Origin: Leucoraja erinacea | Lineage: Eukaryota | DNA: 64,000 nt | Reading direction: 5' to 3' | NCBI RefSeq assembly: GCF_028641065.1 | Contig: NW_026575814.1 | Location: forward strand, 1 to 64,000 | In this document: piece after piece, positions 1 to 64,000 of the stretch | Layout of the letters: the number at the start of each line of letters is the position of its first letter | Position numbering within the stretch: position 1 is the first letter of the stretch | Position numbers and translations under genes: made by a program | The notes under the pieces: generated by a model | Told to the model about the DNA's origin: nothing | Databases searched by the model: none | The model's input: only the letters and a program-made list of their open reading frames with translations

Positions 1-1218
1 ATTAGATCTCTTACAGCTATTGTTCCCGCAATGCCTCTCCCTTCTCCGGGGCTGGGTCGATTGTTACCGGGGGTCCTATCCCCCACTGCTCTACTTGTTT
101 TATTTGTTTCTAAATCATTGAATGGCCCTCGCCCCGCCTTACCTCTCTGAGCGGCTCCACCTATATGCCCCTACCCGGTGCCTCAGGTCAGCGGATCAGC
201 TGCTCCTTGAGGTACCAAGGTCTAAGCGGAAGCTCAGAGGGGATAGAGCCTTTTCTGTTGCTGCCGGCCCCCCGGCACTCTGGAACACCTTGCCCGCTGC
301 AGATCAGACAGGCCCCTTCACTGTCCATCTTTAAATCCTCCCTAAAAACTCACTTTTATTCACTGGCTTTCGACACTGGCCGAGACATTGTTCTCCTGAG
401 TTCCAGAGTGGTGAATCTCTGGAACTCTCTGCCACAGAGGGTAGTTGAGGCCAGTTCATTGGCTATATTTAAGAGGGAGTTAGATGTGGCCCTTGTGGCT
501 AAGGGGATCAGGGGGTTATGGAGAGAAGGCAGGTACGGGATACTGAGTTGGATGATCAGCCATGATCATATTGAATGGCGGTGGCAGGCTCGAAGGGCCG
601 AATGGCCTACTCCTGCACCTTATTTCTATGTTTCTATGTTCCTGTTTTAGTGCTTTTAATGTCTTTTAATTTTTACTGTTTTTATTGTTTGTCGTCTTTT
701 TTTTTTTTAATTTTTTTTTTATTTTATTAGAAGTAAGCACAGTCATATGGCACCAAAGTGCCTAATATATATTTTCATAATACATTTTATGTACAACTTC
801 TTTTTTTTTTGTTACATTGAAAAAAGATGAGAATAAGAAAAAGAAGTTAGATAGTAAAGGATAGAAAGATGTGAAATATTTAGTGTGTGAAGAAAGAAAA
901 CGAGTAAATGAAGAAAGTTGAGAGAGAAAATAGTGAAAAGAAAAGGAGATCATTATTTATAATCTTGACCAACCCTTGTCCAGTCCTGAAACAGTTATTT
1001 TTTTACAATTGTGTTGCACCATATGATTCCCAAAAAAACGACGAATGGAGACCAACTCGTTATGAATTGGTCTGATTTATCCATTAGGATTATAGTTTGT
1101 CGTCTTAATGGTTTTAGTAGTTTGTAATAACTTTTTGTTGACTTCCCGTGTACAGCACTTTGTGGTAACTGATGTTGTCTAAAAGCGCTTTATAAATAAA
1201 GTTATTATTATTATTATT
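1..1218 (+). mobile_element. L2-clade LINE 3' end (interrupted by CR1 and L1 fragments)
   Basis: LAPPYLS...RCLRS...GDRAFSVAA...LWN.LP..IR...SLSIFKSSLKTHF is an L2 ORF2 C-terminus; 3' tail GTACAGCACTTTG...GCGCTTTATAAATAAAG(TTA)n. Confidence 0.8.
699..1094 (-). mobile_element. L1-clade LINE 3' end with poly(A) and 12-bp TSD
   Basis: Poly(T) on the + strand; TSD GTTTGTCGTCTT at 687-698 and 1095-1106; minus-strand DKSDQFITSWSPF resembles the 39688 copy. Confidence 0.75.
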
Positions 1219-1821
1219 GGGTATCTGCACTCCCTCTTGTAGTGCCCGGGCTTCCCACACCCATAGCACACCAGCCTCATCTCGGAAGAGGTCTGGCTGC
1301 CTTCCTGTTTCCACTGCCTCTTTTTGGGGGGTGCCAGTACTATTTTGTGCACCTTGCCCTTAAAGGGCTCCTCCTCACTTCTCTCCCCATTGCGATATGC
1401 AAGGGTGAGCTTCCTGATCATCTCCGCCTCGTTAAGGTTTGGGTCAGCTGGGTCGAACCAGTGCTCGGCCGATGCCCTAACTCGCGGGAGGCAATTCACC
1501 ACCAGAGTCTTCAGCCAGTGAGCTGTTCTCTCATCTGAATTCTGCCTGTCTAAAGGCATCCCACACGCTCCCTCATACACTGCCCACAGCCTGTCTGCGA
1601 ACATGTCCAGGGACTCAGCTACCTGTTGCTTTGTCTCTCCCACCCTGGTGAAAGGACTACCCTGATTCAACCCCATGGCCTCCAGAACCGCTGTCTGTGC
1701 CGCTACCCATGTTTCAGGTCTTCCCCCTTCCCTGGAGGTCACCGCCTTGCATAGGTATGAATCTAGGGTCATCAGTAGCAGCTTTACCCGTTCTACCGCA
1801 TCGCAATCGTTTATGCGTGTG

Positions 1822-2374
1822 TACTGTGTATGCGTGTGGTACACCAGCTGCACAGCGGCTCAGAGGAAAGCGCTCCAGAGGGCCATTGACAACGCCCAGA
1901 GGATTGTCGGCTGCCCTCTCCTTACCCTGGGGGACTTACACAGTTCCCGCTGCACCAAAAAATCCCAGAGCATCATAAAGGACATTTCCCACCCCGGACA
2001 CTCCCTGTTTGAACTGTTGCCGTCAGGCAGACGGTACAGATCTACAAGGACAAGGACGAACAGACTAAAAAACAGTTTTTACCCCACTGCTATAAAAGCA
2101 CTAAATGTAGCTGCCAAGGAACGCAGGGGCGATACAGACTAAGGGACTGTGGTAACTGTGGAATCGACAGAAGGATGGAGGGTTGGGTGTTTATGCGTGC
2201 TCTTTTCGTGATATTTATTTAGTTGTTTATCTTTTAATATTTTACCTTGTATGTATCGTTAGCTTTTAGAAATGTTTGAATGGTGCACTGACTGGCTGAC
2301 ATTTTTTAATTTCATTGTACATGGCTCATGTTACAATGACAATAAAGAAACTATTCTATTCTATTCTATTCTAT
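1822..2374 (+). mobile_element. Rex/Babar-type LINE 3' end, (CTATT)n-tail family
   Basis: CVWYTSCTAAQRKALQR...HPGHSLFELLPSGRRYRS...NSFYP; nearly identical to the 7562-8148 copy. Confidence 0.8.
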
Positions 2375-2740
2375 GTCAGCTGCCTGCTGCACCTCCATAA
2401 AATGCAATGACGGGTCTCCCGCCCTGGTTAACCTGGGAAAGTGAGCCACCATCCCCCTCAGCACATGTGCCCCAAGGGGAATGACGATATCACTCTCTAT
2501 GGGCCCCCTATCTGCCTGCCCTAACGGGGGACCATATTTCCTTTGCCGTACCGGGCACATCTGCCCTACCCGGGGCTGTTGCCCATTTACCCCCGGCTTT
2601 CCCACCATGATCGGTAACCCCACCACCTTGTAGTGTGCTACACATGGCACGGAAGCCGCTAACTGAGAGTGCTCTCCCGCCCCTCCTTGGGCCTGTCCTT
2701 CCCCGGACAACCCGAACCCCACCTGCCAACCCTGACCTAT

Positions 2741-3498
2741 CATAGAAACATATAAACATAGAAATTAGGTGCAGGAGTAGGCCATTCGGCCCTTCGAGCC
2801 TGCACCGCCATTCAATATGATCATGGCTGATCATCCAACTCAGTATCCCGTACCTGCCTTCTCTCCATACCCCCTGATCCCCTTAGCCACAAGGGCCACA
2901 TCTAACTCCCTCTTAAATATAGCCAATGAACTGTGGCCTCAACTACCCTCTGTGGCAGAGAATTCCAGAGATTCACCACTCTCTGTGTGAAAAAAGTTCT
3001 TCTCATCTCGGTTTTAAAGGATTTCCCCTTTATCCTTAAGCTGTGACCCCTTGTCCTGGACTTCCCTAACATCGGGAACAATCTTCCTGCATCTAGCCTG
3101 TCCAACCCCTTAAGAATTTTGTACGTTTCTATAAGATCCCCTCTCAATCTTCTAAATTCTAGAGAGTATAAACCAAGTCTATCCAGTCTTTCTTCATAAG
3201 ACAGTCCTGACATCCCAGGAATCAGTCTGGTGAACCGTCTCGGTCCCTCTGCACTCCCTCTATGGCAATAATGTCCTTCCTCAGATTTGGAGACCAAAAC
3301 TGTACGCAATACTCCAGGTGTGGTCTCACCAAGACCCTGTACAACTGCAGTAGAACCTCTCTGCTCCTGTACTCAAATCCTTTTGCAATGAAAGCTAACA
3401 TACCATTCGCTTTCTTTACTGCCTGCTGCACCTGCATGCCTACCTTCAATGACTGGTGTACCATGACACCCAGGTCTCGCTGCATCTCCCCCTTTCCC
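2741..3498 (-). mobile_element. CR1 LINE family A 3' end, (TTTCTATG)n tail
   Basis: LVRPHLEYCVQFWSP...LYSLEFRRLRGDLIE...TRGHSL...FFTQRVVNLWNSLP. Further family-A pieces at about 404-640, 6271-6505, 24710-25092, 30306-30533, 33213-33511, 34046-34255, 44477-44902, 52340-52822, 55886-56408 and 56507-56840. Confidence 0.9.
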
Positions 3499-4021
3499 CG
3501 GCGCCTTAGGAGGCGGTCTATTCCCCTTTGCCCCTGGGGAATCATCTGCTGAGGGAAGCCCTCTGCCCCCGGGGGACCCCCCTGGTCCTACCAGGTGAAC
3601 CCGTCCCCTAGTCTTGGACAGAGTCTCCTCCAGCTGCGCTAACCTCGCCTGCAAAGGCCCGTGATCATTATCCCCTAGCTCGCTACGGGCCACCCTGTAT
3701 GCTGCTTGGATATCTTGGAACTTCCCCTCCAGCTCCCTGCACTTCTGTGTACACTGAGCCAGGAATTCCTGGGCGTTCCGTTCCCTCTCCTTTGCCTCTG
3801 CCACCTGGCATTGGAGGAATTCCTGGGCATTTCTGTGGGACTCCCTCGCCTGCAAGATACACTGCCTGGCTTTACTGCATTCCTCACATAGCCCTTCCCC
3901 TTCTCTAGCGCTTTCTTCAGCGCGGGCCCTAGCTTCCCTCAGTTGCTCTTCCAGTCTATCTGCCTGTCTCTGCATTTTTTTGCTACCTGCTGTGATAGGC
4001 ATGCTAGCCAAACTGCCTTTT

Positions 4022-4535
4022 CAAGTCAAGTCAAGTTTATTTGTCACATACACATACGAGATGTGCAGTGAAATGAAAGTGGCAATGCTCGCGGACATTT
4101 GTGCAAAAGACAAACAACAAAACAACCAAACAAATTATAAACACAATCATAACACACATATTCTTTTACATAATAAATAATAGAAGGAAAAACGTTCTGT
4201 AGAGTTAGTCCCTGGTGAGAAAGGCGTTTACAGTCCGAATTGCCTCTGGGAAGAAACTCCTTCTCAACCTCTCCGTTCTCACTGCATGGCAACGGAGGCG
4301 TTTGCCTGACCGTAGCGGCTGGAAACAGTCCGTTGCAAGGGTGGAAGAGGTCTCTCATGATTTTGTTTGCTCTGGAGTTGCACCTCCTGTTGTATAGTTC
4401 CTGCAGGGGGGTGAGTGAAGTTCCCATAGTGCGTTCGGCCGAACGCACTACTCTCTGCAGAGCCTTCTTGTCCTTGGCAGAGCAATTCCCAAACCAGATG
4501 GTAATGTTCCCGGACAAGATGCTTTCCACCGCTGC
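4022..4535 (-). mobile_element. Rex/Babar-type LINE 3' end, (GACTT)n-tail family
   Basis: ESILSGNITIWFGNCSAKDKKALQRVV; the same family occurs at 10337-10920 (+) and 51672-52333 (-). Confidence 0.8.
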
Positions 4536-5763
4536 TGTGTTTCCTGCCCTTTATTATAAGCCTTGCTTTCCGTCCATTGAGCAGCAGCTGCTGCAGGCTG
4601 CTGTGCTGTCAACAATACTATCACCCATTGTTTGGTGAGATTGATCTTTTTAAACAGATAAGAGGAGATTCTCTCCTCCATCCTGCCACGTTCTCTCACC
4701 CCCTCTGGCAAATCACATATCCCAAACCACCGAGGTCCTGCCATGGTCGCCATTCTGTAGGGGTTTTGCGTTTCCCTTTATTTCACTTCGGGCCCAACTG
4801 CCCGAGTTATTCTCTCCCTTGTCGGAGGGTCAAACAGCCACCACTCCACTCGAGCGGTTTCCAAGAAAGAGAATACAACAAAAGGGATTCCCCTGGGTTC
4901 TAGACCTCGGAATTATGGTGGGATATGATAAAAGGTTGCATTGACCAGAGTGTGCTGATGAGGGAAAACAGAAACCAAGATGGACTCAAAGCAAGTCTAA
5001 AATTTACAGGCTTTATTAAACAATGAGAAATCGAATCTCACCAACACTACATAATACGTGGCTAAACTTATGCTTTAAACTAAGACTATGGACGGAAAAC
5101 TATCGGGCACGTCGTAAAACTTACTTTACACAATTTTACTTGCAAGTACCCCCTTTCCCCTTCTTCTCAACCTCTATCCTATTTTGGGAATTTCACCAGG
5201 TCACTGGGGTACTTACAGTTGGTCTCACGAGCCGTCCAGCAGAGCAGAAAAAGAGAAAGAGTTCTGGCTTGACTCCTGTTTTATACCTGAGCTTCCTTTG
5301 AAACCCCCAGGTGGTCCTCTGGATAAAAGGGTTCTTTTGATGATTCCCAGTTTCGATCTGGCATGAACAATAGGCTTCCGATGATAAGGGGTTTGCTGAT
5401 GTCATGATCCCTCAGCCTGATCGTTATCCCATCGCCTGGATGGGCTCCTATTGTCTCGATGGATGGGTCATCCAAGATGGTGATTGAGCTTGGGCTGGCC
5501 TGTTTACCACCGTCTGCTGAGGCTTGGTTCCTTCCTTTGTGTATCCAAGATAATCTCGTTATCTCCGTCTCAGCCTTTCCTGTCCACATCATTCGCATAT
5601 TTGTGTGATGCCCAAGTCCACAGGCCAGACAGGTTTGTGGATTGGGGTTTTTTTCCGTTGCAGCCAGCAAATCTGTCTTTTTAAAATATCCATGCCCTTA
5701 TCCGAGTTCTTCCATAATTTTGGAGGATTTGCCCCAATAATTTACAAGTCCTCTCTGTCATTC

Positions 5764-6120
5764 TTTATTTTATTAGAAGTAGACATATTATAAAGTATAG
5801 TTGAATATTATAGTAAAAAAACTTTTCATATACATCAGTCATACATTATTAAAATTTTCAATTGTCGATTACTTCTACTTCTAGTGTTTTGTTTTTATAT
5901 AGAAAAAGAGAGAAAGAGATAGAAAAGTTACAAATATCAAAAAAAGAACAAAATAGGTGGAATGGATTACTTATAATACGTAATTGGAGATAGATTCGTA
6001 GATTATAAAATATGACTTTTCATCTAATCCTGTTTCAGTTGGGTTTTCGTACCGGGCCAATCTATCCCGTCAGATAATTAATGAATGGAGCCCATATTTT
6101 ATCAAAAAGTTCTTGTTTGG
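5764..6120 (-). mobile_element. L1-clade LINE 3' end with 11-bp TSD
   Basis: TSD CTCTGTCATTC at 5753-5763 and 6121-6131; A-rich tail; WAPF motif on the minus strand. Confidence 0.65.
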
Positions 6121-6992
6121 CTCTGTCATTCAATCATGGCTGATCTATATCTCCCTCCTAACCCCATTCTCCTGCCTTCTCCCCATAGCCTGTACTAATC
6201 AAAAATCTATCTATCTCTGCTTTAGAAATATCCACTGATGACCTCCACAGTTTTCTGTGGCAAAGAATTACATAGAAACATAGAAACATAGAAATTAGGT
6301 GCAGGAGTAGGCCATTCGGCCCTTCGAGCCTGCACCGCCATTCAATATGATCATGGCTGATCATCCAACTCAGTATCCAGTACCTGCCTTCTCTCCATAC
6401 CCCCTGATCCCTTTAGCCACAAGGGCCACATCTAACTCCCTCTTAAATATAGCCAATGAACTGGCCTCAACTACCCTCTGTGGCAGAGAGTTCCACAGAT
6501 TCACCTTCTGACTAAGGAAAGTTCTCCTCATCTCCTTCCTAAAAGAAGTCCTTTAATTCGGAGGCTATGACCTCTAGTCCTCGGCTCTCCCACTAGTGGA
6601 AACATCCTCTCCATATCCACTCTATCCAAGCCTTTCACTATTCTGTATGTTTTAATGAGGTCCCCCCTTACTAAATGCCAGCGAGTACAGGCCCAGTGCC
6701 GACAAAAGCTCATCATTGGGTGCTCATCATGATCATTTAGTCCAAGAAGAAATGTCCCCTCATCTCCTTCCTAAAATTACTTCCCTGTTTTTGTGCAAGG
6801 CAGTGGATATTGTTAAGGCTGAAGTAGATAGATTCCTGAAAAGTACAGGTGTCAGAGGTTATGGGGAGAAGGGGGTTAAGAGGGAGAGATAGATCAGCCA
6901 TGATTGAATGGCGGAGTAGACTTGTTGGGCCGAATGGCCTAATTCTACTATTCCTTATGAACGTATGAGAGGAATGGGCCCTTTGGCCACAA

Positions 6993-8619
6993 TGTAGGTA
7001 TGTTACAAAACTTACCTTCAGCGGTGCTGCAGATCTGCCACTATCCATGTGCGCAACTTTTGCGCCTTTGAGAGGGGGGCGGGATTAAAATGCTGTTTTC
7101 TCCTGGCTGCCGTAGTCGATCTTTCTCAGCCTGTTCAGCTGCTGAAGAAAAATCAATCCGACATCCGTTCTCTGAAGTTTTTTTAAAACAACGCTGGACA
7201 ATTTTAGCGCTGGAGTAAAATAAAACTAGACTTCTAATGGCGTCAACGCCGACAACAGGACGGATCTCCCGTATGGGCCAAATAAAGGTAAGTTGTTTAT
7301 TTTACATATAGACTTGCTTCTTAGGATTACTTTAATCCAAGTTTGACATTGCGGAAAGGTGATTTAGGCCCCATATGAACCGGGCAGTGTTTTTCCTGCC
7401 GATATGGAGTTTAAATTCACCACAACGTTCCAAATGATTGCGTTCCACAAAATCCCACTCGCAAGATGATTTAAATGGCCATTAATTTACAGAATTAAAC
7501 ACTAAGTTGCTTCCATTTGGCCTATAAATTCATGACAATGAGATTTAAAAATCATGTCGATAAAAGTCCTTTTATCGGTGCTCCATTCAGAGCGTACTAA
7601 CATACTGTGTATGCGTGTGGTACACCAGCTGCACAGCGGCTCAGAGGAAAGCGCTCCAGAGGGCCATTGACAACGCCCAGAGGATTGTCGGCTGCCCTCT
7701 CCTTATCTTGGAGGACTTACACAGTTCCCGCTGCACCAAAAAAACCCAGAATATCATAAAGGACATTTCCCACCCCGGACACTCCCTGTTTGAACTGTTG
7801 CCGTCAGGCAGACGGTACAGATCTACAAGGACAAGGACGAACAGACTAAAAAACAGTTTTTACCCCACTGCTATAAAAGCACTAAATGTAGCCGCCAAGG
7901 AACGCAGGGGCGATACAGACTAAGGGACTGTGGTAACTGTGAAATCGACAGAAGGATGGAGGGTTGGGTGTGTATGCGTGCTGTGTTCGTGATATTTATT
8001 TAGTTGTTTATCTTTATTATTTTACCGTGTATGTATCGTTAGCTTTTAGAAATGTTTGAATGCTGCACTGACTGGCTGACATTTTAAATTTCGTTGTACA
8101 TGGTCCATGTTACAATGACAATAAAGAAACTATTCTATTCTATTCTATGTTATTTTGTGAATTCTTGTGTGAATGTTATTTGGACACTTAAGCTATTTAA
8201 AAATGTTAACCTTTTCTTAAGAAATGGATAGATGTTTAGATCTAGTAATTGAATTTTGTAATTAGCTACAATTAGGTAACTAACTAATTATATGCTTTAA
8301 TTTCAGGTCATCCAAGTAAGATTGTTTCATATTTGTTACAGAATGCTTCCATTTATAATAACTGAACATTTAATTCAGTTCTCTTAATTTTTAAGAAGGT
8401 TATGGGCTTTTGACTGCCCTTGATCACAGTTTTTTGAGTTAAGTCAATGGAAAAGCAATAGGGAACAAGATGCTAATTTCAGTATGAAAATGACCATAAC
8501 TTTATTAATACTGAAGATATGAAAGTGAATTAGGTGTCAAATTAAACTTCTTTTTATGTTTTATCTGATGGGATAAATTGCAGATGTTTTTAATCTCAAA
8601 ATTTTGTAACATTGCTACA
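6993..8619. mobile_element. Putative non-autonomous TIR DNA element (hosts a Rex insertion)
   Basis: Imperfect TIR TGTAGGTATGTTACAAAA / TTTTGTAACATTGCTACA; AT-rich non-coding interior; no TSD recognised. Confidence 0.45.
7562..8148 (+). mobile_element. Rex/Babar-type LINE 3' end, (CTATT)n-tail family
   Basis: Same RT C-terminus and tail as 1822-2374; nested in a TIR element. Confidence 0.8.
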
Positions 8620-10336
8620 CCCTTCAGTTTGGGGCAAAGGGACTCTGATATTGTGGGTGGGCCATTAAGGAAAGACATTTTCACTATAGAACCCGATGGT
8701 CTGGATGTACATCTGAGTCATATTGAACTCAGTAAACTAGGGGTGGCACTGATTTTTGGCGATTGATTCTGGGGCATTCGACCTTCCAAAGTGCAACACA
8801 AAGTGCACACTTGCTCGGATTTTACTTCGGAGTCATGTGAGTGACTATGTGAAGAAGCCCGCCAGGACGCATGCGTGTCATATCGCTACGTGCATTGTGA
8901 AACGTCAGACGCGGTGGAACGACGTTCCCCCGCCAGCGGCAGTTTTTAAAAGCCGCAACTTGCAGGTAAGAGTTTACTCTGCGGTCTTTTTTATTTCCAT
9001 TTCCAACTACAGGTGGGAACATGGACAAAACAAAGAGGACAAGGGCTGTGACAAAGCTGATGAGGGAGGACCGCGGAGCAGCGGGCAGCCAGCAGCGGCC
9101 AGCGGCACTTGGATCATCGATAGTGGGATCAGCTGTGCCTGATGTCGCCTCCGCACCGAGCATGTTAACAACTGATACTTACATCTTAAGCAGTATCCAG
9201 GGATATACAATTGAGTTTATACACAAGTACAGCCCTCCAGTTCAACATATACCGAACCGAATGTTCGTGCTTTCTGATAAAGAAAAATCAGAAGCGCAAG
9301 CTGAACTGGAGCGGCTTTATGTAAAAGGTGTAATTGAGAAAACTCAACACGAACCATTAGAATTCGTGTCCAATATATTTACCAAAAACAAAAAAAGATG
9401 GTGGTTGTCGCATCATCATAGATCTGACAAAATTGAATACATTTGTACAATATATTCACTTCAAAATGGAAACCTTTGTTACTTCTAAACAATTAATTTC
9501 CAAAGGTTACTTCATGGCCAGCATCGATTTAAAAGATGCTTATAGGAGGTGACCACAGATGTTACTTAAAATTCAACTGAATGGGACAACTCTGACAGTA
9601 TAAAGCACTGCCAAATGGTTTATCATCAGCCCCCAGGCTATTCACAAAAACTTTGAAACCAGCCCTAGCGTTTCTACAGAAACGTAAACACATGGTCATG
9701 TCATATTTAGATAACATACTCATTGTGGGCAAAACTTTGGAATTGGCCAAACAAACTGTAACAGCCACAAAACAGTTATTTGAAAAACTGGGATTTATTA
9801 TCCATCCAGTAAATTCTAAACTAACGCCTAATGGACTATTTGGGGTTCACCATTGACTCAGTTCACATGTCGATGGCACTACCTAAGGGAAAGGCTAGAG
9901 ATTTAATAGAGGCTTGCAATAACCTCATTGACGTCAGCAAACCATCCATCAGATTGGTAGCAAAGGTAATTGGTAAAATGGTGGCTGCTTTTCCAGCCAC
10001 ACAATTTGGACCTCTACATTACCAAAACTTACAGAGAGCAAAAATACAAGCACTCAAAATTAATGGAGGTCACTTTGATAGACCTATGAAACTACCAATC
10101 AAAGCTAAAATGGAACTAAAATGGTGGATAGATAACATCTGGCTTTGTTCCAATCCAATCATTGTCAGTAACCCTTCCATGGTACTACAGACTGATGCCA
10201 GTGCACTTGGGTGGAGTGCCACCAATACCATCACCAGCTGTGGAGGTAGATGGACTGCTCAGGAGGCATCATTATTACTCACGCTGGGCATAAACTACCT
10301 GGAAATGTTGGGTGCATTCCTTGGCCTAAAGTCATA

Positions 10337-10920
10337 TTTACCACCTCAGGCAATTGAGGAAATTCAGAGTGTCTCCGAGGATCCTACAGTGCTTCTACGC
10401 AGCGGCGGTGGAAAGCATCTTGTCCGGGAACATTACCATCTGGTTTGGGAATTGCTCTGCCAAGGACAAGAAGGCTCTGCAGAGAGTAGTGCGTTCGGCC
10501 GAACGCACTATGGGAACTTCACTCACCCCCCTGCAGGAACTATACAGCAGGAGGTGCAACTCCAGAGCAAACAAAATCATGAGAGACCCCTTTCCACCCC
10601 TGCAACGGACTGTTCCAGCCGCTACGGTCAGGCAAACGCCTCCGTTGCCATGCAGTGAGAACGGAGAGGTTGAGAAGGAGTTTCTTCCCAGAGGCAATTC
10701 GGACTGTAAACGCCTTTCTCACCAGGGACTAACTCTACAGAACGTTTTTCCTTCTATTATTTATTATGTAAAAGAATATGTGTGTTATGATTGTGTTTTT
10801 AATTTGTTTGATTGTTTTGTTGTTTGTCTTTTGCACAAAAGTCCGCGAGCATTGCCACTTTCATTTCACTGCACATCTCGTATGTGTATGTGACAAATAA
10901 ACTTGACTTGACTTGACTTG
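10337..10920 (+). mobile_element. Rex/Babar-type LINE inserted into the DIRS RNase H
   Basis: Same family as 4022-4535; the DIRS frame GLKSY|(C)TGSYHQHVRL resumes after the (GACTT)n tail. Confidence 0.82.
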
Positions 10921-11366
10921 TACTGGGTCATATCACCAGCATGTTAGACTACAATAGACAATACCACCGTGGTAGCATACATTAACCACATGGGTGGAAA
11001 CAAATTGACATCATGTGACAATCTGGCTACTACAATTTGGCAATGGTGTATCCAGAGAGATATTTGGATATCAGCCACTTACCTACCAGGAAGACTAAAT
11101 TTAGTGGCAGACACCAGGTCACGCCAATTTAAAGAAAACTCCGAATGGATGTTGAATAAAAAAGTATTTGCTGATATTACAGCAAAATATGGAACACCAG
11201 ATATCGATCTATTCGCATCCAGACTTAACCACCCGTTACCACATAGACCAGATTTATTGCTACATCCCGTAACAAGGGATAGCCACCCATGCCATAAACA
11301 TTTGAACTTATGAATTTGTAGAGTTTAAAAACACCTCTACTACAACTGGGACTGACGGACCGAACA

Positions 11367-12299
11367 GTGAACACGATCTCGGCGCCCCAAAGACAGTCAA
11401 CCAAAAAACAGTATCTGGTCTATATCAGGAAGTGGGAGATGTACTGTCATAAAAACGACATCACCTACAGAGACATGAACATCCCGCCTGTCCTGGAATA
11501 TCTGGCAGGCCTCCACTATGATGAGGGGCTCAGTTACAGTGCCATCAACTGCGGCAGAAGTGCCCTATCGACTTACCTATGGCAGGGGACAGAGCGTTAC
11601 TCTGTTGGGACTCACCCACTGGTAACAAAATTAATGAGGGGAATTTTTAATACTAATCCCCCAAGAACCAGGTACTCCCAAATATGGGATGTAAGTATTG
11701 TCCTGAAGATGCTCAGGAATTGGTCTCCAGCAACAGCTCTGTCCCTACACAGACTGACATTAAAAACAGTCATGCTAATGGCATTGGTCACGGCACAGAG
11801 GGTACAGTCCCTGCATAAACTAAGACTGGACAATATGACTTCCTCAACTGAAAATATTAAGTTTCATATCTATGAGTTAGTAAAGCAGAACAGACAGGGA
11901 TCAGCAGGCCTCAATATACAATTTAGGTCATACCCAACAGATGACCGTCTCTGTATAGTAAGACATCTGTCGTTATATATGGAGGAAACGAAAATCCTAA
12001 GAGGCAATGAGAAGCCACTTTTGGTCAGCCACAAGCAACCACACAAAAGAGTGATGGTCCAGACCATCTCAAGATGGCTGAAACAGGTGCTAACACAGGC
12101 TGGTGTGGATACTAATATTTTTAAATCTCATTCCAGCAGGGCTGCAGCTACATCGGCAGTGATACAGTTGGATGTACCAATGGACCAAATCCTCAAGGCA
12201 GCAGGATGGTCAGGGGAAAAAGCATTCCTACTATTTTACAACAAACCAGTAATGAAACCTGGAACGTTTGCAGAAACAATTTTAAGTTCTGTAAATTAA
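11367..12299 (+). CDS. DIRS tyrosine recombinase (uninterrupted 310-aa ORF)
   Basis: Catalytic R (TAQRVQS), H-x-x-R (SHSSRAAATS), AAGW and C-terminal Tyr (FYNKP); WDV motif typical of DIRS YR. Confidence 0.88.
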   Translation: MNTISAPQRQSTKKQYLVYIRKWEMYCHKNDITYRDMNIPPVLEYLAGLHYDEGLSYSAINCGRSALSTYLWQGTERYSVGTHPLVTKLMRGIFNTNPPRTRYSQIWDVSIVLKMLRNWSPATALSLHRLTLKTVMLMALVTAQRVQSLHKLRLDNMTSSTENIKFHIYELVKQNRQGSAGLNIQFRSYPTDDRLCIVRHLSLYMEETKILRGNEKPLLVSHKQPHKRVMVQTISRWLKQVLTQAGVDTNIFKSHSSRAAATSAVIQLDVPMDQILKAAGWSGEKAFLLFYNKPVMKPGTFAETILSSVN

Positions 12300-13080
12300 T
12301 TTAAACCCATAAAAAGGGGTTATAATATTGTGTTAATAAATTTTATGATTTCAATGTCGAATTCATGTCCAAATTATGTTAACACAATTCCTCCTACAGT
12401 CATCAAGGCAGACGTGATGCATGGACTCGTTTCCACGGCATGAAATCACAGAGCTTTAAAATCTTCACGTAGTCACTCACGTGACTCCGAAGTAAAATAG
12501 TAAGATGAAACGAGAACTTACCAGTTTGAAGTTTGATCTGTATTTTATGAGGAGTTACGATGAGGGATTACATGCCCTCCGCTCCCACCCTTGATCGTAT
12601 ACTTAACTGGTATCTCTTCTCTAATCTTACTATGTTTAGTCATTACAGTTATCTGTGATTTCACACCGCTGCTTTGAAGAATGACACGCATGCGTCCTGG
12701 CGGGCTTCTTCACGTAATCCCTCATCGTAACTCCTCATAAAATACAGATCAAACTTCAAACTGGTAAGTTCTCGTTTAATCTTACTATTAAACCCCACCT
12801 GTCAATTCTCATGCGGTCGATTTATATCCCACTGTATGCGTGGGCAGCTTCCTCACTGTCTGCAAGGGCAGCATCCTTAGCCTAGGAACAAAGGAGACAC
12901 TGCCCACTCCATCACAGGTACTGACCTCCCCACCAACGAGGGGAACCAATGGTACTGCAACTGTACAATAGCAGTGCTAGTACAGGCCATGCTTTCATTT
13001 CACTCCTTCCCTTGGTGAGAAGGTATAGGAGTCTTAAAACCATGACCTCCAAGTTCAGGTACAGTTTCTTCCCAACAACC

Positions 13081-13944
13081 ATATAACCATATAACTATAT
13101 AACAATTACAGCACGGAAACAGGCCATCTCGGCCCTACAAGTCCATGCCGAACAAATTTTTTTTTTCCCCTTAGTCCCACCCGCCTGCACTCATACCATA
13201 ACCCTCCATTCCCTTCTCATCCATATGCCTATCCAATTTATTTTTAAATGATACCAATGAACCTGCCTCCACCACTTCCACTGGGAGCTCATTCCACACC
13301 GCCACCACTCTCTGCGTTAAGAAGTTCCCCCTCATATTACCCCTAAACTTCTGTCCCTTAATTCTGAAGTCATGTCCTCTTGTTTGAATCTTCCCTATTC
13401 TCAAAGGGAAAAGCTTGTCCACATCAACTCTGTCTATCCCTCTCATCATTTTAAAGACCTCTATCAGGTTCCCCCTTAACCTTCTGCGCTCCAGAGAATA
13501 AAGACCTAACTTATTCAACCTATCTCTGTAACTTAGTTGTTGAAACCCAGGCAACATTCTAGTAAATCTCCTCTGTACTCTCTCTATTTTGTTGACATCC
13601 TTCCTATAATTGGGCAACCAAAATTGTACACCATACTCCAGATTTGGTCTCACCAATGCCTTGTACAATTTTAACTTTACATCCCAGCTTCTATACTCAA
13701 TGCTCTGATTTATAAAGGCTAGCATACCAAAAGCTTTCTTTACCACCCTATCTATATGAGATTCCACCTTCAAGGAACTATGCACGGTTATACCCAGATC
13801 CCTCTGTTCAACTGTATTCTTCAATTCCCTACCATTTACCATGTACGTCCTATTTTGATTTGTCCTGCCAAGGTGTAGCACCTCACATTTATCAGCATTA
13901 AACTCCATCTGCCATATTTCAGCCCATTTTTCCAAATGGCCTAA
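13081..13944 (-). mobile_element. CR1 LINE family B 3' end, (GGTTATAT)n tail
   Basis: ORF 13171-13935 WQMEFNADKCEVLHLG...LVRPNLEYGVQFW. Further family-B pieces at about 19466-19750, 24371-24712, 25525-26490 (with nested inverted copy 25923-26347), 33659-34047, 35392-35540, 57156-57786 and 58169-58566. Confidence 0.9.
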
Positions 13945-14260
13945 CCATCAGGCTATTGAACACTACCAACAGCAACTACACATAGAACTACGATCTGTCT
14001 TGTTTTGAATCAGGGACTTTGGGTTTCTACACTAATTGACACTAATATTTTTTGACACCAATATTTGACACTAATATTTTTTTTAATCTACTGAGCTTCC
14101 TTTTCGGTTTTGTTTTTATTACATTACCTATTGAGTGCCATGTTCACAGACCTGTTCTGCTACTGCAAGTAAGAATATCTTTGTTCCATTTCTCTACATA
14201 TGATAAGTAAGCACTTGTGACTTTTGACTCTGAACTAAATGCTTAATTAAGTATAATATA

Positions 14261-14687
14261 ATATAACCATATAACAATTACAGCATGGAAACAGGCCATC
14301 ACGACCCTTTTTTAGTCCGTGCCGAACACATAATCTCCCCTAGTCCCATATACCTGCGCTCAGACCATAACCCTCCATTCCCTTCCCATCCATATAACTA
14401 TCCAATTTATTTTTAAATGATAAAAAAACGAACCTGCCTCCACCACCTTCACTGGAAGCTCATTCCACACAGCTACCACTCTCTGAGTAAAGAAGTTCCC
14501 CCTCATGTTACCCCTAAACTTCAGTCCCTTAATTCTCATGTCATGTCCCCTTGTTTGAATCTTCCCTACTCTCAGTGGGAAAAGCTTTTCCACGTCAACT
14601 CTGTCTATCCCTCTCATCATTTTAAAAACCTCTATCAAGTCCCCCCTTAACCTTCTGCGCTCCAAAGAATAAAGCCCTAACTTGTTC
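14261..14687 (-). mobile_element. CR1 family B 3' end flanked by an 86-bp direct duplication
   Basis: ORF 14360-14665; flanks 14167-14252 and 14689-14774. Confidence 0.88.
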
Positions 14688-15163
14688 TAAGTAAGAATAT
14701 CTTTGTTCCATTTCTCTACACATGATAAGTAAGCACTCGTGACTCTTGACTCTGAACTAAATGCTTAATTAAGTGAGCAAATTAAAAGCAATACAGTAAA
14801 TGGGTATGATCTCAATACCAGTACGGAACTTATGTCCGTATTCGTAAGGTTGTTGGACCTATAGGAAGAAGAGATGGGACGAATGGGGAGGTGGTGCATC
14901 GATATTAAAAAGGAGGACATCAGTAAAATGGTGAGAAATGATCGGATCATAGATCATAACATAGGGTTTGGTTTAGTTTACTTTAAATGGGTATGAAGGA
15001 ACTGCAGATGCTGGTTAAAACCAAAGATAAACCCAAAAAGCTGGAGTAACTCAGCGGGAGATGCTTCAGGCTAGTTTTAGGGATAAGGAAACTAGAGATA
15101 TTGACAATGATGTGGAGATAAAGAACAATTAATGAAAGCATGCAAAAAAGTGATGATGATGAG

Positions 15164-15314
15164 ATCGCTTCTCGGCCTTTTGGCTAAGATCAAGTGTAGT
15201 ATCTGTTCTTATCAGTTTAATATCTGATACGTCCCTCAGCTAGGGACCATATAGTAAATTGATTTTTGGAACAGGGAGATGGAATAGGGGCTTGCTCCGT
15301 CCACTCCACGCATC
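15164..15314 (+). pseudogene. U2: U2 snRNA pseudogene (about nt 1-151, 3'-truncated)
   Basis: ATCGCTTCTCGGCCTTTTGGCTAAGATCAAGTGTAGTATCTGTTCTTATCAGTTTAATATCTGATACGTCC... through CCACTCCACGCATC. Branch-pairing GTAGTA and Sm site ATTTTTG are present. Stem-loop IV is missing and the upstream flank is repeat sequence. Confidence 0.92.
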
Positions 15315-15319
15315 CCAGG

Positions 15320-16277
15320 TTATTTCAAAAAATTCAAATTCGGCCACGACTAAAAATAGGTTGCCGTTTTAAAAATTGGTAATTTTTTAGTCGAAGCCGG
15401 TTGCGATGCTAGTTGAAGGTGGTTGCCGGAGGTTGCCGGAGGCTGCAACCTCCGGCAACCACCTGCAACCTCCGGCAACCACCTGCAACCTCCGGCAACT
15501 ACCTGCAACCTCTGGCAACCACCTGCAACCTCCGGCAACCACCTGCAACCTCCGGCAACTACCTGCAACCTCCGGCAACCACCTGCAACCTCCGGCAACC
15601 ACCTGCAACCTCCGGCAACTACCTGGAACCTCCGGCAACCACCTGCAACCTCCGGCAACCACCTGCAACCTCCGGCAACCACCTGCAACCTCCGGCAACC
15701 ACCTGCAACCTCCGGCAACTACCTGCAACCTCCGGCAACTACCTGCAACCTCCGGCAACCACCTGCAACCTCCGGCAACCACCTGCAACCTCCGGCAACC
15801 ACCTGCAACCTCCGGCAACCACCTGCAACCTCCGGCAACTACCTGCAACCTCCGGCAACCACCTGCAACCTCCGGCAACTACCTGCAACCGCCGGCAACC
15901 ACCTGCAACCTACGGCAACCACCTGCAACCTCCGACAACCACCTGCAACCGCCGACAACCACCTGCAACCGCCGGCAACCACCTGCAACCTCCGGCAACT
16001 ACCTGCAACCTCCGGCAACCACCTGCAACCTCCGGCAACCACCTGCAACCTCCGGCAACTACCTGCAACCTCCGGCAACCACCTCAACTAGCATCGCAAC
16101 AGGCTTCGACTAAAAAATGACCGATTTTTAAAACGGCAACCGATTTTTAGTCGCGGTCGGTTTTGAATTTTTTGAAATAATCGCCGGAACGTAAAAGAAA
16201 TGGAAAACACTTTCGGCCATTCGGGAGACTGACAAAAACTTCCGGGAACCTCAGGTTTCCTAAGTGGGGCAGGGGCT
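15320..16277. mobile_element. Palindromic non-autonomous DNA transposon (PIF/Harbinger-like terminus), left end lost
   Basis: Inverted arms of about 115 bp (15320-15436 vs 16066-16180); right terminus GGTTTCCTAAGTGGGGCAGGGGCT shared with the short MITE copies. Confidence 0.65.
15443..16084 (+). repeat. 20-bp minisatellite (ACCTGCAACCTCCGGCAACY), about 32 copies
   Basis: Direct reading; it explains the repetitive ORFs between 15350 and 16120. Confidence 0.95.
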
Positions 16278-17930
16278 TATGATATTTAAAAAAGTTTCTC
16301 CCAACCCCCCAACCCCCACATAAAACAAACTAAAGAACACTAAAACATACTATTGAAACAACAAAGAAGTAAGTGACAGACAGACTGTTGGCGAGGCAGC
16401 CATTCCTGGCGCCACCTGGTGGTCATGTTCCAAGTTAACAATAGAGATGTCAGTTGGATTTAATGTTGGTAGGATTTGGTGGTAGGATTTATTTATATGG
16501 TCCGACGTGTTTTTAACACTGGACATGAATAATTTCAAAACATTTGTGTAAACAGGAGTTACATAGCCATGTACACGGCAAAAACGTAAACTGCAGCTGC
16601 TGCTGCTGCTGCTGCGGCCCGACCAGAGAGTCGGAAGCTTCAACGGCAGGTCTGTGGACGGCGGCACCGGGAGCCCGCGGGTCCCTGGAGGGAGACCGCT
16701 TTTCAGGGCTCTCGCAACGGCGACTTCCCCCGCCCGAGTTGCGGGGTTGAAGAGCTCCTGGAGCGGGGCCTAACATCACTGCCCCGCGCGGCTTGAAATG
16801 GCCGCGGGACTCTGCGAGCGCACGCCGGGGGCTCTAACACCAAGACCCGGTGTGCGACCTCGCACCACCCGGCGTGGCTTTAATGGCTGCGGGACAATCG
16901 CCATCGCCAGCCGGGGGCTTTGACTTTGACTCTGACATGGGGGGGGGGGGGGGGGGGAGAGTGCAGTGGAGAGATAAGTTTTTTTGGCCTTCCATCACAG
17001 CGATGTGATGGATGTTTATGTAAATTTTGTTGTGCCTTTGGGTCTATGTGTTTGTAAATGTATGGCTGCAGAAACGGCATTTCGTTTGGACCTCAAGGGG
17101 TCCAAATGACAATTAAATGTATCTTGTATCTTGTATCTTGCACTTTGACTGATTTAGCAGTGAAGGGACAACTTGTACAATGTATATGAGTTGTTTTTTT
17201 CTGGATCAACATGGGGACATGTTCTGCTGTTGCAAATAAGAATTTCATTGGTCTGTCTGGGGAATATGACAACAAAACACTGTTGACTCGTGAACCAACA
17301 GGAGAGTTTAGTGTAGTTTACTTTAGAGACACATCATGGAATCAGGCCCTTTGGGTCACTGAGTCCGTGTCGCCAAGCGATCTCCCATACACAAGTTTTA
17401 TCATCCACATCAGAGACACTTTACTGAAATCTATTAATCTACAAACCTATGTCTTAATATGGGAGGAAACCGGAGCACCCTGAGGAAATCAACATGGTCA
17501 CAGGGAGAATGTGCAGAAACATAGAAACATAGGAAATAGGTGCAGGAGGAGGCCATTCGGCCGTTCGAGCCAGCACCACCATTCATTGTGATCATGGCTG
17601 ATCATCCCCAATCAATAACCCGTGCCTGCCTTCTCCCCATATCCCTTGATTCCACTAGCCCCTAGAGCTCCATCCAGTGATTTGGCCTGCACTGCCCGCT
17701 GTGGCAGGGAATTCCACAAATTTGTCACTCCCTGGGTGACAACGTTTTTTCTCACCTCAGCCTTAAATGGCCTCCCCTTTATTCTAAGGCTGTGGCCCCT
17801 GGTTCTGGACTCGCCCAACATTGGGACCATTATTCCTGCATCTAGCTTGTCCAGTCCTTTTATAATTTTATATGTTTCTATAAGATCCCCTCATCCTTCT
17901 AAACTCCAGTGAATACAAGCCTAGTCTTTT

Positions 17931-19085
17931 CTGGATGAGGGAATTGAAGGCAATATCTCCAAGTTTGCGGATGACACTAAGCTGGGGGGGGGGCAGTGTT
18001 AGCTGTGAGGAGGATGCTAGGAGACTGCAAGGTGACTTGGATAGGCTGGGTGAGTGGGCAAATGTTTGGCAGATACAGTATAATGTGGATAAATGTGAGG
18101 TTATCCATTTTGGTGGCAAAAACAGGAAAGCAGACTATTATCTAAATGGTGGCCGATTGGGAAAGGGGGAGATGCAGCGAGACCTGGGTGTCATGGTACA
18201 CCAGTCATTGAAGGTAGGCATGCAGGTGCAGCAGGCAGTAAAGAAAGCAAATGGTATGTTAGCTTCACCAGACTGATTCCTGGGATGTCAGGACTGTCTT
18301 ATGAAGAAAGACTGGATAGACTTGGTTTATACTCTCTAGAATTTAGGAGATTGAGAGGGGATCTTATAGAAACTTACAAAATTCTTAAGGGGTTGGACAG
18401 GCTAGATGCAGGAAGATTGTTCCCGAAAGTTGAATCTCATGTAGATAGGGTGGTAAAGAAAGCTTTTGGTGTGCTGGCCTTTATAAATCAGAGCATTGAG
18501 TATAGAAGTTGGGATGTAATGTTAAAATTGTACAAGGCATTGGTGAGGCCAATTCTGGAGTATAGTGTACAATTTTGGTCAACAAAATAGAGAGAGTACA
18601 GAGGAGATTTACTAGAATGTTGCCTGGGTTTCAGCAACTAAGTTACAGAGAAAGGTTGAACAAGTTAGGGCTTTATTCTTTGGAGCGCAGAAGGTTAAGG
18701 GGGGACTTGATAGAGGTCTTTAAAATGATGAGAGGGATAGACAGAGTTGACGTGGAAAAGCTTTTCCCACTGAGAGTAGGGAAGATTCAAACAAGGGGAC
18801 ATGACATGAGAATTAAGGGACTGAAGTTTAGGGGTAACATGAGGGGGAACTTCTTTACTCAGAGAGTGGTGGCTGTGTGGAATGAGCTTCCAGTGAAGGT
18901 GGTGGAGGCAGGTTCGTTTTTATCATTTAAAAATAAATTGGATAGTTATATGGATGGGAAGGGAATGGAGGGTTATGGTCTGAGCGCAGGTATATGGGAC
19001 TAGGGGAGATTATGTGTTCGGCACGGACTAGAAGGGTCGAGATGGCCTGTTTCCGTGCTGTAATTGTTATATGGTTATATTATAT
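17931..19085 (+). mobile_element. Chimeric CR1: family A (17931-18427) fused to family B (18428-19085)
   Basis: Sequence switches at TTCCCGAAAG from DAGRLFP (A) to KVESHVDRVV (B); ends in the family B (GGTTATAT)n tail. Confidence 0.85.
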
Positions 19086-19087
19086 GT

Positions 19088-19939
19088 TACCTGGCCTGCA
19101 GCATGGCCTATACCAACTACTTGAGGGAAATGCTGGAGGCGGACATGGCGGACAGTGAGGGGACGTACATGGGGGGGGGGGGGGGTCTGGGTGGTGGAGG
19201 AGCTGGGAGGAGGCGGTGGGGATGCGGGGGGTGGTGGCGGTGCCGAGGGACAACTGGGCTGCTGCCAGCTCCTCCGTCTCGCTGTCGACCGGCGATGCTG
19301 GGGCCTTGGTCTGAGCCGCCACGTATTGGAGTTCGCTCGGGAGAGCGGCAACCGAGAGTGCGTCTTGGAAACCACCACTGTCCAGCATCGAGCCATCGGG
19401 CTCTACCAGGCCCAGGGCTTTTGGGTGACCAGGGACAAGGTGCCATTGCCCGGACAACCGGGCAATATAACTATCCAATTTATTTTTAAATGATAAAAAC
19501 GAACCTGCCTCCACCACCTTCACTGGAAGCTCATTCCACACAGCTACCACTCTCTGAGTAAAGAAGTTCCCCCTCATGTTACCCCTAAACTTCAGTCCCT
19601 TAATTCTCATGTCATGTCCCCTTGTTTGAATCTTCCCTACTCTCAGTGGGAAAAGCTTTTCCACGTCAACTCTGTCTATCCCTCTGATCATTTTAAAAAC
19701 CTCTATCAAGTCCCCCCCTTAACCTTCTGCGCTCCAAAGAATAAAGCCCTGATTCAGTATGGGATCAGAGTAGATTGGTGCCTAATGGTCAGCGTGGACA
19801 CAATGGGCCAAAGTGCCCGTTTCTATGGTGTATGACTAGCTACATCAGGGAATAGAAGGGGCATGGACTCTCCTTAGTCACCAACATCTACCTGTGCGAG
19901 ATGAGGTTGTATCCTCTGGATGCTGGGAATCACCACTGA
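19088..19939 (+). pseudogene. NAT8/camello-family paralogue, 5'-truncated, frameshifted and interrupted
   Basis: YLACSMAYTNYLREMLEADMADSEGTYMG, a frameshift in a G-run, then VWVVEE...CCQLLRLAVDRR...VLEFARESGNRECVLETTTVQHRAIGLYQAQGF. An insertion of about 400 bp (19466-19858) follows, then the C-terminus VTNIYLCEMRL...TGA (19877-19939), matching VTNIYVCELRL of the intact gene. Confidence 0.85.
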
Positions 19940-20315
19940 ACACGGTGGGTGTTGACATGAACGATAAAGGAATCTTTCCAACGAGATATAGTCTATGAGC
20001 TCTCACTGGTGTGGGGAGCGATGGAGCTAATGTTGGGGGCTGGGGAATGCGGGAAGGGGAGTGGTGGGGTGGTGTGAGGAGTGGCAGGGTGGAGAGTGCG
20101 GGAAAGGGAGGGGAGTGGAGGGTGGACTGGAGAGTGGAGGTCAAGGCATTTGGAGCAGATCGAGATTGAGTGGAATTTTCAATGAAGTGCCCGTTCAACC
20201 TAAACTCCAGCGAGTAGAGGCCCAGTGCTGTCAAACGCCCATCATATGCTAACCCACTCAGGCCTAGAATCATTCTTGTGAAGGGACAGTTACATTCGTA
20301 GAACCATCGGATTCA

Positions 20316-20928
20316 TATAAACCATTTAACCATATAACAATTACAGCACGAAAACAGGCCATCTCGACCCTTCTAGTCCGTGCCGAACACATAATCTCCC
20401 CTAGTCCCATATACCTGCGCTCAGACCATAACCCTCCATTCCCTTCCCATCCATATAACTATCCAATTTATTTTTAAATGATAAAAACGAACCTGCCTCC
20501 ACCACATCCACTGGAAGCTCATTCCACACAGCTACCACTCTCTGAGTAAAGAAGTTCCCCCTCATGTTACCCCTAAACTTCAGTCCCTTAATTCTCAAGT
20601 CATGTCCCCTTGTTTGAATCTTCCCTACTCTCAGTGGGAAAAGCTTTTCCACGTCAACTCTGTCTATCCCTCTCATCATTTTAAAAACCTCTATCAAGTC
20701 CCCCCTTAACCTTCTGCGCTCCAAAGAATAAAGCCCTAACTTGTTCAACCTTTCTCTGTAACTTAGTTGCTGAAACCCAGGCAACATTCTAGTAAATCTC
20801 CTCTGTACTCTCTCTATTTTGTTGACATCCTTCCTATAATTAGGCGACCAAAATTGTACACCATACTCCAGAATTGGCCTCACCAATGCCTTGTACAATT
20901 TTAACATTACATCCCAACTTCTATACTC
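20316..20928 (-). mobile_element. CR1 family B 3' end flanked by a 46-bp direct duplication
   Basis: ORF 20401-20907; flanks 20270-20315 and 20927-20972. Confidence 0.9.
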
Positions 20929-21983
20929 ATTCTTTTGAATGGACAGCTACATTCTTAGAACCATCGGATTCAGTATGGGATCAGAGTAGATTGGTGCCTA
21001 ATGGTCAGCGTGGACACAATGGGCCAAAGTGCCCGTTTCTATGGTGTATGACTAGCTACATCAGGGAAGAGAAGGGGAATGGAGGTACAATTAATTGCCG
21101 GAGTAACTCAGAGGAACAGGTAGCATCTCTGGAGAGAAGGAATGGGTGAGTTTCCGGGACGATACCCCTCTTCACACTGAGAGTCAGGGGAGAGGGAGAC
21201 ATGGAGATGTGGAAGTTTCAGGTGTGAAAACAGTTCAAAGCGGAAGTTGAACAAGGAAAATATAGAGTGGTTCACTGACGCTGAGGGGAAGTTGACAAAC
21301 AGGCAAAATCGATAAAGTTTAATCAGGAGGACAGTGAAACTAGTTGGAGAACAAGGATGGGGGAGGGACGGAGAGAGGAAACGCAAGGGTTACTTGAAGT
21401 TAGAGAAATCAATGATCATACCGCTAGGTGGTTGAGGGGCCCGTTTCCACACTATATCTCTAAGATGTGCTGCGGACACTGCCCTGGCCAGCACTGGCCC
21501 CGACGGGCAAAAGCTTCAGCATTCTGTCGGATATTTACTGCTTCTCTTCATTTCTCCCGTCTCTCTCTCTAAACCTATCTATCTCTCTCTCCTTCTGTCT
21601 CCTCCATTTCACTGTGTCGCTCTCTTTCGCTTTCGGTGACATGCTCCCCTTCTGTCTATCTCCACTGTCTCTGCCTCTCCCTTAGTCTATCTCTCTGTCT
21701 TTCCCTCTGTCTGTCGGCCTCTCACTGTCTTTCTCTGCCTCTCTCACTGTCTTTCTCTCTCTCTTTCTCTCACGCCCTCCCACGGCGCTCATTGCTGCCC
21801 ATCACTGCCCCTCCGGCGGCTCTCCTTCCTGCTTGTCCCGCGTCCCTCCATCCTCGCCGCCCCTCCAGCGGCCCTCCATCCTCGCCGCCCCTTCCCACGT
21901 CCCTTCTTCCTCGCCTCCCTTCCCACGGCCCTCCCTCCTCTCTGCCCTACCAGTGGCGCTGCAACCGGGAAGCTTGAGAGGGC

Positions 21984-23157
21984 TTGAGTATAGAAGTTGG
22001 GATGTAATGTTAAAATTGTACAAGGCATTGGCGAGGCCAATTCTGGAATATGGTGTACAATTTTGGTCGCCTAATTATAGGAAGGATGTCAACAAAATAG
22101 AGAGAGTACAGAGGAGATTTACTAGAATGTTGCCTGAGTTACAGAGAAAGGTTGAACAAGTTAGGGCTTTATTCTTTGGAGCGCAGAAGGTTAAGGGGGG
22201 ACTTGATAGAGGTTTTTAAAATGATGAGAGGGATAGACAGAGTTGACGTGGAAAAGCTTTTCCCACTGAGAGTAGGGAAGATTCAAACAAGGGGACATGA
22301 CATGAGAATTAAGGGACTGAAGTTTAGGGGTAACATGAGGGGGAACTTCTTTACTCAGAGAGTGGTGGCTGTGTGGAATGAGCTTCCAGTGAAGGTGGTG
22401 GAGGCAGGTTCGTTTTTATCATTTAAAAATAAATTGGATAGTTATATGGATGGGAAGGGAATGGAGGGTTATGGTCTGAGCGCAGGTATATGGGACTAGG
22501 GGAGAGTATGTGTTCGGCACGGACTAGAGGGGTCGAGATAGGAGCAGAGAGGTTCTACTGCAGTTGTACAGGGTCTTGGTGAGACCACACCTGGAGTATT
22601 GCGTACAGTTTTGGTCTCCAAATCTGAGGAAGGACATTATTGCCATAGAGGGAGTGCAGAGACGGTTCACCAGACTGATTCCTGGGAGGTCAGGACTGTC
22701 TTATGAAGAAAGACTGGATAGACTTGGTTTATACTCTCTAGAATTTAGAAGATTGAGAGGGGATCTTATAGAAACTTACAAAATTCTTAAGGGGTTGGAC
22801 AGGCTAGATGCAGGAAGATTGTTCCCGATGTTAGGGAAGTCCAGGACAAGGGGTCACAGCTTAAGGATAAAGGGGCAATCCTTTAAAACCGAGATGAGAA
22901 GAACTTTTTTCACACAGAGAGTTGTGAATCTCTGGAACTCTCTGCCACAGGGGGTAGTCGAGGCCAGTTCATTGGCTATATTTAAGAGGGAGTTAGATGT
23001 GGCCCTTGTGGCTAAGGGGATCAGAGGGTATGGAGAGAAGGCAGGTACGGGATACTGAGTTGGATGATCAGCCATGATCATATTGAATGGCGGTGCAGGC
23101 TCGAAGGGCCGAATGGCCTACTCCTGCACCTAATTTATATGTTTCTATGTTTCTATG
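21984..23157 (+). mobile_element. Tandem CR1-B (21984-22538) and CR1-A (22539-23157) 3' ends
   Basis: ORFs 22152-22499 and 22564-23058; family A tail at the end. Confidence 0.88.
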
Positions 23158-23546
23158 AACATTGGCCACAGTGATGTGATTCCCCAGGTAGTGGAGGACG
23201 GGGACTCTCTGGGTGGCGGTGCAAGAGCGGGTACCATGGGTGCGGAGAAGGGCAGGGTCTTTTCGCTTTGTGTCCTCCGGTTGGACAGGTCCGTTCACTG
23301 CCAGTCCCGGAGATTTCCAACGACTTCATCGTCGCCAATCCGGTTACAGAGGGCGGTGGGAGTGTGCAGGAAACTGGCCATTCACCAGGCCGCTTGTCAC
23401 AGTCAGGGGCACCCGTACTTGCCGCCGTCACTGATCCTGGGGGTGAGATGGTGACAGTGTACGGACCAGGTGACATGGCCTGCGCGCCCACTTCACATGG
23501 TCACATGGAAGGGGTGAGAGAGGCAGCTGAGAATAGGAACCTAAGG

Positions 23547-24020
23547 TTACACAAAAAAAGCTGGAGAAACTCAGCGGGTGCAGCAGCATCTATGGAGCGA
23601 AGGAAATAGGCAACATTTCGGGCCGAAACCCTTCTTCAGACTGATCGGGGGGCGGGGGTGGGCGGGGACAAGAAAGGGAAAAGGAGGAGGAGCCAGAAGG
23701 CTGGGGGATGGGAGGAGACAGCAGGGGGGCTGAGGAGGGGGAGGAGACAGCAAGGACTAACAAAATTGGGAGAATTCGATGTTCATGCCCCCGGGATGCA
23801 GACTCCCCAAACGGAATATGAGGTGCTGTTCCTCCAATTTCCGGTGCTGCTCGCTGTGGCCATGGAGGAGACCCAGGACAGAGAGGTCGGAGACGGAGTG
23901 GGAGGGGGAGTTGAAGTGCTGAGCCACCAGGAGGTCAGCTTGGTTATTGCGGACCGAGCGGAGGTGTTCGGCGAAACGATCGCCCAACCTCCGCTTGGTC
24001 TCACCAATATAGATCTGCTG
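23547..24020 (-). mobile_element. Penelope-like element 3' part (GIY-YIG endonuclease) with hammerhead-like motif
   Basis: QIYIGETKRRLGDRFAEHLRSVR...VAQHFNSPSH...RKLEEQHLIFRLGSLHPGGMNIEF; minus-strand CTGAAGA-A-GGG..CCC-GAAA at about 23612-23639. Confidence 0.85.
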
Positions 24021-26924
24021 TTCCCTCTTAAACACTGAGAATAGGAACCTTCCGGACTCAGGCTCGGACATTGAGTGCGAGGAGGGTGATGCAGTCTAAC
24101 TAAGAAGCTTAGATATGACCTTGATAAGGCCAATAATGTCCAAAGGGGACCTTCGGATGTTCAGAAGCTGTGGCTGGGCTTGCACGTCATCACTTCCTAC
24201 AAGGCAAAACCAGGAGGCAGCTCAAGCAACAGCAAAGCATCACTCCCTAACGAGCTCTATCCATTCTACACACGCTTTGATGGGGGAGAACACTAATGTG
24301 CCTTCTCAGCCGCCCATAGCCCCCGGATGGTATTACAGTCTCAGACCCAGATACCCAGTCTCAGACCCAGATATGGTGTACAATTTTTGGTCGCCCAATT
24401 ATAGGAAGGATGTCAACAAAATAGAGAGAGTACAGAGGAGATTTACTAGAATGTTGCCTGGGTTTCAACAACTAAGTTACAGAGATAGGTTGAATAAGTT
24501 AGGTCTTTATTCTCTGGAGCGCAGAAGGTTAAGGGGGGACTTGATAGAGGTCTTTAAAATGATGAGAGGGATAGACAGAGTTGATGTGGACAAAGCTTTT
24601 CCCTTTGAGAATAGGGAAGATTCAAACAAGAGGACATGACTTCAGAATTAAGGGACAGACGTTTAGAGGTAATATGAGGGGGAACTTCTTTACGCAGAGA
24701 GTGGTGGCGGTGAACCTTCCCTGCACTCCCTCTATGGCAATAATGTCCTTCCTCAGATTTGGAGACCAAAACTGCACGCAATACTCCAGGTGTGGTCTCA
24801 CCAAGACCCTATACAACTGCAGTAGAACCTCCCTGCTCCTATACTCAAATCCTCTTGCTATGAAAGCCAACATACCATTCGCTTTCTTTACTGCCTGCTG
24901 CACCTGCATGCCTACCTTCAATGACTGGTGTACCATGACACCCAGGTCTCGCTGCATCTCCCCCTTTCCCAATCGGCCACCATTTAGATAATAGTCTGCT
25001 TTCCCGTTTTTGCCACCAAAATGGATAACCTCACATTTATCCACATTATACTGCATCTGCCAAACATTTGCCCACTCACCCAGCCTATCCAAAGTGCCTG
25101 TTTCCACGCTCTATCCCTAAACTAATCCTCATCAAAACCTCATTGACTAATGACCGATGGCACTAACGTCCGTGGTGATTAAGTGCTTTTACAGGTTGGT
25201 TGTGGTGCAATTCAACTCCCACCGCAGCAAGAACCAGAACCCACTATAATCTGCCTACTACCACAACAGATCAACGGAGGATTCAATCTCACCAGCTCTC
25301 CACTCTGCACTGGACCACTTTGATGACAAAAACAAAATGAGTCTGAAGAAGGTTCTTGACCCGAAACGTCACCCATCCCTTCTCCCCAGAGATGCTGCCT
25401 GTCCCGCTGAGTTACTCCAGCATTTTGTGTCCGTTTTCGGTTTAAGCCAGCATCTGCAGTTCCTTCCAACACATGGAACCCTATAGGTCAGGCTGGTGTT
25501 CATAGACTACAGATCATAGACTACAGTTCTGGTCGCCAAATTATAGGAAAGATGTTAACAAAATAGAGTGAGTACAGAGGAGATTTACTAGAATGTTGCC
25601 TGGGTTTCAGCACCTAAGTTTCAGAGAAAGGTCGAATAAGTTAGGTCTTTATTCTTTGGAGCGCAGAAGGTCAAGGGGGGACTTGATAGAGGTCTTTAAA
25701 ACGATGAGAGGGATAGACAGAGTTGACGTGGATACGTTTTTTCCATTGAGAGTAGGGAAGATTCAAACAAGAGGACATGATTTGAGAATTAAGGGACAAA
25801 AGTTTAGGGGCAACATGAGGAGGAACTTCTTTACTCAGAGTGGTAGCTGTGTGGAATGAGCTTCCAGTGGAAGTGATGGAGGCAGGTTCGATTTTATTAT
25901 TTTAAAATAAATTGGATAGGTATATAACCATATAACAATTACAGCACGGAAACAGGCCATCTCGACCCTTCTAGTCCCTGCCGAACACATAATCTCCCCT
26001 AGTCCCATATACCTGCGCTCAGACCATAACCCTCCATTCCCTTCCCATCCATATAACTATCCAATTTATTTTTAAATGATAAAAACGAACCTGCCTCCAC
26101 CACCTTCACTGGAAGCTCATTCCACACAGCTACCACTCTCTGAGTAAAGAAGTTACCCCTCATGTTACCCCTAAACTTCAGTCCCTTAATTCTCATGTCA
26201 TGCCCCCTTGTTTGAATCTTCCCTACTCTCAGTGGGAAAAGCGTCAACTCTGTCTATCCCTCTCATCATTTTAAAAACCTCTATCAAGTCCCCCCTTAAC
26301 CTTCTGCGCTCCAAAGAATAAAGCCCTAGTCCAAAGAATAAAGCCCTATGTATATGGACGGGAAAGGAATGGAGGGTATGGTCTGAGTGCAGGTAGATGG
26401 GACTAGGTGAGAGTAAGTGTTCGGCATGGACTAGAAGGGCCGCGATGGCAAGTTTCCGTGCTGTAATTGTTATATGGTTATATATGGTTATCAGGACGTT
26501 CAACATCATCACCCTCCAGGCCAGTTACTAAGCTCACGGAAGTGGATCTCTGCGCATACCTTCTGCAACTGAATCCTCGTCCTTAGCAACAGACCACAAA
26601 CGGAATGAATTGTCACCAGCACTTCCCCCTCAAAATACACCTGCACCGGAAAAGCTCAAAGCGACGTGATCAGCCGCCAGCCCTGCTCACTCAATAATCA
26701 CGATGCAGTTCAAACACCATCTTCAGGTTCGCCGACGGCACCACCTGCACAGCGGTATAGTTGCTGCCTTGCAGCGCCAGAGGCCCAAGTTCGATCCCGA
26801 CGGGTGCTGTCTGTATGGAGTTTGTACCTTCTCCTCATGTCCATGTGGGTTTTCTCCAAGATCTTCCGTTTCCTTCCACACTTGGGAAATGTAAAAATTG
26901 TCCCTCGTGTGTGTTGGAGGTTAT

Positions 26925-27524
26925 TAACCATATAACCATCTAACAATTACAGCACGGAAACAGGCCATCTCGGCCCTACAAGTCCGTGCCGAACAAATTT
27001 TTTCCCCCTTAGTCCCACCTGCCTGCACTCATACCATAACCCTCCATTCCCTTCTCATCCATATGCCTATCCAATTTATTTTTAAATGATACCAATGAAC
27101 CTGCCTCCACCACTTCCACTGGAAGCTCATTCCACACCACTACCACTCTCTGAGTAAAGAAGTCCCCCCCTCATATTACCCCTAAACTTCTGTCCCTTAA
27201 TTCTGAAGTCATGTCCTCTTGTTTGAATCTTCCCTATTCTCAAAGGGAAAAGCTTGTCCACATCAACTCTGTCTATCCCTCTCATCATTTTAAAGTCCTC
27301 TATCAAGTCCCCCCTTAACCTTCTGCGCTCCAGAGAATAAAGACCTAACGTTCAACCTTTCTCTGTAACTTAGTTGTTAAAACCCAGGCAACATTCTAGT
27401 AAATCTCCTCTGTACTCTCTCTATTTTGTTGACATCCTTCCTATAATTGGGCGACCAAAATTGTACACCATACTCCAGATTTGGTCTCACCAATGCCTTG
27501 TACAATTTTAACATTACATCCCAG
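26925..27524 (-). mobile_element. CR1 family B 3' end
   Basis: Matches the other family-B copies; tail present. Confidence 0.88.
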
Positions 27525-27887
27525 CGGACCCGGTGTACCGTGGGGTATTATGTGGGGATCGTTAGTCAGCGCGGACCCGGTGTAACGAAGGGCCCGTTTC
27601 CGCACTGTGTCTCTATTTAAACTAAACCACCGTTGTTGGACCAATCGCAGACGATGAGTCAGAGTATAGAATGAAATATAGAACAGGGTATAGACTATAT
27701 TGACTGGTTGCGCCGTGGCCTGGTTCGGCAAATCGATCAACCAGGAATGTAGAAGACTGTAAAAGGTGGTGAACACTGCGCAAGCCACAAATACATAAAA
27801 ACACACACACACACACACATATGCATGTAGGTATAAATGTATACAATACAATATTTATTCCGTCATTTCAACCTCAATAAGGCTCAA

Positions 27888-28660
27888 TCAGACTATTATC
27901 TAAATGGTGGCCGATTGGGAAAGGGGGAGATGCAGCGAGACCTGGGTGTCATGGTACACCAGTCATTGAAGGTAGGCATGCAGGTGCAGCGGGCAGTAAA
28001 GAAAGCGAATGGTATGTTCGCTTTCATTGCAAAAGGATTTGAGTATAGGAGCAGAGAGGTTCTACTGCAGTTGTACAGGGTCTTGGTGAGACCATACCTG
28101 GAGTATTGCGTACAGTTTTGGTCTCCAAATCTGAGGAAGGACATTATTGCAATAGAGGGAGTGCAGAGACGGTTCACCAGACTGATTCCTGGGATGTCAG
28201 GACTGTCTTATGAAGAAAGACTGGATAGACTTGGTTTATACTCTCTAGAATTTAGGAGATTGAGAGGGGATCTTATAGAAACTTACAAAATTCTTAAGGG
28301 TTTGGACAGGCTAGATGCAGGAAAATTGTTCCCGATGTTAGGGAAGTCCAGGACAAGGGGTCACAGCTTAAGGATAAAGGGGAAATCCTTTAAAACCGAG
28401 ATGAGAAGAACTTTTTTCACACAGAGAGTGGTGAATCTCTGGAACTCTCTGCCACAGAGGGTAGTTGAGGCCAGTTCATTGGCTATATTTAAGAGGGAGT
28501 TAGATGTGGCCCTTGTGGCTAAGGGTATCAGGGGGTATGGAGAGAAGGCAGGTACGGGATACTGAGTTGGATGATCAGCCATGATCATATTGAATGGCGG
28601 TGCAGACTCGAAGGGCCGAATGGCTTACTCCTGCACCTAATTTCTATGTTTCTATGTTTC
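27888..28660 (+). mobile_element. CR1 LINE family A 3' end
   Basis: ORF 27837-28565 (RT C-terminus) and octamer tail. Confidence 0.9.
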
Positions 28661-29304
28661 AAACGAAACGCCGTTATCACTACATAGATATATAGTGATA
28701 GGTAGAGATATAGATATGTTTGTGTGTTTTTAATATATGCTCCACAGCAGCAACAAACATTATTACAGTCAGATCACTTTATGCAAAATTATTGAATTAA
28801 GGTCTGAAGGGTCTCGACTCGAAATGTCACCCATTCCTTCTATCCAGAGATGTTGCCTGTCCTACTGAGTTACTCCAGCATTTTGTGTCTATCTTCAATT
28901 GAAATCACCATCTGCAGTTGCTCCTACACATTGAATAGTGTGCAGAATTTATTGTGTATCGTCTGACTATGTGCCTCTCGTGCTGCTGCGAGCAAGATTT
29001 CTCCTGTTCTGGAATTGCATCGTTCCTGGTCAAATGACAATAATCTCAATTTGATGTAGCAATGCCCTCTAGTTTTAGATTCCCTCACCCTGGGGGAAAT
29101 GCTGTGACGATCCCCCTCATCCAGGCCCTCAGATCTCTTTCACAGAAATAGTCCTAACCAATCCAACCTCTCCTGATAAGCACCCCAGTTCTGGCAACAT
29201 CCTGCTGAATCCATTCTACACCTTCGTAGCTCTATGAGAGTCCCTCCCACAGCAGTACTCCAAATACATAGCATTGTTAATATGGTAGACAAAAATACTG
29301 GAGA

Positions 29305-30093
29305 CACTGTGATAAATGTCAGGTACAAGAAGCAAACATAGCGCACTCTTTTGTTTTCTGTATAAAAATTCAAAAATTCTGGAACGAAATATTTGAAATC
29401 TTTACAAAATTATTTAAAACAAAACTTCTACCCAGAGTAGAATGGATCATTTTTGGAATATCGGAAGGTAACCCTGAATTAAATATGTTTCAAAAGAACT
29501 TACTTAATTATGGGCTAATAATCGGAAAAAAAGCTTATACTTAAATTTTGGAAAAATGCTCCAATACCAACAACAAAAATGTGGATTTCAAACATGTTCG
29601 AAACATTACACTTGGAAGAGATGAGACTCCTCCTAGCAGGTAAAGCAGATCACTTCCAAAAGACGTGGTCTGCATTTATGGAACTATTACAAGCTAAGGT
29701 GCAATAATAAGTTAAAATATAAAGGCTACCAGGACCTGGTAATGGGGGGTATAAAATACATTTTTAATAAAAACATGGTTGGTATATCCTTTTTTGCGGA
29801 GTTTTGTGTTACAATAGAGCGACTGATTTTCCTTTTTTCCTTTTTTTTCTTTTCTTTCTAGGGTCTTAATTATTTTCTTTGCTTCCTTCTCTAATTCCTT
29901 CCCTGAGGGGTTCTTTTCTCCCAACACCTTCCTGCACCTTCACGATTCTTGCTTACTTTTCTTACTTCTTTTATTTCTTTCTCTTTTAAAGCTCAAAAAA
30001 TGAAGTGGTACAACATAATGTAATAAGATATATGCGATGTATTAATGTGATTTACTGTACTGCTAATAAAAATAAAATAAAAAAAAAATAAAT
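29305..30093 (+). mobile_element. L1-clade LINE 3' end with CCHC finger, poly(A) and 12-bp TSD
   Basis: CDKCQVQEANIAHSFVFCIKIQKFW; A-tail; TSD AAATACTGGAGA at 29293-29304 and 30094-30105. Confidence 0.8.
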
Positions 30094-30570
30094 AAATACT
30101 GGAGAAACAGAGTTGTTCTCTGTAGCATTTTTGTCTACCTTAGATTTTCCAGCATCTGCAGTACCTTCTTAAACTTTAGCAGTATTAATGTTGAATTTTT
30201 AATTATTGTTATATATTATCTGCGAGTTATTGTGTTAACGCTCCTGTTAGGTTCTGTTGTCGGTAGATGAGACATTTGAACACTGAAGCATGGTCTCACC
30301 AATTTTTAGACAGAGAGTGGTGAAATCTGTGGAGTTCTCTGCCACAGAAGGTAGTTGTGTTAAATAGTTGGCTATATTTAAGAGGGAGTTAGATGTGGCC
30401 CTTGTGGCTAAAGGGATCAGGGGGTATGGAGAGAAGGCAGGGATGGGATACCGAGTTGGATGATCAGCCATGATCATATCGAATGGCGGTGCAGGCTCGA
30501 AGGGCCGAATGGCCTATTTTCTATGTTTCTATGTATTGTCTTGTCCTGGTGTAACACGGACAGGATTGTT

Positions 30571-30868
30571 AGCCCCTGCCCACTGTACGAGGTAATTCAA
30601 GAGTTCTCCCGAGTTTAAAACTAAATCGGACTCGTGGTGGGTACGCAGAATGTACTTACCGAGTACGTTGGAGCTCGGGACGCCTCTTAGCGGCTCGTAA
30701 CGCTAACGGCAGGTACCCGGGACACTCGTGAAGATTTTTCAACTTTGTGAAAAATGTCCACGAGAGCCCCGATTACCCACGGACGGCCATTACCGTAATT
30801 CTCCGAGTTGGAATCAGGGAAAACTCGGGAGAACTCTTGAATTACCTCGTACAGTGGGACAGGGGGCT
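30571..30868. mobile_element. Second MITE family sharing the AGCCCCTG(T)CCCACT terminus
   Basis: TIR AGCCCCTGCCCACTGTACGAGGTAATTCAAGAGTTCTCCCGAGTTT vs AAACTCGGGAGAACTCTTGAATTACCTCGTACAGTGGGACAGGGGGCT. Confidence 0.78.
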
Positions 30869-31001
30869 TTGAATGCCAAGAAGTCCAGAGTGTATAATTA
30901 CCACACGCACTAACAATGGAACAGTGAAATTCTTACTTACAACAGCCGTTCGGCCTGCAAACACAAAACACATAGTCTATAAAGAATGAAATTTGAATAA
31001 A

Positions 31002-31608
31002 TATAACCATATAACCATATAACAATTACAGCACGGAAACAGGCCATCTCGGCCCTACAAGTCCATGCCGAACAAATTTTTTTTTCCCCCTTAGTCCCAC
31101 CTGCCTGCACTCATACCATAACCCTCCATTACCTTCTCATCCATATGCCTATCCAATTTATTTTTAAATGATACCAATGAACCTGCCTCCACCACTTCCA
31201 CTGGGAGCTCATTCCACACCGCCACCACTCTCTGCGTAAAGAAGTTCCCCCTCATATTACCCCTAAACTTCTGTCCCTTAATTCTGAAGTCGTGTCCTCT
31301 TGTTTGAATCTTCCCTATTCTCAAAGGGAAAAGCTTGTTCACATCAACTCTGTCTATCCCTCTCATCATTTTAAAGACCTCTATCAGGTCCCCCCTTAAC
31401 CTTCTGCGCTCCAGAGAATAAAGACCTAACTTATTCAACCTATCTCTGTAACTTAGTTTTTGAAACCCAGGCAACATTCTAGTAAATCTCCTCTGTACTC
31501 TCTCTATTTTGTTGACATCCTTCCTATAATTGGGCGACCAAAATTGTACACCATACTCCAGATTTGGTCTCACCAATGCCTTGTACAATTTTAACATTAC
31601 ATCCCAGC
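31002..31608 (-). mobile_element. CR1 family B 3' end flanked by an 82-bp direct duplication
   Basis: ORF 31091-31660; flanks 30925-31006 and 31612-31693. Confidence 0.9.
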
Positions 31609-32041
31609 TAATGAAATTCTTACTTACAGCAGCCTTTCGGCCTGCAAACACAAAACACATAGTCTATAAAGAATGAAATTTGAATAAATATAAAAGCAAA
31701 ATAAATGGAAAAAAGTCTCCTAACTTTCTTTGTGCAGACAGTTGATAGAATTTCCAGGTCGAGATTAGCGTTGTGTTCAAGAGCCAGAACCTGATATTGG
31801 CTGCCTTTTTGAGACAGCACCTTCTATAGAACCCTTCAATGGCGGGGAGGTCAGTAGCTGTGATACACCAGGCAGTGTCAACCTCTCTCATTAATCTCCT
31901 TCACTCCTTGGCATCGAGTATCTGAACCAGGCCATGATGCAACCAGTCAATATGCTCCATGTAGTAGAAATGATAGCGAGTATTCGTCACATCCTGAATC
32001 TCCTCAATCTTCCAGGGCAGTAGAGGCGTTCGAGACCGCGA

Positions 32042-32266
32042 TGCCTCTGTCCCACTTAGGAAACCTGAACGGAAACCTCTGGAGACTTTGTGCCCCACCC
32101 AAGGTTTCCATGCGGTTCCCGGAGGTTTTTGTCAGTCTCCCTACCTGCTTCCACTGCCTGCAACCTCCGGCAACCACCTGCAACCTCCGGGAACCGCACG
32201 GAAACCTTGGGTGGGGCGCAAAGTCTCCAGATGTTTCCGTTCAGATTTCCCAAGTGGGACAGGGGC
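32042..32266. mobile_element. About 220-bp MITE with long TIRs (CTGTCCCACTTAGGAAACCTGAACGGAAACCTCTGGAGA...)
   Basis: TIRs of about 85 bp; same family at 46376-46600 and 54526-54748. Confidence 0.8.
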
Positions 32267-32690
32267 CTCTAGAATTTAGAAGATTGAGAGGGGATCTTAT
32301 AGAAACTTACAAAATTCTTAAGGAGTTGGACAGGCTAGATGCAGGTAGATTGTTCCCGATGTTAGGGAAGTCCAGGACAAGGGGTCACAGCTTAAGGATA
32401 AAGGGGAAATCCTTTAAAACCGAGATGAGAAGAACTTTTTTCACGCAGAGAGTGGTGAATCTCTGGAACTCTCTGCCACAGAGGGTAGTTGAGGCCAGTT
32501 CATTGGCTATATTTAAGAGGGAGTTAGATGTGGCCCTTGTGGCTAAGGGGATCAGGGGGTATGGAGAGAAGGCAGGTACGGGACACTGAGTTGGATGATC
32601 AGCCATGATCATATTGAATGGCGGTGCAGGCTCGAAGGGCCGAATGGCCTACTCCTGCACCTAATTTCTATGTTTCTATGTTTCTATGTT
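32266..32690 (+). mobile_element. CR1 LINE family A 3' end
   Basis: LEFRRLRGDLIE... with tail. Confidence 0.88.
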
Positions 32691-34527
32691 TAAGGAACTG
32701 CAGACACAGGAATCTGACGAGAAACACAATTGCTCTAGTAACTCAGTGGGTTAAGGTATCATCTCTGGTGGACATTGATAGATGACGTTATGGGTTGGGA
32801 CCCTTCATCCCAAGAAGTTGAGGTGTTTAGAGGCTTTCTGTGTGATTACATCAAGGTGCTGGGCCCAGGACAGATCTTCAAATATACACACCAGCTTAAA
32901 GTTCTTGAGTTTCTCCACTGCTGACCCTTGATCCATGTAATCAGTTTAGGGGTCCCTGTGCAGCTTGATGTGTGTATGGGACAATACCTAATCTTGATCT
33001 ACTCCAGCTCCAATGCCCATTACTTCCCCTCCACACCCCCCATCCCCATCGCATCTCCCCCTCCCCACATCTCCCCCCCTCCTCCCCACCCCTTCTCCTC
33101 CTCTCGCCCCCCTATGACTCCCCTCATCCCTCCTCTCAATTCTCCTCCCCACCATCTCCGCCTATCCACTCCCATCCCCATCCCTCACCCCCCCCCCCCC
33201 CCCAACTTGATACACAGCTTAAGGATAAGGGGGAAATCCTTTAGAACCGAGATGAGAAGAACTTTTTTCACACAGAGAGTGGTGAATCTCTGGAACTCTC
33301 TGCCACAGACGGTAGTCGAGGCCACAGTTCATTGGCTATATTTAAGAGGGAGTTAGATGTGGCCCTTGTGGCCAGGGGGATCAGAGGGTATGGAGAGAAG
33401 GCAGGTACGGGATACTGAGTTGGATGATCAGCCATGATCATATTGAATGGCGAATGGTGCAGGCTCGAAGGGCCGAATGGCCTACTCCTGCACCTAATTT
33501 CTATGTTTCTAACTTCCTCTACCCTCCTCTTCTCCTTCTCCCCTCCCTTCATTCCTCCCCACCCCTCCTCTCTCCTCCCTATCCCTGCTCCAACAACGTA
33601 CCTCCCCGCACTCACCTCCCCTCCTCTCCTCTCCCCTCACCAATCAGTTCAAAGACTATATAACCATATAACCATATAAACAATTACAGCACGGAAACAG
33701 GGCCATCTCGGCCCTACAAGTCCATGCCGAACAAATTTTTTTCCCCTTAGTCCCACCTGCCTGCACTCGTACCATAACCCTCCATTCCCTTCTCATCCAT
33801 ATGCCTATCCAATTTATTTTTAAATGATACCAATGAACCTGCCTCCACCACTTCCACTGGGAGCTCATTCCACACCGCCACCACTCTCTGCGTAAGAAGA
33901 AGTTCCCCCTCATATTACCCCTAAACTTTCTGTCCCTTAATTCTGAAGTCATGTCCTCTTGTTTGAATCTTCCCTATTCTCAAAGGGAAAAGCTTGTCCA
34001 CATCAACTCTGTCTATCCCTCTCATCATTTTTAAAGACCTCTATCAGGAGTAGGCCATTCGGCCCTTCGAGCCTGCACCGCCATTCAATATGATCATGGC
34101 TGATCATCCAACTCAGTATCCCGTACCTGCCTTCTCTCCATACCCTCTGATCCCCTTGGCCACAAGGGCCACATCTAACTCCCTCTTAAATATAGCCAAT
34201 GAACTGTGGCCTCAACTACCCTCTGTGGCAGAGAGTTCCAGAGATTCACCACTCTTCTACTTCCTCTACCCTCCTCTTCTCCTTCTCCCCTCCCTTCATT
34301 CCTCCCCACCCCTCCTCTCTCCTCCCTATCCCTGCTCCAACGACGTACCTCCCCGCACTCATCCCTCCACTCACCTCCCCTCCTCTCCTCTCCTCTCCCC
34401 TCACCAATCAGCTCAAAGACTATATCTAGTCAGGACGTTTTCTTTATTGACATGACTCCCCTCCCCAACGAAATGAGATTGTGTTCCCAGTCGGGACGTT
34501 TGGTTTATTGACGCCTCCCTCTCCCTG

Positions 34528-35250
34528 TCACTGGGGCCCCTTCGTAGGAATTACGAAGTCCAGCCTCAGCTCGCACACATAGATGTTGGTGACCCAGGAT
34601 AGCAGGGCCAGTCCGGGCATGGGCTCGTCATCCCTGGTCACCTGAAAGCCCTGGGCTAGATAGAGCCGGATGGCGGGCTGCTGGACGGTGGAGGTGTACA
34701 GGACACACTCCCGGTAGCCGCTGTCCCGGGCGAACTCCAGCACCCGGCGGGTCAGTCTGCAGCCCAGTCCCAGACCCCGGCATCGCCGGTCCACCGAGAG
34801 GCGGAGGAGCTGGCAGCAGCCCGGCTGCCCCTCGGCCTTCTGTGCTGCCACCACCCCTCGCAGCCCACCGTCTCCCCCCTCCTCCTCCACCACCCAGAAC
34901 CCCGACCCCGGCCTCCCCATGTAAATCCCCTCAATGTCCGCCATGTCCCCCTCCAGCTGCTGCTTCACGTACCCGGCGTATATCAGGCGGCAGGCCAGGT
35001 AGAGGAGGGCTAGCAGCGCGGCGACGGGCAGAGCGGCCCAAGCCAGCGGCCAGCCGGCTCCGTAGACGGCGGCCCCGGTAGCCAGGAGCAGACAGGGCGC
35101 GGCGGGCGACTGCAGGGCCCGGCGGAATGCCGGCCAAGGGAGATCCAGCAAACCCTCCGAGAAGATCCTGCGGGCCTCCGGTGTGTCTCCGGCCCGGAAC
35201 GGGCGCACGGTGAAGCGGGGACCCCCTCCAGCCTTGTAGGCGGCAGCCAT
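34528..35250 (-). CDS. nat8: NAT8/camello-family GNAT N-acetyltransferase (240 aa, single coding exon)
   Basis: N-terminal VRPF motif, hydrophobic membrane segment, DMADI..Y...FWV, QLLRLSVD, acetyl-CoA loop RGLGLG, VLEFARDSGYRECVL and AIRLY...GF. Upstream (TC)n-CAG splice acceptor (exon starts 35317). Minus-strand AATAAA at 34504-34509 and 34443-34448. Family is clear; exact orthology (NAT8 vs a lineage-specific camello) is not. Confidence 0.9.
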   Translation of the reverse strand: MAAAYKAGGGPRFTVRPFRAGDTPEARRIFSEGLLDLPWPAFRRALQSPAAPCLLLATGAAVYGAGWPLAWAALPVAALLALLYLACRLIYAGYVKQQLEGDMADIEGIYMGRPGSGFWVVEEEGGDGGLRGVVAAQKAEGQPGCCQLLRLSVDRRCRGLGLGCRLTRRVLEFARDSGYRECVLYTSTVQQPAIRLYLAQGFQVTRDDEPMPGLALLSWVTNIYVCELRLDFVIPTKGPQ

Positions 35251-35540
35251 GGTCCAGGGAGCCGCTGGGAGGTTGTGGAGGAGGTGCTTCGGCCAGAGGA
35301 AGGGGAGGTGTCTGGATCTGCAGAGAGAGAGAGAGAGAGAGAAACATCAAGTGAGGCAGAGGTCCCAGGGCTGCCAACTCTCACGCAATTCATATAACCA
35401 TATAACAATTACAGCACGGAAACAGGCCATCTCGGCCCTACAAGTCCGTGCCGAACAATTTTTCCCCCCTTAGTCCCACCTGCCTGCACTCATACCATAA
35501 CCCTCCATTCCCTTCTCATCCATATGCCTATCCAATTTAT

Positions 35541-36038
35541 TTTTTTTATTTATTTTTTTTAATTTTATTTTTTTGAAAATGTTTTTTATTGGAGATAGGT
35601 ACATAATCTATTACATCATTACTGTCTTACATTTTTAAATTGATAATATTGTCGGTTATTATTACATTGTCTCCAATACTTTTTGCCTTTTTCTTCATTT
35701 TTTTTAAACTAGATAGAACTAAAGAGATAGATGAAATAGAGGAAGAAAAGAAAGGAAAGAAAAACAAAAACAAAAAAAAACAAAAAAAAAAGAAAAAAGG
35801 GGGAAAGAGATAGTTAAAGAAGAATGGAAAAATTTATTAAAATAAAAAACATCGTTCGAGATATGTTCGTACATTTCAGAGTGTAGCATTTCATCCAATC
35901 TTTAGCCCGAGTGCTAGTCAGGTTCCTGTGCTGAACTATTCTGACCCTTTAAGTAATCAATAAAAGGAGACCATGTTCCAACGAATAATTCCTGTTTGTC
36001 CAACAGGGAAAATCTGATTCTTTCCACGTTTAAGGTCT
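35541..36038 (-). mobile_element. L1-clade LINE 3' end
   Basis: T-rich tail on the + strand; minus-strand WSPFIDYL motif like the other L1 ends. Confidence 0.6.
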
Positions 36039-37282
36039 CCACCTGCCTGCACTCATACCATAATAACCCTCCATTCCCTTTTCATCCAGAATAAAGACCA
36101 ACTTAGTCAAACTTTTACTGAACTTGAGTTGTGGAAACCCAGCAAACATCTAGTCCTTTAATCCTGCTGTACTCTCCTATATGTTGTGACATCCTTCCTA
36201 TAATTGGGGCGACCAAAATTGTACACCATCTCCAGACTTTGGTCCATTACTCTCAGATTTGGTTCATGATATAGGTCTTTCAGTTGAGAGGATCGCACGC
36301 TAACGCAAAAAGCGGTAAGAATAAATAAAATAGAGGAACATATTACGAAACCTTAGCTCTGCGGCTTAGTTAGAAGTAAACATTGCAACTTCTAGTCAAT
36401 AACCCGAGAGTACTCTTTGTATTACAATGCTCTCTAAACACACCATTTACATATATCCAATCATCACTCAACCTCACTTTCTCTACACGAACCCCCCCCC
36501 CCCCCCCCCCCCACCACATGTCGCCAATCTCCCTGCAGCTTCCCCCTTACCTACCCTACGCCTCTGCAAGGGTAAGTGCCGTGTAGGGGTAAACCAAACT
36601 AAACTAAGCTTAATATTGCAGAATGACACAACTGTGTTCTGCGTGCCTTCATTGGACAAGGTAAGGGAGTGCGGTGCCCGACACACTACTCCTGATCACC
36701 TGCCACTGTTTAACTAAAGCGATGGGAGTTTATTGATGCGGTAACAACCAGGGTTGGGTTAGTGGGGGCAAAGTGCAAGTGGACTTTCAAAACACATCGA
36801 CAAATTGCTGCATGACAAACTTACCAAGAAAAGTAAAGTCCACGATATTTGATAGGCATAAATGGACTCTTCACAAACTCCTCACACAGTGGATGTTGCA
36901 ACAGTACAGCACAGCACCAGGCCTTTTGGCCCACTGTGTCTCTGCTGGCCATCGTGCCAATTTGGGCAGAGCCACTGGTAGAGCTACTGCCTCACGGTGC
37001 AGGAAATCACTGTTTGATCATCACCTCGGGTTCTGTCAGTGTGGAGATTGAAAGCTTTCCCTGCCTGCCCCCAGGTGGGATTTCCACTCGGTGCTCCGGT
37101 TTCCACCAACACCCCGAAAGATGTGCGGGTTTGTAGGTTGTTTAGCCTCTGTAAATTGCCCCCAGTGTGGATACGAAAGTGGGGTAATATAGAACTAGTG
37201 AGCAAGGTGATCGATGGGGTCAGCGTGAACTCTATGGGTCGAAAGGCCTGTTTTCACGCTGTACTTCTAAACTAGGTTTAAA

Positions 37283-38052
37283 TTCAGATTCAGATTCAGA
37301 TTCAGATTCAATTTTAATTGTCATTGTCAGTGTACAGTACAGAGACAACGAAATGCATTTAGCATCTCCCTTGAAGAGCGACATAGCAAACGATTTGAAT
37401 AAAAAATAATAAGTGTCCCGGGGGGGGGGTGGTGGTGATTGGCAGCCACCGAGGTACGTTGTTGAGTAGAGTGACAGCCGCCGGAAAGAAGCTGTTCCTC
37501 GACCTGCTGGTTCGGCAACGGAGAGACCTGTAGCACCTCCCGGATGGTAGGAGGGTATACAGTCCATGGTTGGGGTGAGAGCAGTCCTTGGCGATGCTGA
37601 GCGCCCTCCGCAGACAACGCTTGCTTTGGACAGACTCAATGGAGGGGAGTGTGGAACCGGTGATGCGTTGGGCAATTTTCACCACCCTCTGCAATGCCTT
37701 CCGGTCGGAGACAGAGCAGTTGCCATACCATACTGTGATGCAGTTGGTAAGGATGCTCTCGATGGTGCAGCGGTAGAAGTTCACCAGGATCTGAGGAGAC
37801 AGATGGACCTTCTTCAGTCTCCTCAGGAAGAAGAGACGCTGGTGAGCCTTCTTGATCAGAGTAGAGGTATTGTGGGTCCAAGAGAGGTCATCGGAGATGT
37901 TGACTCCCAGGAACCTGAAGCTAGAAACACGTTCCACCTCCGTCCCGTTAATGTGGATGGGGGTGTGCGTGCCGCCTCTGGACTTCCTGAAGTCTACAAT
38001 GAGCTCCTTGGTCTTCTTGGAGTTAAGGGCCAGGTTGTTGTCAGCGCACCAT
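37283..38052 (-). mobile_element. Rex/Babar-type LINE 3' end, (TGAATC)n-tail family
   Basis: WCADNNLALNSKKTKELIVDFR...FLGV...FYRCTIESILTNCITVWYG; a related copy at 49237-50396 is split by a CR1 RT fragment. Confidence 0.82.
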
Positions 38053-38638
38053 GTGCACTGTAAAGTGCACAAATGTCGGCCCATGGTCTATATCCCTGCA
38101 TCACTTGCTTGTTCATGTGACTATGTAAATGCCTCTTAAACGTAGCTATCATATCTGTCTCCATCATCTTCCCATGCAGCGTGTTCCATGACCTCACCAC
38201 CCTCTCTGCAAAAAATAAATATGGCTTGTAAACTCCTTTAAAAATTTCCCTGCTCACCGTAAAGCTGTGGCCTTCAAAATGTGTATGCAGCGCAGCCCAT
38301 CGCACAAACCAACCTCCCTTCCATTGAAGAAGGGTCTCGACCCCAAGCAAGTAAACAAGCAAGCAAATGTATCTATATAGCACATTTAATCAACAAGGCA
38401 ATTCAAAGTGCGTTACACAAAGCATTAAAAGGCAATTAAAAACAGTCACTAAAAAGAATAGAAAATAAAAACATGCTAAAATAGAATAAGACAAGTATAG
38501 ATACAAGAATACATTTTACAGTGCTGTGTTAGAAATGAATAATTATTTAATTTAATTAAAATTAAAAGCAATTAAAATCAGCGTCAACAGAAAAGTCTTC
38601 AGCCCCGATTTGAAAGAACTGAGAGTTAGAAATCTAGA

Positions 38639-39161
38639 GTCTCCAAATCTGAGGAAGGACATTATTGCCATAGAGGGAGTGCAGAGAAGGTTCACCAGAC
38701 TGATTCCTGGGATGTCAGGACTGTCTTATGAAGAAAGACTGGATAGACTTGGTTTATACTCTCTAGAATTTAGGAGGTTGAGAGGGGATCTTATAGAAAC
38801 TTACAAAATTCTTAAGGGGTTGGACAGGCTAGATGCAGGAAGATTGTTCCCGATGTTGGGGAAGTCCAGAACAAGGGGTCACAGCTTAAGGATAAGGGGG
38901 AAATCCTTTAAAACTGAGATGAGTAGAACTTTTTTCACACAGAGAGTGGTGAATCTCTGGAACTCTCTGCCACAGAGGGTAGTTGAGGCCAGTTCATTGG
39001 CTATATTTAAGAGGGAGTTAGATGTGGCCCTTGTGGCCAAGGGGATCAGAGGGTATGGAGAGAAGGCAGGTACGGGATACTGAGTTGGATGATCAGCCAT
39101 GATCATATTGAATGGCGGTGCAGGCTCGAAGGGCCGAATGGCCTACTCCTGCACCTAATTT
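38639..39161 (+). mobile_element. CR1 LINE family A 3' end, tail-to-tail with an older CR1 (39175-40265, -)
   Basis: ORF 38610-39083. Confidence 0.88.
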
Positions 39162-39687
39162 GTGAAATTTTATGAAACATAGAAAATAGATGTAGGAGGA
39201 GGCCATTCGGCCCTTCGAGTCAGCACCGTCGTTCATTGTGATCATGGCTGATCGTCCCCTATCAATAACCCGCGCCTGCCTTCTCCCCATATCCCTTGAC
39301 TCCACTAGCACCTAGAGCTCTATCTAACCCTCTCTTTAATCCATCCAGTGACTTGGCCTCCACTGCCCTCTGTGGCAGGGAATTCCACAAATTCACAACT
39401 CTCTGGGTGAAAAGGTTTTTTCTCACCCCAGTCTTAAATGACCTCCCCGTTATTCTAAGACTGCGTGGCCCCTGGTTCTGGACTCGCCCAACATTGGGAA
39501 CAAGTCTCCTGCATCTAGCTTGTCCAGTCCTTTTATGTTTCTATAAGATCCCCACATCCATTTAAACACCAGTGAATACAAGTCTAGTCTTTTCAATCTT
39601 TTCTGATATGACAGTCCCGCCATCCCAGGGATCAATCTCGTGAACCTACCTCAATCACAAGGATATCCTTCCTCAAATTACGAAACC

Positions 39688-40177
39688 TGCCTTTTACGAA
39701 TCCTAATGTGGATTAGGAATATGATGGACATAGCACGCCTTGAAGAAATGAGACTCCGACTAATAGATAAATATGACCAATTCTTAAGGAGTTGGTCTCC
39801 TTTCATCGACTTTTTGGAATCATGTGATGCAGTGGTACCGTAAGGATTGCAGATTTCAGTTCATGACGCGGATAGATCTACATCTCCGAATACAGATTTG
39901 AAAAATTCTATTTTAAGGGGCCTTCTCTTCTATTTCTACTTTCCACTTTCTCTCTTCCTTTTTTATTTTTTATATACACACTTCACGTTTTTCTACTCTC
40001 TACCGTCTATTTTTCCACTTTTTCCTCTTTCTATTGTTTTCTTTTTCTTGTCCTGCTTACTTCCTTCTCATAACATAAAACTAGAGGTTGTACATAGAAT
40101 GGATTACGGTATTACATAGTTGGCACCTAAAATTAGGTTCCACTGTACTGTTTTGTGCTGTATTAACTTCTAATAAA

Positions 40178-40205
<28 letters not shown>
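39688..40205 (+). mobile_element. L1-clade LINE 3' end with long poly(A) and 13-bp TSD, nested in an older CR1
   Basis: WIRNMMDIARLEEMRLRLIDKYDQFLRSWSPFIDFL; AATAAA followed by an A-run of about 30 nt; TSD AAATTACGAAACC at 39675-39687 and 40206-40218. Confidence 0.82.
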
Positions 40206-40210
<5 letters not shown>

Positions 40211-40820
40211 ACGAAACCAAAACTGTACACAATACTCCAGATGTGGTCTCACCAGAGCCCTATACAAGATACAAGATAGTTTTAATTGTCACGTGTGCCT
40301 AATGGCACAGTGAAATGAATTTCCACACAGCCATACACTAAAAATCAACAGGACACAACACATCACAGAGTCGACACAAAACATCCCCACACAGCAGAAT
40401 CAAAGTTCCCCACTGTGTGGGAAGGCACCAAAGTCAGTCAAAGTACAACTGCAGAAAAAGCAGATCGGGATAAATTGTGACAAGGATCTCTGTATCATTC
40501 TCCAGCGCTTTGTGTATTAACCAGCGTCTCCAGTTCCTTGTTTCTACAAGTTCCCAGGTTTGCCGCGCCTCTCCTTACAGCTAATAACTCTCTCATCCTA
40601 GTGAACTGGAAAGCCTGTGCCCCCTAATGTCCAGCAACGGAAGGAACTGCAGATGCTGTATTGAAACAAAGATAGACACAGAATGCTGGAATAACTCAGC
40701 GGGACAGGCAGCATCTCTGGAGAGAAGGAACGGGTGACGTTTCGGGTCGAGACCCTTCTTGGACTGTCCCGCTGAGTTACTCCAGCATTTTGTGTCGAAC
40801 CTCTAACCCTGTTGTTGAAG

Positions 40821-40924
40821 GTTCGGTTTCTTGTTTTTAAACTGTTTGAGTCTGGGCTGCCCGGTAACTGGTGAGCAGTTACTGTGAAAATCTGTCATTG
40901 GCCGCTTGTATCCGAGTGCCCAAT
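40821..40924 (+). promoter_or_regulatory. MHC-type promoter: ISRE-like site, X1/X2 box, Y box (inverted CCAAT) and CCAAT
   Basis: GTTCGGTTTC (40821-40830, near-match to ISRE); X1-like CCCGGTAACTGGTG (40860-40873) overlapping X2-like TGAGCA; a 20-nt spacer, then Y box GTCATTGG (40894-40901); CCAAT at 40920-40924. Confidence 0.65.
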
Positions 40925-41078
40925 GATTCACTTTCTCTACTTCCGCATTGAGTTGAAATTACATCCCTGAATGTAATCTACGCCATAATGTTAGTGGATA
41001 AACATTTGTTCGTTATTCTTATCTGAACTCTTTGCCCCCTTGCCCCCTTGCCCTGCCCGGGGCATTTGGTTTGGGGGA

Positions 41079-41130
41079 ATGTTGCTGCTACTCGGTGCAG
41101 TGTGTCTATGCCTTCCCTGGGCATGTTCTG
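41079..41130 (+). CDS. MHC class I heavy chain, exon 1 (signal peptide MLLLLGAVCLCLPWACS)
   Basis: ATG, then 17 codons of hydrophobic signal-like peptide ending A-C-S, then G|GTAAGT phase-1 donor. G + AG of the next exon gives E, in frame with THSLQYYYT. Lies about 180 nt downstream of an X-Y promoter module. Absent from the ORF track. Confidence 0.85.
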
Positions 41131-41242
41131 GTAAGTGGAGTTCATTTCCCTAGCCTTCTCAACCCAGCAACCCTGGAGAACAGCAACAGGCCCCATTTCG
41201 GGTCGAGACCCTTGTATGAAAAAGTGGAGAGCCAGGTCAAAG

Positions 41243-41955
41243 GTACACAAAAATGCTGGAGAAACTCAGCGGGTGCAGCAGCATCTATGGAGCGAAGGAA
41301 ATAGGCAACGTTTCGGGCTGAAACCCTTCTTCAGACCAAAGATCTTATAGCTCTGCTGGGGGATGGGGGGTGGGGGGCGGGAAGGAGAATGGAAAAAGGA
41401 GGAGGAGGAGGAGCCCGAGGGCTGAGGGGTGAGAGGGCTGAGGAAGGGGAGGAGACAGCAAGGGCTAACAAAATTGGGAGAATTCAATGTTCATGCCCCC
41501 AGGATGCAGACTCCCCAAGCGGAAGATAAGCGGAAGGTAGTTGAGGCCAGTTCATTGACTATATTTAAGAGGGAGTTAGATGTGGCCCTTGTGGCTAAAG
41601 GGATCAGGGGGTATGTAGAGAAGGCAGGTACAGGATACTGAGTTGGGATCAGGGGGTATGGAGAGAAGGCAGGTACGGGATACTGAGTTGGATGATCAGC
41701 CATGATCACAGTGAATGGCGGTGCAGGCTCGAAGGGCCGAATGGCCTACTCCTGCACCTATTTTCTATGTTTCTAATATGAGGTGCTGTTCCTCCAATTT
41801 CCGGTGTTGCTCGCTGTGGCCATGGAGGGGACCCAGGACAGAGATGTCGGATGCGGAATGGGAGGGGGAGTTGAAGTGCTGAGCCACCGGGAGGTCAGCT
41901 TGGTTATAGCGGCGAAGCGATCGCCCAGCCTCCGCTTGGTCTCACCGATGTAAAT
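41243..41955 (-). mobile_element. Penelope-like element 3' part, split by a CR1 fragment (about 41525-41775), in MHC intron 1
   Basis: High similarity to 23547-24020, including the GIY-YIG C-terminus and hammerhead-like motif (41307-41335). Confidence 0.8.
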
Positions 41956-42052
41956 GCGTGGCAGGTAATAAATAGGTCAACCTGAATTTGGGAAAGATAT
42001 AATCATAGATTTATAGAGTACAAGAGCAGGCCCTATGGCCCACCCTGTCTAT

Positions 42053-42966
42053 AGTGGGGATGCACGTAAGGTCACTGGGTCATAGGGCGTGACGCACGGA
42101 GCCGCTCAATCCATCTGGAGGACATCCGTAACTTCTGGTACATGTTATTAATGCAAGAAACGCAAATTTTCCTACCTGTTAAAAACCGCCTAAATGTTGA
42201 ATTTTTGCGCTGAAAAAAATTGTTCAAGTCGGGGTAAGTGTGAGAGACATGTACCCAACTTTAGAATTCCAAACGTGAAGCGAAATGAAGGTAAAGAGAA
42301 GCGAGAACTGAAGGGACAACAACAGCTAAAGTGCTTGGCGAACATTGGCCGTGCAGATATCAGAATTGAAAATATTGGGAATTATCACGTTTGCTCACTG
42401 CATTTCATCAGCAGTAAGGCATTTTTGGGGTTTTTTCTTGATTCCTTTGGTATCTAAAAAGTCTCAGACTTATCTAAAAGTGATCAATCTGGCTGCAAAT
42501 TTTTCTTCAGATGCGTTTTCATTTTGTAAGTAAAAACCCACTTGAGAACCATGGGCCGATTTAAAAAATTTACAGCAAGATTTATCGCTTCTGAAACTTT
42601 TTAGATGCCAAAGGAATCAAGAAAAAACACAAATAATGGGCCTTAGTTGATGAAATGCAGTGAGCAAACGGTCAATGTTCGCCAAGCACTCTGGCTGTTG
42701 TTATCCCTTCAGCTCTCGCTTCTGTCTACCATCATTTCTCCTCACGTTTGGAATTCTGAAGTAGGCTAAATGTCTCTCACGCTTATCCCGATTTCCATAA
42801 TTATTTACAACCCAAAAAAATGACAATTTCAGCGGCTTTTAACGGGCCCACTACGCAGGAAACAATGGTCAGTGCCTACCTGCAGTTCATCGTGTGTAAT
42901 CCACTTGGCGTAGCCTAGCAACAGTACGGGTCATGGGTCGTGACCCGACTACCGTGAAACCTCCCT
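42053..42966. mobile_element. Non-autonomous DNA transposon (ISL2EU-like) with inverted THAP-like arms
   Basis: AT|AG...CT|AT termini with imperfect TIRs; internal inverted repeat about 42230-42468 vs 42591-42790; the arm encodes FRIPNV...HVCSLHFISS. Confidence 0.6.
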
Positions 42967-43080
42967 ATGCTGTTTATTGTGTTCCCATCTTTACTAGAGT
43001 CATACAGCAAGGAAACGGACCCTTCGGCGTAACTCCTTCATTCCCAGAAGCTGCCCCATCTAAGTTAGTCCCACTTATAA

Positions 43081-43682
43081 TAACCATATAACCATATAAC
43101 AATTACAGCACGGAAACAGGCCATCTCGACCCTTCTAGTCCGTGCCGAACACATAATCTCCCCTAGTCCCATATACCTGCGCTCAGACCATAACCCTCCA
43201 TTCCCTTCCCATCCATATAACTATCCAATTTATTTTTAAATGATAAAAACGAACCTGCCTCCACCACCTTCACTGGAAGCTCATTCCACACAGCTACCAC
43301 TCTCTGAGTAAAGAAGTTCCCCCTCATATTACCTCTAAACTTTAGTCCCTTAATTCTCATGTCATGTCCCCTTGTTTGAATCTTCCCTACTCTCAGTGGG
43401 AAAAGCTTTTCCACGTCAACTCTGTCTATCCCTCTCATCATTTTAAAAACCTCTATCAAGTCCCCCCTTAACCTTCTGCGCTCCAAAGAATAAAGCCCTA
43501 ACTTATTCAACCTATCTCTGTAACTTAGTTGCTGAAACCCAGGCAACATTCTAGTAAATCTCCTCTGTACTCTCTCTATTTTGTTGACATCCTTCCTATA
43601 ATTAGGCGACCAAAATTGTACACCATACTCCAGAATTGGCCTCACCAATGCCTTGTACAATTTTAACATCACATCCCAACTT
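43081..43682 (-). mobile_element. CR1 family B 3' end
   Basis: ORF 43163-43759. Confidence 0.9.
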
Positions 43683-45309
43683 GCCATGTTTGTCCCACAT
43701 CCCTTTAAAATGTTCCTCCCCAAGTACCTGACCAAGTATCTTTTAAATGCAGTTACCATGCCTGCCTCGATTACCTCCTCCGGCAGCTGGTTCTATATAC
43801 TACCACCCTCTGAGTGAAAAAGATAGCCCTCAAGTCCGTATTAAAAATACCCCTTCTCACCTTGAACATATATCCTCTTTTTGATTCCCCTACCCTCAGT
43901 AAAAAAACTCTACGTGCATTATGTCTATTCCCCTCGTGATTTTATGCACTCCATAAGATCAGCCCTCAGCCTGCAATCTGAACAATAAATTAGAAAATGT
44001 TGCAAGTACCCGGAGTCATACTGCATGGAAACAGGATGTTTGGCCCAACTTGCCCAAGGCGACCAACATGCACCATCTTCACTAGTCCTACCTTCCTGCG
44101 TTTGGCCAATATCCCTCTGAACCTTTCCTATCCGTGTACCTGTCCAAAAGTCTTTTACATGTTGTTATAGTACCTGCCTCAAATACCTCTTTTGGAAGCT
44201 TGTTCCATATAGCCATCACCTTCTGCATGAAAATGTTGCCCCTCAGATTCCTACAAGCACGGTGGCGCAGAGCTGCTGCTTTACAGCACCAGAGACATTG
44301 ATTCAATCCTGACTATGGGTGCTGTCTGTATGCAGTTTGTACATTTTCACCGTGACCGTGTGGGGTTTTTCGGGAGCTCTGGTTTCCTCTCACATCCCAA
44401 AGACATACAGGCTTGTGTGTGTTAATTGGCTTTGGCACCAATTGTAAATTGTCCCTAGTGTGTAGATAGTGCTAGTGTACTCTCTAGAATTTAGGAGATT
44501 GAGAGGGGATCTTATAGAAACTTACAAAATTCTTAAGGGGTTGGACAGGCTAGATGCAGGAAGATTGTTCCCGATGTTAGGGAAGTCCAGGACAAGGGGT
44601 CACAGCTTAAGGATAAGGGGGAAATCCTTTAAAACCGAGATGAGAAGAACTTTTTTTCACACAGAGAGTGGTGAATCTCTGGAACTCTCTGCCACAGAGG
44701 GTAGTTGAGGCCAGTTCATTGGCTATATTTAAGAGGGAGTTGGATGTGGCCCTTGTGGCTAGGGGGATCAGGGGGTATGGAGAGAAGGCAGGTACGGGAT
44801 ACTGAGTTGGATGATCAGCCATGATCATATTGAATGGCGGTGCAGGCTCGAAGGGCCGAATGGCCTACTCCTGCACCTAGTTTCTATGTCTATGTTTCTA
44901 TGTGTATGTTGATCGCTGGTCGGCACGGACTCGATGGGCCGAAGGGTCAGTTCCCACTCTGTATCTCTAACCTAAACTAAATTAATCTAAAAAAATTATT
45001 CCCCCTCTCACCTGACACCTATGAACTCCTGATTTCCTGATTCCTATACTCTGGGTAAAGAATCTGTGCATTCACCCCATCTATTCCCCTCATGATCTAG
45101 TGCCCCTCTTTAAGATCACCCCTCAACCTCCTGTGCTAACCCTAACCCTAACTCTAAAGTCCAACCTCTCCATGTAGCTCAGCCCCTCAAGTCTGAGCAA
45201 CATCCTCGTAAACCTTCTCTGTGGTCTTTAGAACTTAACGACATCCTTCCTATAGCAGGGTGACCAAAAGTGACCAGCCAAACTCCAAATATATCCTCTC
45301 CAACGCCTT

Positions 45310-46087
45310 ATAGAAACATAGAAATTAGGTGCAGGAGTAGGCCATTCGGCCCTTTGAGCCTGCACCGCCATTCAATATGATCATGGCTGATCATCCAACT
45401 CAGTATCCCGTACCTGCCTTCTCTCCATACCCCCTGATCCCCTTAGCCACAAGGGCCACATCTAACTCCCTCTTAAATATAGCCAATGAACTGGCCTCAA
45501 CTACTCTCTGTGGCAGAGAGTTCCAGAGATTCACCACTCTCTCTGTGTGAAAAAAGTTCTTCTCATCTCGGTTTTAAAGGATTTCCCCCTTATCCTTAAG
45601 CTGTGACCCCTTGTCCTGGACTTCCCTAACATCGGGAACAATCTTCCTGCATCTAGCCTGTCCAACCCCTTAAGAATTTTGTAAGTTTCTATAAGATCCC
45701 CTCTCAATCTTCTAAATTCTAGAGAGTATAAACCAAGTCTATCCAGTCTTTCTTCATAAGACAGTCCTGACATCCCAGGAATCAGTCTGGTGAACCATCT
45801 CTGCACTATGGCAATAATGTCCTTCCTCAGATTTGGAGACCAAAACTGTACGCAATACTCCAGGTGTGGTCTCACCAAGACCCTGTACAACTGCAGTAGA
45901 ACCTCTCTGCTCCTATACTCAAATCCTTTTGCAATGAAAGCTAACATACCATTCGCTTTCTTTACTGCCTGCTGCACCTGCATGCCTACCTTCAATGACT
46001 GGTGTACCATGACACCCAGGTCTCGCTGCATCTCCCCCTTTCCCAATCGGCCACCATTTAGATAATAGTCTGCTTTCCCGTTTTTGC
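45310..46087 (-). mobile_element. CR1 LINE family A 3' end
   Basis: ORF 45531-46046 with tail. Confidence 0.9.
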
Positions 46088-46375
46088 ATCCTCGATGAAT
46101 CCTCGATGAAGTACTTGCTCCTTATTTTAAACCTACGCCTCCTTATTTAGAGTCTTCATTATGGGGAAACGTTTCTTACTCTCAATCCTATCTACGCCTC
46201 TCATAATGTTGTACGCCTCCATTAGGGTTCCCCCTTCACATTCCACTGCTCCAAGGAAAACAAACCCAGCCTCTCTGGACTCTCCTCACAACAGCTTCAT
46301 CCCAGGCAACATCCCGATGAATCTCCTCAGTGCTTTCTCTAATGTAGCCACATATTCCAGTAGTGTGGAGACTAT

Positions 46376-46600
46376 AGTCCCTGTCCCACTTAGGAAACCT
46401 GAATGGAAACCTCTGGAGACTTTGCGCCCCACCCAAGGTTTCCGAGCGGTTCCCAGAGGTTTTTGTCAGTCTCCCTACCTGCTTCCACTACCTGCAACCT
46501 CCGGCAACCACCTGCAACCTCCGGGACCGCACGGAAACCTTGGGTGGGGCGCAAAATCTCCAGAGGTTTCTGTTCAGGTTTCCTAAGTGGGACAGGGGCA
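46376..46600. mobile_element. MITE, same family as 32042-32266
   Basis: Long TIRs with CCCTGTCCCACTTAGG...CCTAAGTGGGACAGGGG ends. Confidence 0.8.
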
Positions 46601-46614
46601 TAAACCTGAACGGA

Positions 46615-47370
46615 AACCATATAACCATATAACAATTACAGCACGGAAACAGGCCATCTCGACCCTTCTAGTCCGTGCCGAACACATAATCTCCCCTAGT
46701 CCCATATACCTGCGCTCAGACCATAACCCTCCATTCCCTTCCCATCCATATAACTATCCAATTTATTTTTAATTGATAAAAACGAACCTGCTTCCACCAC
46801 CTTCACTGGAAGCTCATTCCACACAGCTACCACTCTCTGAGTAAAGAAGTTCCCCCTCATGTTACCCCTAAACTTCAGTCCTTTAATTCTCATGTCATGT
46901 CCCCTTGTTTGAATCTTCCCTACTCTCAGTGGGAAAAGCTTTTCCACGTCAACTCTGTCTATCCCTCTCATAATTTTAAAAACCTCTATCAAGTCCCCCC
47001 TTAACCTTCTGCGCTCCAAAGAATAAAACCCTAACTTGTTCAACCTTTCTCTGTAACTTAGTTGCTGAAACCCAGGCAACATTCTAGTAAATCTCCTCTG
47101 TACTCTCTCTATTTTGTTGACATCCTTCCTATAATTAGGCGACCAACATTGTACACCATACTCCGGAATTGGCCTCACCAATGCCTTGTACAAATTTAAC
47201 ATTACATCCCAACTTCTATACTCAATGCTCTGATTTATAAAGGCCAGCACACCAAAAGCTTTCTTTACCACCCTATCTACATGAGATTCCACTTTCAGGG
47301 AACTGTGCACAGTTATTCCCAGATCCCTCTGTTCACCTACATTCTTCAATTCCCTACCATTTACCATGTA
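46615..47370 (-). mobile_element. CR1 family B 3' end
   Basis: ORF 46696-47493. Confidence 0.9.
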
Positions 47371-48079
47371 AAACCTGTGGAGATTTACATTTTCACCTCT
47401 CTGTTTTAATAATTTTCTTCCAATGGAGATGGAGTCGAAGCAGGGTCCCGACCTGAAACGTCGCCTGCCCCCCACAGATACTGCCTGGCCCACTGAGTTA
47501 CTCCAGCATTTTGTGTTTTGCTCAGGATTCCAGCCTCTGCAGTTCCTTGTGTCTCCATTGAGATGAAGGCGTTCATTTCTTGAACTTTCTCTGCCCGTTC
47601 GGTTGGATAAACTTGGATTGTGTTCTCCGAAACATTGGAGGTTGAAGGGAGGTAGATGAAATCATGATCCTTAGACAGGGTAGATAGACACAGAACCTTC
47701 TTCCCAGAGTTAAAATATCCAATATTAGAGGGCATAGCTATAAGGTGAGAGGGGGAAAGATTAATGAAGATAGGCTGGGTAAGATTTTTACACAGAGAGT
47801 GGTAGGTGCCGGGAACGCACTGTTAGTGGTGGTGGTGGAGGCAAATATGATAGTGCCATTTAAGAGGCTTTTAGGTAGGCACTTGTAAGTGAAAATAATA
47901 GAGGGATATGCCCCATGTACAGGTAGATTAGATCAGTTTAACTTGGCATCAGGTTTGGCACAAACATTGTGAGTCCAAGGGCCTGGTCCTGTAATGTACT
48001 ATTCTATGTTCCATGTTTGTTTAGTTGGGGAATGGCGGGCAGGAGATAGAGGAGGGGAGATGTGTGGAAAGAGGGCACC

Positions 48080-48893
48080 ATTTAATGCTGATAAGTGTGA
48101 GGTGCTACATCTTGGCAGGACAAATCAAAATAGGACGTACATGGTAAATGGTAGGGAATTGAAGAATGTAGGTGAACAGAGGGATCTGGGAATAACTGTG
48201 CACAGTTCCCTGAAAGTGGAATCTCATGTAGATAGGGTGGTAAAGAAAGCTTTTGGTGTGCTGGCCTTTATAAATCAGAGCATTGAGTATAGAAGTTGGG
48301 ATGTAATGTTAAAATTGTACAAGGCATTGGTGAGGCCAATTCTGGAGTATGGTGTACAGTTTTGGTCGCCTAATTATAGGAAGGATGTCAACAAAATAGA
48401 GAGAGTACAGAGGAGATTTACTAGAATGTTGCCTGGGTTTCAGCAACTAAGTTACAGAGAAAGGTTGAACAAGTTAGGGCTTTATTCTTTGGAGCGCAGA
48501 AGGTTAAGGGGGGACTTGATAGAGGTTTTTAAAATGATGAGAGGGATAGACAGAGTTGACGTGGAAAAGCTTTTCCCACTGAGAGTAGGGAAGATTCAAA
48601 CAAGGGGACATGACATGAGAATTAAGGGACTGAAGTTTAGGGGTAACATGAGGGGGGAACTTCTTTACTCAGAGAGTGGTAGCTGTGTGGAATGAGCTTC
48701 CAGTGAAGGTGGTGGAGGCAGGTTCGTTTTTATCATTTAAAAATAAATTGGATAGTTATATGGATGGGAAGGGAATGGAGGGTTATGGTCTGAGCGCAGG
48801 TATATGGGACTAGGGGAGATTATGTGTTCGGCACGGACTAGAAGGGTCGAGATGGCCTGTTTCCGTGCTGTAAATGTTATATTATATTATATT
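48080..48893 (+). mobile_element. CR1 family B 3' end, ending about 45 nt upstream of the MHC alpha1 exon
   Basis: ORF 47994-48695 with tail. Confidence 0.9.
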
Positions 48894-48938
48894 ACCATGT
48901 TATCTCATTCTGAGGTTGTGTTGTGTTGTGATTTACAG

Positions 48939-49202
48939 AGACACACTCACTGCAATATTACTACACCTCGATGATCGGGAGTGTGGACCTTCCTGAGTTT
49001 GTGCACATCGGAGTGTTGGATGGCGTTCAGATAACCTACTTTGACAGCAAAACCGAGGAGGACATTGCACGCCAGCCATGGATGGAGAGAGCCCTGGGAA
49101 GTGACTACTGGGACAAGGAGACCCAGAGATTGATCAATCGACACAAGTTGTACATGGCCAATGTCCAGATCGCAATGCAACGATCTAACCGCAGCAAGAT
49201 GG
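48939..49202 (+). CDS. MHC class I heavy chain, exon 2 (alpha1 domain)
   Basis: TTTACAG| acceptor, 264-nt phase1-1 exon, G|GTGCGT donor. Encodes ETHSLQYYYTSMIGSVDLPEFVHIGVLDGVQITYFDSK...PWMERALGSDYWDKETQ...MQRSNRSKM with class I hallmarks H3, Y7, D29, Y59-W60, R84 and the N86 glycosylation sequon (NRS). Confidence 0.95.
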
Positions 49203-49347
49203 GTGCGTGCATTCCCAGTGCTTGATTCACACGGCATTCAGATTCAGATTCAATCTTTATTGTCATTGTGCAGTGTACAGTACAGAGACAACAAAATGCA
49301 GTTAGCATCTCACCCAGAAGAGCGAACATAGAATAATGAGCAATAAG

Positions 49348-50036
49348 CATGTTTGACTAATCTTCTTGAATTTTTTGAAGAGGTTACTAGAGAAATTGAC
49401 GAGGGTAAAGCAGTGGATGTTGTCTATATGGACTTTAGTAAGGCCTTAGACAAGGTTCCTCGTGGAAGGTTGGTTAAGAAGATTCAACTGTTGGGTATAA
49501 ATGCAGGAATAGCAAGATGGATTCAACAGTGGCTGAATGGGAGAAGCCAGAGGGTAATGGTGGATGGCTGTTTATCGGGTTGGAGGCAGGTGACTAGTGG
49601 GGTGCCTCAGGGATCTGTGTTGGGTCCTTTGTTGTTTGTCATGTACATCAATGATCTGGATGAAGGTGTGGTAAATTGGATTAGTAAGAATGCAGATGAT
49701 ACCAAGATAGGGGGTGTTGTGGATAATGAAGAGGATTTCCAAAGTCTACAGAGTGATTTAGGCCATTTGGAAAAATGGGCTGAAAGATGGCAGATGGAGT
49801 TTAATACTGATAAATGTGAGGTGCTACACCTTGGCAGGACAAATCAAAATAGGACGTACATGGTAAATGGTAGGGAATTGAAGAATACAGTTGAACAGTG
49901 GGATCTGGGTATAACCGTGCATAGTTCCTTCAAGGTGGAATCTCATATAGATAGGGTGGTAAAGAAAGCTTTTGGTGTGCTGGCCTTTATAAATCAGAGC
50001 ATTGAGTATAGAAGTTGGGATGTAATGTTAAAATTG
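49348..50036 (+). mobile_element. CR1 family B RT-core fragment inside a Rex/Babar copy
   Basis: TNLLEFFE...DVVYMDFSKA...GVPQGSVLGPLLF...(N)ADDTK; lacks the 3' end. Confidence 0.88.
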
Positions 50037-51231
50037 AGAGCAGTCCTTGGCGATGCTGAGCGTCCTTCGCAGACATCGCTTGCTTTGGACAGACTCAATT
50101 GAGGGGAGTGAGGAACCGGTGATGCGTTGGGCAGTTTTCACCACCCTCTGCAGTGCTTTACGGTCGGAGACAGAGCAGTTGCCATACCATACTGTGATAC
50201 AGTTGGTAAGGATGCTCTCGATGGTGCAGCGGTGGAAGTTCACCAGAATCTGAGAAGGCAGATGGACCTTCTTCAGTCTCCTCGGGAAGAAGAGACGCTG
50301 ATGAGCCTTCTTGACCAGAGTTGAGGTATTGTGGGTCCAAGAGAGGTCATCGGAGATGTTGACCCCCAGGAACCTGAAGCTGGAAACACGTTCCACTCAT
50401 GCCATGGGCAATGGTGTGCACAGACATGTTAGGAGTTCAGTGTAGTTTAGAGATACAGCGTGAAAACAGGCCCTTCTGCCCAGCAAGTCCGCAACGCCAA
50501 TTGACCCATACACCTGTACTTCTTTGGGGTGTGGGAGGAAACCGAACATCGCGTAGAAAATCCACGCAGGTCACGGGGAGAAAGTAAACCTTCTCTGACC
50601 TCTTCCTCAGTTTTTCTCTTCCTTCCAAGAGCAGGGTGACCAAAACTCCAAATCAGTCATTCGAGGAATGCCAGCATAATGAAGGATGAGTCTCACCCCA
50701 GTCATTCCCTCTTCTCCCCTTTCCCGTTTGGCGAGAGGCACGGAAGTGTGAAAACGCACACCGCCTGAATCAGGGACAGTTTCTTCAAAGGCTGTTTAGA
50801 GAGAATTGAGCCATTCTATCACCAACTAGATAGCAGGCCTGAGTCACCACCTATCTCATTGGAGACCTTCGGACTATCTTTAATTGAACTAAACATTATT
50901 CCCTTTATCTGTACACTATCGCCTTTTTGCTGATTGGATAGCATGCAAGAAAAAGCGTCTTAATATACCTCAGTATTCTTGAGGTGTATAAAATCGCGAG
51001 AGAAATAGATCGGGTATACTAACAGTCTCTTGCTCAGAGCAGGGGAATCGAGAACCAGAGGACATAGGTTTAAGCTAAAGGGGGGAAAGATTCAATAGGA
51101 ATCTGAGGGGTAACTTTTTCATTCATGGGTGTATGGAATGAGCTGTCAGAGGAGGTTGTTGATGTCAGGATGATTGCAACGTTTAAGAAACAATGAGATG
51201 GACCGATGGATAGGTCAGGTTTAGAGTGATA

Positions 51232-51462
51232 TAATAATAATAATAATTTGTTTATAGGGACAGTGCATATTAATTAACATTTGCATGTAAATATGCAAGA
51301 TTGTAGCCAATCAGTAGCTAATTTCCATCTCTAGTCCCAGGCAAAGGTAGGTGGAAGTGTCTTGCCCAAGGACACAACGACAGTACACACTCCAAGCAGG
51401 ATTCGAACCGGCAACCTTCAGGTTGCCAGCCGAACACTTAGCCCATTGCGCCATCTGTCGTC
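51232..51462 (-). mobile_element. tRNA-derived SINE with CORE-like motif and (TTA)n tail
   Basis: Minus strand: A box TGGCGCAATGG, B box GGTTCGAATCC, CCTTGGGCAAG motif and (TTA)n tail. Confidence 0.65.
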
Positions 51463-51671
51463 CTAACGCAGGCAGGTGGGGCTAGTGCAGATGGGAATAT
51501 TGGTCGGTGTGGTCAAGTTGGGCCAAAGGGCCTGTTTCCATGCTGTATGAGTCTATGACTTGACAATAATTATAAATTAAAATAATATGTGGCCTCACCA
51601 ACATTTTGTACAACTGTTGGTAGTGTAACAGGATGTTGGGTTCCATGCTGAATTGGGCAGGTAATGGTGGG

Positions 51672-52333
51672 TCAAGTCAAGTCAAGTCAAGTTTATTTGT
51701 CACATACACATACGAGATGTGCAGTGAAATGAAAGTGGCAATGCTCGCGGACTTTTGTGCAAAAGACAAACAACAAAACAACCAAACAAATTATAAACAC
51801 AATCATAACACACTTATTCTTATTCATAATAAATAATAGAAGGAAAAACGTTCTGTAGAGTTAGTCCCTGGTGAGAAAGGCGTTTACAGTCCGAATTGCC
51901 TCTGGGAAGAAACTCCTTCTCAACCTCTCCGTTCTCACTGCATGGCAACGGAGGCGTTTGCCTGACCGTAGCGGCTGGAACAGTCCGTTGCAGGGGTGGA
52001 AGAGGTCTCTCATGATTTTGTTTGCTCTGGAGTTGCACCTCCTGTTGTATAGTTCCTGCAGGGGGGTGAGTGAAGTTCCCATAGTGCGTTCGGCCGAACG
52101 CACTACTCTCTGCAGAGCCTTCTTGTCCTTGGCAGAGCAATTCCCAAACCAGATGGTAATGTTCCCGGACAAGATGCTTTCCACCGCCGCTGCGTAGAAG
52201 CACTGTAGCATCCTCGGAGACACTCTGAATTTCCTCAATTGCCTGAGGTGGTAAAGGCGCTGCCTTGCCTTACTCACCAGTGCTGAGGCGTGTGATGACC
52301 ATGTCATATCCTCAGAGATGTGGACTCCCAGAT
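51672..52333 (-). mobile_element. Rex/Babar-type LINE 3' end, (GACTT)n-tail family
   Basis: ORF 51861-52307 (KARQRLYHLRQLRKF...ESILSGNITIWFG). Confidence 0.82.
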
Positions 52334-52928
52334 AAATAACATAGAAACATAGAAATTAGGTGCAGGAGTAGGCCATTCGGCCCTTCGAGCCTGCACCGCC
52401 ATTTAATATGATCATGGCTGATCATCCAACTCAGTATCCCGTACCTGCCTTTTCTCCATACCCTCTGATCCCCTTGGCCACAAGGGCCACATCTAACTCC
52501 CTCTTAAATATAGCCAATGAACTGGCCTCAACTACCCTCTGTGGCAGAGAGTTCCAGAGATTCACCACTCTCTGTGTGAAAAAAGTTCTCCTCATCTCGG
52601 TTTTAAAGGATTTCCCCCTTATCCTTAAGCTGTGACCCCTTGTCCTGGACTTCCCCAACATCGGAAACAATCTTCCTGCATCTAGCCTGTCCAACCCCTT
52701 AAGAATTTTGTAAGTTTCTATAAGATCCCCTCTCAATCTCCTAAACTCTAGAGAGTATAAACCAAGTCTATCCAGTCTTTCTTCATAAGACAGTCATGAC
52801 ATCCCAGGAATCAGTCTGGTATCTTCCTGACATCCCAGGAATCATCTTGTAGATGCCACCCCTGGGTTGGTGGATGTAGAGGATACGTGTGAGTTTCGGA
52901 CAGCTATTGACATTCTCTCCATGTCCAG

Positions 52929-53204
52929 GGGTGAACTACCTGCAGTATACGTCGGGCTGCAGCGTCACGGGCAACGGGATAGTGAGTGGCGTGCGCCAGT
53001 ACGCCTTCAACGGCCAGGACCTGATCAGTTTCGACTTTGAGCAGTCCATCTGGGTGACCGCCTCGCCCTTGGCCTTGAGCACGCGGGACAAGTGGAACAG
53101 CGACACAGCCAACAACATCTACAAGAAGCATTACACCCAGACGATCTGCGTGGAATGGTTGCAGAAATACCTCAAGTACGGGCACTCCATGCTGTCTCGC
53201 AAAG
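52929..53204 (+). CDS. MHC class I heavy chain, exon 3 (alpha2 domain)
   Basis: TCCAG| acceptor, 276-nt phase1-1 exon, G|GTAGGT donor. Encodes GVNYLQYTSGC...QYAFNGQDLISFD...STRDKWN...HYTQTICVEWLQKYLKYG with C101/C164, T143, K146, W147, Y159, W167 and Y171. Confidence 0.96.
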
Positions 53205-53270
53205 GTAGGTCAGGCTGTCGCCTCCGCCCACCAATCCTACCCCCCTCTTGTTCCGCCACCTCCTCTATCA

Positions 53271-53358
53271 GTCTGAAGAAGGGTCTCGACCCGAAACGTC
53301 ACCCATTCCTTCTCTCCAGAGATGCAGCCCTGTCCCGCTGAGTTACTCCAGCATTTGT
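53271..53358 (+). ncRNA. Penelope-derived short repeat with minimal type I hammerhead-ribozyme-like core
   Basis: CTGAAGA-A-GGGTC-TC-GACCC-GAAA-CG-TC: core boxes, perfect 5-bp stem II and palindromic ACGT stem III; stem I is weak. Confidence 0.5.
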
Positions 53359-53490
53359 CTTACCTCCTCCATCACCCTTGGTTTGGTCACCAGGATGGGA
53401 AGTCACACCTATTTCTGGTTGACCAAAGGCCACACTTGCTGTGTGCACCTGCATTATCTACCCCCCTTGCCACTTGGTGTGTAGACCCTT

Positions 53491-54101
53491 ATAACCATAT
53501 AACCATATAACAATTACAGCACGGAAACAGGCCATCTCGGCCCTACAAGTCCGTGCCGAACAAATGTTTTTTCCCCTTAGTCCCACCTGCCTGCACTCAT
53601 ACCATAACCCTCCATTCCCTTCTCATCCATATGCCTATCCAATTTATTTTTAAATGATACCAATGAACCTGCCTCCACCACTTCCACTGGAAGCTCATTC
53701 CACACTGCTACCACTCTCTGAGTAAAGAAGTTCCCCCTCATATTACCCCTAAACTTCTGTCCCTTAATTCTGAAGTCATGTCCTCTTGTTTGAATCTTCC
53801 CTATTCTCAAAGGGAAATGCTTGTCCACATCAACTCTGTCTATCCCTCTCATCATTTTAAAGACCTCTATCAGGTCCCCCCTTAACCTTCTGCGCTCCAG
53901 AGAATAAAGACCTAACTTATTCAACCTATCTCTGTAACTTAGTTGTTGAAACTCAGGCAACATTCTAGTAAATCTCCTCTGTACTCTCTCTATTTTGTTG
54001 ACATCCTTCCTATAATTGGGCGACCAAAATTGTACACCGTACTCCAGATTTGGTCTCACCAATGCCTTGTACAATTTTAACATTACATCCCAGCTTCTAT
54101 A
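53491..54101 (-). mobile_element. CR1 family B 3' end
   Basis: ORF 53577-54290. Confidence 0.9.
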
Positions 54102-54525
54102 GCGAGGAAGGGTCCTTATGAGGAAGGGTCCCGACGTTGCTGATCTATTTCCTCCACAGATGCTTCCTGACCTGTTGAGTCGCTCCAACACTTTGGGATT
54201 TGCATCGAACCCCAAACTGCCTTCATGGGTGACTCCACGCCCTCTCGCTGTCTCCCCCATAGTATGGGAACCACTTCCCCACCCCCACACACGCTGGGGT
54301 CTTCCCTAACATTAGTCCACTGAGTTATAATGTGTGTTCAGCCTTCATCAGTCAGGGCATTGGGCTGAAGAGTCAGGAAGTCGTGATGCAGCTTTGTAAA
54401 ACATTGGTTACGCCGCATTAGAGCATGGTGTGCTGTTCTCGTCGCCCCATTACAGGAAAGATGTGGAGGCTTTGCAGAGAGTGCAGAAGGGGTTTACCAG
54501 AATGTTGGCTGGATTAGGGGTATTC

Positions 54526-54748
54526 TGCCCCTGTCCCACTTAGGAAACCTGAACGGAAACCTCTGGAGATTTTGCACCCCACCCAAGGTTTCCGTGCGGT
54601 TCCCGGAGGTTGCAGGTGGTTGCCAGAGGTTGCAGGTAGTGGAAGCAGGTAGGGAGACTGACGAAAACCTCCGGGAACCTCCTGGAACCGCACGGACACC
54701 TTGGGTCTCCAGAGGTTTCCGTTCAGGTTTCCTAAGTGGGACGGGCAA
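54526..54748. mobile_element. MITE, same family, opposite orientation
   Basis: Same TIRs; internal GGTTGCAGGTGGTTGCC is reversed. Confidence 0.78.
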
Positions 54749-57700
54749 TAGCTATAGGGGGAGGTTGGACAAAATTGGATTGTTTTCTCTGGAGCTCTGG
54801 TGGTTGAGAGAAGATGTGATCGAAGAATATAAAGTGATGAGGGACATAGATAGAGTTGCAAATCAGAATCCTTTTTCCAATTTGTAAATGTCAAAGACTG
54901 ATGAAGGGTCCTGACTTTAAAAGTCTCCCATAATAATAATAATAATAATAATAAGCCTTTATTGTCATTGTACTTAGAAATACAGTTAAATTAGACCTAC
55001 TCCTGCTCAGTGCAACCAAAACAAGTCCAAACATGACAAAAACACATCCAATACATTCAATGGACAAGGACTTTAAGGCTTTTGCCTTCCATCACAGTGA
55101 GGTAGACTCATGGTGGTGGATGTTAAACTGTGTTCATTGTGTGTTCTGTTATTTTATTCTCTGTCATGACTGCAAGGCACGTAATTTCGTTCAAACCAAA
55201 GGTTTGAATGACAATAAAGGATACTTTATAGTTGGGATTAATGTTAAAATTGTACAAGGCATTGGTGAGGCCAATTCTTATATAATGTTGCCTGCTTGAA
55301 ATAGTAGAGATACATTACGTCTTTAATTATCACAGGGAATGGAGGGTTATGGTCTGAGCGCAGGTATATGGGACTAGGGGAGATTATGTGTTCGGCACGG
55401 ACTAGAAGGGTCGAGATGGCTGTTTTCCGTGCTGAAATTGTTATAGGTTATATATACTTTATATACCGTTATATAACTAGCCTTGAAATAGATAGATACA
55501 CTAATGATCAAAGAGAACATTGCACTGGGAGAATATTACACTTTAAAATTTAATGAATACTTTAAAATAATTTAAAAAATATATATGTTTTCTGAGTGAT
55601 CTGTTTTATAGTGGAATGGATGACAGCATTAATAGAAACATAGAAAATAGGTGCAGGAGGAGCCCATTCCGCCCTTCGAGCCAGCACTGCCATTCATTGT
55701 GATCATGGCTGATCGTCCCCTATCAATAACCCATGCCTGCCTTCTCCCCATATCACTAGCCCCGAGAGCTCTATCTAACTCTCTCTTAAATCCATCCACT
55801 CTCATGTCGTGTGGATATTTGAGGAATTTAGAGTTCTGATGGCCCAGGGAAAGAAACTGTTCTTGAGTCTGTTGGTCGGGCTTTTAGAAACATAGAAACA
55901 TAGAAAATAAGTGCAGGAGTAGGCCATTTGACCCTTCGAGCCTGCACCGCCATTCAATATGATCATTGCTGATCATCCAACTCAGTATTCCGTACCTGCC
56001 TTCTCTCCATACCCCCTGATCCCCTTAGCCACAAGGGCCACATCTAACTCCCTCTTAAATATAGCCAATGAACTGGCCTCGACTACCTTCTGTGGCAGAG
56101 AATTCCACAGATTCACCACTCTCTGCGTGAAAAATGTTTTTCTCATCTCGGTCCTAAAAGAATTCCCCCTTATCCTTAAACTGTGACCCCTTGTTCTGGA
56201 CTTCCCCAACATCGGGAACAATCTTCCTGCATCTAGCCTGTCCAACCCCTTAAGAATTTTGTTAGTTTCTATAAGATCCCCCCCCCCCTCAATCTTCTAA
56301 ATTCTAGCGAGTACAAGCCGAGTCTATCCAGTCTTTCTTCATATGAAAGTCCTGACATCCCAGGAATCAGTCTGATTAACCTTCTCTGCACTCCCTCTAT
56401 GGCAAGAATAATAGCGTTCATCAGTCAGAATGATGAATATAAAAGATGGGAAGTCGTATAGCAGTTGGAAAAGTTTGATTGGGTCTCATTTGGAGTATTG
56501 TGTGCCATTGTTCCCGATGTTGGGGAAGTCCAGAACAAGGGGTCACAGTTTAAGGATAAGGGGGAAATCTTTTAGGACTGAGATGAGGAAAACATTTTTC
56601 ACACAGAGAGTGGTGAATCTCTGGAATTCTCTGGCACAGAAGGTAGTTGAGGCCACAGTTCATTGACTATATTTAAGAGGGAGTTAGATGTGGCCCTTGT
56701 GGCTAAAGGGATCAGGGGGTATGGAGAGAAGGCAGGTACAGGATACTGAGTTGGATGATCAGCCATGATCATATTGAATGGTGGTGAAGGGCCGAATGGC
56801 CTACTCCTGCACCTATTTTCTATGTATCTCTGTCTATGTCTATTCTAGTCGCTTGTTAAAGAAAGGATGTGGTGAAGAGGTTCACATGTTGTATAAACAT
56901 TCAGTTTAATATTTAAACACTCATATTAGTACAAAAGTGCAAAGTGTGTAAACACATTCACTGCCAAGGGAAGACTAGCGCCATCGTCTGTTGCAACCCA
57001 TCACCTGACCACCCAGATCGGCGTTGATTTGTCGACCCAGATCACGCAAGTTCACGCTTGTGCTTGAGCTCGACGAATCACGGTTCGAGACCAACGTGGC
57101 TCGGCCACAAGATGGCGCCACAGTGGGAGGCCAATTGGGCAGTATGCAGTAGAGATAACCATATAACCATATAACAATTACAGCACAAAATAGGCCAGTC
57201 TCGACCCTTCTAGTCCGTGTTGCCTGGGTTTCAGCAACTAAGTCCCAGAGACCTGCGCTCAGACCATAGGGCTTTATCCATTTGGAGCCCAGAAGGTTAA
57301 GGGGGGACTTGATAGAGGTTTTTAAAATGATGAGAGGGAAAGACAGACCTGACGTCCACCAGCTTTTCCCTGGAAGCTCATTCCACAGATTCAAACAAGG
57401 GGACTGAGTAAAGAAGTTCCCCCTGATGTTACCCCTAAACTTCAGTCCCTTAATTCTCATGTCATGTCCCCTTGTTTGAATCTTCCCTACTCTCAGTGTG
57501 AAAAGCTTTTCCACGTCAACTCTGTCTATCCCTTCATCATTTTAAAAACCTCTATCAAGTCCCCCCTTAACCTTCTGCGCTCCAAAGAATAAAGCCCTAA
57601 CTTGTTCAACCTTTCTCTGTAACTTAGTTGCTGAAACCCAGGCAACATTCTAGTAAATCTCCTCTGTACTCTCTCTGTGACATCCTTCCTATAATTAGGC

Positions 57701-59293
57701 GACCAAAATGGTACACCATACTCCAGAATTGGCCTCACCAATGCCTTGTACGCATTTTAGGCATTACATCCCAACTTCTATACTCAGAAAGATAGACCAG
57801 AAAGATGCCTGGATAGAGGGTGTCAGCAAAAAGGAGATTTGCAAGACAAGTGTTTGGTCCCTAGAGTGTGCTGCCTGGAGAAATGGTGGAGATAAACATG
57901 ATGGCAATGTTTAAAAGACATTTAGACAGGCACAGAAGGAACAGAGGAATGGAGGGATTCAAACCCTGTGCTGGCAGGTGTTATTAGTTAAAATTGGCAT
58001 CATGAACAGCACAGACATGACGGGCCGAAGGGCCTGTTTCTATGCTGTATTGTCCTATATCCTACACCAATCCCATATTTTCATCTTGTTCCTCCAGATT
58101 GCCCCACTCATCTTAACACTTGAGACTATTTGGTCACTTAATTTTAGGATATGGGAAGAAACCCATATCAGAAGGTTAAGGGGGGACTTGATAGAGGTTT
58201 TTAAAATGATGAGAGGGATAGACAGAGTTGACGTGGAAAAGCTTTTCCCACTGAGAGTAGGGAAGATTCAAACAAGGGGACATGATATGAGAATTAAGGG
58301 ACTGAAGTTTAGGGGTAACATGAGGGGGAACTTCTTTACTCAGAGAGTGGTAGCTGTGTGGAATGAGCTTCCAGTGAAGGTGGTGGAGGCAGGTTCGTTT
58401 TTATCATTTAAAAATAAATTGGATAGTTATATGGACGGGAAGGGAATGGAGGGTTATGGTCTGAACACAGGTATATGGGACTAGGGGAGATTATGTGTTC
58501 GGCACGGACTAGAAGGGTCGAGATGGCCTGTTTCCGTGCTGTAATTGTTATATGGTTATATGGTTAAACCGGAGTACCTGGTGGCAAGCCATGGACTCCC
58601 AGGGAGAATTTGCAAACTCCATGCAGGCAGCAATGGGGTCGGGATCGAACCTGGGTGTCAGGAGCTCTCAACCTGTTGCGCTGTTGACCTCCACATATTG
58701 TGCACTCGAGACCCCCTCCATGATTATCCTCCACAGTTATTATTAGAGATACAGCGTGGAAACGGACCACTTCGGTCAACTGAGTCCGTGCCGCCCGCCG
58801 ATCCCTGTACACTAATACTATCCCATGCACAAGGACAATTTACTATTTTACCAAGCCAATTAACCTGCAAACCTGTACATCTTTGGAGTGCGGGAAGAAA
58901 CTGTAGCTCTTGGGGGCGGAAACCCATGCAGGTTACGGGGAGAACGTACAAACTCCATACATACAGCGCCTGTAGTCGGGGTCAAACCCGGGTCTGTGGC
59001 GCTGTAAGGCAGTAAACGGTGCTAGAGGAACTCGGTGGAACAGGCAGTATAATGGCAGTTTTTACAACATTCTCAAAGTCCAACTTCGATAGCCGTTAAT
59101 TATCGGAGGTATAGCCTAACGCACTCACGACACACATAAAACAGCAAAGATTAATCTCCCAGACGTCGTTTCTTGATTAATTGCTATTTATTGAAGTAAT
59201 ACCAAACAAAGAAATAACTCATAACTTTCTGTTCTTTATCACTGTTCCATTCACATCATCTAAATCACATAAAAGCTTCTTATAAAGGTATGT

Positions 59294-59903
59294 CATAGAA
59301 ACATAGAAACATAGTAACATAGAAATTAGGTGCAGGAGTAGGCCATTCGGCCCTTCGAGCCTGCACCGCCATTCAATATGATCATGGCTGATCATCCAAC
59401 TCAGTATCCCGTACCAGCCTTCTCTCCATACCCCCTGATCCCCTTAGCCACAAGGGCCACATCTAACTCCCTCTTAAATATATCCAATGAACTGTGGCCT
59501 CAACTACCCTCTGTGGCAGAGAGTTCCAAAGATTCACCACTCTCTGTGTGAAAAAAGTTCTTCTCATCTCGGTTTTAAAGGATTTCCCCCTTATCCTTAA
59601 GCTGTGACCCCTTGTCCTGGACTTCCCCAACATCGGGAACAATCTTCCTGCATCTAGCCTGTCCATCCCCTTAAGAATTTTGTAAGTTTCTATAAGATCC
59701 CCTCTCAATCTTCTAAATTCTAGAGAGTATAAACCAAGTCTATCCAGTCTTTCTTCATAAGACAGTCCTGACATCCCAGGAATCCGTCTGGTGAACCTTC
59801 TCTGCACTCCCTCTATGGCAATAATGTCCTTCCTCAGATTTGGAGACCAAAACTGTACGCAATACTCCAGGTGTGGTCTCACCAAGACCCTGTACAACTG
59901 CAG
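59294..59903 (-). mobile_element. CR1 LINE family A 3' end
   Basis: ORF 59463-59897 with tail. Confidence 0.9.
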
Positions 59904-60227
59904 TCTCGTAACGTGTGTGTGATCGTGGGAGAAAACTGGTTCCCCTCATTCTCCGACACCAAACTGAAACTTCTAATCTGAGAGTCTGCGCCAGACGCCT
60001 CTAACAAAAGAACACACCCCGACTATGTATCAAATCCCACCGACAAAAGTACAGGCAGATTCAAAACTAAAACTGAAAATATATAGACATGATGATAATA
60101 CTAACAAACTTAATTGCTCCGACAGGCAGCATCGGTGGTGGGAATGGGCAGATGGAGTTGTGGTTCAGAGAGTGTTCCTGCCCATTGTCCTCCACGGATG
60201 CTGCCTGACCCTCTGGGTTTGTCCAGC

Positions 60228-60510
60228 CCGGTGGCGCAGTGGTGGAGTTGATGCCTTACGGCACCAGAGACCCAGGTTTGATCCTGACTATGGGCGCTGA
60301 ATGTACGGAGTTTGTACCGTCTCTCTGTGACTGCGTAGGTTTCCACCAGGTGCTCAAGTGTCCTCCCACACTACAAAGACGTACAGGTTAATTGGCTCGG
60401 TAAAAATCGTAACTTGTCCCTAGTGTGTGTGTAGCATAGTGCTAGTGCTGATCGCTGGTTGATGCAGACTCAGTTGGCCAAAAGGCCTGTTTCCGCACTG
60501 TATCTCTAAA
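60228..60510 (+). mobile_element. HE1/V-SINE-like tRNA-derived SINE
   Basis: A box GGTGGCGCAGTGG, B-box-like GGTTTGATCC, central GGAGTTTGTAC..TCTC..GTG and CR1-like 3' end. Other copies at about 17305-17515 (-), 26736-26915 (+), 36975-37278 (+), 44257-44980 (+, split by CR1), 50435-50590 (-) and 58742-59015 (-). Confidence 0.7.
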
Positions 60511-60578
60511 GTCTAATGAGCCTCTCCAATATTAACTCAAGATTCCAGTGCCTATGGCTCCCTGTATCTCCATGTCTA

Positions 60579-61200
60579 AGTATAGGAGCAGAGAGGTTCT
60601 ACTGCAGTTGTACAGGGTCTTGGTGAGACCACACCTGGAGTATTGCGTACAGTTTTGGTCTCCAAATCTGAGGAAGGACATTATTGCCATAGAGGGAGTG
60701 CAGAGACGGTTCACCAGACTGATTCCTGGGATGTCAGGACTGTCTTATGAAGAAAGACTGGATAGACTTGGTTTATACTCTCTAGAATTTAGAAGATTGA
60801 GAGGGGATCTTATAGAAACTTACAAAATTCTTAAGGGGTTGGACAGGCTAGATGCAGGAAGATTGTTCCCGATGTTGGGGAAGTCCAGGACAAGGGGTCA
60901 CAGCTTAAGGATAAAGGGGAAATCCTTTAAAACCGAGATGAGAAGAACTTTTTTCACGCAGAGAGTGGTGAATCTCTGGAACTCTCTGCCACAGAGGGTA
61001 GTTGAGGCCAGTTCATTGGCTATATTTAAGAGGGAGTTAGATGTGGCCCTTATGGCTAAGGGGATCAGGGGGTATGGAGAGAAGGCAGGTACGGGATACT
61101 GAGTTGGATGATCAGCCATGATCATATTGAATGGCGGTGCAGGCTCGAAGGGCCGAATGGCCTACTCCTGCACCTAATTTCTATGTTTCTATGTTTCTAT
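60579..61200 (+). mobile_element. CR1 LINE family A 3' end flanked by a 77-bp direct duplication
   Basis: ORF 60548-61102; duplicated flanks 60501-60577 and 61198-61274. Confidence 0.9.
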
Positions 61201-61294
61201 CTCTAAAGTCTAATGAGAATTTCCAATATTAACTCAAGATTCCAGTGCCTATGGCTCCCTGTATCTCCATGTCTCTCTTGCTCTTTTCTCTCAG

Positions 61295-61570
61295 CTGTTC
61301 CAGATGTGTGGGTCTACTCCAGGAGGTCTCCCGATGGTCAGAAACGGGTTCTCCACTGCCTGGCCACTGGCTTTTTCCCGCAGACCATCAACATGAGTTG
61401 GTTCAGGGATGGGCGGCCTGTCCCCGCCAACGAAAACTCTGGCGTTCTACCCAACCACGACGGCACCTATCAGATGAGGGTAACTCTGCTGACGGAGCCT
61501 GCAGAGAGACGGGAGCACATCTGCCGCGTGTGGCACAGCAGCAGGCCCGAAGGAATGGTCGTTGTCTGGG
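61295..61570 (+). CDS. MHC class I heavy chain, exon 4 (alpha3 C1-set Ig domain)
   Basis: Polypyrimidine tract with TCAG| acceptor, 276-nt phase1-1 exon, G|GTAAGT donor. Encodes LHCLATGFFPQTINMSWFRDG...GVLPNHDGTYQ...HICRVWHSS...VW, typical of class I alpha3. Confidence 0.95.
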
Positions 61571-61854
61571 GTAAGTGATTGGAGATCAGCGCATGTTCCC
61601 TTAACCATGAAGAACGACTTGTACAACCGTAGCTATGCATCCCAACTTCCATACTCAATGAAAGACGCAAAGTGCTAAAGCAACTCAGCTGCTCAGGCAG
61701 CATCTCCGGAGATCATGGATAGGTCACATTTTGGGTCGGGACCCATTTCCACACTGAAGAAGCCCGACCCACAACGTCACACATCCTTTTTCTCCCGAGT
61801 TAGTCCAGCACGTTGTGTCTATTTTTGATATAACCCAGCTCTTTGTTTTTTTCA

Positions 61855-62665
61855 ATGTGAGGTTATCCATTTTGGTGGCAAAAACAGGAAAGCAGACTAT
61901 TATCTAAATGGTGGCCAATTGGGAAAGGGGGAGATGCAGCGAGACCTGGGTGTCATGGTACACCAGTCATTGAAGGTAGGCATGCAGGTGCAGCAGGCAG
62001 TAAAGAAAGCGAATGGTATGTTAGCTTTCATTGCAAAAGGATTTGAGTATAGGAGCAGAGGGGTTCTACTGCAGTTGTACAGGGTCTTGGTGAGACCACA
62101 CCTGGAGTATTGCATACAGTTTTGGTCTCCAAATCTGAGGAAGGACATTATTGCCATAGAGGGAGTGGAGAGTCTGTTCACCAGACTGATTCCTGGGATG
62201 TCAGGACTGTCTTATGAAGAAAGACTGGATAGACTTGGTTTATACTCTCTAGAATTTAGAAGATTGAGAGGGGATCTTATAGAAACTTACAAAATTCTTA
62301 AGGGGTTGGACAGGCTAGATGCAGGAAGATTGTTCCCGATGTTAGGGAAGTCCAGGACAAGGGGTCACAGCTTAAGGATAAGGGGGAAATCCTTTAAAAC
62401 CGAGATGAGAAGAACTTTTTTTCACGCAGAGAGTGGTGAATCTCGGGAACTCTCTGCCACAGAGGGTAGTTGAGGCCAGTTCATTGGCTATATTTAAGAG
62501 GGAGTTAGATGTTGCCCTTGTGGCTAAGGGGATCAGGGGGTATGGAGAGAAGGCAGGTACGGGATACTGAGTTGGATGATCAGCCATGATCATATTGAAT
62601 GGCGGTGCAGGCTCGAAGGGCCGAATGGCCTACTCCTGCACCTAATTTCTATGTTTCTATGTTTC
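61855..62665 (+). mobile_element. CR1 LINE family A 3' end
   Basis: ORF 61919-62473 with tail; extra 3' fragments at 62723-63038. Confidence 0.9.
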
Positions 62666-63490
62666 ACATTAAGTGTTGGAATAACTCAGCGGGTCAGGCA
62701 GCATCTCCCGGGGAACATGGATATGATCAGCCATGATCATATTGAATGGCGGTGCAGGCTCGAAGGGCCGAATGGCCTACTCCTGCACCTATTTTCCAAT
62801 GTTTATATGTTTCTATGATAGGCGACATGGAATTCTCTGCCTCAGAGGGCGGTGGAGGCAGGTTCTCTGGATGCTTTCAAGAGAGAGCTCGATAGGGCTC
62901 TTAAAAATAGTGGAGTCAGGGGATATGGGAAGGAGGCAGGAACGGGGTACTGATTGGGGATGATCAGCCATGATCACATTAAATGGCGGTGCTGGCTCGA
63001 AGGGCCAAATGGCCTACTCCTGCACCTATTGTCTATTGACGTTTTGGATAGGGGCACCTTTTCAGTCTGAGGATGGATCCCAACCATGAACTTCGTCTAG
63101 CGTCTGAAGAAGGGACTCAACCCAAAACATCGTCTTTCCTTGTTCTCCAGAGATGCTGCCTGACCCATTCAGTTATCCAATACTTTGTCATTTTTTTTTG
63201 TAAACCAGAATCTGCAGTTCTTTTTTTGTAAACCAGCATGCGCAGTTCTTCTGTAGTAAATGCCCCTATAGATGAAAGTCAAAAGCCTTCTTCACCACCG
63301 TGAAAACCGTGGTAACTCAGTAGATAGGCAGCAGTAGATAGGCAGCATCTCTGTAGAGAAGGAATGGGTGACCTTTTGGGTCTAGACCCTTCTTCAGACG
63401 AGTCCCTGGAAAGGGAAACGAGAGATCTAGACAATGATGTAGAGAGATATGGAACAAATGAACAAAAGATACGCAACAAAGTAACAATCA

Positions 63491-64000
63491 TGTACAATTT
63501 TAACATTACATCCCAGCTTCTATACTTTATAAATCAGAGCATTGAGTATAGAAGCTGGGATGTAATGTTAAAATTGTACAAGGCATTGGTGAGACCAAAT
63601 CTGGAGTATGGTGTACAATTTTGGTCGCCCAATTATAGGAAGGATGTCAACAAAATAGAGAAAGTACAGAGGAGATTTACTAGAATGTTGCCTGGGTTTC
63701 AACAACAAAGTTACAGAGATAGGTTGAATAAGTTAGGTCTTTATTCTCTGGAGCGCAGAAGGTTAAGGGGGGACCTGATAGAGGTCTTTAAAATGATGAG
63801 AGGGATAGACAGAGTTGATGTGGACAAGCTTTTCCCTTTGAGAATAGGGAAGATTCAAACAAGAGGACATGACTTCAGAATTAAGGGACAGAAGTTTAGG
63901 GGTAATATGAGGGGGAACTTCTTTACGCAGAGAGTGGTGGCTGTGTGGAATGAGCTCCCAGTGGAAGTGGTGGAGGCAGGTTCATTGGTATCATTTAAAA
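63491..64000 (+). mobile_element. CR1 family B with a 5' inverted duplication; runs off the window
   Basis: Family-B RT C-terminal sequence; 63491-63526 is the reverse complement of 63545-63580. Confidence 0.88.

What the first reader, a model, noticed from the sequence alone, without database searches (positions are those of the whole stretch)
41079..61570. Intact MHC class I gene keeps the classical peptide-anchor set but loses both H93-D119 salt-bridge residues
Seen: four exons with canonical phase-1 GT-AG junctions splice into an open leader-alpha1-alpha2-alpha3 frame spanning 20 kb of TE-filled introns. Aligning by eye to HLA-A2 numbering, the peptide-terminus residues Y7, Y59, R84 (non-mammalian type), T143, K146, W147, Y159 and Y171 are all present, as are the N86 glycan, both disulfides and the beta2m contacts Q96, G120 and D122. 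However, the usual H93 and D119 are both Asn (GVNYLQ, AFNGQD), position 123 is Leu rather than F/Y, and the start of alpha2 (YTSGC) departs from the usual xMYGC. Inference: a peptide-binding-competent but divergent chondrichthyan class I, either one of the described non-classical lineages (e.g. UDA-like) or an unnamed one.
Basis: partly seen in the sequence, partly recalled or inferred. Interest (0 to 1): 0.75.

Follow-up and report, generated by a model that had tools for sequence, protein, structure and literature searches.

The report
Skate UDA, known nonclassical MHC gene
This is the intact, expressed skate copy of UDA, an already described immune gene of sharks, rays and chimaeras that likely displays a narrow, fixed set of peptides; its odd residues are shared by the whole UDA family, so the finding is ordinary.

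Summary
Three more exons (transmembrane, two cytoplasmic) lie just past the window, and RNA reads join a1-a2-a3 at the predicted sites. The gene is UDA. A published supplement lists 'little_skate,_Leer_UDA', which matches a1-a3 at 264 of 272 residues (read by eye). The gene is single-copy, nests in a shark-ray-chimaera orthologue clade (bootstrap 100), and has the CD1-like UFA gene as its neighbour. N93+N119 marks the lineage: 37 of 159 aligned proteins carry both, all UDA-type, as do the three published UDA references. L123 and S99 also occur in classical-type molecules. Remaining leads: a near-invariant, basic groove (H24, R66, R70, R114, K156) that predicts acidic ligands, and an a3-skipped isoform seen in a skate and a shark record. 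This scan noted skate UDA before in another genome. Interest is low.

The parts
41079..41130 (+). Exon 1, leader peptide (17 aa), phase-1 donor
   Evidence: identical to the RefSeq model P0013; a contig aligns from 48938 with 66 unmatched letters upstream (letters not shown)
48939..49202 (+). Exon 2, alpha1 domain (H3, Y7, D29, D45, Y59, R84, N86 sequon)
   Evidence: 1 difference from published Leer-UDA a1 (by eye); reads join its 3' end to exon 3
52929..53204 (+). Exon 3, alpha2 domain (N93, Q96, C101, N119, G120, D122, L123, T143, K146, W147, Y159, C164, Y171)
   Evidence: 2 differences from Leer-UDA a2 (by eye); RNA depth confined to the exon, both junctions read
61295..61570 (+). Exon 4, alpha3 Ig C1-set domain
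   Evidence: 5 differences from Leer-UDA a3 (by eye); 24 reads of run X16 join exon 3 to its start
41131..61294 (.). Introns 1-3 (7.8, 3.7, 8.1 kb), mostly repeats with LINE-like reverse-transcriptase fragments
61571..64000 (+). Start of intron 4. The gene continues beyond the window on G000:C633 (whose coordinates continue the window's): exon 5, TM, 68428-68559; exon 6, 30-nt cytoplasmic, 71438-71467 (skipped in isoform P0012); exon 7, cytoplasmic with stop, 73452-73573
   Evidence: the seven exons translate exactly to P0013 (383 aa); predicted TM helix 297-320

Best explanation
The gene is the single-copy skate orthologue of the cartilaginous-fish nonclassical MHC class I lineage UDA, intact and spliced, encoding a membrane-anchored heavy chain that likely pairs with beta2-microglobulin and likely presents a narrow, conserved set of peptides rather than a diverse repertoire. 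Shown: identity with published UDA, exon structure, TM and tail exons, a1-a2-a3 splicing, single copy, a groove far more conserved than the rest of the molecule. Inferred: both groove ends are closed and grip peptide termini through Y7/Y59/Y159/Y171 and R84/T143/K146/W147. The groove is lined by invariant basic residues (H24, R66, R70, R114, K156) with D45/E63 at the B pocket, so the ligands probably carry acidic or phosphorylated side chains. The complex is probably read by an invariant T-cell or NK-type receptor, in the manner of HLA-E or the teleost Z lineage. The N93/N119 pair is an ancient lineage-wide swap that probably replaces the charged pair with a neutral hydrogen-bonding pair and need not disturb folding.
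For: Published 'little_skate,_Leer_UDA' differs at 1, 2 and 5 residues in a1, a2 and a3 (264/272, by eye), and 7 of these 8 differences recur among skate variants. Published Gici_UDA matches P0032 and Cami_UDA is near-identical to P0065 (by eye). Tree of 55 proteins: the 19-member clade of batoids, sharks and holocephalans has UFBoot 100 (a1-a3), 96 (a1) and 98 (a2). Next-best paralogues in the genome are 44%, 41% and 42% identical for a1, a2 and a3. N93+N119 occurs in 37 of 159 proteins, all at least 44.6% identical to the query, while all others are at most 39.8%. Invariant columns among 19 elasmobranch sequences: groove 27/37, other a1a2 36/143, a3 23/92. Reads: 9 join a1-a2 and 24 join a2-a3 in run X16. 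The downstream neighbour is UFA-type, and PMC10751288 places UFA in the cluster with UDA. FcRn also has Y93/N119 and binds beta2m (established knowledge).
Against: No ligand, beta2m pairing or receptor was tested here, and the nearest solved structures are only 34-35% identical. The a3 tree alone does not recover the 19-member clade. Only 21 of 28 non-anchor groove positions are strictly invariant; Y59 is replaced in 2 of 19 elasmobranch sequences and in the holocephalans, and K146 in 1 of 19. The basic excess is modest (6 K/R vs 2-3 D/E) and one classical-type skate protein has 5 vs 3. The 37-position pocket list is recalled, not taken from a call. Position 27 is V, where the classical-type shark and skate proteins have Y. 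The original UDA paper could not be read.
Confidence: 0.97

Rival explanations
1. An unnamed chondrichthyan class I lineage defined by loss of H93/D119.
For: The automatic RefSeq names of the orthologues do not say UDA, and the best solved structures are only 34-35% identical.
Against: 97% identity to the published little skate UDA; the published nurse shark and elephant shark UDA have the same N93/N119.
Confidence: 0.01
2. A classical (UAA-type), polymorphic peptide presenter.
For: Eight peptide-terminus anchors, both disulfides and the glycan are kept. Variants exist: 3-13 differences from P0013 in 12 transcript-derived skate proteins.
Against: UAA-type proteins form a separate clade at 36-40% identity. 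None of 9 variable a1a2 sites and none of the 4 amino-acid-changing read variants is a groove position, although 0 of 9 alone is not significant (about 0.13 by hand). The groove is conserved across the subclass.
Confidence: 0.01
3. It is UDA, but binds a non-peptide anionic ligand (MR1-like metabolite, nucleotide or phospho-antigen), or works mainly as a structural or receptor molecule like FcRn or HFE.
For: Invariant basic residues and bulky Y9, Y97, Y/F116 and Y155 on the groove; the function is unknown ('yet unknown functions', PMC10751288); FcRn shares N119.
Against: Both peptide-terminus networks are kept in nearly all elasmobranch sequences, which is unexpected if no peptide were bound. 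The CD1-like UFA-type sequences lost them.
Confidence: 0.2
4. Pseudogene or secreted form.
For: Low read depth in X15, X19 and X22 (about 0-3 over the exons); repeat-filled introns.
Against: Seven exons give an open 383-aa frame with TM and tail; spliced reads; 12 transcript-derived full-tail proteins.
Confidence: 0.005

Closest known systems
UDA lineage of cartilaginous fish (Leer-UDA, Gici-UDA, Cami-UDA; sequences in Supplemental File 10 of PMC10751288; first description Almeida et al. 2020, seen only as a reference-list title)
   Same: 264/272 identical to Leer-UDA; single copy; N93, N119, L123; classical anchors; next to UFA
   Different: Only allele-level differences (8 residues, none at a groove position)
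Classical chondrichthyan UAA (for example the shark structure PDB 6LUP)
   Same: Fold (Foldseek E=3.6e-28), exon plan, peptide-terminus anchors, R84
   Different: 35-40% identity; H93/D119 kept; separate clade; groove residues vary, whereas UDA's are near-fixed
Teleost Z1 lineage (PMC4364491, section read)
   Same: Works-like analogue: anchors kept and groove positions almost completely conserved, presumed fixed ligand
   Different: Different lineage; that paper found no Z in sharks; the one Z row keeps H93 and D119
Shark UFA and UGA (PDB 8GM8, 9CH4), CD1-like
   Same: Single- or low-copy, MHC-linked nonclassical class I; UFA is the next class I gene on this contig
   Different: Lipid-binding by report (PMC12562908, passage); UFA-type sequences lack the anchors; 26-34% identity
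HLA-E / Qa-1 (recalled)
   Same: Oligomorphic peptide-binding nonclassical class I with a restricted ligand set; functional analogy only
   Different: Mammalian, not orthologous; no ligand or receptor is given for UDA in the passages seen

Membership tests
UDA (chondrichthyan nonclassical class I) | Sequence identity to named UDA references | tested here: met
   1, 2 and 5 differences from Leer-UDA in a1, a2 and a3 (compared by eye)
UDA (chondrichthyan nonclassical class I) | Nests in a clade spanning elasmobranchs and holocephalans | tested here: met
   UFBoot 100 whole ectodomain, 96 a1, 98 a2; a3 alone not recovered
UDA (chondrichthyan nonclassical class I) | Single copy (PMC10751288, PMC12562908) | tested here: met
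   One locus per domain; next hits at most 44% identical (these searches score only the best candidates)
UDA (chondrichthyan nonclassical class I) | Eight of nine peptide-terminus residues kept (recalled from the 2020 abstract, not read) | tested here: met
   Y7 Y59 R84 T143 K146 W147 Y159 Y171 kept; L at 123
UDA (chondrichthyan nonclassical class I) | Other 28 groove residues conserved across elasmobranchs (recalled as 'perfectly') | tested here: inconclusive
   21 of 28 strictly invariant in 19 sequences, the rest mostly single outliers or conservative swaps; the position list is recalled
UDA (chondrichthyan nonclassical class I) | In the MHC-Ib cluster with UFA, b2m and brd2 (PMC10751288) | tested here: inconclusive
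   UFA-type neighbour 49 kb downstream. No further C1-set hit on this contig, so b2m was not found on it. The sawfish gene with P0005's name lies 75 kb from B2M (linked by name only)
UDA (chondrichthyan nonclassical class I) | Mono- or oligomorphic, low expression (recalled) | tested here: inconclusive
   No groove change among 13 skate sequences or read variants, but low power; depth about 0-35 in the runs laid, not compared with UAA
Classical UAA | Clusters with UAA and keeps H93/D119 | tested here: not met
Classical UAA | Tight linkage to TAP and PSMB8/9 | not tested
   No targeted search for these genes was run
UFA / UGA (CD1-like) | High identity to 8GM8 or 9CH4; anchors lost | tested here: not met
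   34% to UGA 9CH4; the 8GM8 match belongs to the neighbour gene
MHC class I heavy chains | beta2m association and ligand binding | not testable with these tools
   Q96, G120 and D122 kept, V at 27; needs biochemistry

The most novel reading that the evidence does not exclude
UDA makes, besides the full chain, a conserved alpha3-less isoform (a1-a2 joined straight to the TM exon, as recalled for MR1B) in both skates and sharks, and its invariant basic groove (H24, R66, R70, R114, K156) presents an ancient phospho- or acidic-peptide ligand to an innate-like receptor. That would be a roughly 450-million-year-old fixed-ligand surveillance system with a beta2m-independent form. Basis: P0003 (skate, 5 contigs) and P0061 (epaulette shark RefSeq isoform X2) both lack a3. 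Against: the 24 loose-ended a2 reads in X16 gave the a3 start as consensus (agreement 0.98), and all-phase-1 exons skip easily as noise.
Probability: 0.12. Interest if true: 0.55.

Novelty: already known. Interest (0 to 1): 0.12.

Why it matters
As a discovery it does not matter: the lineage, the skate member and even the N93/N119 sequences are in print. What remains is modest. N93+N119 is a handy diagnostic for UDA among automatically misnamed class I genes (37 UDA-type proteins carry both, 0 of 122 others). The function of UDA is called unknown in the passages seen, and the conserved basic groove plus the a3-skipped isoform give concrete things to test. A fixed-ligand, peptide-binding nonclassical class I in the oldest jawed vertebrates would show that HLA-E- or Z-like surveillance is as old as adaptive immunity.

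Tried and rejected
The original UDA paper (Almeida 2020) and the UEA paper (Almeida 2021) are not held. Their alignments and supplements may already discuss N93/N119, the basic groove and splice forms, so no claim of 'not in print' is made for these. Paper searches for the H93/D119 salt bridge (0 papers), for UDA accessions (no relevant hit), for UFA with lipid (0 papers) and for UDA splice forms (2 listings, neither opened) gave nothing useful. The W-category paper's supplements held no UDA text. The representative-protein search never ran. The run search listed no holder on record as RNA; this is not used as evidence. The first read lay was swamped by repeat-derived reads and its joint table did not list the a1-a2 junction; the narrower lay did show it. 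Rejected: L123 as a mark unique to this gene; 'YTSGC' as aberrant; pseudogene; secreted form; UFA/UGA identity. The PDB entry titled 'UDA01' (8KCV) is not this lineage; it scores like other distant class I molecules. The 800-870-aa RefSeq models (P0001, P0004, P0050) are read as two neighbouring genes merged by annotation (UDA + UFA), not as a true fusion; in this genome the two lie 49 kb apart with a stop codon between. No complex prediction with beta2m was run, since a textbook pair would pass by likeness. The Fisher P of 1e-7 ignores relatedness and column dependence and is only indicative.
Full report
Observation. Each junction is GT-AG in phase 1, and the spliced frame is open for 289 residues. 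The protein has Pfam MHC_I and C1-set domains and a predicted class I fold whose best match is the shark class I structure 6LUP at 35% identity. Numbering from the H-2Kb alignment, consistent with the HLA-A2 row of a published alignment, confirms Y7, Y59, R84, T143, K146, W147, Y159, Y171, the N86 sequon, C101/C164, Q96, G120 and D122, and also N93, N119 and L123. H3 and D29 are kept. That H93 and D119 form a salt bridge is recalled; a paper search did not retrieve it. Introns are 66-82% repeated within the contig.

The whole gene. The window is the start of a 259,686-base contig. Three further exons follow at 68428-68559 (TM), 71438-71467 and 73452-73573 in contig coordinates. The seven exons translate exactly to RefSeq little skate protein P0013, and skipping exon 6 gives P0012. 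In run X16, 68 reads were laid on the a2 exon with zero depth in the flanking intron; 9 loose ends carry the end of a1 and 24 carry the start of a3. X15 (3 reads) and contigs of X1 and X2 agree. Depth over the exons was only about 0-3 in X15, X19 and X22. Twelve unnamed 355-aa proteins on 1.1-1.3-kb contigs contain a1 through the tail without introns (15 of the 32 cluster members were listed), which I read as spliced transcripts. The gene is therefore neither a pseudogene nor secreted.

What it is. Homologue searches returned close relatives from 21 named species of skates, rays, sharks and a chimaera, two of them as partial proteins. In trees of 55 proteins (chosen from 159 aligned; redundant variants left out), the 19 such sequences form one clade with UFBoot 100 for a1-a3, 96 for a1 and 98 for a2. 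The a3 tree alone does not recover the full clade. The genome holds one copy: next-best hits are 44%, 41% and 42% identical for a1, a2 and a3. The name comes from Supplemental File 10 of PMC10751288 (parts 97 and 98 read; of the main text I saw passages only), which lists 'little_skate,_Leer_UDA'. Read by eye it differs from the window's protein at 1, 2 and 5 positions, 264 of 272 identical, and 7 of the 8 differences recur among the skate variants. Its 'Gici_UDA' matches P0032, and 'Cami_UDA' is near-identical to P0065. That paper and a review (PMC12562908, passages) describe UDA as a single-copy nonclassical lineage; the paper calls the functions of these lineages unknown. The next class I gene on the contig (about 122.8-159.2 kb) matches only PDB 8GM8 in a2, which is shark UFA (run with the whale shark orthologue P0051), and the paper places UFA in the cluster with UDA. 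In the paper's sawfish table, the only gene with P0005's name lies 75 kb from B2M (linked by name only). b2m was not found on this contig.

The odd residues. N93 with N119 is found in 37 of 159 aligned proteins (redundant variants included). All 37 are UDA-type by identity (at least 44.6% against at most 39.8% for the rest), 19 of them also by the tree, and 114 of the others have H/D. The three published UDA references carry both Asn, so this is a lineage signature older than the shark-chimaera split, and the sequences showing it are in print. FcRn has Y93/N119 in the same alignment and binds beta2m (established knowledge), so losing the pair need not block assembly. L123 differs from the F or Y of the 4 published UAA references, but occurs in Gici-UBA and in 5 of 5 classical-type shark and skate proteins compared. 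S99 occurs in H-2Kb and chicken BF2.

How it likely works. At 37 groove positions (pocket list recalled; the concept is in PMC4364491, section read), 27 are invariant among 19 elasmobranch sequences, against 36 of 143 other a1a2 positions and 23 of 92 in a3. Among 13 skate sequences none of 9 variable a1a2 sites is in the groove (positions 5, 7 and 9 were not covered), and the 4 amino-acid-changing read variants of 13 lie in the 104-109 loop. This test has low power, the sequences may come from more than one skate species, and a control set of 10 classical-type skate proteins had only 4 of 24 variable sites in the groove. The fixed groove residues include H24, R66, R70, R114 and K156, kept as H, K, R, R, K in holocephalans, with D45 and E63 at the B pocket; there are 6 basic against 2-3 acidic residues in 6 of 7 UDA proteins counted. 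The best-supported reading is a beta2m-associated surface molecule that grips peptide ends like a classical class I but binds a narrow, ancient, probably acidic ligand set for an invariant receptor, as proposed for teleost Z1. Identity, structure and splicing are shown. Ligand, beta2m pairing and receptor are inferred, and I put about 0.2 on a non-peptide ligand.

Residual lead. Two records join a2 directly to the TM exon: skate P0003 (5 contigs) and epaulette shark RefSeq isoform P0061. The exon phases allow this in frame. The X16 loose ends showed only the a3 junction as consensus, so the short form is at most minor there. I could not see the original UDA paper or its supplements, which may already report it.

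Verdict. Observation confirmed, lineage already known (UDA), and the skate member is already in print. Interest 0.12.

Noticed in passing
window 34528-35346, minus strand: Intronless 272-codon open frame for a GNAT acetyltransferase (Pfam Acetyltransf_1, E=6e-13; NAT8-like by recall), 5.7 kb upstream of UDA and pointing away from it. A partial copy lies near 19176-19457, and the family has 15 matches in the genome, several with stops.
   Followed up: partly
G000:C633:122775-159170 (L016-L019): Second class I gene, UFA-type (CD1-like): no peptide anchors, and a short hydrophobic C-terminus with almost no cytoplasmic tail, which may be a GPI-type anchor (inferred).
   Followed up: partly
P0001, P0004, P0050: RefSeq models in a skate, zebra shark and whale shark merge UDA with the downstream UFA into one 800-870-aa protein. 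This is likely an annotation merge, but it shows that the UDA-UFA adjacency is conserved.
   Followed up: partly
P0003 and P0061; exons at window 52929-53204 and G000:C633:68428-68559: alpha3-skipped UDA isoform in a skate (5 contigs) and in epaulette shark (RefSeq isoform X2); not seen in the X16 reads.
   Followed up: partly
P0065, P0069, P0070: Holocephalan UDA has E at 59 in place of the N-terminal anchor Y59, and N45, while keeping N93/N119 and the basic groove.
   Followed up: partly
window 15391-16117: About 700 bases of a short tandem repeat that leaves long open frames in several phases; shorter copies of the same element occur near 31.9-32.3 kb and 46.2-46.6 kb.
   Followed up: no
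window 1182-1859, minus strand; G000:C633:258196-259089: Gag-like and integrase-like fragments of LTR retroelements (by eye), among many LINE reverse-transcriptase fragments.
   Followed up: no
G000 contigs C1159, C1416, C1256, C1104, C732, C1132, C1147 and others: The other class I loci of this genome lie on many separate contigs rather than one; two a2 hits (C1132, C1147) contain a stop codon.
   Followed up: no
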